Source: Pristiophorus japonicus
Lineage: Eukaryota
Direction: 5' to 3'
Assembly (NCBI RefSeq): GCF_044704955.1
Contig: NC_091994.1
Coordinates: 43,152,001 to 43,216,000, forward strand
DNA: 64,000 nucleotides
Positions 1 to 64,000 of this stretch are shown here, one piece after another. Every line of letters begins with the position of its first letter. The first letter of the stretch is position 1. A program made the translations under genes and the position numbers. The notes beneath the pieces were generated by a model. That model had not been told where the DNA came from, searched no databases, and was given only the letters and a program-made list of their open reading frames with translations.

Positions 1-309
1 TGTTAGTGCTGAGGTACTTCTCCCATTTTTTTAGGTGCGGAAGGGAATTCAGCTTTAAGAGTTGAAGCCTCCCATTTGGGAATTCTTTTCAATGTTAATT
101 ATTATTTTCAGAAGGCAGTTGAACTGTAAGGGCTAAAATCTGCATATATTTACGTCATTTTTTTTCATTTCAGTAGGCATTGCCTCTTTCAGAAACCGAC
201 TCTGCTTTCTGAACTGACGGTCCTATTTCAGAGAGGCTGTTCAAGCTGCATTGACATTTTGGCTGTGCTACATTGGGGCCTCCCAACAGGACCAACACCA
301 CCAGGACAG

Positions 310-2421
310 CATATTTAAAGAGATATTTCATAACTCTCAAGAAAAAGATATTCCAGTGAGGAGGAAAGGGTGTAAAGGAAAAGATAGCCATCCGTGGCTA
401 ACTAAAGAAATAAAGGATGGTATCCAATTAAAAACAAGGGCATACAAAGTGGCCAAAACTACTGGGAGGACAGAAGATTGGGAACTTTTTAAAAGCCAGC
501 AAAGAATGACTAACAAAATGATTAAGAAAGGCAAAATAGACTATGAAAGTTAACTAGCACGAAATATAAAAACAGATAGCAAGAGTTTCTATAGATATAT
601 AAAAAGGAAAAGAGTGGCTAAAGTAAATGTTAGTCCCTTAGAGGACTGGGGACTTAGTGATGGGGAACATGGAGATGGCAGAAACTCTGAACAAATATTT
701 TGTATCAGTCTTTATGGCGGAGGACACTAAAAATATCCCAACAGTGGATAGCCAAGGGGCTATGGGGGGACGGGGAGGGGGGGGGGGCAGAGGAACTTAA
801 CACAATCGCAATCATTAAGAGGTGGTACTCAATAAGATAATGGGACTAAAGGCAAATAAATCCCCTGGACCTGATGCCTTGCATCCTCGGGACTTAAGAG
901 AAGTAGTGGCAGGGATTGTGGATACATTGATTGTAATTTACCAAAATTCCCTGGATTCTGGAGAGGTTCCAGCAGATTGGAAAATTGCAAATGTAATGCC
1001 CCTATTTAAAAAAGTAGGCAGACAAAAAGCAGGAAACTATAGACCAGTTAGCCTAACATCTGTAGTTGGGAAAATGTTGGAGTCCATTATCAAAGAAGCA
1101 GTAGCAGGATATTTGGAAAAGCATAATTCAGTCAAACAGAATCAGCATGGATTTATGAAGGGAAAGATATGTTTGACAAATTTGCTGGAATTCTTTGAGG
1201 ATGTAACGAACAGAGTGGATAAAGGGGAACCAGTGGATGTGGTGTATTTGGACTTCCAGAAGGCATTTGACAAGGTGCCACATAAAAGGTTACTGCACAA
1301 GATAAAAGTTCACGGAGTTGGGGGTAATATATTAGCATGGATAGTGGATTGGCTAACGAACAGAAAACAGAAAGTCGGGGTAAATGGTTCATTTTCGGGT
1401 TGGCAATCAGTAACCAGTGGGGTGTCGCAGGGATCAGTGCTGGGATCCCAACTATTTACAATCAATATTAATGACTTGGAAGAAGGAACTGAGTATAACG
1501 TATCCAAGTTTGCTGATGATACAAAGATGGAAGGAAAAGCAATGTGTGAGGAGGACACAAAAAACCTGCAAAAAGACACAGACAGGCTAAGTGAATGGGC
1601 AAATATTTGGCAGATGGAGTATAGTGTTGGAAAGTGTGATGTTATGCACTTTGGCAGAAAAAAATCAAAGAGCAAGTTATTATTTAAATGGAGAAAAATT
1701 GCAAAGTGCTGCAGTAAAGCAGGATCTGGGGTTCCAGGTGCATGAAACACAAAATGTTATTATGCAAATGATCAGGAAGGTCAATGGAATCTTGGCCTTT
1801 ATTGCAAAGGGGATGGAGCATAAAAGCAGGGAAGTTTTGCTACAGTTATACAGGGTATTGGTGAGGCCACACCTGGAATACTGCAGCAGTTTTGGTTTCT
1901 ATATTTACGAAAGGATACACTTGCTTTGGAGGCAGTTTAGAGAAGGTTCACTAGGTTGATTCCGGAGATGAGGGGGTTGACTTATTAGGAAAGGTTGAGG
2001 AGGTTGGGCTTCTACTCATTGGAATTCAGAAGAATGAGAGGTGATCTTATCGAAACGTATAAGATTATGAGGGGGCTTGACAAGGTGGATGCAGAGAGGA
2101 TGTTTCCACTCATAGCGGACACTAGAATTAGAGGGCATAATCTGAGAATAAGGGGCCGCCCATTTAAAACTGAGATGAGGAGAAATTTCTTCTCTAAGAA
2201 GGTTGTAAATCTATGGAATTCGCTGCCTCAGAGAGCTGTGGAAGCTGGAACATTGAATAAATTTAAGACAGAGATGGACAGTTTCTTAAACGATAAGGGA
2301 ATAAGGGGTTATGGGGAGCGGGCAGGGAAGTGGACCTGAGTCCATGATCAGATCAGCCATGATTGTATTAAATAGCGGAGCAGGCTCCTACTCCTGCTCC
2401 TATTTCTTATGTTCGTATGTT
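310..2421 (+). mobile_element. CR1-clade LINE, 5'-truncated, degenerate ORF2 (reverse transcriptase)
   Basis: ORFs 822-1745, 1591-1959 and 1995-2339 carry CR1 RT motifs ([34 protein letters not shown]). The element ends in a TTCTTATGTT-type microsatellite tail and is frameshifted. Confidence 0.93.
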
Positions 2422-2577
2422 AAGTAACACTGCATGGTAAGTTAAGTTCTGGGCCAATGTTAATTAGTGCCTAGCACCAATATTTCGGTCCTGCCGGCAC
2501 CGCCATGTTTGGCAGCCGTTAACACGTGGCCGCGGTGGCATCGGCAGCTTTTGTGGCCGTCACGAATTTCTAGGCCA

Positions 2578-2868
2578 TGGTCTCAGGATAAGGGCTTGGC
2601 AGTTGTGGACTGAGATGAGGAGAAATGTCTTCACTCAGAGGGTTGTAACTCTTTGGCATTCTCTATCTGATTGAGCTGTGGTTACTCAGTCGATGAGTAT
2701 ATTCAAAGCTGAGATCGATAGATTTTTGGACACTAAGGGAATCAAGCGATATGGGAATAGAGCAGCAAAGTGGAGTTGGTGCAGAAGTGCAGCCGTGATC
2801 CTATTGAATGGCAGAGCAATTGGAGGGGCCGAATGGCCTACTACTGCTCTTATTTCTTATGTTCTTAT
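2578..2868 (+). mobile_element. CR1 LINE 3' end fragment
   Basis: Similar to the CR1 3' end at 2150-2420, with the tail TTTCTTATGTTCTTAT. Confidence 0.8.
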
Positions 2869-3220
2869 CACCGCAACGACTACAGTATTTCTACCACTAC
2901 CTTCCATTGCAACTATGGTTGGGCAATAAATGTGGTCTTTCCAGCAATATACCTCATCCTGGAAACAGATGTATGAAGGTACACTGGAGCAAGTGTCTCC
3001 CAAGATTTTTCAAGCTGTTACAAAATCATCAAATTGCAGCCATAAAGTGGGCCATTTATCCCATCGAGATATGTGCCAGTGGTTTATTCCACTTGAATGA
3101 CCTCGTGTCCCTCCACTCACATGGTCATACCCTATACTCTTTACAGTTCTCTTATTCAAACAGCTTTCGCAATCCCTCACTAGAAGTAGACAATGACAGT
3201 CAGGTGCTTTGAAACTTTCT

Positions 3221-3367
3221 TTTATTCATTACGAGAAGCACTATTCAAACAACCCAGCAACATACTAACCAAATACTCTTCACAATGTGAACAAGGTTTT
3301 GAACACAGGAGGTTGAAAGCAGTGGGTTCGGTTCCATGCTGGTTCTCGAGGCAAATGAGTCTTTATT
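3221..3367 (-). terminator. Candidate polyadenylation signals of gene A (AATAAA at 3362-3367 and 3221-3226)
   Basis: Two AATAAA hexamers lie on the minus strand downstream of the stop codon at 3482. Both are conserved in gene B (48074-48079, 48215-48220). Confidence 0.55.
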
Positions 3368-3481
3368 ACAGATTTGGCCAGGAAGCTGGCATCTCAGTTA
3401 CAATATAATTCACAAAAAACTTTAAGTCATCTAAAATAATTTCATCTGAGTGATTGCTTTTGTTATTGAAGTGGAGAGTAT

Positions 3482-6400
3482 TCAGATTACAGGATACGAA
3501 GCACTGTAGTTAATCCCACACATGTTCTTGCCCTTGATCAGCCGCATGTAGCCGTCCTCGCCCCAGTTTGGTCCCCAGCTGGAAAAGCAAGAATATTTGT
3601 GAATATCTAAGCCAATCTAGTCACACCCCAAGTGAACATGGTAAGGATCCTTGCAAGTTTGCTTTGTAACATTTGATATTTTTTGAAGTGGCTTGAATGG
3701 ATTTTGGTTTAATTTAGATGATGTTACCGACAGAATGCTGGGTCAGTTTACAAAGGGTTAACTTCTGGAGAAGTACAAATCCATGTCGAGAGGTGATTAG
3801 GATAATTAGGTGGAACAACAGATGAAAGAGCCAATTCAATTGTGTACTCTTGCATACCACATTAGCTGTGAGACAATGAGGATCCTTTGAGCACATCCCG
3901 TAGCAGTTTGTATTTACCCTTAATGCAAGGATGGTTATCATTCAATGTACGCAGCAGAGGACTTAGCTAATCAGACAATATAGTGAGCTCCCACATTATG
4001 TGAAGAGATCTGGGTGGGGTTTCACTCAATGTGCACCATCGATTGGCAGCTGGGCAATATTCAATGCATAGAGTTGAGGGAAGGATCAAAGATTAGCTTT
4101 TGCCTCTCTCCTCTTTACCTGGGAAGTCAATCTGAGGCAGCCAGAGAGACAAAGAGCTCACACTTTCTACTCAGCCAAAGTGAGGCTGACATACTACAGG
4201 TGAAGGAGCAAACATATACAGCCTGTGAGGGTAAAGATAAGCACCAGTTAGTTAAGGGACTGCTAAGTTGCCAGTGAGTATATAGGCATGCCCTGTCCAC
4301 TCCATGCACCGACCTGGTATTGCAATATTTCCAGGAACGGTGCAACTTCGCCTCTTGGCCTTTTGGCCTAAGATCAAACACATTGGTGCAAAGTGATCTT
4401 TGGCATTAGAGTTGATCTGGAACGAAATTGGATTAAAAAAAAAAAAAATTACCGTATGAACTGCGATAAGAAATAAAAAACCATGCTGAAAAAATTGTAT
4501 TTTGTCCAATCATATATTTTACTGCATTGGTTTACAATTGGCCTCATTTTCATGCTCCTGAAAACTACAGCAAGACCAACTGAAGTCTCTGTTCCTTAAT
4601 CCTCCCTCATCAATATATAGCTGATGCCCAGGCATTCTTTGGCATCACCCTTTCTGTATAATCTCTGCGATTCTGAAGCTTTTCAGCAAGGCTGACTGTC
4701 CTTTACCTGTAGATATTATTTACCTGTTTTTAATGATCCAGTAGCCTTTTGGATGCAGATCCACATACCCTACCAAGAGCACTACATGGTCAATATGTTT
4801 GATGTTGCATTCGTCATTGTCATAGATACCTGTAAAATGGAGGATGGAGCTGTAGACATAAACAATTCCAAACTCACATTGGAAATAACATTATGTTAGA
4901 TTGTGAAGGTCAGAGCAACAAGATTTTGCGTTCATATAGCATTTCCCACAAAGCAAATTGGCCCAAGCAGGAAGTTGTTAGGGAAGGTAACCGAAGGCAT
5001 GGTCAACGAGGCCAAACTCAATGAAGAATTCCAAAGAAGAGAAGAGAGATAGTAAAGTGCAGATGCTTCAGATGATAATTCCAGAGAGCAGGGGTATATT
5101 GGCTGCAGATCCTGCCTCTGGAGATGAAGTGGAACTCCATTGTTGCTCTTACATTGATGTCTTGTACAGTGAGTTTGCGAGGTAGGATCTGAACCATGGT
5201 GAAAGAATAAAAGATTAGAATATTCTTTACCTGACTTGTAAAACATCCAGGAAGGATGTGATGAATGAATGATTACAGCAATTGGTCCAACACTTGCCAC
5301 CATTTCAGCTAATTTTTTGTCCTCGTAATGCTTAATCCTTCTGAATCCTTTAATTGTGGTGACACTCTTAGAGCTACTGAATAAGCACTCTGTGTTTTTC
5401 TATTATTAAAAAAAGTAAAATCTGTTTAGCAAATCGACAAATAATCAATTGCATAAACTGTCAAACCCACATCCCGTCACACACAAAATCCCACTCACAC
5501 ATCCCCCCAGCCCTTGCCGTCCTCCATTATCTCTTATTCCTTCAACGCATCGATGTCAAAATCCTCGCCCTCTTCTTGAAGTCTCAGCACAGTCTTGCTC
5601 ATCCCAAACTCTGCAAACTCCTCTCGGCCTAACATTCCTAATCACACCCTCCAACTCTTGTCTCCTGTGCATTCCCCTGTCCTCTCCACTCTACTATCAG
5701 TGGCAGACCCATCTGGACACAATGCCCCCACACGCCTATCCACCCACTCGGGCTCTCTCGATATAAATCCTCTGCCTTGCTACATTCCTCTCCACTTCAA
5801 AAGCCTCCTTAACCCCTATATCTTCAACAGTCCATCTGGCCACTTCCTCTAATCTCCAACCTGCTCCTGCTAAGATCTAACTCTCAACTGCTCAATGGTT
5901 CAGCTGCTTATTCACTGAGCAACTTCGCTGTACACAGCTAAGTGATCTCTGTTTAATTTCTACTCTGTGCTGAGTTACTGAACCTCTGCTGGGATAGTTA
6001 CTAGGAGCTACTACAATTTGACTTCAGTGCCCCTGCGTAAGGAGAGAAATTTGGTCGGGGTTCCTACTCCTGATCTCTATCCATGACCCCACTGGAAGAC
6101 GTTGTCCATAAGCATTGAGTGAGGAAAGTTTCAAACACAATTGTGATTCCAGCCATGGTTTCGAGGCCAATCGCAATCAAGGTTTCATATTTGAAGAACG
6201 TTTCAATTAGCAAGTTAATCTTTACAGCTATTTCTACCAGAAGTGGAGAAATGGAGAATATAAATGCAGCAGGAGTGTATTTTCTGATGACTTTCCCCAC
6301 CTATGATCAAAGAGTGAGCATTATTGAAAGGTGTTATCATTCAGAAATGACTACTTAGGGAGAGAGCAGGGCTTTTGGGAAAGGACAATGGAAAATTCAC

Positions 6401-9400
6401 TCCACTGAAGCACTTTAGGGATAAAGGACCTTCCTACTGCAGAGTTGAAGAATGTAATGTGATTGCCAATATATATGAGGACATTCAAAACCCGGCAGCC
6501 TCTGTAAACACAGTTCCTTAAAGTCCAATGAGGGCTGTACCTTAAACCAGAATATCTTTCAGACTGATAATGGACAGCCACGTTCAACTGTGTGAAATGG
6601 GAACAGTCAGGCAGTAAGTGTACCTTTGCTTTGTAGGGGTACGATTTACTAGATTCAATGCCATTGTCACGTATGTATTGGAAGGCACGATATGGAATGC
6701 CTCCCTGGCACCCATAATTTTTATATTTATCTGAACAGTCAATAACGTTTTGTACACTCAGTTCCTTGTATTGTTGCGTTCTCTTGGCCAATTGTCCTTC
6801 CAGAGCCCCAATGGCACCAAACGCATAGCAGGACAGACATGGGCCCTGTCGGGAAAGCAGATCAGTTGGCAATGGTCAAAAAGTTCAAACATTTTTTTCA
6901 CAATCATCACCACTTTGATTGAAAGCGAATAGTGCTCAAAGGCAAGATATTGATTTCCCTTTTGTTTCAACCATGAATGCCAAGAACCTCTTCCGTCGGG
7001 ACAGAAAGTACATGAACTCTGTTCTGCATAATACTGAATTCCAGACAACTGCCCTTACCTGTGTATCCATTCACTTTGAGGAGTCCAAGCTACAGCACAT
7101 GCTGAGGTGGCACCACACAGCTCCCCAGTCCCTCTCACCATTTGTGGGCAGCAGCATAGCTACACACATCTCAGAGGCTGCATTCAATGAGCTTGAGAAG
7201 CAAGAACCGATTGAGTTACAGTGTGCAGGTGAGGAGGGACACGTGGTGGTGGCCGAGGAGGATAGATGGCTGCATGGCTTCCATCCATGCCATCCCTGTG
7301 CTTTCTCAAGTGCAGCAGCGTGGTGACATTGGGCAAAACACACCATGCTTCTGTTAAAGGGGAGACCGGTCTCCCATTCCCATTGTTGTCTCAACCCCAA
7401 GGCCCAACTGCAGGTTGTCTCCTGAATTGAAGATTCAATTGCCATGAAAATCTGGGTACCTTTGCCCTCTGGAACAATTCTCACAAGTAAACAATAGGGC
7501 AGATGATGTTTGCATGGCATGGACATGATGGGCGAAAATGGCCTCCTTCCTGCTGTAAACTTCTATGATTGTATGATTCTATAATCTGGACACAGACGGG
7601 CGAGGTTGTACACTTCACACAAGAGCACTGCAGCTCCTTTTCACTGTTTGTTTCAAGCATGTGATGCCATAACTTAAAAGTATTAAAAGCCCACTTGTAA
7701 ATCAGCTGTGATTATTTAATTTTTTAGTCTGGTCACTTAAGCATATGCCAGAAACCCAAATTGTTAGATCAGAATGAATACTTATAACCTAATTGCCTGC
7801 TCCTCTTCTCATTATCGACCTATTGTCTCTTGTCATGTATGTATTGGAAAGCACGATATGGAATGCCTCCCTGGCACCCATAATTTTTATATTTATCTGA
7901 ACAGTCAATAACGTTTTGTACACTCAGTTCCTTGTATTGTTGCGTTCTCTTGGCCAATTGTCCTTCCAGAGCCCAATGGCACCAAACACATAGCAGGACA
8001 GACATGGGCCCTGTCGGGAAAGCAGATCAGTTGGCAATGGTCAAAAAGTTCAAACATTTTTTTCACAATCATCACCACTTTGATTGAAAGCGAATAGTGC
8101 TCAATTGCAAGATATTGATTTCCCTTTTGTTTCAACCAATATATATGAGGACATTCAAAACCCGGCAGCCTCTGTAAACACAGTTCCTTAAAGTCCAATG
8201 AGGGCTGTACCTTAAACCAGAATATCTTTCAGACTGATAATGGACAGCCACGTTCAACTGTGTGAAATGGGAACAGTCAGGCAATATCTTTCCTCCTGCT
8301 ATCTATCTGTCACAGCTCTAACTTCTGTCAAACACAAGGTGATTATAAATGTTTAAAGTTCGTGACCCCCAAGGGTTATTAGTGCCTACACAAATGATCA
8401 CGCCTCAGGAATCATTCGCCAACCCCAACAAACACAAGAGTTTCAACAGTGCTGAACCGAGGCCTTGAACAGACATTGCAGAAAGTAGCCGGTACCTGGT
8501 TCTGTACTTTTCCAACAAGGTCCGTTTGACTCCAGTCCACACTTCTGGGAAGAGCACCCACTTCCTCCACTTCTTCCAGTTCCTCCACTTCAACATCCAA
8601 CAAAGCCTCGTCCATGTAATTTGCCATTTCATAGATCCTTGCATCAGTGTACAATTGAACAAACTCCATGGGTGTCTGGGAGAAATGGTTGCATAATACT
8701 TACTACAGGGCTATTTCTACTAAACATGCAAAGCCAAAATCCATTTGTTTATGCAATTGTAGCTCCATATCATTCCATTGTTTGTAATTTGCAGCCAAGT
8801 TTTATGTGAAAGACAATTGGATTATAACAGAGACAGATCTTTCTGGCTAAGGTGTGTATGAGATGGAACCCCTGTGAATAGGGACAAGAGACATGAGGGG
8901 AAGGAAACTAGCTCTTGGCATCTGCTGTAGACCATCAAGTCAAGTGGGGGAATGGAACCAAGAGGTTTGAAGTCAATAAGGAGGCATCTACAGGAACAGA
9001 TGCCAGTTTTGTGGATAACATCTTCATTATCAGGAAGAGATTAGTGAATCTTTAAAAGGTCCTGTAGGAGAAAAAGTTTGAACCTGGACTCAAAATTGGA
9101 TTGTTGCATGGAACAATTGATCAATAAATTCCTGTAGGCAGAGGCATTTTTCGACTGGATATTAAATAATAACTAGGTAGAGCAGGTTAGTGTTAGAGAA
9201 GTGCGTGGCAGATGTGACTATAACATGGTATAGTTTAAGGTTAGACTTAGGATGGAAGGCAGACTGATTCAGTTGAAGCATTTACCCTTAGAAAGGGAGA
9301 TTTTGAAGGGATGAGGAGTGAGTCAATGAGATTGGACTGGAGAGTACAGTTAAATGGAGAATACATGGAATATATGCTTAGAAATAGAATACAGTGAGGA

Positions 9401-11999
9401 GAAACATACCAGTAGAGATGGAGGGTGACAGAAGGGAAAGACTGATGCAGGAAGAATATGGGCAAAAGGTTGTTCTGAAAGTATAAAGCTATGGGCAACA
9501 CAGTAGACTGAGATTATATAAAAGGAAGGTAAAAGGAGGTTAGGAGACTGGTCAGAATAAATAAATAGGAAATGCGGTTAGGATAATAGAAACTATTGCA
9601 AGAAATGCAACCATTGCTACAAATATAATCGGATATTATATGCAAATATAATAGTGAAAGGGGAGTTATGATCTTGCCTATCAGGTTTCCTGAAGTCCTT
9701 TGAGGAACCAGACGTAGAAATTCTGCAGAGGTGATATATTTTGATTTTAAGCAAGGTTTTTGGCGCCGGGCCACAAAAGAAACTAGTCCACAAGACACGG
9801 AGGCATGAAATACGAGGCAGGCTTCGGAGATGGATTGACAATTGGCTAAACCAGCGAAAGTGAAGTGTGGTTGTGAGTGGAGCTGTGTTGATGTATAATT
9901 CTGGGTGCAGTATCGCAGCAAGAATAACAAGGCACTGGAAGCAATGCAAAAAGGGAAAACAAACTGATACCTAGGTTGAGATATTGAAACTGCAAGGATC
10001 GGTTAAAGAGCTGCGTTTTTTAACTCTGGAGGAGAGAAGTCTCAGGGGAGATATTATTCAAGTACTTGAGAGCCTTGAGGGAAAACATAAATAAATCCAA
10101 ATAATATGTTTGAGATAATCACAGATTGCAGAACAAGGAGATCTGGGCACAAGCTGAGAAAAGAGGTGCACGGGCAGTTGAGATTTAACTACTTTACACA
10201 GAGGAGGTGAATGTGTGGATTAGACTGTCCACCAAGGCAGTGGAGGCAGGTAATGCAGAAAGGTTTAAGAGAGAATTGGATTGATGTTTGAGGGAGTGAG
10301 TGGGTGATTGAGATACATTAGATTTTCAGATCTGCCAGATGGATTACAGAATCTTTTCTGATTCTGTATTCTTTCAGATTTCCATGTTCCTTGTAAAAAA
10401 TATTTTTTCTCAGGATTTGGGTATCACTGGCAAGGCTACTCATATTGCCCACCCCCAGTTACTCTGAGAATGTGGTGGTGCTGGGGGATTGATGGATCAT
10501 GGGAATGTTTTGCTCACTTTAAATTAGTTGCATAGTTGGGAATGACAAGTGGACCACAGGCCATAGCAGTGAATCCAGCTGATATATTCTTGTCCCGTGA
10601 ACCAGAGACAGGTTTGGTTAAATGATCTAATGTTGTTCTCCATCATGTCCAGTACCAATCAGCAATTTTGACCGTGTAACATTTGCATCACTCACCAAGT
10701 CACCAAATTGATTCATGGACATTTCATATGTTGAATTTCCTTGACTATATTGAGCATTGTGAGCTGCAATCTTCTCCAGGTTTTCCAGCCATACTGCTCT
10801 CCTGGCCTGATCTTCTTCCTGCACAAAGAAGATTGAGTTACTGCACTTTGCTGTTAGCAGCACCTAATGCCCTATTTTATTGGTTGGCTTCAAGTAAAAG
10901 GTAGGTATGGTTGGCCAAGTTATGAACCACGAGTGAAGACAACTGAGTATCCAAGTAGGTGTGATTATATTTGATGTCAGCCACAGCAGTAGAACAGATT
11001 GGAGCAAAGAAAGGAGATTGTTGACCAGGATAATCAAAATTAGATTTGGAGGAGAAAAGTGAACAAAACGATCAAATTTCTCTCTGGGACAGAGCGGGCC
11101 ATAGAAACATCAGGAGCAAAGAAAGAAAAGGAGGAATGAAAGGAGCTTCTAGAAACGGTTTTGGCAAGAATTAGAAAGAACCACAGGGGTAGCAAGACAA
11201 TGGTTCCTGCTTCATTTCGATAAAGTATGAATAACCCTGGGGTTTAACATGTAAGCAAAGAATGTAGGAGATGAATGCAGCTGCACAAATCTGAAGCAAG
11301 GCTTGAGATTACACAGTATTTCTTTCCCACAGAACATTAGGCAGAAGGAATGGATTACTGGCTAAAGCAGATCATGGTATGCCAGGCAGGAGTTGGATAA
11401 ATCAGACATGCAACCCCAGTGGTGTGGGAACCTACTGTTCACATACTAATTAGAGGAGCTCCCAGTGATGCTGTAAACTTCAGCAGGTCAGTGATGGAGG
11501 AACTGTTGCAGATTTGCAATCCTATTTTCATCAGGAGGCCCAGTGAAGTGCAAGTTTAGATTCTTGGTAGTGTGGAAGCACCTAATTTCAGTGAATCACG
11601 ATTGGTTGCTTAGCTGTTATTACCATAATTTGTGTTTTATCAATTTGACTGAAATAAATGGCCAACAGCCACCATGTACCTGGTTGGCAGTAAATCTCTA
11701 AACCACCACGGAAGGACAGTTTGAGGGAAACCCTGCTCTTCGATTACTGCTGTGGGATCCTTCACATCCAACTGAACAATATTAACAGGCAGACGGGGCC
11801 ACAGTTTCGATAGACCCCCTCAAACAATGCAATGGTCCCTCAGTGCTCTACCAGAGCATCAGCCTAGATTTCTTACCACGCGAGGGTAGCTCTTCGCATA
11901 AGACTGCTTCCAGATTTCCCATTCCTCGTCTATGATTGGGTTAGCCGACGCCATGGAGACAACAGTCAGGATGCACATCACAAAGAGGGAAAGCTCCAT
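3482..11999 (-). CDS. Gene A: cathepsin L/K/S-like cysteine protease (peptidase C1A with I29 propeptide), 7 coding exons, 339 aa
   Basis: Coding exons are 11999-11877, 10818-10696, 8675-8496, 6845-6624, 5399-5231, 4829-4724 and 3578-3482. All are GT-AG with phases 0,0,0,0,1,2 and give an open 1020-nt frame. The protein has a signal peptide [25 protein letters not shown]-like [27 protein letters not shown], catalytic Q/C ([11 protein letters not shown]), H (IDHVV) and N (YWIIKNSWG). Confidence 0.93.
4285..4448 (+). pseudogene. Permuted U2 snRNA retro-fragment (U2 3' end, then U2 5' end, then about 57 nt of unknown origin and poly(A))
   Basis: 4285-4346 matches the U2 3' terminus (TCCACTCCAyGCAyCGACCTGGTATTGCA...CCAGGAACGGTGCA). 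4347-4377 matches the U2 5' terminus (TCGCyTCTyGGCCTTTTGGC-TAAGATCAA). An A14 tract sits at 4435-4448. The insert is absent at the paralogous site in gene B. Confidence 0.85.
7830..8283 (-). pseudogene. Permuted partial duplicate of catalytic exon 4 and flanks inside intron 3 of gene A
   Basis: 7830-8138 copies 6664-6973 and 8136-8283 copies 6466-6613. There is a 1-bp deletion near 7971. The acceptor is retained at 8011-8012 and the donor is lost. The segment is absent from gene B. Confidence 0.92.
8790..10390 (+). mobile_element. Old degenerate CR1-like LINE in intron 2 of gene A (mirrored at about 40970-42590 in gene B)
   Basis: Decayed RT-like sequence (GATATATTTTGATTTTAAGCAAGG, TGGATTGACAATTGGCTAA, CTCTGGAGGAGAGAAGTCTCAGGGGAGAT). 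There is no long ORF and the boundaries are approximate. Confidence 0.55.
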
Positions 12000-13100
12000 G
12001 CTGAAGCCTCTCACACTTCAAACGTGTCACAGGGTCGATGACTTTGTGAAAAGCTGTGGGCAAAAGATTCAGAAGAATGTGGAGAGATGATGCAAGTCCA
12101 TAATCTCACATTCCTACCCTCGTGATTAAGATGCTCTGTTAACAAACCCAGATTCTTTGTATCACCTTGTCACTGCTTCCTCTGCCTTTCAGATTATTTT
12201 CCAGCACGTGATTGCAGCCATTCTGCAGGCTCTACATGTTGTTACATGACAGTTCCCACTGGGCAGGATCCCAATCCCTGCTGTCCCATCGAGGAGGAGC
12301 TGTACAGCAGTAGGGACAGGGAAGAATGGCAGGGTGAGTGGACACAGCCCTCCTTGTACATCTCCTAATGGCAATCACAGAGTAAACAGGTAGAAGAGCT
12401 GAGATCAGACCAGCTACCTACTCCCTCTGCTGGGGATGAATACCAGAGTGGGACAAAGGGGTAGAATTTAGCCTTAAGCTGTTTCAACTAATAATTGTTT
12501 GTCACCAATTATTATTCATTCGGATCCAGAGAATAACATTTCATGAAACTTCCAAAGTCTCTTCCATTACACATAGGAGTCTTCAATTCCCCATTCCCAA
12601 TGATTTAAATTGCCCTGGAGATATATTTGCAGGGATTGTAAAGTTTCCTGGCTGTGTGAAACCTGAAGATAGATTCAGGGTGGGACAGAGCTGCCTGTAG
12701 CTTCAGATTTGACTAGCTCGAAGTTCCCACGAATCTGTGGTTCCCACTGAATTTGTCCTCACAATAAATCTGAGTTTAGAAAATACTGTCAGTAATTTTA
12801 GTGGAAAACACTGGATGTGTTTGTATGATATTTTTCTGTTTCCTTTGTGTTAAACCATTTATTTTACGTTAATTTCTCCATTCCAATGTTTAACACTTTT
12901 CAATCTAGTTTCCTTTCCTACACAACATTTAATTACCGTGTACAATGTTATGGTGCAGTCATTCCGCCCAATCAAACAGATTTTCTTTGCTGTGTTAAAG
13001 TGCTGAACCACCCAGCGATATTGCAGTCTATTAATTGTACATTAATATCAGACCGTTCACTAGATTACAGTCGATGTAAAATAAACGATACTGCACTCAC

Positions 13101-13190
13101 CTCACAAAGACACCTCTGTTTCTTCTTAAGCCACAAGAACCACTCGAGACCAAGCTGTGTTGTACTGGAGTTTGGGTTGGGGTTTATATA
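13101..13190 (-). promoter_or_regulatory. TATA box and short non-coding first exon of gene A
   Basis: TATATAAA at 13190-13183 and a GTGAGT donor at 13100-13095. The same arrangement occurs in genes B and C. A non-coding first exon is typical of vertebrate cathepsin L/K genes. Confidence 0.7.
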
Positions 13191-14320
13191 TCCTTAAAAG
13201 TTGCAAAATAAACGAATTACCTCCTAAACTCCATTAATTAGTTTACGGGGCCTTAAGGCACAGCATTATCTTTGTTCCTTTTGATCTAAAATTATCTGCC
13301 ATCTGTTTGTTCCGAGGCTTCAACCATCATCACCCAAATCACACACAAATACTCCACGTGGTGTTAATAACATAGTCTTAAAAGATAAGGAGGTGATGCA
13401 AATGTGATTTTCATGATGCAGGTTGCTGGAAAATCCTATTTGTTTTGAGGATTGTTGGCTATGCATTTTGTCACAGTGCCTTCATCCCCCAGGAGTGTTT
13501 CCATGGCAATTACCCAATTTCCATTGCCTTCCGTAGGTGAGATATTTCAGTTAACAGGTGAGCATGGAATCATCCAATCACTGTGGGGCCCATAATGTGA
13601 TGACAGGCACCCGAAGCACCTCCACACCAGGACTGCATTGTCCGCCTATTCTGTGTAGCAGCACCTTAAATAGCTTTACCAAAATCTCTTCATGTCTCGT
13701 GATAAACATCTTCTTTTACAACATGTTTCTCATTTCGTTAAAAGAGATCTTCGCCAACCCATTTGCAATGTTGTGAGAACCAGTACATTTATCAGCTCGG
13801 AGTTGTTTATATTTCAAGGACTCTCTGTCCTGGAATTTCCTGCACATTTCCTGCACACTTATCGGGGCAAAAGGGAGTGCTGCACCTTCAGGGCTGCTGT
13901 CTGTCTGATGAGATGTTAAACCCAGCTCCCGTCTGCACTGGTTTATATAACTGCATGTCTTTCTTTCTTACAGAGTGAGCAGTAACATGAAACTCGAGCT
14001 GATTTTTGACTTCTCCAAACCAGGAACCGATTGTAGGACCTCAACTGATATCAAGTCTGTGCCAGTGTTTTGCTCCACATGAGCCACAATCAGGCTAATT
14101 CGACTCTCCTGCATGCTAGCTAACTCAGACAGCACCAGGGACCTGGAAAGGCATTCCTTTTTAAGAACGCCCTGACCATAGATTTTAATTCCAGCTTCTC
14201 CCAAACCCACAACCTTCAGCATCTAAAAGGACCAGGGGAGAAGTAGCATGGCAACACCATCGCCTCCATGTTCCCCTCCAAGTCACCCACCATTCTGACT
14301 TGGACATATATCGCCATTCC

Positions 14321-16620
14321 TTTTAAAAGCCAGCAAAGAACGATTAAAAACATAATAAAGAGAGGGAAGATAGATTATGAAAATAAACTGGCACAAAATA
14401 AAAAAACAGATAGTAAGATTTTCTACAGGTACATAAAAAGGAAAAGAGTGTCTAAAGTAAATGTTGGTGCCCAAGAGGATGAGACTGGGGGATTAATAAT
14501 GGGGAACAGGGAAATGACAGAGATGTTGAACAAATATTTTGTATCGGTCTTCACAGTAGAAGTCATTAAAAACATCCCAATAAGGGATAATCAAGGGTCT
14601 GTAGGGAGGGAGGAACACTACAATCATTATCACTAAAGAAGTAGTACACGGTAATATAATGGGACTAAAGGCAGAAAGGTCCCCTGGACCTGATGGCTTG
14701 TATCCTATGGTCTTAAAAAAGAAGTGGCTGCAGAGATAGTAGATACATTGTTTGTCATCTACCAAAATTCTCTGGATTCTGGGGAGGTCCCAGCGGATTG
14801 GAAAACTGCAAATGTATCGCCCTTATTTAAAAAAGGAGGTAGACCGAAAGCAGGAAACTATAGACCAGTTAGCCTAACATCTGTTTTTGCGAAAATGCTG
14901 GAGCCCATTATTAAGGAAGCAGTAACAGGACATTTGGAAAAGCATAATTCAATCAAGCAGAGTCAGCATAGTTTTATGAAAGGGATATCATGTTTGACAA
15001 ATTTGCTGGGGTTCTTTGAGGAGGTAACGAGGGAAGGGGGAACCAGTGGATGTGGTGTACTTGGATTTCCAGAAGGCATTCGATAAGGTGCCCCATAAAA
15101 GGTTATTGCACAAGATAAAAGTTCATGGGGTACAGCTTCGCTGGGCAGGCCACATAGTTCGTATGCCTGGCACGAGACGCCCTAAGCAAATGCTCTATGC
15201 AGAGCTCCTTCAGGCAAACGAGCCAAATGTGGGTAGCGGAAACGTTACAAGGACACCCTCAAAGCCGCCCTGATAAAGTGCGACATCATCACTGATACTT
15301 GGGAGTCCCTGGCCGATAGCCGCCCTAGGTGGAGATAGTGCTTCCGGGAGGGCGTTGAACTCTTCGAATCTCAACACCGAGAGCGTGAAGTGATCAAGCG
15401 CAGGCAGCGAAAGGAGCATATGGCAAACCACCCCTTCCCTCGACGAATGTCTGTCCCACCTGTGACAGAGTCTGTGGCTCTCGTATTGGACTGTTCAGCC
15501 ATCAAAGAACTAACTTCAGGAGTGGAAGCAAGTCTTCCTCGATTCCAAGGGTGATTATGATTATGATTAGCATGGATTGAGAATTGGCTAACAACAGAAA
15601 ATCGAGAGTTGGGATAAATAGGTAATTTTCCGGTTGCCATACAGTAATTAGTGGAGTGCTGCAGGGATCAGTGAAGGGGCCGCAACTATTTACAATCTAC
15701 ATTAATGACTTGGATGAAGGGACCGAGTGTAATGTAGCCAAGTTTGCTGATGATACAAAGATGGGTGGGAAAGCTAAGTGAGTGGGCAAAAATTTGGCAG
15801 ATGGAGTATATTGTAAGAAAATGTGAGGTTATCCACTTTGGCAGAAAAAATAGAAAAGCAGATTATAATTTAAATGGAGAAAAATTGCAAAGTGCTTCAG
15901 TACAGAGGGACCTGGGGGTCCTTGTGCATGAATCACAAAATGTTAGCATGCAGGTATAGCAAGTAATCAACTAGGCATATGGAATTTTGGCCTTTAATGC
16001 AAGGGGGATAGATTATAATAGCAAAGAAGTCCTGCTACAACTGTACAGGGTATTGGTGATGCCACACCTGGAGTACTACGTACAGTTTTGGTCTCTGTAT
16101 TTAAGGAAGAATATACTTGCATTGGAGGCTGTTCAGAGAAGGTTCACTAGGTTGATTCCGGAGATGAGGGGTTTAACTTATGAGGATAGGTTGAGTAGGT
16201 TGGGCCTATACACATTGGAGTTCAGAAGAATGAGAGGTGATCTTATTGAAACATATAAGATAATGAGGGGGCTCGACAAGATGGATGCAGAAAGGATATT
16301 TCCACTCATAGGGGAAACTAACATTAGGGGACATAGTCTTAGAATAAGGGGCCACCCATTTAAAACTGAGATGAGGAAAAATTAGGGTTGTAAATCTATG
16401 GAATTCCCTGCCCCAGAGAGCTGTGGAGGCTAGGTCATTGAATATATTTAAGGCGGAGGTAGACAGATTTTGAGCAATAAGGGAGTCAAGGGTTCTGGAG
16501 AGCAGGCAGGGAAGTGGAGCTGAGTCATAATCAGATCAGCCATGATCTTATTGAATGGCAGAGCAGGCTCGAGGGGCCAAATGACCTACTCCTGCTCCTA
16601 TTTGTTATGTTCTTATGTTC
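14321..16620 (+). mobile_element. CR1 LINE, 5'-truncated, frameshifted, interrupted by an RTE fragment
   Basis: RT motifs in ORFs 14724-15086, 15046-15273 and 15987-16385, with a TTATGTTCTTATGTT tail. Confidence 0.92.
15131..15568 (+). mobile_element. RTE-clade LINE 3' fragment nested in CR1
   Basis: QLRWAGHIVRMPGTRRPKQMLYAEL is an RTE-type C-terminal motif. It has a (TGATTA)n tail, and the CR1 sequence resumes immediately after. Confidence 0.8.
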
Positions 16621-16865
16621 AAAGTCAATTGTTGTAACATTGATTAATCCGCATGAGTAGGTATTTAGTTGGGAAAGGAAGTGCGAGTTAGGAGTGTACA
16701 TTTTGACTGAGATGATCAAACACTCCACATGACATGATGCAATGGTTCCTGTGCTACTTCGGCCGGAGTGTGTCTATCTGTGGAGGGCAGTTGCTCAGGT
16801 ACAAATGGTAAGAATAGACGATGTTGATCATGAGATAGATATCATCCTGTCTGTGGAAGCAGGTG

Positions 16866-17132
16866 GCAAAATTTAGCAGATGGAGTATAATGTGGAAAAA
16901 TGTGAGATTATCCACTTTGGTAGGAAAAATAAAAAAGCAAATTATTATTTAAATGGAGAGAGACTACAAAATGCTGTGGCACCGAAGGATCTGGGGGTCC
17001 TTGTACATGAAACACAAAAAGTTAGCATGCAGGTAGAGCAAGTAATTAGGAAGGCAAATGGAATGTTGGTCTTTATTGCAAGGTGAATGGCGTATAAACT
17101 ACTCCTGCTCCTATTTCTTATGTACTTATGTT
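16866..17132 (+). mobile_element. Internally deleted CR1 fragment
   Basis: ORF 16880-17086 (MEYNVEKCEIIHFGRKN) joins directly to the CR1 3' tail. Confidence 0.75.
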
Positions 17133-18840
17133 CTAGAAAACTGTCTCAAATGTATTCCATTAACTTATCCTCCAAGTTACTTATGCCAATTGATTTGTCC
17201 AGTCTATGTGAAGATTAAATTCCACCGCAATTATTGCAGTACTCTTGTACATGATTTATACACTGCCCAACACTATGAGTACAGTTAGAGGGTCTATAAA
17301 CAACTCCCACCAGTGTTTTCTGCCCTGTCATTTCTTAGCTTCACACCTACTGGTTCTACAGCCTGACTTTCTGGGCTAAGATCCTTCCTCACTTTTGCCT
17401 TTATTTCATCCTTTATTATTAGGGCATCCCCACCTCCTTTTCCATTTTGCCTATCTTTTCTAAAAGTAAAGTATCCTGGAATATTTAATTCCCAGCCTTG
17501 GTTACCCATTAACCACTAGTAGTACTGGCTACTAGATCAAACCAATTTAACTTTATTTGTGCCACTCATTCATCTACTCTGTTACGAATGCTCCGTGTAT
17601 TTGAATTTTAACGACTATTTTTCCCTGAAGTTGCCTTAGACGCTAATGCTCTAACACCGTTGTTAAACTCCTTTTCCCTTCCTGACACAAAGGCTGGAAT
17701 TTTAAGTTCTTGTCCCGCCTGTAGCTGGGGGAGGAGTGGCGGGTGGGGTCTCAGGAGAGCACGGAATACCCGGAAGTCCGGTTTTCCCGCGCGCTGTGGA
17801 CTTCTAACCCCACAGTGAGCGTGTGACATCACGGACAGGTTCCCCGCCTGGAAGTTAGCCTGATTGACAGTCTAGCTTCCCGTCTGGTGGGGAAGGCTGG
17901 ACAGGAGGATTGTGGGGGTTGGGCTTATCCCCGACCTGGGGGTAGGGGGTGTTGTACGGGCAGGGGGTGGGGGGGAGGCTCTGATGGTGGTGTAGTTTGC
18001 TGGGCCGGTACGAAGCACCCCAGCTCCTCCCGGCCCACATGGATTGCTCCCCGAGACTGTCCTCGCTTCACTGCAGCTTCTGGGAATCCCGGTGCCCGGG
18101 TACCCCGGCCAGCCACAGTTACACCTGCACAGCACGATCACTCAGAGGCTTCATTATAATATTGTAAGTGACAACCTGCTTCCTGGGAGTGGGTTGGCTG
18201 GCCCAACCCCCAATCCCGCTCCATTAAACACAGAGCTGGGGCGGATTGGGGTCGAGATTCACCTTTCTAATACTTTAACCTCCCACTTGACCCGAACCAA
18301 CCTGTTCCCCCAACCTGCTTGATTTTACTCAAATCGCTACTCTGCTCTACAGACTTGACTTGTCTCTTCAGACTTATAAATGCACCCTTACCTGAACCAG
18401 AACAGTATCTATTCCCCTGACTATACTCTCCCCTACCCCTACGACATTTCTTTTTGCTCGCCCCCACTTGAATGGCCTCCTGTACCACGGTGCTGTGACC
18501 ACTTTGCCCATCCTCTCTGCAGTCTTTGTTCCCATTCACACCGGTAGCAAGTACCTCTTACCTCCAGTCACATCCTCCTGTCCCTGACCACTAACTAAGT
18601 CTAAACCACCACCTAACCTAAGGGGTGTGACTGTCTCCTGGGTCACAATGTCTCGGTAACTCTCCCCCTCCCTGATGCATCTCAATGTCTGCACCTCGGA
18701 CTCCAGCTGAACAATTCTGAGCTGAAGTTCCTCGAGTTGCAGACATGTGCTGCAGACGTGGTTGCCTGGGATCCCGCTGCTCTCCACAAAGTCCCACATG
18801 CTGCCGATGCGACACACCTCCTGCACTGCCATTGCTATCT
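17133..18840 (-). mobile_element. 5' part of a CR1 LINE (ORF1 zinc-finger/leucine-zipper and start of the endonuclease), split by a GC-rich insertion at about 17690-18312
   Basis: ORF 18536-18832 (HVCSTCLQLEELQLRIVQLESEVQTL) resembles CR1 ORF1. ORF 17294-17509 (WELNIPGY..FRKDR...KGGG.AL) resembles the APE domain. Confidence 0.75.
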
Positions 18841-20149
18841 AACCTTGTTTTATATATTGAATGATTTCAAGTTTCATGTCACTTGGTTTACTTTTAGTTT
18901 TGTTAAAACTAATTAATTTAACTAGTTTAAATTATTAATTTTAAAACAAAAATTTAAATGTTTCCATTTTACACCACTCCCCAAGCTTAGGGTAAAATTA
19001 CCCTCATATGTTTCAATACATTACCCGCCATAATGAAGCTGATCCTTTTGGTTGATAATGGAAATTGGAAGATAATGAAGAACTCCCAAATATTGGTTTT
19101 GCATGTGTGACACATGGGAACACCATCAGCTCCAATTTCCCCTCCAAGTCACACAAGATCCTGACCTGGAATATATATCGCTGTGCTTGCACTGTCACTG
19201 GGTCATAATCTAACAGCTCTGTGGGGGCATCTTCCCCACACGGACTGCAGTGGGTGAAGAAGAACGCCCACCACCTTCTTCTGAGGGGCAACTAACGATG
19301 GGCAATAAATGCCGGCTTGACCAGCAACGCCCACATCCTGAAAATGAATTAAAAAATGCCCTCGGTATGTGAGTGAAGACAGGTAAAATACAAATAATAA
19401 AGGATTAGTAATTTTATCGTCGCGGAGAGGAAGATTTATTGGTTTGAGACCTCGCTTAAAACTTTATCCTGCAAACAATCGGCTGGGTAAATAAAATAGT
19501 CAGCAATAAAAATCCTGCACAATTAAAATGGTGGATAATGGAGGTTCCACAATACAGCTTTGAACATACAGAATGAAGACAGAAATAAATAAAATAAGCA
19601 ATAAATCTTAAAGCTTTCGGAGCAAGGATTTCTCATTAGCTTTCCTCTAACATGGAGCAGTGCTGCCACTCAGTGGCCATCTCTCAGATAGAACATTCAC
19701 TGATCAGCAGCTCTGATTTTATTAGAAAATCCCATAAAGAGACAATATTGGGGTGAATTCCTTTGGCGCTTCTGCGCCCCTTTAGTTTTGGCGGAAGTTT
19801 GGCAGCACAGCTGGAGAAGACCCGAGGAAATTCACCCTCAATTTTGTCTTCATCATATTCCCGGGTGACCCTTCATTTCTGACACCCCTCTAACACGTTT
19901 CTGTTTGACAAATAGAAGCTGCTTGTGAAAGGTGTCACCTGGCAGCACCTAATTATACTGCTGGCTCCACATCATTCTTTTGTAAGATAAAATGGAGCTG
20001 AATGTTTGCATGCTAACAAAATGGAGTCCGATTATGTGGTGTTTCTTCATATTTGAAGCACAGAATTAGCTGCACAATATCCCACCTGCCACTCCTTGTA
20101 AAACAGATATATTTTATAGCAGGACCATTTCACAATTCTTGAGATCCAT

Positions 20150-21010
20150 TTGCAGATGATACCAAACTAGGAAAGGCAGTAAAACTGGATGAGGCTGCTC
20201 AGATCTCATTAACTGAGTTGGGCAAAATATGTAAGTGGGCAGAACAGAGTCAGATGAAGTTTAATGCAGACAAGTGTAAAGTGCTGCATCAGAAGGAAAA
20301 ACAGAAGGAAAAGCAGAAGACACATGTACTCCATGAGTGACATTGAATTAGCTAAGGGTAATGGTAAAGCTGAATGAGACCTCGGAGTCTTAGTGGACCT
20401 AAACATGTCCAAGCTGTACAAGCAGCAATGAAGAAAGCCAATAGGATGTTGAACTAATTTGCCAAGACAATAGAATACAAGTCAGAGGAGGGAGCGATCA
20501 AACTTTATAGTGCTCTAGTCGGACTGCTCCGAGAAAATGTTGTCCAGTTCTGGTCGCCAAGAAAAAAGAGAAGCATTCAAATAATGGAAGCCGTGCAAAG
20601 CAGAGGCAGCTCCCTGAAGTTAGGGGCCTGAGTTATGAGGAAAGACTGGAGGTACTAGGGTTTTTAATATCCTGGAAAGCAGGCCTCTGACAGTTGACCT
20701 TCGAGAGGTAATTAACATTGTTGAGCGAATGGAAAAAGTAAACCGAGAATATTACCATGAATTAAATTCTGGGAGTAGATCAAAGGTCACAGGTTCAAAC
20801 TGGTAAAAGGTCATTTTAGGCCTGATATCTGGAAATTGTTTTTCACACAGAGAATTATCAATGGGCTTCCAGATAGAGTAGTGGAGGCAGAATCCCTGGA
20901 ATTGTGTAAGGAAAAATTGGATGCTACAAATGGATGGATTTTTGGGATTTTGCTGGATAGGTAATTTATGGTCGACTGAATGGCCTTCCTCATGTGCAAC
21001 TATCTCGCGA
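20150..21010 (+). mobile_element. Old degenerate CR1-type LINE 3' part
   Basis: It begins TTTGCAGATGATACCAAACTAGG (FADDTKL) and follows the CR1 C-terminal layout with many stops. Confidence 0.65.
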
Positions 21011-23010
21011 TCCTGTGAATTCACCTCCAATGGTGCAGCAGTGTTTGACACATCTCTTGGACCAAGCTTTTGGTCACTTGTGCAAATATCTCCTTATCTG
21101 GCTCGGTGTCAAATTATGTTTGATAATGTTTCCATGAATCGTCTTGGGATATTTCGATACATTTAAGGCGCTATATAAAAACAAGTTATTGTTGTCATAA
21201 AACATAGTTTTTCCGGCACATCTTAAAGGAGATGAGAGAGGTGCAATGGCGGAGAGGTTTAGGTAGGAATTCCATAGCTTAAGGCCGAGATGGCTGAAGG
21301 CACAGCCACCAAAGTTAGGCCGATGTAAATCAGGAATGTGCAAGAGGCCAGATTTGGAAGAAGTCAGTGTTCTCGGAGGATTGTAGGGCTGGAGGAGTTT
21401 GCAGAAATAGGGATGGGTGAGGACATGGAGGGATTTGAACACAAGGATGAGAATTTTAAAATTGAGGTGCACTGGATGCATGTGATGGCAATAAAAAATT
21501 TGCATAGAGCAGGTCGCCAACTTAGTTTTTCCACTTTATGTGATTGCAGTAATAGAAATCGGTCAGTGAAATCTAGGTTAGCCTCATCATCACAAATTAC
21601 CTCAGGTTCCTGGGCATTTGAATAAGTTTTACAGCCTGGAGTTCCATTCGCAAATTAAAAACGATATCAACATTATTATTAATAATGAGCATCACCGTTA
21701 TATTTAATTATGGCACATGGTAATTGATTTGTCATCAAAGAATTGCCTTTGTTATTCCATCCTTTATATTTAGATCAGGGAGAATCACACAGAGCTTTTG
21801 CTACCTGGGGCCCTATCATTAGTTTAAAAAAGCACAACTTTGATTTACACCGAGCTCAAAGCTGCAGGTGAATATCTTCAAACAGGACTGATTGATGGTG
21901 AATAAAAATAAATGAAGAACAATTAAATAACATTTTAAAAGTGAAACAGTTCACCTGCTCAGGAAGCAGGATAAAGAAATGAAAATCTGAATTGCAGTAA
22001 TTATCCAAAAGAGCTGTAAACAATTAACTCACGGGGCAGAGATATTTAATTGCAGACATCTTCCTGGGGATAAGGACAGGATAATCCAACCCCAGGCTTA
22101 GTGTGCAAAGGTTTAGATGATTCCCATGCCCAGGATCGAAGGGGCTGCATTAAGTTATTGCACCATGTTCCCATAGAACTATGAGATGCTATCAAACGGC
22201 AAGTTAGAATTCATGAAACACACATCTTTGTTACCCTCAGTCCATTCAGGAAGCCTGTGATCCGTAGTAATGGATAATCAGTGTAATTAGACGTTAGAAT
22301 TGGTTTAGTTATGGATGTCTGAGGCATTTTAACCCAGGGCATCAATCTCATCCTAGTGCCCATTTTTGATGCTTTTGGAAGCACGTAGGTTAAGAAGATT
22401 ATCGATAAATGGGCAAAGTGTCTCATCATGAAGTGTTAACCTTTCTTCTTCCCCAGTGTATTGGACCTGCTGTGTACTTCCAGCATGTTCTATTTTACCT
22501 GGCTAGATTAGATACTGCTATACAAGGTTCAGAGGCTTGAACACAATCAAAAGATGAAGTAACTTGTGTTATGGCCATGTAGGTTGAGGTGGGGTTGATG
22601 TCTGAGATGGTGATGGGAGATCTAGAGATGGAGGAGTTAGAAAGGATCCTGGAGATGGCAAAATCCCGTAAATACCTAAAAGGTCTGTGAAGGCTTGGAA
22701 TTGTAGCGATTCCTGGAGACACAGGTCAGACATCGAGATCTGATAACACACCGGAACAGCAGGATCATCTTGGACCAGAGAGGAGGATGGATTGTGAGGA
22801 CACAAGGGAGAGGTATCTTAAGGAGAAAAAGTGAATCGAAGATGAGTGTTGGAGGTACAGAGCAGATGGGAGGGTATGTCAGAGTGGGCAAGAAGAGGAA
22901 AATTGAGATGTTGACTCTAGACAAACACTAGTCCTATGATTGGATTATGTACTTCGCTCTGTCTGTGTTCTGTATGAGAAAGCATAAAAATCACAGCAAT
23001 TACAGAAGAA

Positions 23011-26000
23011 AACATGGAACGAGTCAATCGATAATGAGCCAGGCGACATTCAACAAGCTGTGGGATACTAAGGCTGTGAGGCCCAGGCTGAGTCCAGTCA
23101 ATGCCAAGTTGTGCACGTACACCAAAGAACTCATAACGGTGATTGGCAGTGCCACAATTAAAGTGGTGTATGACAGTGCAGTTCACGAGTTACCGCTATG
23201 GATTGTTCCAGGCAATGGCCCAACGCTGTTCCGCAGGAACTGGCTTAAAAAAATCAGATGCAATTGGAATGACATCAAGGCGTTGTCGTCAGAGAAAGAT
23301 ACATGTGCCCAAGTACTGAGCAAGTTCCCCTCACTGTTCGAACCAGGCATCGGCAACTTCACGGGAGCCAAGGTGCAGATCCATGTGGACTCGGATGCAA
23401 GACCCATCCATCATAAAGCTCGGGCAGTTCCGTATATGATGAGGGAGAAGGTCGAAATCGAACTGGACAGACTCCAGTGTGAAGGGATCATATCATCGGC
23501 TTAATTTAATGAATGGGCCAGCCCCATTGTTCCTGTGCTGAAAAGTGATGGCACAGTCAGAATCTGTGGCAACTACATGGCTACAATCAACAGGGTTTCG
23601 AAACAGGATCAGTACCCGTTACCGAAGGCTGATGACTAGCCTTTACAACACTAGCCGGGGGGAAGTTGTTCACCAAACTAGACTTGACGTCAGCCTACAT
23701 GATACAGGAGCTGGTTGAGACATTGAAGAGCCTTATGTGCATTAACACGCATAAAGGACTGTTTATTTATCACAGGTGCCCTTTTGAAATTCGCTCGGCG
23801 GCAGCAATATTTCAGAAGAACCGTCGTGTTCCAAGATGACATCCTGATCACAGGTCATGACTCCGAGGAACATCTGAACAACCTGGAAGAGGTTCTACAT
23901 TGTCTGGACAAAGTGGGACTCAGACTGAAACGCTCGAAATGTGTCTTCATGGCACCCGAGGTCGAATTCCTGGGGAGGACAATTGCTGCTGACGGCATCA
24001 GGCCCACGGACGCAAAAACTAAGGCCATCAAGAATGCACCCAAGCCGTAGAATGTGATGGAGCTGCATTCTTTCCTGGGTCTACTCAACCACTTCGGTAA
24101 CTTCCTACCTAAATTGAGCATCTTATAAGAACCACTGCACATGCTGCTAAGAAAAGGTGACAACTGGGTGTGAGGTGTGTCTCAAGACAGAGATTTTGAG
24201 AAAGCCACTAATCTGCTTTGCTCTAACAAGCTGCTGGTACATTATGACCCATGTAAACGTTGAGTATTGGCCTGTGATGCTTTGTCATATGGAATTAGTT
24301 GCGTATTCCAACAAACTAATGAGTCGGGTAAACTTCAATCAGTCGCGTATGCTTCAAAAAGTTTGTCCAAAGCGGAAAGAGTCGACAGTATTGTAGAGAA
24401 AGAAGCACTAGCTTGTGCGTATGGGGTCAAAAAGATGCCTCAGTACCTGTTTGGTCTTTGGTTTGAACTGGAGACAGATCACAAGCCGCTCATTTCACTG
24501 TTCTCTGAAAACAAAGGTATCAATACCAATGCTTCATCCCGCATCCAGAGGTGGGTGCTGAAATTATCCACTTACGATTATGTCATTCGCCATAGACCTG
24601 ACACCGAGATTTGTGCTGATGCTTTGAGCCGTCTGCCGTTGCCCACACCGGAGGTAGAAACGCCACAATTGGCGGACCTATTATTAGTTATGGATGCTTT
24701 TGAGAAGGAAGGAACCCCTGTCATGGCTGAACAAGTTAAGAACTGGACCAACCAGGACCTGATTTTATCGGTGGTGAAGAGTTGTATCCTCAAAGGTGAT
24801 TGGGCTGCCATACCCAAGCAAATGTGCGAGGAGACCAAACCTTACATTCGTTGCAAAGACGAACTGTCTATTCAGTCGGATTGTATACTGTGGGGCAATT
24901 GTGTTGTTATGCCCAAGAAAGGGAGAGAGAAATTTGTACGTGAGCTACATAGCACACATCCCGGCATTGTAATGATGAAAGCCATCGTGAGGTCTCATGT
25001 ATAGTGGCCGTGAATTGACTCTGAGCTGGAATCATGTGTGCATCAGTGCAACAATTACATGCAGCTCAGCAAAGTAACAGCGGAATCGCTGCTGAGTCTG
25101 TGGTCGTGGCTGTCTAAACCATGATGCAGGATCCACATAGACTTTGCAGGTCCCTTCCTGGGGAAAATGTTTTTAGTTGTGGTGGATGCATATTCGAAGT
25201 AGATAGCGTGTATAATCATCCAGCACATCCACAGTTACCATTGAGAATCTCAGTCATATTCGCGACACATGGTCTGCCTGACATCGTTGTTAGCGACAAC
25301 GGATCGTGCTTCACCAGTCAGGAGTTTCATGAGTTCATGAAACTCAATGGTATCAAACATGTAAGGTCAGCACCGTTCAAACCTGCATCCAATGGGCAAG
25401 TAGAACGTGATGTCCAAATCATAAAGCAGAGTATGAAGCGAGTAACCCAAGGGTCACTGCAGACCCACCTGTCATGCATACTGCTTAGTTACAGGACAAG
25501 ACCACACACGCTTACTGGGGTCTCGCTTGCTGAACTAATGATGAAGAGAAACCAAGCTATCTCTTGTACACCCTGACTTGAATAATCACGTTGAATATAG
25601 AAGACAAAGTCAGCAAGGATATCACGATCACGCAGCTGTATCACGCGATATTTCTGTAAATGATCCTGTATGTGTTCTGAATTATGGTCAAGGTTCCAAG
25701 TGGATCACTGGTACTGTCATGGCCAAGGAGGGCAACAGATTATTTATTGTCAAGCTCAAAAATGGGCAAACATGCAGGAAACATATGGATCAGACAAAGC
25801 TGCGGCACACAGACGAACCAGAAGTCGGAGGAAGAGACAATCGATGATCAACCAACCTACCCCCAATCATCAGAGGACTCAGTGGTCATCAATGAATCGG
25901 GACTTTCAATGACATGTTCAATGAAAATGGACTTTCAATGCCTGACATGGCCATTGCCACTCCCACCAGGTCAACCACCCAGCCACCAATCAAAACAGAC

Positions 26001-26310
26001 TCTGAACACTCACCCAAGGCTGGAGTTGAACTGAGACGGTCAACCTGGGGGTGTAAAACACCGGACCGTCTCAATTTGTAAAAGACTGTATTAATATCTC
26101 AGAGGGGGGTATTGTCATGTATGTACTTTTGGGATCACTAGATGGCGTCACTGTTGCAGGCCATTGGGTTGCACGCATGTGTGTGCAGCCCAAGTATAAA
26201 AGGCCAGCCATTTTGTATATTAGGCACTTTGGGCCTTAATAAAGCAGAGCCAAGGTCATACCTCTTGGAGTTAAACAGTACTCAGTCTAACAGTTATTCC
26301 ATACACAACA
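23011..26310 (+). mobile_element. Ty3/Gypsy LTR retrotransposon, 5'-truncated, degenerate pol with 3' LTR (26113-26310)
   Basis: The order is protease, RT (FQDDILI), RNase H (ACDA.SYG, ETDHKPL), integrase (GLPDIVVSDNG, PASNGQ.ER). A polypurine tract lies at 26101-26109. The LTR runs TGTCATG...CAACA with TATAAAA and AATAAA. Confidence 0.92.
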
Positions 26311-27125
26311 CTTGGCAATCCTTGTAATCTGCTGGAAGACAGATTGCTGGAATGGTGCAGCACCCTGCAAGCCTCTTTTAACATTAGTAAATCCAGCCAT
26401 GATGGCAGCAGTCTGTGTTTGTGTGGCAGCAAGCTGAGCCTTCATGACTTCAGTCTGAACTTCCAATGTAGCACTCAGACATTGGGTGGCTGTTGCTTGT
26501 GCTGCAAGAGAAACTGCGATATCAGCCATCAATCGCTGCATGATGGTTGGGTCCACAAGTTCGTAAATGGATCTGCCCATCTCTTCCACGCTGGAAAGGA
26601 TGGGCTCCCTGCTCTGCACAAAAACCTGTTCAATGTTGGTGCTGGACTCCTCCATGTTCTTTGACATTTCATTCAGGCTTTCTAGCAGGCCTGCCAATGC
26701 ACCAAGCATTTCATTGTACATATCCATCATTGTTCTTCTGTAGGCCACCCCATTAAAGTCCTCATCTCAGTCCTGTGCAGCAGAACTTGTGTGTGACCTC
26801 ACCTTCCGGCGAGCTGGCACCTGCGCTACCCTATTCCCCCTGACCAGCCTGCAGGTCACACATGCCTGGTGACTCACCACATGCACATCCTGTGTCTAAC
26901 CTATCCTCTAAAGCACATGGAGTATCTATATCTGAGCCGGAATGTGAAATCAAGTGATAGTGCTGTGCATTCTGTATCTCTCCGTTCTTCCTCTTATATT
27001 TCACGCTCCTCCAGATTGCAGTCCTTGGCTATCTGAGAGGAGAAAGGCACAAGGGTAAGGTTGTGCTGAGGGGAACGAAGGAAAGCAAGAGGGGCGTGCT
27101 CACACCATTTGCAGCTTTGTAAATC

Positions 27126-27336
27126 GTCGCCGAGAGCATGCAGAAATCAAGCGCAGGCAGCGGAAGGAGTGTGCGGCGAAGCAGGCTCCCCGCCCACCCT
27201 TTCCTTCAACCACTGTCTGTCCCACCTGTGACAGAGACTGTGGTTCTCGTATTGGACTGTACAGCCACCTAAGAACTCATGCTAAGAGTGGAAGCAAGTC
27301 TTCCTCGATTCCGAGGGACTGCCTATGATGATGATG
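27126..27336 (+). mobile_element. RTE-clade LINE 3' fragment with AAATC target-site duplication
   Basis: Similar to 15370-15560, with an (ATG)n tail. AAATC occurs at 27121-27125 and 27337-27341. Confidence 0.8.
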
Positions 27337-27727
27337 AAATCAGAAGAGATTGTGGAATGAAGAGGAAGTGGGTTGTGAGAAGCAGGATTAGGTATAAAGA
27401 TATCGTCATCTTCAATTGATTCAGCCCTGCTGCTGGCCACGAGCTCAGCAATATCCCCCAATAATGGTCAGCACCATCTCCTCTATCGGGGTAAGGTTAT
27501 GCAGGTGTCCCTGTGTCCCTTCAGGCAGTCCCTGCTTCCTCCTGTTGTGCGCCATCTTCTCCTGCAGGAAAGATGGAAATGTGTCGTGTAATCTGTTTGG
27601 GTGATGTGGCTGTCATGATTGAATAGCTGGCATTGTGTGCAAGTTGTGAGATGTAGGCATGAAGCTTGCAGCAGTGCTAAGTGTGTGTGGGTGTGAGAGT
27701 GAGGTGAAGTTCCGAATGTTAGATATA

Positions 27728-30700
27728 TGTTATATATGTGGACTTGTATTTACTCTGTACAGCCACCATAGGGCTCATTCCCCGGAATCCCAAGGGATCC
27801 CATAATCCCTTGGGAGCATAGGTATTTAAGAAGGCTTCGCAGGTTGGAGAGGCACTCTGGAGACCTGCAATAAAAGACTACGGTCACACTTTACTTTGAG
27901 CTCACAGTGTTCAGTCTGACTCTTTCTCCATACACAACAACTGGGAACGAGATACAGATAGCGAGCCCAAAGATGTAGAGAACAGTGGGCATCCTGGAGA
28001 AATTTTCAGAGGGAGATAATTGGGAAACTTTTGTGGAGCGACTCGACCAATACTTCGTGGCCAGATGGGGAAGAAAGTGCTGCCAAACGAAGGGCGATCC
28101 TCCTCACCGTCTATGGGGCACCAACGTCTGGCCTCATGAAAAATCTGCTCACTCCAGCAAAACCCACAGAGAAATCATACGATGATTTGTGCACACTGGT
28201 CCGAGAGCATTTGAACCTGAAGGAAAGCGTTCTGATGGTGAGGTACCAGTTCTGCACCTACAAAAGGTCTGAAGGCCAGGAAGTGGCGAGTTATGTCACC
28301 GCCTTGCAGGACATTGTGAATTTGAAGGACATTTGGAGCACATGCTCAGAGACTTTTTCATATTTGGCATTGGCCACGAAACCATGCTTCGCAAGCTTTT
28401 GACTGTAGAGACCTCAACCTTGAGTAAGGCCATAGCGATAGCCCAGGCATTCACTGCCACCAGTGACAATACAAAGCAAATCTCTCAGCACACAAGTTCG
28501 GCTACAAGTACTGTGAACAAAGTGATGTTGTTTTCGAATCGTAACGTACAGGGCAGGTCACACATACCTGCAGCTACATGTACGCAGATGTCTCAGAGTC
28601 CACCAACAAGGATGATGAATGCAAGGCCATTAACACCTTGTTGGCGCTGCGGGGGTGATCATCGTTTCCATTCATGCCGATTCAAAGGATACGTTTGCAA
28701 GGGCTGTGGAACAATGGGACACCTCCAACGAGTGTGCAGGCGAGCTGCTAAGCCTGTTAAACCTGCAAACCACCATGTTGCAGAGGAGGACACATCCATG
28801 GAGGATCACTATGAACCAGAGCCTCAGATAGAGGAGGCAGAGTTACATGGGGTGCACACATTCACCACGAATTGTCCCTCGATAATGCTGAATGTTGAAC
28901 TAAATGGACTCCTGGTGTCAATGGAGCTGGCCAGTCAATCGTGGGCAAAAAGACTTTCGAAAGGTTGTGGTGCAACAAGGCCTCAAGGCCAGTCTTAACT
29001 CCAGTTTGCATGAGACTAAGAACTTAGACTAAAGAACTGATTCCTGTAATCGGCAGTGCTACCGTAAAGGTCTCCTACGATGGAGCAGTGCACAAGCTAC
29101 CACTCTGGGTGGTACTGGGCGATGGCCCCACGCTGCTCGGCAGGAGCTGGCTGGGAAAGATACGCTGGAACTGGGACGACGTCCGAGCGCTATCGCCCGC
29201 TGACGACACTTCATGTGCCCAGGTCTTAAACAAATTTCCTTCGCTGTTTAGGAAATTCCAAGGAGCAAAAGTGCAGATCCACTTAATTCCGGGGGCGCGA
29301 CCCATCCATCACAAGGTGAGAGCAGTACCGTACATGATGAGAGAAAGGGTAGAAATCGAGCTAGACCGGCTGCAACGAGAGGGCATCATTTCACCGATCG
29401 AGTTCAGCGAATGGGCCAGTCCTATTGTCCCAGTCCTGAAGGGAGATGGCACCGTCAGAATCTGTGGCGATTACAAAGTAACTATCAATCGTTTCTCCCT
29501 GCAGGACCAATACCCACTATCAAAAGCCGACGACCTCTTTGCAACGCTGGCGGGAGGAAAGACGTTCATGAAGCTGGATCTGACTTCAGCCTACATGACA
29601 CAGGAACTGGAGGGATCGTCGAAGGCCCTCACCTGCATCAACACGCATAAAGGTCTTTTTGTTTATAACAGATGCCCGTTTGGAATCCGATCAGCGACAG
29701 CGATATTCCAGAGAAACATGGAAAGTTTATTGAAGTCGGTCCCGCACACCGTGGTCTTCCAGGACGACATCTTGGTCACAGGTCGGAACACAGTCGAGCA
29801 CCTGCAGAACCTGGAGGAGTTTCTTAGTCGACTCAACTGTGTGGGGCTGAGGTTAAAACACTCAAAGTGCATTTTCCTGGCACCTGAAGTGGAGTTCCTG
29901 GGAAGGAGGATTGCGGCGGATGGCATCAGGCCCACCAACTTGAAGACGGAAGCAATCAAGAACGCACCGAGGCCACAGAACGTGACGGAGCTGCGGTCAT
30001 TTCTGGGACTCTTGAACTGCTTTGGTAACTTCTTACCAGGTCTCAGCACCCTGCTAGAACCACTGCATGTCTTACTACGAAAAGGGAGCGAATGGGTTTG
30101 GGGCAAAAGCCAAGTAAATGCCTTTGTAAAAGCGAGAAAATTGTTATGCTCAAACAAATTGCTTGTGTTGGATGATCCATGTAAGCATATGGTACTAGCA
30201 TGTGATGCGTCGTCATATGGCGTCGGGTGTGTATGCAACAAGCTAATGATTTCGGGAAACTGCAACCGGTTGCTTATGCCTCCAAGAGTCTGTCTAAGGC
30301 TGAGAGAGCCTACAGCATGACTGAAAAAAAAGCGTTAGCTTGTGTCTATGGGGCAAAGAAAATGCATCAATACCTGTTTGGGCTAAAATTCGAATTGGAA
30401 AGTGACCATAAGCCACTTATATCCCTATTTTCCGAGAGTAAAGGGATAAATACCAATGCATCGGCCCGCATCCAGAGATGGGCGCTCACGTTGTCTGCAT
30501 GCAACTATGCCATTCTCCACAGGCCAAGCACAGAAAACTGCGCCAATGCTCTCAGTAGGCTGCCATTGCCCTCCACGTGGGTGGAAATGGCACAGCCCGC
30601 AGATCTAGCCATGGTTATGGAAGCAGTTGAGAGTGAGCAATCACCCGTCACTGCCTGGCAGATCAAAACTTGGACAAGCCAGGACCCCTTATTATCTCTA

Positions 30701-32253
30701 GTCAAAAGCTGTGTGCTTCACGGGAGCTGATCCAGTGTCCCAGTAGAAATGCAGGAAGAGATAAAACTGTTCCAGCGGCGCAAAGATGAAATGTCTATGC
30801 AGGCAGACTGCCTTCTGTGGGGCAATCGAATAGTGGTCCCCAAGAAGGGCAGAGACACCTTCATCAATGACCTCCACAGTACCCACCCAGGCGTCGTAAT
30901 GATGAAAGCGATAGCCAGATCCCACGTGTGGTGGCCCGGTATCGATGCAGATTTAGAGTCCTGCATTTACAGATGTAATACATGCTCGCAGTTAAGCAAT
31001 GTACCCAGGGAGGCACTGTTAAGTTCATGGGTCTTGGCCCTCCAAACTGTGGTCTAGGGTACACGTCAACTATGCAGGCCCGATCTTGGGTAAAATGTTC
31101 GTTGTGGTTGTAGACGTGTACTCCAAGTAGATTGAATGCGAGATAATGTCGGCTAGCACGTCTGCTGCCACCACTGAAAGCCTGTGGGCCATGTTTGCCA
31201 CACACGGCTTACCCGATGTCCTGGTGAGCGACAACAGGCCATGTTTTACCAGTGCTGAGTTCAAAGAATTCATGATCCGTAACGGGATCAAACATGTCAC
31301 ATCTGTCCCGTTTAACCCAGCATCCAATGGTCAGGCAGAGAAAGCAGTGCAAACCATTAAGCAAGGCTTGAAGAGGGTAACTGAAGGCTCACTGCAGACT
31401 TGCCTTCCCGAGTCCTGCTTAGCTACTGCACGAGACCACACTTACTCACTGGGATCCCACCTGCTGAACTGCTCATGAAAAGAACACTTAAGACAAGGCT
31501 CTCGTTAGTTCGCCCTGATCTACATGAACAGATAGAGAGCAGGCGACTTCAACAAAGTGCAGACCATGATAGCGCAAATGTGTCATGCGAGATTGAAGTT
31601 AATGATCCTGTATTTGTATTAAATTATGAACAAGGTCCCAAGTGGCTTCCCGGCACTGTCATGGCCAAAGAGGGGAGCAGGGTGTTTCGGGTCAAACTTT
31701 CAAATGGACTCATTCACCAGAAACACTTGGACCAAATCAAACTCAGATTCACGGACTACCCTGAGCAAGCCACCTGGGACCCTACCTTTTTTGATCCCCC
31801 AACACACACACCAGTGGAAACCGACACCACAGTTGACCACGAAGCAGAACCCATCATCCACAGCAGCCCTGCAGGGCCCAACACACCAGGCAGCCCAGCA
31901 AGGCCAACTGCACAGCAGCCCAGCGAGGGCCCAACAAATGATTCAACAACACCAGCTTTCACACCGAGACCAGGGCAAGAAGGGTCCCAGATCGACTCAC
32001 ATTGTAAATAGTTACACTATTGACTTTGGGGGGGGGAGCATTGTTATATATGTATACTTGTATTTACTCTGTACAGCCACCAGAGAGCTCATTCCCCGGA
32101 GTCCCAAGGGATCCCATAATCCCTTGGGAGCACAAGTATTTAAGAAGGCTTCACAGGTTGGAGAGGCACTCTGGAGACCTGCAATAAAAGACTACGGTCA
32201 CACTTTACTTTGAGCTCACAGTGTTCAGTCTGACTCTTTCTCCACACACAGCA
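27728..32253 (+). mobile_element. Full-length degenerate Ty3/Gypsy LTR retrotransposon
   Basis: 212-bp LTRs at 27728-27939 and 32042-32253 differ at about 10 positions and have TG...CA ends. There is a PBS-like ACTGGGAACGAG, a G-rich PPT and an imperfect 5-bp TSD (ATATA/GTATA). Gag has CCHC knuckles (CWRCGGDH, CKGCGTMGHLQRVC), followed by RT FQDD, RNase H and integrase. It is frameshifted and the protease DTG motif is deleted. Confidence 0.96.
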
Positions 32254-32511
32254 GTATATGAGTCATGATTGATAGAGACTCTTGGTGGACAAGTGATGGG
32301 GGAGGGACGGGGGTGAATTGAGTAGTGTGTGAGCCTCACGTTCAGTTGTAAGGATATGGCATTGAAGGTGAATTTGCTGACTTGACCACTCATATGAGAT
32401 CATTAAACTTCTTGCAGCACTGCATCTAGATTTTTTGGGCTACACTGCTTGCATTGACCACGACGGCTATCTGGTCCCAATGTCCACAGTTTGTCTGCCG
32501 GGCCACCTGGG

Positions 32512-33805
32512 CCCCAGTGAGCCTTCGTTGCACTGCCTGTAAGACAAGTATATCCTTCCTTAGATAAGGAGACCAAATCTGTGTACAGTACTCCAGGTGT
32601 GGTCTCACCAAGGCCCTGCACAACTGTCGCAAGACTTCCTTACTTCCAAGTACTCCAATCCCCTTGCAATAAATGCCATTTGCCTTCCTTATTGCTTGCT
32701 GTACCTGCTTGTTTAAATCTCTGTGTTTCCTGTATGTGACACCTAAATCTCTTTGAACACCAACATTTAATAGTTTCTCACCATTTAAAAAATATTCTGT
32801 TTTTCTATTCTTCCTACCAAAGTGAATAAAGTGACATTTCTCCACATTATATCCATCTGCCACCTTATTGCCCACTCACTTAACCAATCCGTGTCCCTTT
32901 GCAACATAGCTCATTTTCCTCACAGCTTACTTTCCCATCTAGCTTTGTATCGTCAGCAAACTTGGATATATTACACTCGGTTCGAATTCATTAATATAGA
33001 TTGTAAACAGCTGAGGCCAAAGCATGGATCCTTGCGGCACCCCACTCATTACAGCCTGCCAACCTGAAAATGATCTGCTTATCCCTACTTTTCTGTCTGT
33101 TAACCAATCCTCTATCCATGCTAATATATTACTTTATTACTTTATTTCTTTATTCCCCATTATAATTTCTCCTGTCTCAGCTTTGAAGGGACCAACGCTT
33201 ACTTTTGCTACTCTTTTTTTTTACATACTTGTAGAAACTCTAACAATCTGTTTTTAAATGTCTTGCTAATTTACTCTCATTCTATTTTCTCCCTTTTTAT
33301 CAATGTATTGATCACCCTTTGCTGGTTTCAAATGTTCTCCCAATTTCCAGGCTTATTACGATTCTTTGCAACTTGATAAGCCTCTTATATTAATTTAATA
33401 CTATCCTTAACTTCTTTAGTTAGCTCCGGAGGGTCACTTTTCCCGTGGAGTTTTTATTTCTCAATGGAATGCATCCTCATTGAGAATTTTGGAATATTTC
33501 TTTAAATATTTGCCACTGCTCATGTACCATCATGCCTTTTAATGTAATTTCCCAATCTAACTTAGCCAACTCGCCCCTCATATCTGTGTAATTGACTTTA
33601 TTTAAGTTTAAGGTTCTAGTTTCGAATTTAAGTATGTTTCTCTCAAACTCAATTTGAAATTCCAACACATTTTGATCACATTATGATCACCCTTCACCAG
33701 AGGATGCTTTACTATGAGATTACAAATTAACTCTCATTACACAATACAAGCTCTAATCTAGCCTGTTCCCTGGTTGGTTCCATTACATATTGTTCTAGGA
33801 AACTG
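32512..33805 (-). mobile_element. Deleted or fragmented CR1 LINE
   Basis: ORFs 32426-32875 (YNVEKC..IHFGRKN, LVRPHLEYC) and 33477-33668 resemble CR1 ORF2. Confidence 0.8.
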
Positions 33806-34805
33806 TGGATAGAGTATTTCTCATCTCCTGTCCACTTCCCGCACCAAGGCCTCCAGTGCTGCGTCTGAAAATCTGGGAGCTCTCTCTCTGCCCTGTTGTG
33901 TCATCATTCAGTTTCCTTGCTCCTCAGTCTGTTTCCCAGCCCCTTCAACCACCTGTTGTAGCCAAAATGCACCTCCCCTTTAAGAGGTGCAAGCTGTCTT
34001 TAAGAAGTGCAATCTAGCTTTAATTTGTGCTAGCCTTGCACAAACTTGTGCCATCTGCTGAGGCACTAATTCACTGAACAGTGCATTTAGTTCTTGCTTA
34101 CCGCTGCACTCATTTTAATTAGCAGACAGCCTGTATCAGACTCAAAGGGTGAGGGCTAATTATGCATATTGATACCCACACCCATTTTCAGGCCTTATCC
34201 AATTTCTAACCCAAAATGTCAGGATGAATTCCAACTAGTTTTCAGAAATTGATCCAAGGCATTCAATGAATGGCCAACTGGGGTTAGAGTTCAGATATCA
34301 GATTCTGCCACAAGACCTATGGGTATTTTTAAGAATTTAATTAAGTGATGTATAAAGTACTTCAATGGCTGTAAAGCAGTTGCAGATGTCATGAGGGGCG
34401 AGAATTGCACTATATAACGGCAAGTTAGTGGTGAAAGCAATGAGGAAATTCAGGGGCAATGGGCAATTTTACAAAGCTCCCCTGCAAGATGTGAGCATGG
34501 TTGGAGATAGAACTTTAACATCTATGGCTCCAATTTTCTGACCTGTGTTTAGCACTAGAGAGTCTCCATGTCAACGGGGCAAGCTGTATCACTGCTGTTC
34601 ATTGAGAAGAGTAAGAGGTTCTTGATGTCAGTGTCTCAAAGTATTTCAGTTACACCGTCTGATTTTAGTGATAGGTATTTATACACAAATATCACATAGC
34701 CTACTTATAAAAGGCAAAGGTCTTCTCCCCCAACTGAGATCCTAATTTATGGATTTGCATTTTTTTCATTCTTGTGATATGGTTGTCGCTTGCAATGCCA
34801 GCATT

Positions 34806-36848
34806 TAGAAACATAGAAACATAGAAAATAGGAGCAGTAGTAGGCCATTCGGTCCTTCGAGTCTGCACCGCCATTCAATATGATCATGGCTGATCCTCTA
34901 TCTCAACACCATATTCCCGCTTTTTCCCCATACCCTTTGATGCCTTTTGTTTCTAGGGCCCCAAGTTTCGGACCGCGCCAAAAATGGCGCACCTCCGAGC
35001 TGGACGCCTGTTCTTCGTGCCTAAAAGTGTGCTAGAAAAAAACTTCGATATTCTCCGGCTCCTCGGAGCTCGATCTCAGCTTGGCGCGGCGTGCTCTTCA
35101 CAGCGGGGGGCGGAGCCAAACACTTGCGTCGATTCTGTAAGTAGTGGGGGGCGGGTCCAATTTAAATGAGCCAACGTGGTGCCGGCAACCCTGCGCATGC
35201 GCGTTGGAGCGTGCGCGCACGCGCAGTGTCAAACAAACATTGCCACTCGGCCATTTTTAAAAGGACTCGGCTGCCGTCGAGCCACTGACGCCGCCCCTTA
35301 AGTGTGGCCGAATGGCCTCAACCCCCTTGAAAAGCTGCGTGCGTCCGGTGTTGATCCTTCGGCTGCCGGCCAGCCACTGACGCTGCTCCTATCCCATGGC
35401 CGAATGGCTTCAGCCCCCTTGAAAAGCTGCATGCGTCCGGTGTTGATCCTTCGGCTACTGGCCAGCCACTAACAGAATGAAGGCTTGCCTGCAGCACCGC
35501 AGCTCAGCTCGAAGGCTGCTTGCTGCCGCTGTTGGGGCTGCTGTCGAGACACTGACGCCACACCCCTGCCTGCCTCCAACATGAAAGGCCTGCCTGAAGC
35601 ACAGCAGCTCGAAGGCTGCTGCTGTTTCACACAGGTAGGAACATGGTTTATTTAATCTTTTCTTTGCTTATAAATTTTTCTTCAGGTTGGATTTATTTGT
35701 ATAATATTTGTATAAGTATAACTAAGGATTGATTGTAGAATTTAATGACTTCCCTTCCCCCCTCCCCCCCCCCCCGCCCCCCCCACCTCGTTCCCTACGC
35801 CTAATTTGTAACCTACGCCTGATTTTCTAAAGTGTAGACAAGGTTTTTTCGAGCGTACAAAAATCTTCACTTACTCCATTCTAAGTTAGTTTGGAGTATG
35901 TTTTCACTTCCGAAACTTTGAAAACAGGCGTAAGTGGCCGGACACGCCCCCTTTTGAAAAAAAAATTCTGTTCCAAAGTGAAACTGTTCTAACTGACTAG
36001 AACTGGAGCAAATTAAATGCCGAGAATTTGAATTTCTAAGATACTCCGTTCTACACCAGTTGCTCCAAAAAATCAGGAGCAACTGAGGCCGAAACTTGGG
36101 CCCTAGAAATCTACCTATCTCCCTCTTAAATATATTCAGTGACTTGGCCTCCACAGCCTTCTGTGGTCGAGAATTCCACAGGTTCACCACCCTCTGAGTG
36201 AAAAAATTTCTCCTCATCTCGATCCTAAATTTTCTGCCCGTATCCTGAGACTGCGACCCCTTGTTCTAGACTTCCCAGCCAGGGGAAACATCCTCCCTGC
36301 ATCCACTCTATCCAACCCAGTCAAAATTGTATACGTTTCAATGAGATCCACTCTCATTCTTCTAAACTCTAGTGAATACAGGCCTAGTCAACCCAATTTC
36401 TTCTCATACAACAGTCCTGCCATCCCAGGAATCAATCTGGTGAACCTTCACTGCATTCCCTCTATGGCAAGTATATCCTTTCTTAGGTAAGGAGACCAAA
36501 CCTGCATACAATACTCCAGGTGCGATCTCACCTGGCTAACTGTAGTAAGACATCCTTGCTTCTGCACTCAAATCCTCTTGCAATGAAGGCCAACATACCA
36601 TTTGCCTTCCTAACTGCTTGCTGCACCTGCATGTTTGCTTTCAATGACTGGTGTACAAGGACACCCAGGTCTCTCTGTACATCGACACTTCCCAAGCCAT
36701 CACCATTTAAATAATACTTTGTCCTTATGTTTCTCCTACCAAAGTGGATAACTTCACATTTATCCACGTTATACTGCATCTGCCATGTGTTTGCCCACTC
36801 ACTCAACCTATCTAAGTCGCCTTGCAGCGTCTTTGCATCCTCCTCAAA
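34806..36848 (-). mobile_element. CR1 LINE 3' portion interrupted by a MITE
   Basis: An (AGAAACAT)n tail lies at 34806-34826. ORFs 35867-36217 and 36528-36806 have CR1 C-terminal motifs. Confidence 0.88.
34956..36103. mobile_element. Non-autonomous DNA transposon (MITE-like, probably Harbinger-type) with terminal inverted repeats and an internal tandem repeat of about 85 bp
   Basis: Ends are GGGCCCCAAGTTTCGG and CCGAAACTTGGGCCC, with a TA(G) duplication that restores CR1 TTCTAGAAAT. Repeats lie at about 35268-35470. Confidence 0.8.
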
Positions 36849-37334
36849 ATTTATTGTCTATCCCTAGATGCCCTTGAGGAGGTGTTGGTGAGCCTTCTTC
36901 AACCGCTGCAGTCCATTTGTTGAAGTTACTTCCATAACGCTGTTAGATAGAATTTGCAGGATGTTGACCGAGTGATGATGATGGAATGGCGATATATGTC
37001 CAGGTTGGAATGGTGTGTGACTTGGAGGGAACATGGAGGTGAAGGTGTTGCCATGAATCTGCTCCACTGGTCCTTTTAGATGCTGGAGGTTGTGGCTTTG
37101 GGAGATGCTGGAATTAAAATCTATGGTCAGGGAGTTCTTAAAAAGGAATGCCTTTCCAGGTCCCTGGTGCTGTCTGAGTCAGCTAGAACACAGGAGAGTG
37201 GGATTAGCCTGATCGTGGCTCATGTGGAGCGAAACACTGGCACAGACTTGATATCAGTCGAGGTGCTACAATCGGTTCCTGGGTTGGAGAATGCAAAAAA
37301 TCAGCTCGAGTTTCATGTTACTGCTCACTCTGTA

Positions 37335-37680
37335 AGAAAGAAAGACATGCAGTTACATAAACTGTTTTCATGACCTCAGGATGTCCCAAAGTGCTTTGCA
37401 GCCAATGAAGTATTTTTGAAGTGTAGTCACTCTTGTAATGTAGGAAACGTGGCAGCCAATTTGCTCACAAAGAGCAATGTGATAATGACCAGATCATGTG
37501 TTTTAGGTATTGGTTGAGGAACAAAAATTGGCCAGGATACCATAGCGAACTCTCCTGCTCCTCTTTAAAATAGGGCCCTGGAATCTTTTATGTTCAACTG
37601 AGAGTACAGACGGAAGCTGGGTTTAACGTCTCATCAGACAGACAGCAGCCCTGATAGTCGAGCACTCCCTTTCGCCCTGA
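37335..37680 (-). mobile_element. Deu-domain SINE (SacSINE1-like)
   Basis: Contains GGTTTAACGTCTCATC and CAGCCAATGAAGTA...GTAGTCAC..TGTAATGTAGGAAAC blocks shared with 57921-58245. Most of it is deleted in the left arm. Confidence 0.65.
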
Positions 37681-38356
37681 TTGCAAATATCTCCTGGCAC
37701 AAATGTGCAGGAAATTCCAGGACAAGAGAATCCCTGAAATATACACAATTCCGAGCTGAGAAATGTACTGGTTCTCACAACATTGCAAATGGGTTGGCGA
37801 AGATTTATTTTAGCGAAATGAGAAACATGTTGTAAAAGAAGATGTTTATCACAAGACATGAAGAGATTTTGGTTAAGCTATCTATGGTACTGCTACACAG
37901 AATGGACAGACGATGCAGTCCTGGTGTGGAGGTGCTTCGGGTGCCCGATCATTATGGGCCCCACAGTGATCGGACGACTCCATGCTCACCTGTTAACTGA
38001 AATATCTCACCTACCGAAGGCAGTGGAAATTGAGTAATTGCCAGGGAAACACTCCTGGGGGATGAAGGCACCGTGACAAAATGCATAGCCAACAATCCTC
38101 AAAGCAAATAGGATTTTCCAGCAACCTGCATCATGAAAATCACATTTGCATCACCTCCTTATCTTTTAAGACTATGTCATTAACACCACGTGGAGTATTT
38201 GTGTGTGATTTGGGTGATGATGGTTGAAGCCTCGGAACAAACAGGTGGCAGATAATTTTAGATCAAAAAGAACAAAGATAATGCTGGGCCTTAAGGCCCC
38301 GTGAACTAATTGATGGAGTTTAGGAGGTAATTCGTTTATTTTGCAACTTTTAAGGA

Positions 38357-38446
38357 TATATAAACCCCAACCCAAACTCCAGTACAACACAGCTTGGTCT
38401 CGAGTGGTTCGTGTGGCTTCAGAAGAAACAGAGGTGTCTTTGTGAG
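38357..38446 (+). promoter_or_regulatory. TATA box and short non-coding first exon of gene B
   Basis: TATATAAA at 38357-38364 and a GTGAGT donor at 38447. The matching acceptor TTTTGCCCACAG ends at 39525, 54 nt before the ATG. Confidence 0.7.
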
Positions 38447-39579
38447 GTGAGTGCAGTATCGTTCATCTTACATCGACTGTACTCTAGTGAATGGTCTGAT
38501 ATTAATGTATAATTAATAGACTGAAATATCACTGGGTGGTTCAGCACTTTAACACAGCAAAGAAAATCTGTTTGATTGGGCGGAATGACTGCATCATAAC
38601 ATTGTACACGGTAATTAAATGTTGTGTAGGAAAGAAAACTAGATTGAAAAGTTTTAAACATTGGAATGGAGACATTAATGTAAAATAAATGGTTTAACAC
38701 AAGGGAAGCAGAAGAATATCATACAAACACATCCAGTGTTTTCCACTAAAATTACTGACAGTATTTTCTAAACTCAGATTTATTGTGAGGACAAATTCAG
38801 TGGGAACCACAGATTCGTGGGATCAATGTATTACTGACTGGGAACTTGGAGCTAGTCAAATCTGAAGCTACAGGCAGCTCTGTCCCACCCTGAATCTATC
38901 TTCAGGTTTCACACAGCCAGGAAACTTTACAATCCCTGCAAAGACATCTCCAGGACAATTTAAATCATTGGGAATAGGGAATTAAAGACTCCTATGTGTA
39001 ATGGAAGAGACTTTGAAAGTTTCATGAACTGTTATTCTTTGTATCCAAATGAATAATAATTGGTGTCAAATATTCATTGTACAATTATTAGTTGAAACAG
39101 TTTAAGGCTAAATCCTACCCCTTTGTCCCACTCTGGTATTCATCCCCAGCAGAGGGAGTAGGTAGCTGGTCTGATCTCAGCTCTTCTACCTGTTTACTCT
39201 GTGATTGCCATTAGGAGATGTACAAGGAGGGCTGTGTCCACTCACCCTGCCATTCTCCCCTGTCGCTACTGCTGTACAGCTCCTCCTCGATGGGACAGCA
39301 GGGATTGGGATCCTGCCCAGTGGGAATTGTCATGTAACAACGTGTAGAGCCTGCAGAATGGCTGCAATCACGTGCTGGAAAAGAATCTGAAAGGCAGAGG
39401 AAGCAGTGACAAGGTGACACAAAGAATCTGGGTTTGTTAACAAAGAATGTTAATAACGAGGGTAGGAACGTGAGATTATGGACTTGCATCATCTCTCCAC
39501 ATTCTTCTGAATCTTTTGCCCACAGCTTTTCACAAAGTCATCGACCCTGTGACACATTTGACGTGTGAGAGGCTTCAGC

Positions 39580-42500
39580 ATGGAGCTTTCCCTCTTTGTG
39601 ATGTGCATCCTGACTGTTGTCTCCATGGCGTCGGCTAACCCAATCATAGACGAGGAATGGGAAATCTGGAAGCAGTCTTATGCGAAGAGCTATCCTCGCG
39701 TGGTAAGAAATCTAGGCTGATGCTCTGGTAGAGCACTGAGGGACCATTGCATTGTTTGAGGGGGTCTATCGAAACTGTGGCCCCATCTGCCTGTTAATAT
39801 TGTTCAGTTGGATGTGAAGGATCCCACAGCAGTAATCGAAGAGCATGGTTTCCCTCAAATTGTCCTTCCGTGGTGGTTTAGAGATTTACTGCCAACCAGG
39901 GACATGGTGGCTGTTGGCCATTTATTTCAGTCACATCACTGGGGGTGCATGTCCGATTTATCCAACTCCTGCCTGACATACCATGATCTGCTTTAGCCAG
40001 TAATCCATTCCTTCTGTCTAATGTTCTGTGGGAAAGAAATACTGTGTAATCTCAAGCCTTGCTTCAGATGTATGCAGCTGTATTCATCTCTTAGTTGTTT
40101 TGCTCACAGTTTGCATCCTAGAGTTAATCATACTTTATCAAAATGAAGCATGAACCGTTGTCTTGCTACCCCTGCGGTTCTTTTTAATTCTTGCCAAAAT
40201 CATCTCTAGAAGCTCCTTTCATTCCTCCTTTCCTTTCTTTGCTCCTGATGTTTCAATGGCCAGCTCTGTCCCAGAGAGAAGTTTGATCGTTTGGTTCACT
40301 TTTCTTCTCCAAATCTAATTTTGATGATCCTGGTCATCATTCTCCTTCCTTTGCTACAATCTGTTCTACTGCTGTGGCTGACATCAAATGTAATTACACC
40401 TACTTGGATACTCAGTTGTCTTCACTCCTGGAGTAAACACACTGTTCATAACTTGGTCAACCGTACCTTCCTTTTACTTGTAGCCAACCAATAATATAGG
40501 GCATTGGGTGCCGCTAACAGCAAAGTGCAGTAACTCAATCTTCTTTGTGCAGGAAGAAGATCAGGCCAGGAGAGCAGTATGGCTGGAAAACCTGGTGAAG
40601 ATTGCAGCTCACAATGCTCAATATAGTCAAGGAAATTCAACGTATGAAATGTCCATGAATCAATTTGGAGACTTGGTGAGTGATGCAAATGTTACACGGT
40701 CAGAATTGCTGATTGGTACTGGACATGATGGAGAACAACATTAGATCATTTAACCAAACCTGTCTCTGGTTCACAGGACAAGAATATATCAGCTGGATTC
40801 ACTGCTATGGCCTGTGGTCCACTTGTCATTCCCAACTATGCAACTAATTTAAAGTGAGCAAAACATTCCCATGATCCATCAATCACCCAGCACCACCGCA
40901 TTCTCAGAGTAACTGGGGGTGGGCAATATGAGTAGCCTTGCCAGTGATACCCAAATCCTGAGAAAAAATATTTTTTACAAGGAACATGGAAATCTGAAAG
41001 AATACAGAATCAGAAAAGATTCTGTAATCCATCTGGCAGATCTGAAAATCTAATGTATCTCAATCACCCACTCACTCCCTCAAACATCGATCCAATTCTC
41101 TGTTAACCTTTTCTGCACTACCTGCCTCCACTGTCTTGGTGGGCAGTCTAATCCACACATTCACCTCCTCTGTGTAAAGTAGTTAAATCTCAACTGCCCG
41201 TGTATCTCTTTTCTCAGCTTGTGCCCAGATCTCCTTGTTCTGCAATCTGTGATTATCTCAAACATATTATTTGGATTTATTTATGTTTTCCCTCAAGGCT
41301 CTCAAGTACTTGAATAATATCTCCCCTGAGACTTCTCCCCTCCAGAGTAAAAAATCCCAGGCTTTTTAACTGACCTCATAACTTCAATATCTTAACCTAG
41401 ATATCAGTTTGTTTTCCCTTTTCTGCATTGCTTCCAGTACCTTGTTATTCTTGCTGCGATACTGCACCCAGAATTATGCATCAACACAGCTCCATTCACA
41501 ACCACACTTCACTTTCGCTGGTTTAGCCAATTGTCAATCCACCTCCGAAGCCTGCCTCGTATTTCATGCCTCCGTGTCTTGTGGACTAGTTTCTTTTGCG
41601 GCCCGGCGCCAAAAACCTTGCTTAAAATCAAAATATATCACCTCTGCAGAATTTCTGACGTCCGATTCCTCAAAGGACACCAGGAAACCTGATAGGCAAG
41701 ACCTTTCTGCCATAACTCCCCTTTCACTATTATATTTGTATATAATATCCTATTATATTTGTAGGAATGGTTGCATTTCTTGCAATATTTCCTATTATCC
41801 TAACCGCATTTCCTATTTTAGTTATTCTGACCAGTCTCCTAACCTCCTTTTACCTTCCTTTTATATGTATCTCAGTCTACTGTGTTGCCCATAGCTTTAT
41901 ACTTTAAGAACAATCTTTTGCCCATATTCTCCACAGTACTTCCTGCATCAGTCTTTCCCCTCTGTCACCCTCCATCTCTACTGGTATGTATCTCCTCACT
42001 GTTTCCTATTTCTAAGCATCATCCACTTCCATGTATTCTCCATTTAATTGTGCTCTCCAGTCCAGTACAGTTGATCCATTCCTCATCCCTTCAAAATCTC
42101 CCTTTTTAAGGATAAATGCTTCCACTGAATCGATCTGCCTTCGATCCTAAGCCGAACCTTAAACTATACCATGTTATAGTGACTTTTGCCACAGTATTCT
42201 TTTAACTCTGACCTGCTCTACCTAGTTATTATTTAATATCCAGTCCAACAATGCCACTGCCTACAGGAATTTATTGATCAATTGTTCCATGCAACAATCC
42301 AATTTTAAGTCCAGGATCAAACTTTCTCTCCTACAGCACCTTTTAAAGATTCACTAATCTCTTCCTGATAAAGTGATGTTATCCACAACACTGGCACCTG
42401 TTCCTATAGATGCCTCCCTTGTTGACTTCAAACTTCTTCATCCCATTCCCCCTCTTGACCTGGTCTACAGCAGATGCCAAGAGCTAGTCTCTTGTCCCTA

Positions 42501-45500
42501 TTCACAGGGGTTCCATCTCATACCCACACCTCGGCCAGAAAGATCTGTCTCTGTTATAATCCAATTGTCTTTCACATAAAACTTGGCTGCAAATTACAAA
42601 CAATGGAATGATATGGAGCTACAATTGCGTAAAGAAACTGATTTTGGCTTTGCATGTTTAGTAGAAATAGCTCTGCAGTAAGTATTATGCAACCATTTCT
42701 CCCAGACGCCCGTGGAGTTTGTTCAATTGTACACTGATGCAAGGATCTATGAAATGGCAAATTACATGGACGAGGCTTTGTTGGATGTTGAAGTGGAGGA
42801 ACTGGAAGAAGTGGAGGAAGTGGGTGCTCTTCCCAGAAGTGTGGACTGGAGTCAAACGGACCTTGTTGGAAAAGTACAGAACCAGGTACCGGCTACTTTC
42901 CACACTGTCTCTTCAATGCCTCAGTGCAGCACTGTTGAAACTTTTGTGTTTGTTGGGGCTGGAGAATGATTCCTGATGAATATTTTCACCCTGAGGATTG
43001 TTCAAGGCACTAATAACCCTTGGGGACCTCTAACTTTAAACATTTATAATCACCTTGGGGCCAAAATTGATGACCTTACCGCCCACTGCCGCCGACTGCG
43101 GCCGAGATCTGCCGACATTCCTCTCCGGGTTGCGCCCAGTGCCAGTTTGCACTTGGGCTGGAGTGGGCAGGAGGGGAGAAATGCCGGGAACCCCCGCTGA
43201 TGTCAGCGGATGGCCAAGTGGCGCAATTGACCTCCTGCCCACCGAGATGCCAGATTGGTGCGGGTGGGAGTCGGCGGGAGTCGGCGCCAGCAAGGGGAAG
43301 GACCTCCGCGAGGAGGCTGGTCTAACCCCCAAGGTAAGTTTAAAACACTGGAAAAAAAGGTCAGTGAACTTTTTAATAAAAATGTTTTCAAGCGACTTAC
43401 CTTAATGGGTCTTCCTTGACCCTGAAGGTATTCCGGGTAATTTATTTTCCCAATCATGTTTATTTGAACGTCTTCAACTTCATCCTCGGCGGCACTACGG
43501 CGGCAAGAAACTTTGTCGCCAGGATTGGGAGTTCCCGCCCGCTCCCGCCCAGTTTGACGGTGTATGTCGCTCGTTTGCTGCCAGCCCAACTTTTAAATTA
43601 TTTTTCAGCCATTTCCCGCACAAAATGCTGTCTGGTCTCTCAGCAACCATTGACGGCCTTTTGGGTGGGACTTGGCCTTCACCAGGTTTGGCCCCCACTT
43701 TGTTTGACAGAAGTTTGAGCTGTGGGAACGAGACAGCAGGAGGAAAGATTCAAGGGTGCAGTTCCCCCAAGAGACAGTAGGTAGATAATGAGGACAGCAG
43801 CAGGCAATTGGGTTATAAGTGTTCGTTCTTATCTGACACTTTAGGTGCCTGGCAAATGCTCAAGGGTCCAAAATAGAATAATCATAGCTGATTTACGTGG
43901 GCTTTTAGTGCTTTTAAATTATGGAATCACATGCTTGAAACAAACAGTGAAAAGGAGCAGCTTGTGTGAAGTGTACAATCTCGCCCGTCTGTGTCCAGAT
44001 TATAGAATCATAGAATCTTAGAAGTTTACAGCATGGAAGGAGGCCATTTAGGCCCATTGTGTCCATGCGATCCAAACATCATCTGTCCTATTGGTTACTT
44101 GTGAGAATTGTTCCAGGGGGCAAAGGTACCCAGATATTGATGTGAATTGAAACTAGGATCCAGGAGACCAGCTGAAGTTGGGCCTTGGGGTTTGGGACAA
44201 CAATGGGAGCCTGGACTCCCCTTTAACAGAAGCATGGTGTGGTTTGCCCAATGTCACCACGCTGCTGCACTTGAGAAAGCACAGAGGCGGCATGGATGGA
44301 AGCCATGCAGCCATTTACCCTCCTCGGCCACCACCACGTGTCCCTCCTCACCTGCACACTGTAACTCACTCGGTTCTTGCTTCTCAAGCTCATTGAAGCC
44401 TCGGAGATGTGTGTAGCTATGCTGCTGCCCACAAATGGTGAGAGGGACTGGGGAGCTGTGTGGTGCCACCTCAGCATGTGCTGTAGCTTGGACTCCTCAA
44501 AGTGAATGGATACACAGGTAAGGGCAGTTGTCTGGAATTCAATATTGTGCAGAACAGAGTTCATGTACTTTCTGTCCCTACGGGAGAGGTTCTTGGCATT
44601 CATGGTTGAGACAAAAGGGAAATCAATATCTTGCCTTTGAGCACTATTCGCTTTCAATCAAAGTGGTGATGATTGTGAAGAAAATGTTTGAACTTTTTGA
44701 CCATTGCCAACTGATCTGCTTTCCCGACAGGGCCCATGTCTGTCCTGCTATGCGTTTGGTGCAATTGGAGCTCTGGAAGGACAATTGGCCAAGAGAACGC
44801 AACAATACAAGGAACTGAGTGTACAAAACGTTATTGACTGTTCAGATAAATATAAAAATTATGGGTGCCAGGGAGGCATTCCATATCGTGCCTTCCAATA
44901 CATACGTGACAATGGCATTGAATCTAGTAAATCGTACCCCTACAAAGCAAAGGTACACTTACTGCCTGACTGTTCCCATTTCACACAGTTGAACGTGGCT
45001 GTCCATTATCAGTTCTGAAAGATATTCTGATTTAAGGCACAGCCCTCATTGGACTTTAAGGAACTGTGTTTACAGATGCTGCTGGTTTCTGAATGTCCTC
45101 ATGTATATTGGCAATCACATTACATTCTTCAACTCTGCAGTAGGAAGGTCTTTTATCCCTAAAGTGCATCAGTGGAATGAATTTTCCATTGTCCTTTCCC
45201 AAAAGCCCCACTCTCTCCCTAAGTGGTCATTTCTGAATGGTAACACCTTTCAATAATGCTCACTCTTTGATCATAGGTGGGAAAAGTCATCAGAAAACAC
45301 ACTCCTGCTGCATTTATAATCTCCATTTCTCCACTTCTGGTAGAAATGGCTGTAAAGATTAACTTGTTAATTGAACCGTTCTTCAAATATGAAACCTTGA
45401 TTGCGATTGGCCTCGAAACCATGGCTGGAATCACAGTTGTGTTTGAAACTTCCCTACTTAATGCCTATGGACAACGTCTTCCAGTGGGGTCATGGATAGA

Positions 45501-47958
45501 GATCAGGAGTTGAAACCCTGACCAAATTTTTCTCCTTATGCCAGGGGCACTTAAGTCAAATTGTAGTAGCTCCTAGTAACTACCCCAGCAGAGGTTCATT
45601 AACTCAGCACAGAGCAGAAATTAAACAGAGACCACTTAGCTGTGTACAGCGAAGTTGCTCAGTGAATAAGCAGCTGAACCATTGAGCAGTTGAGAGTTAG
45701 ATCATAGCAGGAGCAGGTTGGAGATTAGAGGAAGTGGCCAGATGGACTGTTGAAGATATAGGGGTTAAGGAGGCTTTTGAAGTGGAGAGGAATGTAGCAA
45801 GGCGAAGGATTTATATCGAGAGAGCCCGAGTGGGTGGATAGGCGTGTGGGGGCATTGTGTCCAGATGGGTCTGCCACTGATAGTAGAGTGGAGAGGACAG
45901 GGGAATGCACAGGAGACAAGAGTTGGAGGGTGTGATTAGGAATGTTAGGCCTAGAGGAGTTTGCAGAGTTTGGGATGAGCAAGACTGTGCTGAGACTTCA
46001 AGAAGAGGGCGAGGGTTTTGACATCGATGATAGTGGAGGACGGCAAGGGCTGGGGGGATGTGTGAGTGGGATTTTGTGTGTGACGGGATGTGGGTTTGAC
46101 AGTTTATGGAAATGATTATCTGTTGATTTGCTAAACAGATTTTATTTTTTTTAATAACAGAAAAACACAGAGTGCTTATTCAGTAGCTCTAAGAGTGTCA
46201 CCACAATTAAAGGATTCAGAAGGATTAAGCACTACGAGGACAAAAATTTAGCTGAAATGGTGGCAAGTGTTGGACCAATTGCTGTAATCATTCATTCATC
46301 ACATCCTTCCTGGATGTTTTACAAGTCAGGTAAAGAATATTCTAATCTTTTATTCTTTCACCATGGTTCAGATCCTACCTCGCAAACTCACTGTACAAGA
46401 CATCAATGTAAGAGCAACAATGGAGTTCCACTTCATCTCCAGAGGCAGGCTCTGCAGCCACTATACCCCTGCTCTCTGGAATTATCATCCGAAGCATCTG
46501 CACTTTACTATCTCTCTTCTCTTCTTTGGAATTCTTCATTGAGTTTGGCCTCGTTGACCATGCCTTCGGTTACCTTCCCTAACAACTTCCTGTTTGGTGT
46601 CCCTGGGCAATTTGCTTTGTGGGAGATGCTATATGAATGCAAAATCTTGTTGCTCTGTCCTTCACAATCTGACATAATGTTATTTCCGATGTGAGTTTGG
46701 AATTGTTTATGTCTACAGCTCCATCCTCCATTTTATAGGTATCTATGACAATGACGAATGCAACATCAAACATATTGACCATGTAGTGCTCTTGGTAGGG
46801 TATGTGGATCTGCATCCAAAAGGCTACTGGATCATTAAAAACAGGTAAATAATATCTACAGGTAAAGGACAGTCAGCCTTGCTGAAAAGCTTCAGAATCG
46901 CAGAGATTATACAGAGAGGGTGATGCCAAAGAATGCCTGGGCATCAGCTATATATTGATGAGGGAGGATTAAGGAACAGAGACTTCAGTTGACCTAGCTG
47001 AAGTTTTCAGGGGTATGAAAATGAGACAAATTGTGAACCAATGCAGTAAAATATATGATTGGACAAAATACTATTTTGGCAGCACGATTTTTTATTTCCC
47101 GTCGCACCTCGTATGGTAAATATAATGAGAATACATAACCCTGCTGCAGTGTGGTATATACTCACTGGCAACTTAGCAGTCCCTTAACTAACTGGTGCTT
47201 ATCTTTACCCTCACAAGCTGTATATGTTTGCTCCTTCACCTGGAGTATGTCAGCCTCACTTTGGCTGAGTAGAAAGTGTGAGCTCTTTGTCTCTCTGGCT
47301 GCCTCAGATTGACTTCCCAGGTAGAGAGGAGAGAGGCAAAAGCTAATCTTTGATCCTTCCTCAACTCTATGCATTGAATATTGCCCAGCTGCCAATCGAT
47401 GGTTCCACATTGAGTGAAACCCCACCCAGCCCCCTTCACATAATGTGGGAGCTCACTATATTGTCTGATTAGCTAAGTCCTCTGCTGCGTACATTGAATG
47501 ATAACCATCCTTGCATTAAGGGTACATACAAACTGCTACGGGATGTGCTCAAAGGATCCTCATTGTCTCACAGCTAATGTGGTATGCAAGAGTACACAAT
47601 TAAATTGGCTCTTTCATCTGTTGTTCCACCTAATTATCCTAATCACCTCTCGACATGGATTTGTACTTCTACAGAAGTAAACCCTTTGTAAACTGACCCA
47701 GCATTCTGTCGGTAACATCATCTAAATTAAACCAAAATCCATTCAAGCCACTTCAAAAAATATCAAATGTTACAAAGTAAATTTGCAAGGATCCTTAACA
47801 TGTTCACTTGGGATGTGACTAGACTGGGCTTAGATATTCACAAATATTCTTGCTTTTCCAGCTGGGGACCAAACTGGGGAGAGGACGGCTACATGCGGCT
47901 GATCAAGGGCAAGAACATGTGTGGGATTAACTACAGTGCTTCGTATCCTGTAATCTGA
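39580..47958 (+). CDS. Gene B: cathepsin L/K/S-like cysteine protease (peptidase C1A with I29 propeptide), 7 coding exons, 339 aa
   Basis: Coding exons are 39580-39702, 40553-40675, 42706-42885, 44731-44952, 46161-46329, 46739-46844 and 47862-47958. All are GT-AG and the frame is open. Motifs match gene A, with 3 amino-acid differences (E/V, M/V, K/N). Confidence 0.94.
43057..43696 (+). mobile_element. GC-rich MITE-like DNA transposon in intron 3 of gene B
   Basis: Short TIRs GGGGCCAAA...TTTGGCCCC. It is absent from gene A at 8336-8340, and a related copy lies at 59266-59915. Confidence 0.8.
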
Positions 47959-48257
47959 ATACTCTCCACTTCAATAACAAAAGCAATCACTCAGATGAAA
48001 TTATTTTAGATGACTTAAAAGTTTTGTGTGAATTATATTGTAACTAAGATGCCAGCTTCCTGGCCAAATCTGTAATAAAGACTCATTTGTCTCCAGAACC
48101 AGCATGGAACCGAACCCACTGCTTTCAACCTCCTGTGTTCAAAACCTTGTTCACATTGTGAAGAGTATTTGGTAAGTGTGTTGCTGGGTTGTTTGAATAG
48201 TGCTTCTCGTAAAGAATAAAAGAAAATTTCAAAGAATCTGACTGTCATTGTCTACTT

Positions 48258-49582
48258 AGAAACATAGAAAAATAGGTGCAGGAGTAGGCCATTCGGCCCT
48301 TCGAGCCTGCACCGCCATTCAATAAGATCATGGCCGATCATTACTTCAGTACCCCTTTCCTGCTTTCTCTCCATACCCCTTGATCCCCTTAACCGTAAGA
48401 GCCGTATCTAAATCCCTCTTGAATATATCCAATGAACTGGCATCAACACTCTCTGCGGCAGGGAATTCCCCAGGTTAACAACTCTCTGAATGAAGAAGTT
48501 TCTCCTCATCTCAGTCCTAAATGGCCTACCCCTTATCCTAAGACTATATCCCCTGGTTCTGGACTTCCCCAACATCGGGAACATTCTTCCCGCATCTAAC
48601 CTGTCTAGTCCCGTCAGAATCTTATATGTTTCTATGAGATCCCCTTTCATCTTTCTAAACTCCAGTGAATAAAGGCCCAGTTGATCCAGTCTCTCCTCAT
48701 GTGAGAGCCCAGCCATCCCTGAAATTAGTCTGGTGAACCTTCGCTGTACTCCCTCAATAGCAAGAATGTCCTTCCTCAGACTAGGAGACCAAAACTGAAC
48801 ACAATATTCCAGGTGAGGCCTCACTAAGGCCCTGTACAACTGCAGTAAGACCTCCCTGCTTCTATATTTAAATCCCCTAGCTATGAAAGCCAACATACCA
48901 TTTGCCTTCTTCACCATCTGCTGTACCTGCGTGCCCACTTTCAGTGACTGATGAACCATGACACCCAGGTCTCGTTGCACCTCCCCTTTTCCTAATCTGC
49001 CGCCATTCAGATAATATTCTGCCTTCGTGTTTTTGCCCCCAAAATGGCTAACTTCACATTTATCCACATTATACTGCATCTACCATGCATTTGCCCACTC
49101 ACCTAACCTGTCCAAATGACCCTGCAGCCTCTTAGCATCCTCCTCACAGCTCACACCGCCACCCAGTTTAGTGTCATCTGCAAACTTGGAGATATTACAC
49201 TCAATTCCTTCATGTAAATCGTTAATGTATATTGTAAAGAGCTGGGTTCCCAGCACTGAGCCCTGCGGCACTCCACTAGTCACTGACTGCCATTCTGAAA
49301 AGGACCCGTTTATCCCGACTCTCTGCTTCCTGTCTGCCAACCAGTTCCCTATCCACGTCAGTATATTACCCCCAATACCATGTGCTTTGACTTTGCACAA
49401 CAATCTCTTGTGCGGTACCTTGTCAAAAGCCTTCTGAAAGTCCAAATACACCACATCCACTGGTTCTCCCTTGTCCACTCTGCTAGTTACATCCTCAAAA
49501 ATTCCAGAAGATTCATCAAGCATGATTTCCCTTTCATAAATCCATGCTGACTTGATCCGATCCTGTCACCGCTTTCCAAATG
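48258..49582 (-). mobile_element. Young 5'-truncated CR1 LINE inserted just downstream of gene B
   Basis: Well-preserved RT ORFs at 48408-49079 and 49080-49523. The empty site is visible in the left arm (3175-3200). Confidence 0.93.
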
Positions 49583-50564
49583 CTTCTAGTGAGGGATTGC
49601 GAAAGTTGTTTGAATAAGAGAACTATAAAGAATATAGGATGTGACCATGTGAGTGGTAGGACACTAGGCGGTTCAAGTGGAATAAACCACTGGCACATAT
49701 CTCGATGGGACAAATGGCCCACTTTATGGCTGCAATTTGATGATTTTAAAACAGCTTGCAAAATCTCAGGAGACACTTTGCTCCAGCTTACCTTTATACA
49801 TCTGTTCCCAGGATGAGGACAGTGCTGGAAAGGCCACAATAATTGCCTATCTCTAATTGCCTGTGAGATGGTACTGGTGGTTCTTTGTGAAACACTATAG
49901 TCTTTATGGTGATGATGCTCCCATGCTGGTGTTTGGTGGTAAGCTGCAGTATTTTGAACCAATGCAGCAATGGTGAAGGCACGGTATATTTTCATGTCAG
50001 GATGGTGTGTGGCTCGGAGGTGATGGTCTTTCCATTATACTGCTGCTCGTGTCCTCCTTAGTGGTAGCAGTTGTGGGGCTGCAACGTGCTATTGAAGACA
50101 GCTTGGTGAGTTGCTGCCGTGCATCTGGAAGTTAATTATTGCCATAGTGCACTGCGGGATGTTGTGTAGTAGGAGTGCCGAACAAGTGACTGGTCTGTTG
50201 TGAATTATATTATGTTTCTTGAGTGCTGTTATGGCAGCACGCATCAAAATGAATGATGAGTGTTCCATCACACTCATGACTTGAGCCTTGCAGATTGTGG
50301 AGAGAGTTTAAAGGATCAAGAGGGGAGCCATTTGAACCAGGCTTCCTACTTTAACTACATACACATTCATTGAAAAGAATACGTTTCAGCGCAACAACGA
50401 TTTAACTAATCATTTACTTAAAACATAAAATGTTGCAAGAACATATGTTTAGCATATGACAAAAGACAGATTTATGTTTCCGACAAAGAAGAAATGACTT
50501 ACAACTTCATCATGCCTTATAACATCTCAATTCTCTTCATATACTTTGAATCGTAGTTACTATT

Positions 50565-50816
50565 TGTAAAGTCCTGTCCCCTCAGTACAGATTCACACGA
50601 GGCATGTAGTGAAGTCAAGGTCACTCTGGACCTGCACCTTTATTTCACAGCTCTGGAATGCTGCACTTGCCTGAGACCTGCCCTTATATACCTGTCTCTT
50701 GCAAGTGCACCCCTGGTGGTAAGGTATGCTGGTGGTTACAGGTCATATCTTACTTATTACAGTCTTGTATAGCATGTTAGGATACAGTTATATATAATAA
50801 TGTAAGATACATGACA
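50565..50816 (-). mobile_element. Solo LTR (Gypsy-type) with perfect 5-bp TSD CTATT
   Basis: On the minus strand it reads TGTCATGTAT...TTTACA, with TATATAA and AATAAA. CTATT occurs at 50560-50564 and 50817-50821. It splits a Deu-domain SINE. Confidence 0.85.
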
Positions 50817-51268
50817 CTATTGTTATGTAGGCAAGCACTTCAGCCATTTTGCACACAGCAAAATCCCGCACTGACAGCAATGCGATGAATGATTGGATAA
50901 TCTCTTTTTGGTGATGTTAGTTTAGGGATGAATGTTGTTTGGGATAGTGGGAAAACATCGTATTCCTCTAAAGCTGTGGGATCTCTATCGTCCACTTGAA
51001 CAGCGAGATATCGATTGGGTTTAACATTTTCTCTAAAGGGTGGCACCTCCGAAAACAACAACAACATAGTTAAAAAGCACTTTTAACGTAGTAAAACATC
51101 CTAAGGCGCTTCACAGGAGCGTTCTAAAACAAAATTTGACAACGAGCCACATAAGGAGATAATTGAACAGATGACCAAAAGCTTGGTCAAAGTGGTAGGT
51201 TTAAAGGAGCATCTTAAAGGAGGAAAGAGAGGTATGCTGCACTGGAGTATCAGCATGGATTGTACACG

Positions 51269-52168
51269 CATAGAAACATAGAAAATAGGTGCAGGAGTAG
51301 GCCATTCGGCCCTTCAAGCCTGCACCGCCATTCAATGAGTTCATGGCTAAATAGGCAACTTCAGTACCCCATTCCTGCTTTCTTGCCATATCCCTTGATC
51401 CCCCTAGTAGTAAGGACTACATCTAACTCATTTTTGAATATATTTAGTGAATTGGCCTCAACAACTTTCTGTGGTAGAGAATTCCACAGGTTCGCCACTC
51501 TCTGGGTGAAGAGGTTTCTCCTCATCTCAGTCCTAAATGGCTTACCCCTTATCCTTAGACTATGACCCTTGGTTCTGGACTTCCCCAACATTGGGAATAT
51601 TCTTCCTGCATCTAACCTGTCTAAACCCGTCAGAATTTTAAATGTTTCTATGAAATCCCCTCTCATTCTTCTGAACTCCAGTGAATACCAGCCCAGTTGA
51701 TCCAGTCATTCTTGATATGTCAGTCCTGCCATCCCGGGAATCAGTCTGGTGAACCTTTGCTGCACTCCCTCAATAGCAAGAATTTCCTTCCTCAAGTTAG
51801 GAGACCAAAACTGTACACAATACTCCAGGTGTGGCCTCACCAAGGCCCTGTACAACTGTAGTAACACCTCCCTGTCCCTGTACTCAAATCCCCTCGCAAT
51901 GAAGGCCAACATGCCATTTGCTTTCCTAACTGCCTGCTGCACCTGCATGCCAACCTTCAATGACTGATGTACCATGACACCCAGGTCTCATTGCCCCTCC
52001 CCTTTTCCTAATCTGTCACCATTCAGATAATAGTCTGTCTCTCCGTTTTTACCACCAAAGTGGATAACCTCACACTTATCCACATTATACTTCATCTGCT
52101 ATGCATTTGCCCACTCACCTAACCTATCCAAATCACTCTGCAGCCTCATAGCATCCTTCTTGCAACTC
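51269..52168 (-). mobile_element. CR1 LINE 3' portion
   Basis: ORFs 51361-51666 and 51706-51975, with a CATAGAAA tail. Confidence 0.9.
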
Positions 52169-52699
52169 ATGGCCTAGAAGCAGCTCAAATCCATAACCCT
52201 CTTAACTAGTGATGTTAAATGAAACAGTGTGATGAAATTGGGCAATGATATCATTCTCTTGTGGCTATTCTGTGCAATATGTATTACAAATGCTGGCAAT
52301 GCTGACCACTGCATCAGTCTTCTGTTTGACAGCTGAGGGCAGTGCTGACCTTGATCCTCACTGGACAATGCTGTATCTAAGATGCAGTCAGACTCAGTTA
52401 TCTTTGTAGCCGACAGCAGTTGACTTGCCAACAGTGACAGGACTCTGTAGCTTGCAGTTAAAGGCACTGAAATTCCAGTTTGGATCCAGAGAGCGGATTG
52501 TTCAACAGCGGCCAGAATTTGGGACAGAACCCAGGTGCCTGGTTATTGGCTTGAAGTCATTTTCTGGTGGGTGGGGGAGGGGATTGGTCGCAGATCAATC
52601 TCCGCCATCTCCTGCCTACGTCAAGCGGCATGTCAGTGGGAGATCCCAAGAACCCTGCGAAATTCCTCCCTTTACTCCCACTTGGGTCTTGCACCAGGT

Positions 52700-53000
52700 G
52701 AGAGTTGGTATGAGCACTGTATTCTCGCCTCTGAGTCCAAAGGTCATGAGTTCAATCCTACCCCAGCAACTTGAACACAGAGTCTAGACTGACTCTCCAG
52801 TGCAGTACTGAAGGAATGCCGCCTTATGGATGAGATGTTAAACCGAGGCATCGTCTGCTCTCTCCAGTAGTGGTAATAGATCCCATGGCACTATTGGATG
52901 AAAATGCAGGGGAGTTCTCCCCAATGTCCTGGCCAATATTTATTGCTCAACCAACATCACAAAATCAGATTATTTGGTCATTAGCACATTGCTTTTTGGT
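52700..53000 (+). mobile_element. tRNA-derived Deu-domain SINE (SacSINE1-like)
   Basis: A B-box-like GAGTTCAATCC is followed by GGATGAGATGTTAAACCGAGGC...GATCCCATGGCACTATT...GTCCTGGCCAATATTTAT. Confidence 0.7.
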
Positions 53001-53710
53001 GAAAATGTGAGTGGTTTTGACCAGGTGATTCTAGAAAACTTTCTAGTGAGTCAGTGACTAGAGGGCATAAATTTAAGATCGTCTCCAATAGAACAAAGGC
53101 AGAGGCAAGGATAATTAATATTTATTTGTTTGTTTATTTATTTAATTATTATTTCTACGCAGTGAATTGTTAGGACATGAAATGCTCTGCCAGAACCAGT
53201 GGTGGAAGCAAAGTACGTAATAATTTTAAAAGGATAGCATTTTCAGAGAGTCAGCACAGGTGAATTGTAAAATTCAATAAAAGGCTATAGACTTGTGGTT
53301 CTAAGAAGCGTTCCATTGTACCTATATTGTGTTCCATGCAAACGAAACAACTGTACCCTAACATAGCAAGTCGTAAAGCTTCATTAAGTCATTTTTATTG
53401 CTTTTTCTTATGCATGTTATATAATACAATGGAAAGACATCAAAAGTAAAAGATTTTGACATGCAAACATTCAAAGTGCAAGAGGCCATTTCCCAACGGT
53501 GACTGGCAACACAGTAAATACATCATGTCATCACTTCACTCAAGAATCCGAATGAAATGTAATATTCATGAGGTGCAGTCACCAGGCGTTCACACTCAGC
53601 TACAGAAAAGATTTAGCCCACAGCCCCAGTCAAGCAATGCATTCTAGGCAGTTAAATGTTGGAGTTCTCCAGAATCTGGTTCTCCAGAGTGTTGGTCTTG
53701 TCTTTTGAAT

Positions 53711-56700
53711 TCACGCGACTATTGGGTAGTGGCAAAGGTGGGTAATGCCACACATGTTCTTGCCCATAATCATCTTCATGAAACCATCATTACCCCAGCT
53801 TTTTCCCCAGCTACAGAAAAAAAACCCAAGAATATTTGTCAATACCCAAAATAGGTCCTGTCACATCGAAAGTAAAGATGTGAAGAGTCATGCATGATTG
53901 CTTTGTTATAAAATTGAGACCTGCATATCCGAAAAGTGGTGGAATTCAAATCCCTCCCCATGGACTTGAGCCACCTCTACACCTGTCTCCACTCCATGTC
54001 CTACTTCACACTCTCGGCTCATCTGCCTCTCACCTCCTTCGCATCACAGCCTCCAATCTATTAAGTGACACTATCAGCTCTCTTGTCTGACCTTTGGGAA
54101 TCTGTTCCATAACCTCACTGTTTTGATTTTCCCTTTCCCACTTTCAGTACTTCTTTCTTCAACCACACTTTCAGTCACCTTCTCTAACCCTTCCACGCCA
54201 GCTTGGCATCCAATTTCCCTGAAGCATTTGGGAGTATTTTCTATATTAAAGGCTCCATGTAAGTGCAAGTTTCCTCTTTCCAAATGGAAACAAGCCCAAC
54301 TTCCTTCACTTTTCGTGGTGACAGAAGAACATAAGAACAGAAGAAATAGGAGCAGGAGTAGGCCATTTGGCCCCTCGAGCCTGCTCCGCCATTCAATAAG
54401 ATCATGACTGATCTGATCATGGACTCAGTTCCACTTCCCTGCCCACTCCCCATAACCCTTTACTCCCTTATCGTTCAAAAATCTGTCTATCTCCGCCTTA
54501 AATATATTCAATGACCCAGCCTCCACAGCTCTCTGGAGGAGAGAATTCCATAGATTTACAAACCTCTGAGAGAAGAAATTCTTCCTCATCTCAGCTTTAA
54601 ATGGGCAGCCCCTTATTCTGAGATTATGTCCTCTAGTTTTAGTTTCCCCTATGAGTGGAAACATCCTCTCTGCATCCACCTTGTCAAGACCGCTCATTAT
54701 CTTATATGTTTCAATAAGATCACCTCTCATTCTTCTGAATTCCAATGTGTATAGGACCAACCTACTCAACCTATCTTCATAAGTCAACCCCCTCATCTCC
54801 GGAATCAGCCTAGTGAACCTTCTCTGAACAGCCTCCAATGCAAGTATATCCTTCCTTAAATACGGAGCCTAAAACTGTACGTAGTACTCTAGTGTGGCCT
54901 CACCAATACCCTGTACAGTTGTAGCAGGACTTCTTTGCTTTTATACTTTAATCCCCCTTGCAATAAAGGCCAACATTCCATTTGCCTTCCTGATTACTTG
55001 CTGTACCTGCATAATAACTTTTATTATTTCATGCACAAGGACCCCCAGGTCTCTCTGTACTGCAGCACTTTGCAATTTTTCTCCATTTAAATTATAATTT
55101 GCTTTTCTATTTTTTCTGCCAAAGTGGATAACCTCACATTTTGCCACATTGTACTCCATCTGCCAAATTTTTTCCCACTCACTTAGCCTGTCTATATCCT
55201 TTTGTAGATTTTTTGTGTCCTCCTCACAATTTGCTTTCCCACCCATCTTTGTATCATCAGAAAACTTGGCAACATTATACTCGGTCCCTTCATCCAAGTC
55301 ATTAATATAAATTGTAAATAGTTGAGGCCCCAGCACTGATCCCTATGGCACCCCACTAGTTACTGTTTACCAATGACCCATTTTTCCCGACTCTCTGTTT
55401 TCTGTTAGTTAGCCATGCTAATATATTACCCCCAACCCCTTTTATCTTGTGCAGTAACCTTTTATGTGGCACCTTATCGAATGCCTTCTGAAAATCCAAA
55501 TACACCACATCCACTGGTTCCACCCTGCTCGTTACATCCTCAAAGACTCCAGCAAATTTGTCAAACATGATTTCCCTTTCATAAAACCATGCTGGCTCTG
55601 CTTGATTGAATTATGCTTTTCCAAATGTCCTGCTACTGCTTCCTTAATAACGCATTCCAGCATTTTCCCCACGACAGGTGTTAGGCTAACCGGTCTATAG
55701 TTTCCTGCTTTTTGTCTGCCTCCTTTTTTAAATAGGGGCGTTACATTTGCGGTTTTCCAATCCAGATGGGTGCCTTTCACCAGTTCAATTGCTAAAATCT
55801 TAGGTGTTCCCACTTGTTTGACTATTCTGCTGCAGTCTGTATCACTTACCTGTTTTTAATGATCCAATATTTTTCTGTAGCCTTATTCACATATCCCACT
55901 AATGTCGCAACATGGTTAGGTTTCTGGTTGCAATAAGGATCATCAAAGATATCTGTAAAGGATCTCAGTGTGAGGGCATCATTTCAAGCCCAAATTTCAG
56001 AGTTTAAAGGGATGATTAAGAAAAATCAGACAAGTAACATTGTTAACTAACATACATTTTACGCTGAAGTGCTTCTAAAAGGTGCGTTCATTCAATTTTA
56101 AATTCATCCAATTGTAAAATTATTTTTTCAAATTTAGAACTTAACTTTCCATTTAAAAAAAAAAATCACATTTACATAGTAACAATATTTAATCTTTTTC
56201 CATACCTGGTTGTGTCTGATGGGACAGTGTAGGGGGAGTTTTACTCTGCTTCTTGCAAATGCATTGACTAATGTGCTAACAGTGTGGTTACCTTTATCAC
56301 AATTTATATCAAATGATTTGCTCCGTCCGAGTGGAGACTGATAAACGGATCTCAGTGCAGTAGATTGCAAGATACGATCTGAACTGCAGAGAATAAAGAG
56401 CAGAGTAGAAATGACTTTACCTGTGCCTGTAAACTGCAAGAACGCTTCTGACATGAAAACAGAGACGGAAATTGGTCCATGTTTTGCCACTATCTTCATT
56501 ATTTCTGCCTCGGTCGTCCGTTTAAGTTCTCCGTAACCAATGAGCGAGCCAACAGAGTCTGCCAAAGTGAATGAGCAATCGCCCTTCTGCAGATTGGAGG
56601 GGAAGAGAAGCGTTTAAAAAAAATCAAATTAGCAGGATAATAATCTTACCTGTAAAGGACCTCAGTGTGAAGACATCATTTCAAGACCATTTATTCAATG

Positions 56701-59700
56701 AGGAGCTGAGCCATGCAGCCCAGGGATGCCCCAAACACGCTCCTTGATCTGCCATCAAGGTAGGAGCAGCAGTAGGAACACTACAGTTGGCCTCAGCACC
56801 TCTGGTTTAGGGCGGGGAGCAATAAGTCCAGGTTCCCACTCCTGATCACTATTGAGCGTGGCTATGAAGATCTCCAAAATCAAAGGGCCTACCCACACTC
56901 AGAGTCAAGGCTTTAAACATGGTGAATGGTCACTTGAGCAAGTAAGGACTTTCCATTGAGGCTTACTGAGGTAGTATTCCTGCCTCTGAGTGAGAAGGTG
57001 CAGGATTTGAACCCCACTTGGTGAGACAATCCCAGTGTGTGGAGATCAGAGCTCCGGCTCTGGATTCTGGGATGATATCCAGTGGGATGTTTGCATCTGG
57101 TGAGTGTGGGTGGCACACCGCCTTCCCCTCCACCCCACCCCGGTTATTGCATGGGTTGTGGGAGCCTGTAAAACCCTCTCGCCATATAGCACTAACCACC
57201 CTATCGGCTGGTATAAAGATGGTTACGGTCATAGAAGGATTGATCATGTCGAGGACTATCAGACTGTTAACCAGCCTGTGAATCGTTCCACTATTCGCCA
57301 AGGGAAGAGTACCAAGAAATAGAAACTGCCACAATCACTGAGTGGGTATTAATGAAATATGATTATAATTCAGAATTGATCACTGAGGGAGCGGTTCTGT
57401 TGGGGAAGGACATGGGAAATTCACTGTACCGATACACTATATTAACTAAGATATATCCCTACTGCTTATTTCAGAATGTAATTTATTTGGCACTATACAT
57501 GAGGATATTCAGCTCCTGTAAACACGGTTTGTTATAGTTAAATGAAGGCTGTGTCTTAAACCAGAATATCTTTCAGAACTGACAACGGATAGTCACGACC
57601 CACCATGTGAAATGGGAACAGTCAGACAGTAAGTATACCTTTGCCGTGTAGGGGTACATGCTGCTAGCTTCAATGCCATTGTCCCGTATATATTTATATG
57701 CGTGGTGCACCCACCCTGCATTGCACCCTTTATTTTTATAGCTGTGAGCACAGTCCACAAGGTTTTGCTCGCTGAGTGTGATGAGATTATTCGTGTTATT
57801 GAACAGTTGTCCTTCCAATGTCGCAGCTGCAGTAAACGCCCAGCAGGAGGCGCAGTGACCCTGATAACAAAGCAGATACATTGAAAATACCAACATATCA
57901 AAACTCTTTCTCTGGAATCTTAAGAAAGAAAGACTTGCATTTATATAGTGCCTTTCATAACCACAGGGCGCCCCAAAGGGCTTTGCAGCCAATTAAGTAC
58001 TTTTAAAGTGTAGTCACTGTTGTAATGTAGGAAAGGTGGCAGCCATTTTGCACACAGCAAGCTCCCACAAACAGCAATATGATAATGACTAGACAATCTG
58101 TTTTTCGTGATGTTGACTGAGAGATAAATATTGGCCAGGGTACCGGATATAACTCCCCTGCTCTTCTTTGAAGTAGTGTCATGGGATCTTTTACATCCAC
58201 CTGAGAAGGCAGATGGGGCCTCGGTTTAACATCTCATCTGAAAGTCAGAACCTTTATCTCTTTAACTGAAAACAAATAGTTTGAAAATATAGAATATTGA
58301 TTACCTATATGTGAATTTAATTATTCATATATCTGAATGACAAGAACCAATCCAGTAGACACATTCATTGCACACAGTCTGTTCCTCAAAATACTTAATT
58401 CTGGCCTACTCCCCTTACCTAGATATCTATACTATATTAACAGTCTTGCACATAGTGTGTACTTCTTGTTTCTCTTAACAATGGAAATCACATCCAACGG
58501 GATTGTGCCAGCAGCCTAACACTGACTATTTTTGATGGGTTTTTCAATCAGTTATAGGTGTAAGACGTTAAACTGACATATTGAAGTTGTGAATGAAATT
58601 GAGAAAAGTGATGGTCACCTGGTTCTTTACGTCGCTAACATAACCATTGACACGCCAATCCTTCTCATCTGGAATAGAAGTCAGCTCCTCCAGACCAGCA
58701 TCTGACAGAATCTGGTCCACATATTTGGGCATTTCATTTGAAATCTCCTTACTCAACAATTGCCCGAGCTCCTGGAATATCTGAGGGGAAAGTGATGCAC
58801 AATCAACAATGTATATTTCTATAAAGTTAAAACAAACCTCTTCAGAGAACCAACATCCATTCTATTAAACTGGTCTCATTATTCAGAGGAATTAGTTGCT
58901 CAGATTAAACTAGTTGAGGTTCACAATTTGAGCCCATGAACACACCAATGACCTGCACTGTCCCAGGAGCCACACACTGGGTACTTAGCCAGTCAAGAAT
59001 TAATATCTATTATGTCCAGTCATAAACATCCAATTCTCTCTCTCACCTGCTCTGCAAATTCATCGCCGGCCAGTTTAAATGTACATTTTCATTCTTTGTC
59101 CTGGGCAGCAATTAATCTCTTGTTTTCCACTCATATTTATATAAATAGAATGTATTCTACAGATTAAAATTGAGACCAATTTGCACATTTTGGGGAGGTG
59201 GAGATGCACATGGGCTCTTTTGCCCCTTAAAATTGGAAAGGACATTTTAAAATGTTGCTGATATAGAGGCCGAAATTGATGAAGGCCGAGGCCCGCCCAA
59301 GTGCTGCCCAAGGGACTGCTGATGGCCGCCGAGAAACCAGGCGATACTTTGCCAGGAAGATTCCGCCCGGCAGCCAAACAACGGCTTACTCCATCAATCT
59401 GGGCGGCAGTGGGCGGGAGCTCTCAATCTCGGCGGCAAAGGCTCTTGCCGCCCAAGTGTCACCGAGGATGGAGTCGGGCCCAGGGAGGGTGGAAGACCTG
59501 CAAATAAAAATCATAGGAAACAAAAAAAAAACACTGGAACACCTTCAGGTAAGTCTCTGTAAAAAAAACATTTTAAATATTTTCACTAACCTCTTTTTCC
59601 CTTATTTGTACCTATCGTCGGGGTTAGAACAGCCTCCACACAACGGTCCTTCCCCCTGCTGGCGCCGACTCCCACCGACTCCCACCGACTCCCACCGACT

Positions 59701-60479
59701 CCCCCGCCCACACCAATCTGGCATCTCAGCGGGCGGGAGGCCACTTGCACTACTTGGCAGCCAGAGGATGTCAGCGGGCGGTTCCCTGCAGTACTCCCCT
59801 CCCGCCCGCTCCAGCCCAAGTGGAAACTGGGAGAGAGAGGAAACCGGAGGCAAAACTCGGCGGCAGTTGGCGGCAGCAGGTGGCAGTGGGCGGTAAGGCC
59901 ACCAATATCGGGCCCTTAGAATCTTACAGCACAGAAGGAGGCCATTCAGCCCATCGTGCCTGTGCCAGCTCTTTGAAAGAGCTATCCAATTAGTCCCAAC
60001 CCCCTACTCTTGCCCCATGGTCCTGCAAATTTTCCTTTTCAAGTATATATCCAATTCCATTTTGAAATTTACAATTAATTCTGCTTCCACCACCTTTTCA
60101 GGTTGTGTATTCCAGATTACAAGAAGTCGCTGTGCAAAAGAAATTCTCCTAAGTTACCACTGATTCTGTTTCAGAGAACATTCTAAATTTAGAGACGCAC
60201 CATGACGCAGCATAGGTACAGGCTCTGCTCAACATTACTCCATGACTGGAGCAGATCTAAAACACACTTAGGTATCAAGCTCTGGAACCGCTGTCATGTG
60301 GAGCAGAATGAGAAATTTCCTTCTGTACGTTTCTTTTCTGGAGCTGGATTTCTTACCATACGAGAGTGGCCCTTCCCATAAGTTTTCTGCCAGGTTTCCT
60401 GATCACCCTGTCTTGTCGGGTCAGCCGAGGCCAGGGAGACAACTGTCATGATGCACGTCACAAAGAGAGAAAGCTCCAT
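53711..60479 (-). CDS. Gene C: divergent cathepsin L/K/S-like protease with intact catalytic exons and a destroyed propeptide exon 2 (291 aa if exon 2 is skipped, otherwise a pseudogene)
   Basis: Open GT-AG exons are 60479-60357, 58780-58619, 57860-57639, 56586-56421, 55952-55850 and 53810-53711. Motifs are [30 protein letters not shown] and YWIIKNSWG. AATAAA lies at 53399-53394. Confidence 0.78.
54327..55765 (-). mobile_element. CR1 LINE in the last intron of gene C
   Basis: RT ORF fragments 55532-55813, 55356-55568, 54941-55336 and 54425-54838, with a tail at 54327-54345. Confidence 0.92.
57921..58245 (-). mobile_element. Deu-domain SINE (SacSINE1-like) in intron 3 of gene C
   Basis: Contains GGGGCCTCGGTTTAACATCTCATC and CATGGGATCTTTTACATCCAC, with an AAAGAAAGACTTGCATTTATATAG tail. 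Confidence 0.75.
59047..59157 (-). pseudogene. Degenerate exon 2 (I29 propeptide core) of gene C
   Basis: Translates ...[28 protein letters not shown] then GTGAGA, aligning with [16 protein letters not shown]...[11 protein letters not shown] then GTGAG of genes A/B. It has three in-frame stops and is shortened. Confidence 0.8.
59266..59915 (-). mobile_element. GC-rich MITE-like DNA transposon, same family as 43057-43696
   Basis: The reverse complement begins GGGCCCGATATTGGTGGCCTTACCGCCCACTGCC versus GGGGCCAAAATTGATGACCTTACCGCCCACTGCC. The two share an internal GAGATGCCAGATTGGTG...GGGAGTCGG block. Confidence 0.78.
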
Positions 60480-61556
60480 GGTGAAGTGTCTAACGGATCA
60501 AACTTGAAAAGCTGTGGGCAGTAAAATAAGATGACTATGGAGAGATGATACAAGTCCATAATCTCACATTTTCCTACCCTCGTTATTCAGATACTCTGTT
60601 AACAAACCCATATTCTTTAAAAACCTAAACTCCAACAGATGGTGTCACCATGTCACTGCTTCCTCTGTCTTTCAGATTCTTTTCCAGTACGTGATTGCAG
60701 CCATTCTGCAGGCTCTACACATTGTTACATGACAGTTCCCACTGGGCAGGATCCCAATCCCTGCTGTCCCATCGAGGAGGAGCTGTACAGCAGTGGGCTG
60801 CTTCTCTGCTTAGGGACAGGGGAGAATGGCAGTGTGAGTGGACACAGCCGTCCTTGTACATCTCCTAATGGCAGTCACAGAGTAAAAAGACGACCTGCCG
60901 CTCAGCAGGGAAATAATATAATAACAGGGAAAAGAACAAGGAAATTACCGTAAAACAAATTATGGGCCTGAAATAGCAGCGACAATAAAAACTAGTAGGC
61001 CCGAGGTTGAATTTTCAACCTATGCTGAGCTAGCTGATCATAGTTGGGCTGCAAATAATTGCAAAGGAAAAGATAATTAAGACATAAATTAAAATAAAAA
61101 TCAAAAGTGATGTAAAATGGGCTTTTCCTTAATATGCAATCGTTGTAATAACTCCGAAAGGCTTCCCAACAAATGAAAGCAAAGGGCAGGGAGAGGCCAG
61201 TTGGTCCATTGAGTCTGTCCCATACTGTCGTGGTGTAACTCAAGCACACCATGGCCCCACCACCAGCCACGCAGTCTCCGAGGAGAGGCAGAAGAACAAA
61301 GGAAAAAAATAATTAGGAAAGATTCTGAGAAATTCCTCTCTAACCACTGAGGTTCCAGGAGAACATGGTGACTGGGTTGCACATCCTCCAACACCCACCT
61401 ATCTTCTGTGCGTAGTTATGTTGGCCAAACGCAGGACCTCGACCAGCTGCCTTTTGACTGCTTACAGTGAGGAATCCGCATTCACCACATGCAATTTGTT
61501 CCATAGATCAACAACTCTCTGTGAATAAAATTACCTCCCTGACATCTAACCTAGTA

Positions 61557-61874
61557 CAGGTTGAACCTCCCTTATCCAGAACTCCCCCCTTATCTGGCAC
61601 CACCCCTCGTCCGGCACCATTCCCGGCCACTGGGTGGCGCATGCACAGAACTCCGACATGAACAAATTGAAGTCCTTCCTCGCTGTCGCCTCCTGCAATC
61701 TGCTGGCCTAACCCCGCGATCTAACCCCCCCGATCTCTCTGCCACACTCCTAGCCCCAAGCCAGCCACCACCAATATCCCCTTGCTCAGTACCGTGACCT
61801 CCCCTCGTCCGGCAAAATCCCTTAACCAGCACAGGGCAGGTCCCGAAGGTGCCGGATAAGAGAGGTTCAAGCTG
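61557..61874. mobile_element. Tc1/mariner-superfamily (pogo/Tigger-like) MITE
   Basis: TIRs CAGGTTGAACCTCCCTTATCC and GGATAAGAGAGGTTCAAGCTG, flanked by TA on both sides. Confidence 0.82.
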
Positions 61875-62454
61875 TACTGTGCTTACCTAACTCATACCCA
61901 TGTCCCCTGATCCTCCCTAGCCCATCTAACTCCAATAACGTAGCCACATCGACTGACTCTAATCCTTTCATTGTTTTAAAGAGTATTCGAAATCTGGAAC
62001 GATTGTTTTGCTGTTACATTTTCAGGGACTGCAGAGTTCGCTGGCCGTGTGAAACCTGAGGGCGGTCTCAGAATGCTGTAGACCTGTCTGTAACTTCAGA
62101 TCTGAGTTATTCAGAGCTCAGTTCCCAAATCAGTACTATACTGCCCACAGAAATCAGAAGCAAACTACGACTCCCACTGAATTTGCACTGACAACACTGT
62201 CAATATTGTTGTTTTCAGTCCGACTTTACCATACCACAGTGTGATACAAGCCCTTACTGAGTTCATTTCAAGTTTCTTTGTCCGTTACTTAAATGGAAGC
62301 ATTCCCATATATGGGTTAACATTGCCATTAAAAGTTGTTACTGATGTGCTCGCATTTGAGAGAAGTAATTTTAGATGATTATTTCTATGTTAATATCAGA
62401 CCACACAACAGGCTTCTGCTTGGTTCCAATGAAGAAAAACAACATCGAACTCAC

Positions 62455-62543
62455 CTTGTGAAGATCTTGCTTGCACGACCAACCAAGTCACTTGAGACTG
62501 AGTTGTTCTGTGTTGGAGCTGCTGTTTGGAGTTGAGTTATATA
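62455..62543 (-). promoter_or_regulatory. TATA box and non-coding first exon of gene C
   Basis: TATATAA at 62543-62537 and an AAG then GTGAGT donor at 62454-62449. The acceptor GCCCACAG ends at 60512. The layout is the same as in genes A and B. Confidence 0.62.
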
Positions 62544-62855
62544 CCTGTGGGAGATACAAAAAAAATCTTCCTAATTATGCCCTAAATTGTGTCAATTGCA
62601 GGATAGGATTTTAAGCCCCACCATTATCTTCTTCTGTATCCACCCATTGATCTAATTGGTTGTACTTATGGGCTGTGCCATCAAGCGACACCAGTGACCC
62701 CAAATCACACAAAAGTGCCTCAATTTGTGTAGTTAACCTGTTCCTTAAAGAGAATGGGATGATGTGTAATGATACTTTAATGTTACAGTAGTCGATTGCC
62801 GTTCTCTGTGCGGAACTCTTCTGTGGCGAGCTGGTTATGTGTTTTTGAGGTGGTC

Positions 62856-63027
62856 ATCATCATCATAGGCAGTCCCTCGAAACGAGGATGACTGGCTTCC
62901 ACGCCAAAAAAGGATGAGTTTGCAGATATTTCAATGAAGGACCTAATATTCCAGGTCCTGAACTACATCCCGAAGGGTGGAAGATGTCTGTGGATTTTTT
63001 TAACGTGTGGTGGCCGTTGCACACCAG
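62856..63027 (-). mobile_element. Short retroposon with an RTE-type 3' tail
   Basis: CATCATCATAGGCAGTCCCTCG...GCTTCCAC is the reverse complement of the RTE tail at 27288-27336. The rest of the body differs. Confidence 0.6.
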
Positions 63028-63174
63028 ACATGGTGCAGCATTGAAGTCACACTCATGGGACGCATCCACCTTCTGCTACTTTCAATGTGGGACATTTCCT
63101 GCCAAGTAGGGTGGCGAAAACCCCCAATTTCTTTTATCTCCTGTCATTCCGTTTATTTGGAACAGATGCTCGAT

Positions 63175-63730
63175 AGATTGTATTGTGTACAGTATTGTTC
63201 TCCTTACCTAAGGAAGGATATACTTGCCATAGAGGGAGTGCAATAAAGGTTCACTAGCTTGATTCCTGGGATGCGGGGATTGTTCTATGAGGAGAGACTG
63301 AGTAGACTAGGCCTATATTCTCTAGAGTTTAGAAGAACGAGAGGTGATCTTATTGAAACATGCAAAATTTTTACAGGGCTTGACAGGGTAGATGCTGGTT
63401 TCCTCTGGCTGGGGAGTCTAGAACCAGGGGTCACAGTCTCAGAATAAGGGGTCGGCCATTTAGGACTGAGATGAGGAAAAGTTTCTTCACTCAGAGGGTG
63501 GTGAATCTTTGGAATTCTCTACCCCAGAGGGCTGTGGAAGCTTAGTCGTTGAGTATACTCAAGGCAGAGATCCATAGATTTTTGGATATTAATGGAATCA
63601 AGAGATATGGGGACAGTGCAGGAAAGTGCAGTTCAGGTAGAAGATCAGCCATCATCTTATTGAATGGAGGAGCAGGCTCGAGGGACCGAATGGCCTACTC
63701 CTGCTCCAATTTGTTATGTTCTTATGTTCT
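63175..63730 (+). mobile_element. CR1 LINE 3' fragment
   Basis: [21 protein letters not shown] and RLGLYSLEFRR.RGDLIET, with a TTATGTTCTTATGTT tail. Confidence 0.88.
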
Positions 63731-64000
63731 TAACTCATTGAATGCATAATCTATAGTCAGGCTCCGGAATCAACCTCAACATGATGGAATGGTGATGACA
63801 TTTTAACTCTGCACGTCAATAGGCTGTAATTTAGGTTGCTTTTACTTATTAAGTGTTAATTTTCTACAAGCTTCTCAGGTGATGATTGCAAAACCAGTCT
63901 TAAGATTGGTGGTTTCCCCAACACCATCTTTTCTATCAATGGCTTCATATCAATGGCGTTCTGCTTCCTGTGATCTGGAAGCTATACCTGTTCAAGATCT

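Follow-up and report, generated by a model that had tools for sequence, protein, structure and literature searches.

A shark-and-skate cathepsin L-like clade without the I29 exon that likely encodes a working protease

The propeptide of cathepsin L-type enzymes, some 100 residues long, is reported to serve both as inhibitor and as folding chaperone of the protease to which it is attached (PMC7720491, PMC4842899). What, then, becomes of such an enzyme when the exon that carries the core of its propeptide decays? This question is raised by gene C, one of three cathepsin genes (A, B and C; Table 1) in the stretch of 64,000 nucleotides of the Pristiophorus japonicus genome analysed here, which we refer to as the window. 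A first-pass annotation of this DNA had proposed that gene C encodes a functional enzyme with a minimal prodomain and is not a pseudogene, a reading that is supported by our analysis because orthologs that lack I29 yet keep their catalytic residues occur in 11 further species and belong to one old clade. In our view gene C likely represents a cathepsin L-like clade of sharks and skates that has dispensed with the I29 exon, and whose product would be a working enzyme, able to fold in the absence of I29 and only weakly self-inhibited.

Table 1 Features of gene C and its neighbours, with positions numbered within the window
Feature	Position	Strand	Remarks
Gene A	3482-11999	-	Recent inverted duplicate of gene B; intact I29; 339 aa
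Gene B	39580-47958	+	Sister-clade cathepsin; intact I29 (exon 2 at 40553-40675); 339 aa
Gene C TATA-like box	62537-62543	-	Same place as that of gene B; putative function
Gene C non-coding first exon	62455-62510 (5' end approximate); GT donor 62454	-	Homologous to gene B 38390-38447
Gene C intronic tract	60612-60889	-	96% identity to gene B, 95% to gene A
Gene C exon 1	60357-60511, coding from 60479	-	Predicted signal peptide and decayed first propeptide helix
Gene C exon 2 remnant	59047-59156	-	ERFNIN/GNFD part of I29; AG and GT retained; 110 nt, inclusion would shift the frame
Gene C exon 3	58619-58780	-	Residual prosegment (residues 42-76), then start of mature domain
Gene C exon 4	57639-57860	-	Catalytic Cys101 57843-57845; clade-specific N-glycosylation sequon Asn116 57792-57800
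Gene C exon 5	56421-56586	-	First part of prosegment-binding loop
Gene C exon 6	55850-55952	-	Catalytic His238 55912-55914; Asn258 55852-55854
Gene C exon 7, coding part and stop codon	53711-53810	-	
Gene C first AATAAA 3' of stop	53394-53399	-	

Gene C and its decayed exon 2

Gene C has the same intron phases and exon layout as its I29-bearing neighbours. When exon 2 is skipped and exon 1 is joined to exon 3, the frame is kept, as had been proposed, yielding a 291-residue product with a single terminal stop. This product is identical, letter for letter, to the database protein P0001, a model that probably comes from the same assembly and so is not independent of gene C, and the exon 1-3 junction itself rests on gene models; the products of genes A and B are, just as exactly, P0021 and P0017. 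Re-derivation of the gene upheld several further observations of the first-pass annotation: the 753 nt of exons 3-7 are open with GT-AG splice sites throughout, the TATA-like box, non-coding exon and poly(A) signal are in place (Table 1), and two of the four aromatic residues of the first propeptide helix, encoded by exon 1, are gone in the alignment.

Exon 2 itself survives as a remnant. Aligned as DNA against gene B exon 2 it scores 84, compared with a mean of 55.2 (SD 4.6, maximum 75) for 200 shuffles. A protein profile built from 72 exon-2 segments did not detect the remnant (gene B exon 2 scored 74.9 bits, and the best of 22 other targets 1.9), and had no match in P0001 or in the gene C introns. 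Likewise, Pfam I29 (PF08246), and with it the ERFNIN helix that marks cathepsin L-like zymogens, is absent from P0001, as is the GNFD motif, of which only a degenerate trace is left in the broken remnant. Stop codons occupy 3 of 37 remnant codons versus none of the 250 codons of exons 3-7 (Fisher p 0.002). The three stops previously reported for exon 2 hold in the homologous frame read from 59157, but since the usable AG ends at that position, a spliced-in remnant would be 110 nt long and would carry one stop and a frameshift.

A replacement exon 2, which the first-pass annotation had named as evidence that would count against its reading, was sought in the gene C intron, where there were no open in-frame candidates; nor did the window and the 20 kb on either side of it contain a stand-alone I29 exon or a further cathepsin. 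Of the 17 full exon-4 loci across the Pristiophorus japonicus genome, 16 are preceded by an I29 exon no more than 9 kb upstream, gene C being the sole exception. A second apparent case of I29 decay (G000:C18:48.43 Mb) was rejected, as the flagged stop lies at the acceptor end of an exon that is open.

I29-less orthologs in sharks and skates

Annotated proteins, on which the ortholog evidence is based, include I29-less orthologs of gene C from 11 other shark and skate species. In 9 of the 11, a signal peptide runs directly into exon-3 sequence; the exceptions are the C. plagiosum model P0008, which lacks a signal peptide, and the model P0004 from Heterodontus, whose N-terminus is aberrant. In a midpoint-rooted tree built on exons 4-7 only, and containing neither a verified cathepsin K nor a chimaera row, the 12 I29-less rows group as a single clade (100/99) that is sister to 7 A/B-type rows (99/98); both groups contain sharks and skates, neither falls within the tetrapod L or the teleost S group, and the stem branch of the I29-less clade is long (0.46). 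This sister relationship, together with the exon-2 remnant and the shared intron phases, marks gene C as a descendant of an I29-bearing cathepsin L-like gene. Judged from these sequences, the loss of I29 is old, common to sharks and skates and not confined to the Pristiophorus japonicus genome. No holocephalan sequence was present among the named matches listed, so the age of the split between A/B and C is bounded only from below. In a search of 50% representatives, the best 150 matches, apart from short unnamed ones, yielded no further I29-less member besides P0008 and P0004. A 177-residue skate member, encoded on a 955-nt Logan contig, spans three exon junctions, suggesting that the contig derives from a spliced transcript.

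These orthologs bear on whether gene C might instead be a pseudogene or an annotation artefact, either because its transcripts carry the broken remnant and are degraded or because pipelines missed a divergent exon 2 in one species after another. The remnant does retain its AG and a near-consensus donor, and the start of the C. plagiosum model resembles it (score 42, reached by none of 2000 shuffles, for a pair picked after sight). Furthermore, the per-exon dN/dS check that the first-pass annotation had proposed for orthologs did not discriminate when run between paralogs C and B. The ratio is high and uninformative, at 0.61 in the mature domain against 0.64 in the remnant (95% interval for mature-domain pN/pS, 0.57-0.92), and is about 1 in exon 5 and for the mature portion of exon 3. 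Against this, an open catalytic domain is kept in twelve species, the clade has invariant residues of its own, exon 2 of the neighbouring sister gene was not missed by those pipelines, and a second, separate set of annotations, the GenBank models P0016 and P0271, yields the same exon 1-3 junction. When neutral decay was simulated at rates that we assumed, with 2000 runs per setting, the frame stayed open in 0.7% of runs for 0.1 changes per site and in none for 0.2. We regard an artefact or pseudogene as the least probable of the readings considered here, and hold with considerable confidence, on sequence grounds, that gene C encodes a functional protein without I29.

The prosegments of this clade range from about 57 residues down to 14, versus 101-104 in the sister A/B clade, so that the A/B-type and I29-less proteins taken together form a deletion series of about 104, 57, 46, 38, 32 and 14 residues. 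Within the propeptide, exon 2 supplies the scaffold and anchor, and exon 3 the helix and strand over the cleft (for the residues covering the cleft, see PMC7720491). Sharks retain a diverged copy of the exon-3 helix and strand; skate proteins start right after the position of an in-frame CAG codon in exon 3 (58712-58714 in gene C). The suggestion that the enzyme is possibly constitutively active is therefore a better fit for the skate forms than for gene C, which keeps a diverged version of the cleft-covering part.

Activity, folding and inhibition

The catalytic domain of gene C matches PF00112 with 220 bits over residues 77-289. The catalytic residues noted earlier were found as Gln95, Cys101, His238 and Asn258 (C1A positions Gln19, Cys25, His159 and Asn175), together with the six disulfide cysteines, at 98, 132, 141, 173, 232 and 279. 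The structure prediction that the first-pass annotation had called for gave a model of the 291-residue form with pLDDT values of 96-99 over residues 81-290 and 55-70 over 21-70, in which the mature domain has the fold of cathepsins L and S (against cathepsin S, Z 35.6 and rmsd 1.3 Å over 216 residues) and what is left of the prosegment is placed with low confidence. In a control model of gene B, propeptide residues 21-100 score 93-98; the low values in the gene C prosegment may reflect the underlying alignment, most rows of which carry I29.

Could the protein be made and selected, and yet be a weak or non-proteolytic homologue with a binding or decoy role, needing no inhibitor for that reason? 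Of the 62 alignment columns with 90% or higher conservation across 131 other cathepsins, gene C retains 51, with column conservation correlating at rho 0.53, while the clade as a whole departs from the family at 21 of the 62. These departures include changes near the active site (in papain numbering, Gly23 to Ala in 10/11 members, Gly65 to Ala in 4/11, and Trp177 to Phe in 6/11, where 131/131 others have Trp) that could lower activity. The third disulfide is gone in four species (4/11 members), always as a pair and never singly by count, and the long stem branch would also suit a change of role. However, all four catalytic residues are invariant in the 11 aligned members, shark and skate alike, and Trp177 and all three disulfides are retained in gene C. 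A weak or non-proteolytic homologue seems very unlikely to us, if marginally less so than an artefact, and we consider it likely that the gene C product is an active protease.

A further alternative is that the enzyme is functional but borrows the I29 propeptide of A/B in trans, for folding as well as inhibition. Propeptides of the cathepsin L-like subfamily inhibit related enzymes in trans (PMC2682653), and gene C adjoins an I29-bearing sister here, with C-type and A/B-type records on one contig in 7 other species (in 4 of these with near-consecutive accessions). Such linkage, however, follows from tandem origin. The three genes also have in common a 231-nt intronic tract, found only at these three places, that could give shared expression; it is 95-96% identical between C and A/B and 97% between A and B. 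Since it is about equally close in both comparisons despite a synonymous divergence of about 0.8, it fits conversion, and from the sequence it is probably the product of gene conversion or a shared regulatory element. At the contact surface, the aromatic at cathepsin L Tyr151, a residue reported to contact propeptide Phe56 (PMC3551606), is kept as Phe, whereas Phe has replaced, in 6/11 members, the Trp against which the GNFD Phe packs (PMC2682653). Finally, A/B-type propeptides are strongly acidic (net charge -13 to -19), set against mature domains that are basic, while 7/11 C-type mature domains have a net charge of 0 or below. We did not retain erosion of the prosegment-binding loop as an argument against binding in trans, as destruction of the loop is not evident: the position preceding Tyr146 has a polar residue in 10/10 parsed members (1 unparsed) and Phe in 6/6 A/B-type proteins, but it is also polar in 30/115 parsed others (16 unparsed), the alignment register is ambiguous, and one clade represents one event. 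On balance we consider help in trans improbable, and think that the product probably folds without a partner's propeptide, even though mammalian cathepsin L reportedly depends on its proregion to fold (PMC7720491, PMC4842899), which counts against folding free of I29.

For a protease that folds without I29, we envisage the following course of events. A tandem duplication before the shark-ray split would have given rise to A/B and C, after which C would have ceased to use its phase 0-0 exon 2. With exon 1 spliced to exon 3, the signal peptide would bring the protein into the ER, where folding and sorting would rest on the new Asn116 glycan and on a short acidic stretch before the mature N-terminus, the sole piece of the prosegment kept in skates. 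In sharks, the leftover third helix, lost in skates, might provide loose, tethered shielding, and control would then be exerted mainly by compartment, pH and inhibitors such as cystatins. A sequon at papain position 40 is present in 11/12 I29-less proteins (missing in Heterodontus), 0/6 A/B-type and 4/131 others; conversely, a pro-region sequon occurs in 6/6 A/B-type versus 1/11 I29-less proteins, the propeptide sequon having been lost along with exon 2. That the glycan compensates for the lost I29 is a tentative proposal, which we would sooner doubt than accept. Slightly more speculative still is a stepwise stripping of the propeptide, in which exon 2 was skipped, exon 1 was cut back to the signal peptide and skates came to enter exon 3 at an internal acceptor. 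By this route an elasmobranch cathepsin L-type enzyme would no longer be a true zymogen, a mature-domain N-glycan would have replaced the propeptide in folding and sorting, and the skate enzyme, with about 14 residues left, too few to reach the cleft, would be active once folded.

Relation to known cathepsins

Human cathepsins L, V, K and S, of the ERFNIN subfamily of C1A, have a similar mature fold to gene C (Z 35, rmsd 1.0-1.4 Å, 40-45% identity), and the same catalytic residues, three disulfides and signal peptide. The difference from cathepsin L-like zymogens lies in the missing ERFNIN helix and GNFD strand, in a prosegment of about 14-57 residues across the clade instead of about 100, and in the sequon at mature position 40. 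Cathepsin X/Z is likewise a vertebrate C1A enzyme with a short prodomain, reported to be of 38 residues (PMC13257197), but in cathepsin X this is tied to the active site by a disulfide, and there is a His-Ile-Pro insertion, whereas the gene C prosegment contains no Cys and there is no insertion after Gln95. Cathepsin X is, moreover, described as an ancient separate lineage (PMC10380794), while gene C descends from an I29-bearing gene. Falcipain-2 and -3 keep a full ERFNIN/GNFD inhibitory domain; gene C resembles prodomain-independent folders of the falcipain type, for which a short N-terminal extension is sufficient, in length alone. Crammer and CTLA-2, with I29 but no catalytic domain, are the mirror case, and are reported to show that I29 and the catalytic domain are separable (PMC3551606). 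The cloudy catshark gene 'ctsl2', likewise an elasmobranch gene of cathepsin L-like type, is reported to fall outside the L1, K and S clades and to be highly expressed in yolk-sac haematopoietic cells (PMC8923501); it may be any of many shark paralogs, not necessarily one of the gene C clade.

We found no description of this I29-less clade in a literature search that had most subscription journals and all supplements outside its scope, and nothing citing six of the ortholog accessions. Its sequences are already public, under generic labels only ('procathepsin L-like' or 'cathepsin J-like'). The clade constitutes a natural deletion series with an intact sister gene adjacent as a control, which lets two old questions be tested, namely what a papain-fold domain requires to fold in the absence of I29, and how cells tolerate a cathepsin that inhibits itself little. 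It could also guide efforts to produce cathepsins without recourse to the propeptide.

Structure of the locus and the exon 2 remnant

The window, whose place in the assembly is unique, holds three cathepsin L-like genes, and the products of A, B and C joined from their coordinates match one database protein each, letter for letter. Gene B is a recent inverted duplicate of gene A (identity 92-94%). As the first-pass annotation had proposed, exons 3-7 of gene C form 753 nt of open sequence with canonical GT-AG sites, and joining exon 1 to exon 3 keeps the frame and gives 291 aa. This product is identical to its database record.

A remnant of exon 2 sits between exons 1 and 3 of gene C. Its DNA alignment with exon 2 of B scores 84, as against a mean of 55.2 and a maximum of 75 in 200 shuffles; a protein profile run on the remnant gave no detection. 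The three stops earlier ascribed to this exon are present in the homologous frame, to which we add that the remnant, taken from its usable acceptor, measures 110 nt and carries a frameshift. A search of the exon 1-3 intron for an open, in-frame replacement exon (60-180 nt, standard sites) came back empty. Residues 1-30 of the Chiloscyllium plagiosum model (P0008) read as an open stretch resembling the remnant, which suggests that it persists in this distant shark.

An intronic tract of 231 nt in C, 96% identical to B and 95% to A and occurring at these three places only, is a probable gene conversion from A/B; the 5' region upstream of it shows 56-84% identity per 50-column block, and synonymous divergence is near 0.8. 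This conversion may account for exon 1 of C exceeding in length that of most orthologs.

Elsewhere in the locus, intron 3 of gene A holds a partial, frameshifted exon 4 copy (181 nt, intact acceptor) with a piece of intron 4; it may function there as a poison exon. Retroelement fragments of LTR type (RT, RNase H, integrase) and LINE type occupy the spacers and flanks as well as intron 6 of C, and a scan covering 44 of the 139 long ORFs detected no host genes other than cathepsins. The same contig carries 12 more cathepsin L-like loci, each with an I29 exon.

Features of the cathepsin locus (window positions unless a flanking stretch, L003 or L005, or the genome contig, G000:C18, is named)
Feature	Position	Strand	Remark
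Gene A, cathepsin L-like	3482-11999	minus	339 aa by joining coordinates
Gene B, cathepsin L-like	39580-47958	plus	339 aa by joining coordinates
Gene C, cathepsin L-like	53711-60479	minus	291 aa when exon 2 is skipped
Exon 2 remnant of C	59047-59157		
Intronic tract, C	60612-60889	minus	231 nt
Intronic tract, B	39190-39420	plus	231 nt
Intronic tract, A	12159-12389	minus	231 nt
Partial exon 4 copy and intron 4 piece, in A	7830-8286	minus	
Retroelement fragments	24264-30727; 819-1742; 54327-55855; L003:1625-8113; L005		
Further cathepsin L-like loci	G000:C18:48.3-49.9 Mb and 51.7 Mb		12 loci

Orthologs without I29 and the age of the loss

Searches with exon 4, whole-protein and profile queries, in which I29 absence was rechecked by profile, turned up annotated proteins that lack Pfam I29 in 11 further species (Heptranchias, Heterodontus, two Scyliorhinus, Stegostoma, Rhincodon, two Chiloscyllium and three skates). 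The signal peptide is joined directly to exon-3 sequence in 9/11 of these annotated proteins, the junction being uninformative in the C. plagiosum model, which has no signal peptide, and in Heterodontus, whose N-terminus is aberrant; it recurs in two GenBank models from separate annotations. Within the P. japonicus genome, an I29 exon lies upstream in 16 of 17 full exon-4 loci, C being the sole exception. Isoform model X2 of a C. punctatum A/B-type protein (P0150, 281 aa) skips exon 3, not exon 2, and joins the I29 exon to the catalytic exon.

We built a midpoint-rooted tree of 43 proteins, without a chimaera or the other P. japonicus paralogs, trimmed to exons 4-7 to keep the prosegment from driving the grouping. 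The 12 I29-less rows form one group (100/99) and the 7 A/B-type rows a second (100/99), with a sister relationship between them (99/98). Since both hold sharks and skates, the duplication is older than the shark-ray split. On this tree, the loss of I29 is old and common to sharks and skates; the simplest reading is a single early loss, although parallel losses within the clade may have occurred instead.

The residual prosegment and a shifted sequon

By alignment and our own residue count, exon 3 starts at propeptide residue 67 of human procathepsin L, so that the ERFNIN helix and the strand anchoring on the prosegment-binding loop (PMC3551606) fall in exon 2, which on this alignment carried both; the C protein has neither the ERFNIN nor the GNFD motif. 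The cleft-entering propeptide residues, mapped by a ten-residue offset, belong to exon 3, and removing the first two helices from the human cathepsin L propeptide cost more than 33,000-fold in inhibition, as cited in PMC7720491.

With the signal peptide assumed, rather than predicted, to be 19 residues, prosegment lengths are 57 residues for C, 46 (Heptranchias), 37-38 (catsharks), 32 (three carpet sharks) and 14 (three skates), versus 101-104 in the A/B-type sister clade. That clade is unusual in its own right, with propeptides that are very acidic and mature domains that are basic. At the exon 3 start, Gln44, Gln48 and Leu49 are kept in 7/7 sharks, and this patch is therefore probably not neutral; an acidic patch immediately ahead of the mature N-terminus is retained in most members. 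Skate proteins begin right after the position of an in-frame CAG codon in the window's exon 3, suggesting, from those proteins and this DNA, that skates use an internal exon 3 acceptor. Predicted confidence is low for residues 21-70 of C (pLDDT 55-70) and high for the B propeptide (93-98), from one 148-sequence set in which most rows carry I29, tilting the comparison toward B.

A glycosylation sequon in the propeptide is present in 6/6 A/B-type proteins (one of them in exon 2) versus 1/11 I29-less members, whereas a sequon at papain position 40 is found in 11/12 I29-less, 0/6 A/B-type and 4/131 other proteins. The latter possibly compensates for the loss of the former; as one evolutionary event, its gain offers a lead but does not amount to a correlation. 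An N-glycan on the mature domain could support folding with the help of lectins as well as sorting by mannose-6-phosphate.

Signs of function and a proposed mechanism

The catalytic Gln, Cys, His and Asn, which the first-pass annotation had seen retained in C, are invariant in 11/11 aligned I29-less members, and C keeps 51 of the 62 columns conserved across 131 other cathepsins. Its predicted structure (pLDDT 96-99, residues 81-290) superposes on cathepsin S with Z 35.6 and rmsd 1.3 Å over 216 residues. By sequence and model, C is a C1A protease resembling cathepsin L in fold and catalytic residues and descended from that subfamily; it is not cathepsin X (PMC13257197, PMC10380794). The third disulfide is missing as a pair in 4/11 members. 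The clade departs from the family at several conserved near-active-site residues, which counts against function. A non-proteolytic role for C seems very unlikely to us. The carpet-shark proteins P0007, P0008, P0010 and P0022 have lost both third-disulfide cysteines and carry Phe at papain Trp177; in the A/B-type clade, 6/6 have Leu or Ser at Gly23 and 5/6 Tyr at Trp26.

That C is a pseudogene or artefact is the least probable of the readings we weighed. In neutral-decay simulations (2000 runs per setting, mutation and indel rates assumed), the frame survived in 31%, 6%, 0.7% and 0% of runs at 0.02, 0.05, 0.1 and 0.2 changes per site; C differs from its orthologs by 36-46% at the protein level. 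Between the paralogs C and B, dN/dS comes to 0.61 in the mature domain against 0.64 in the remnant, and so does not discriminate. A 177-aa skate protein on a 955-nt Logan contig spans three exon junctions, stopping short of the exon 1-3 junction, and suggests a spliced transcript.

Most likely, exon 1 would be spliced to exon 3 and the protein would enter the ER and fold without I29, aided by its short, acidic prosegment and by the newly gained glycan, with latency weak in sharks and barely any in skates. Falcipain-2, which folds without its prodomain, is a precedent (PMC2682653, PMC4842899). That the I29-bearing A and B supply help in trans appears unlikely. A candidate ortholog of the C-type clade is catshark ctsl2, described in PMC8923501 as abundant in yolk-sac blood-forming cells. 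We found no description of this I29-less clade in the literature covered, a scope that leaves out most subscription journals; the I29-less cathepsin clade is a real feature.
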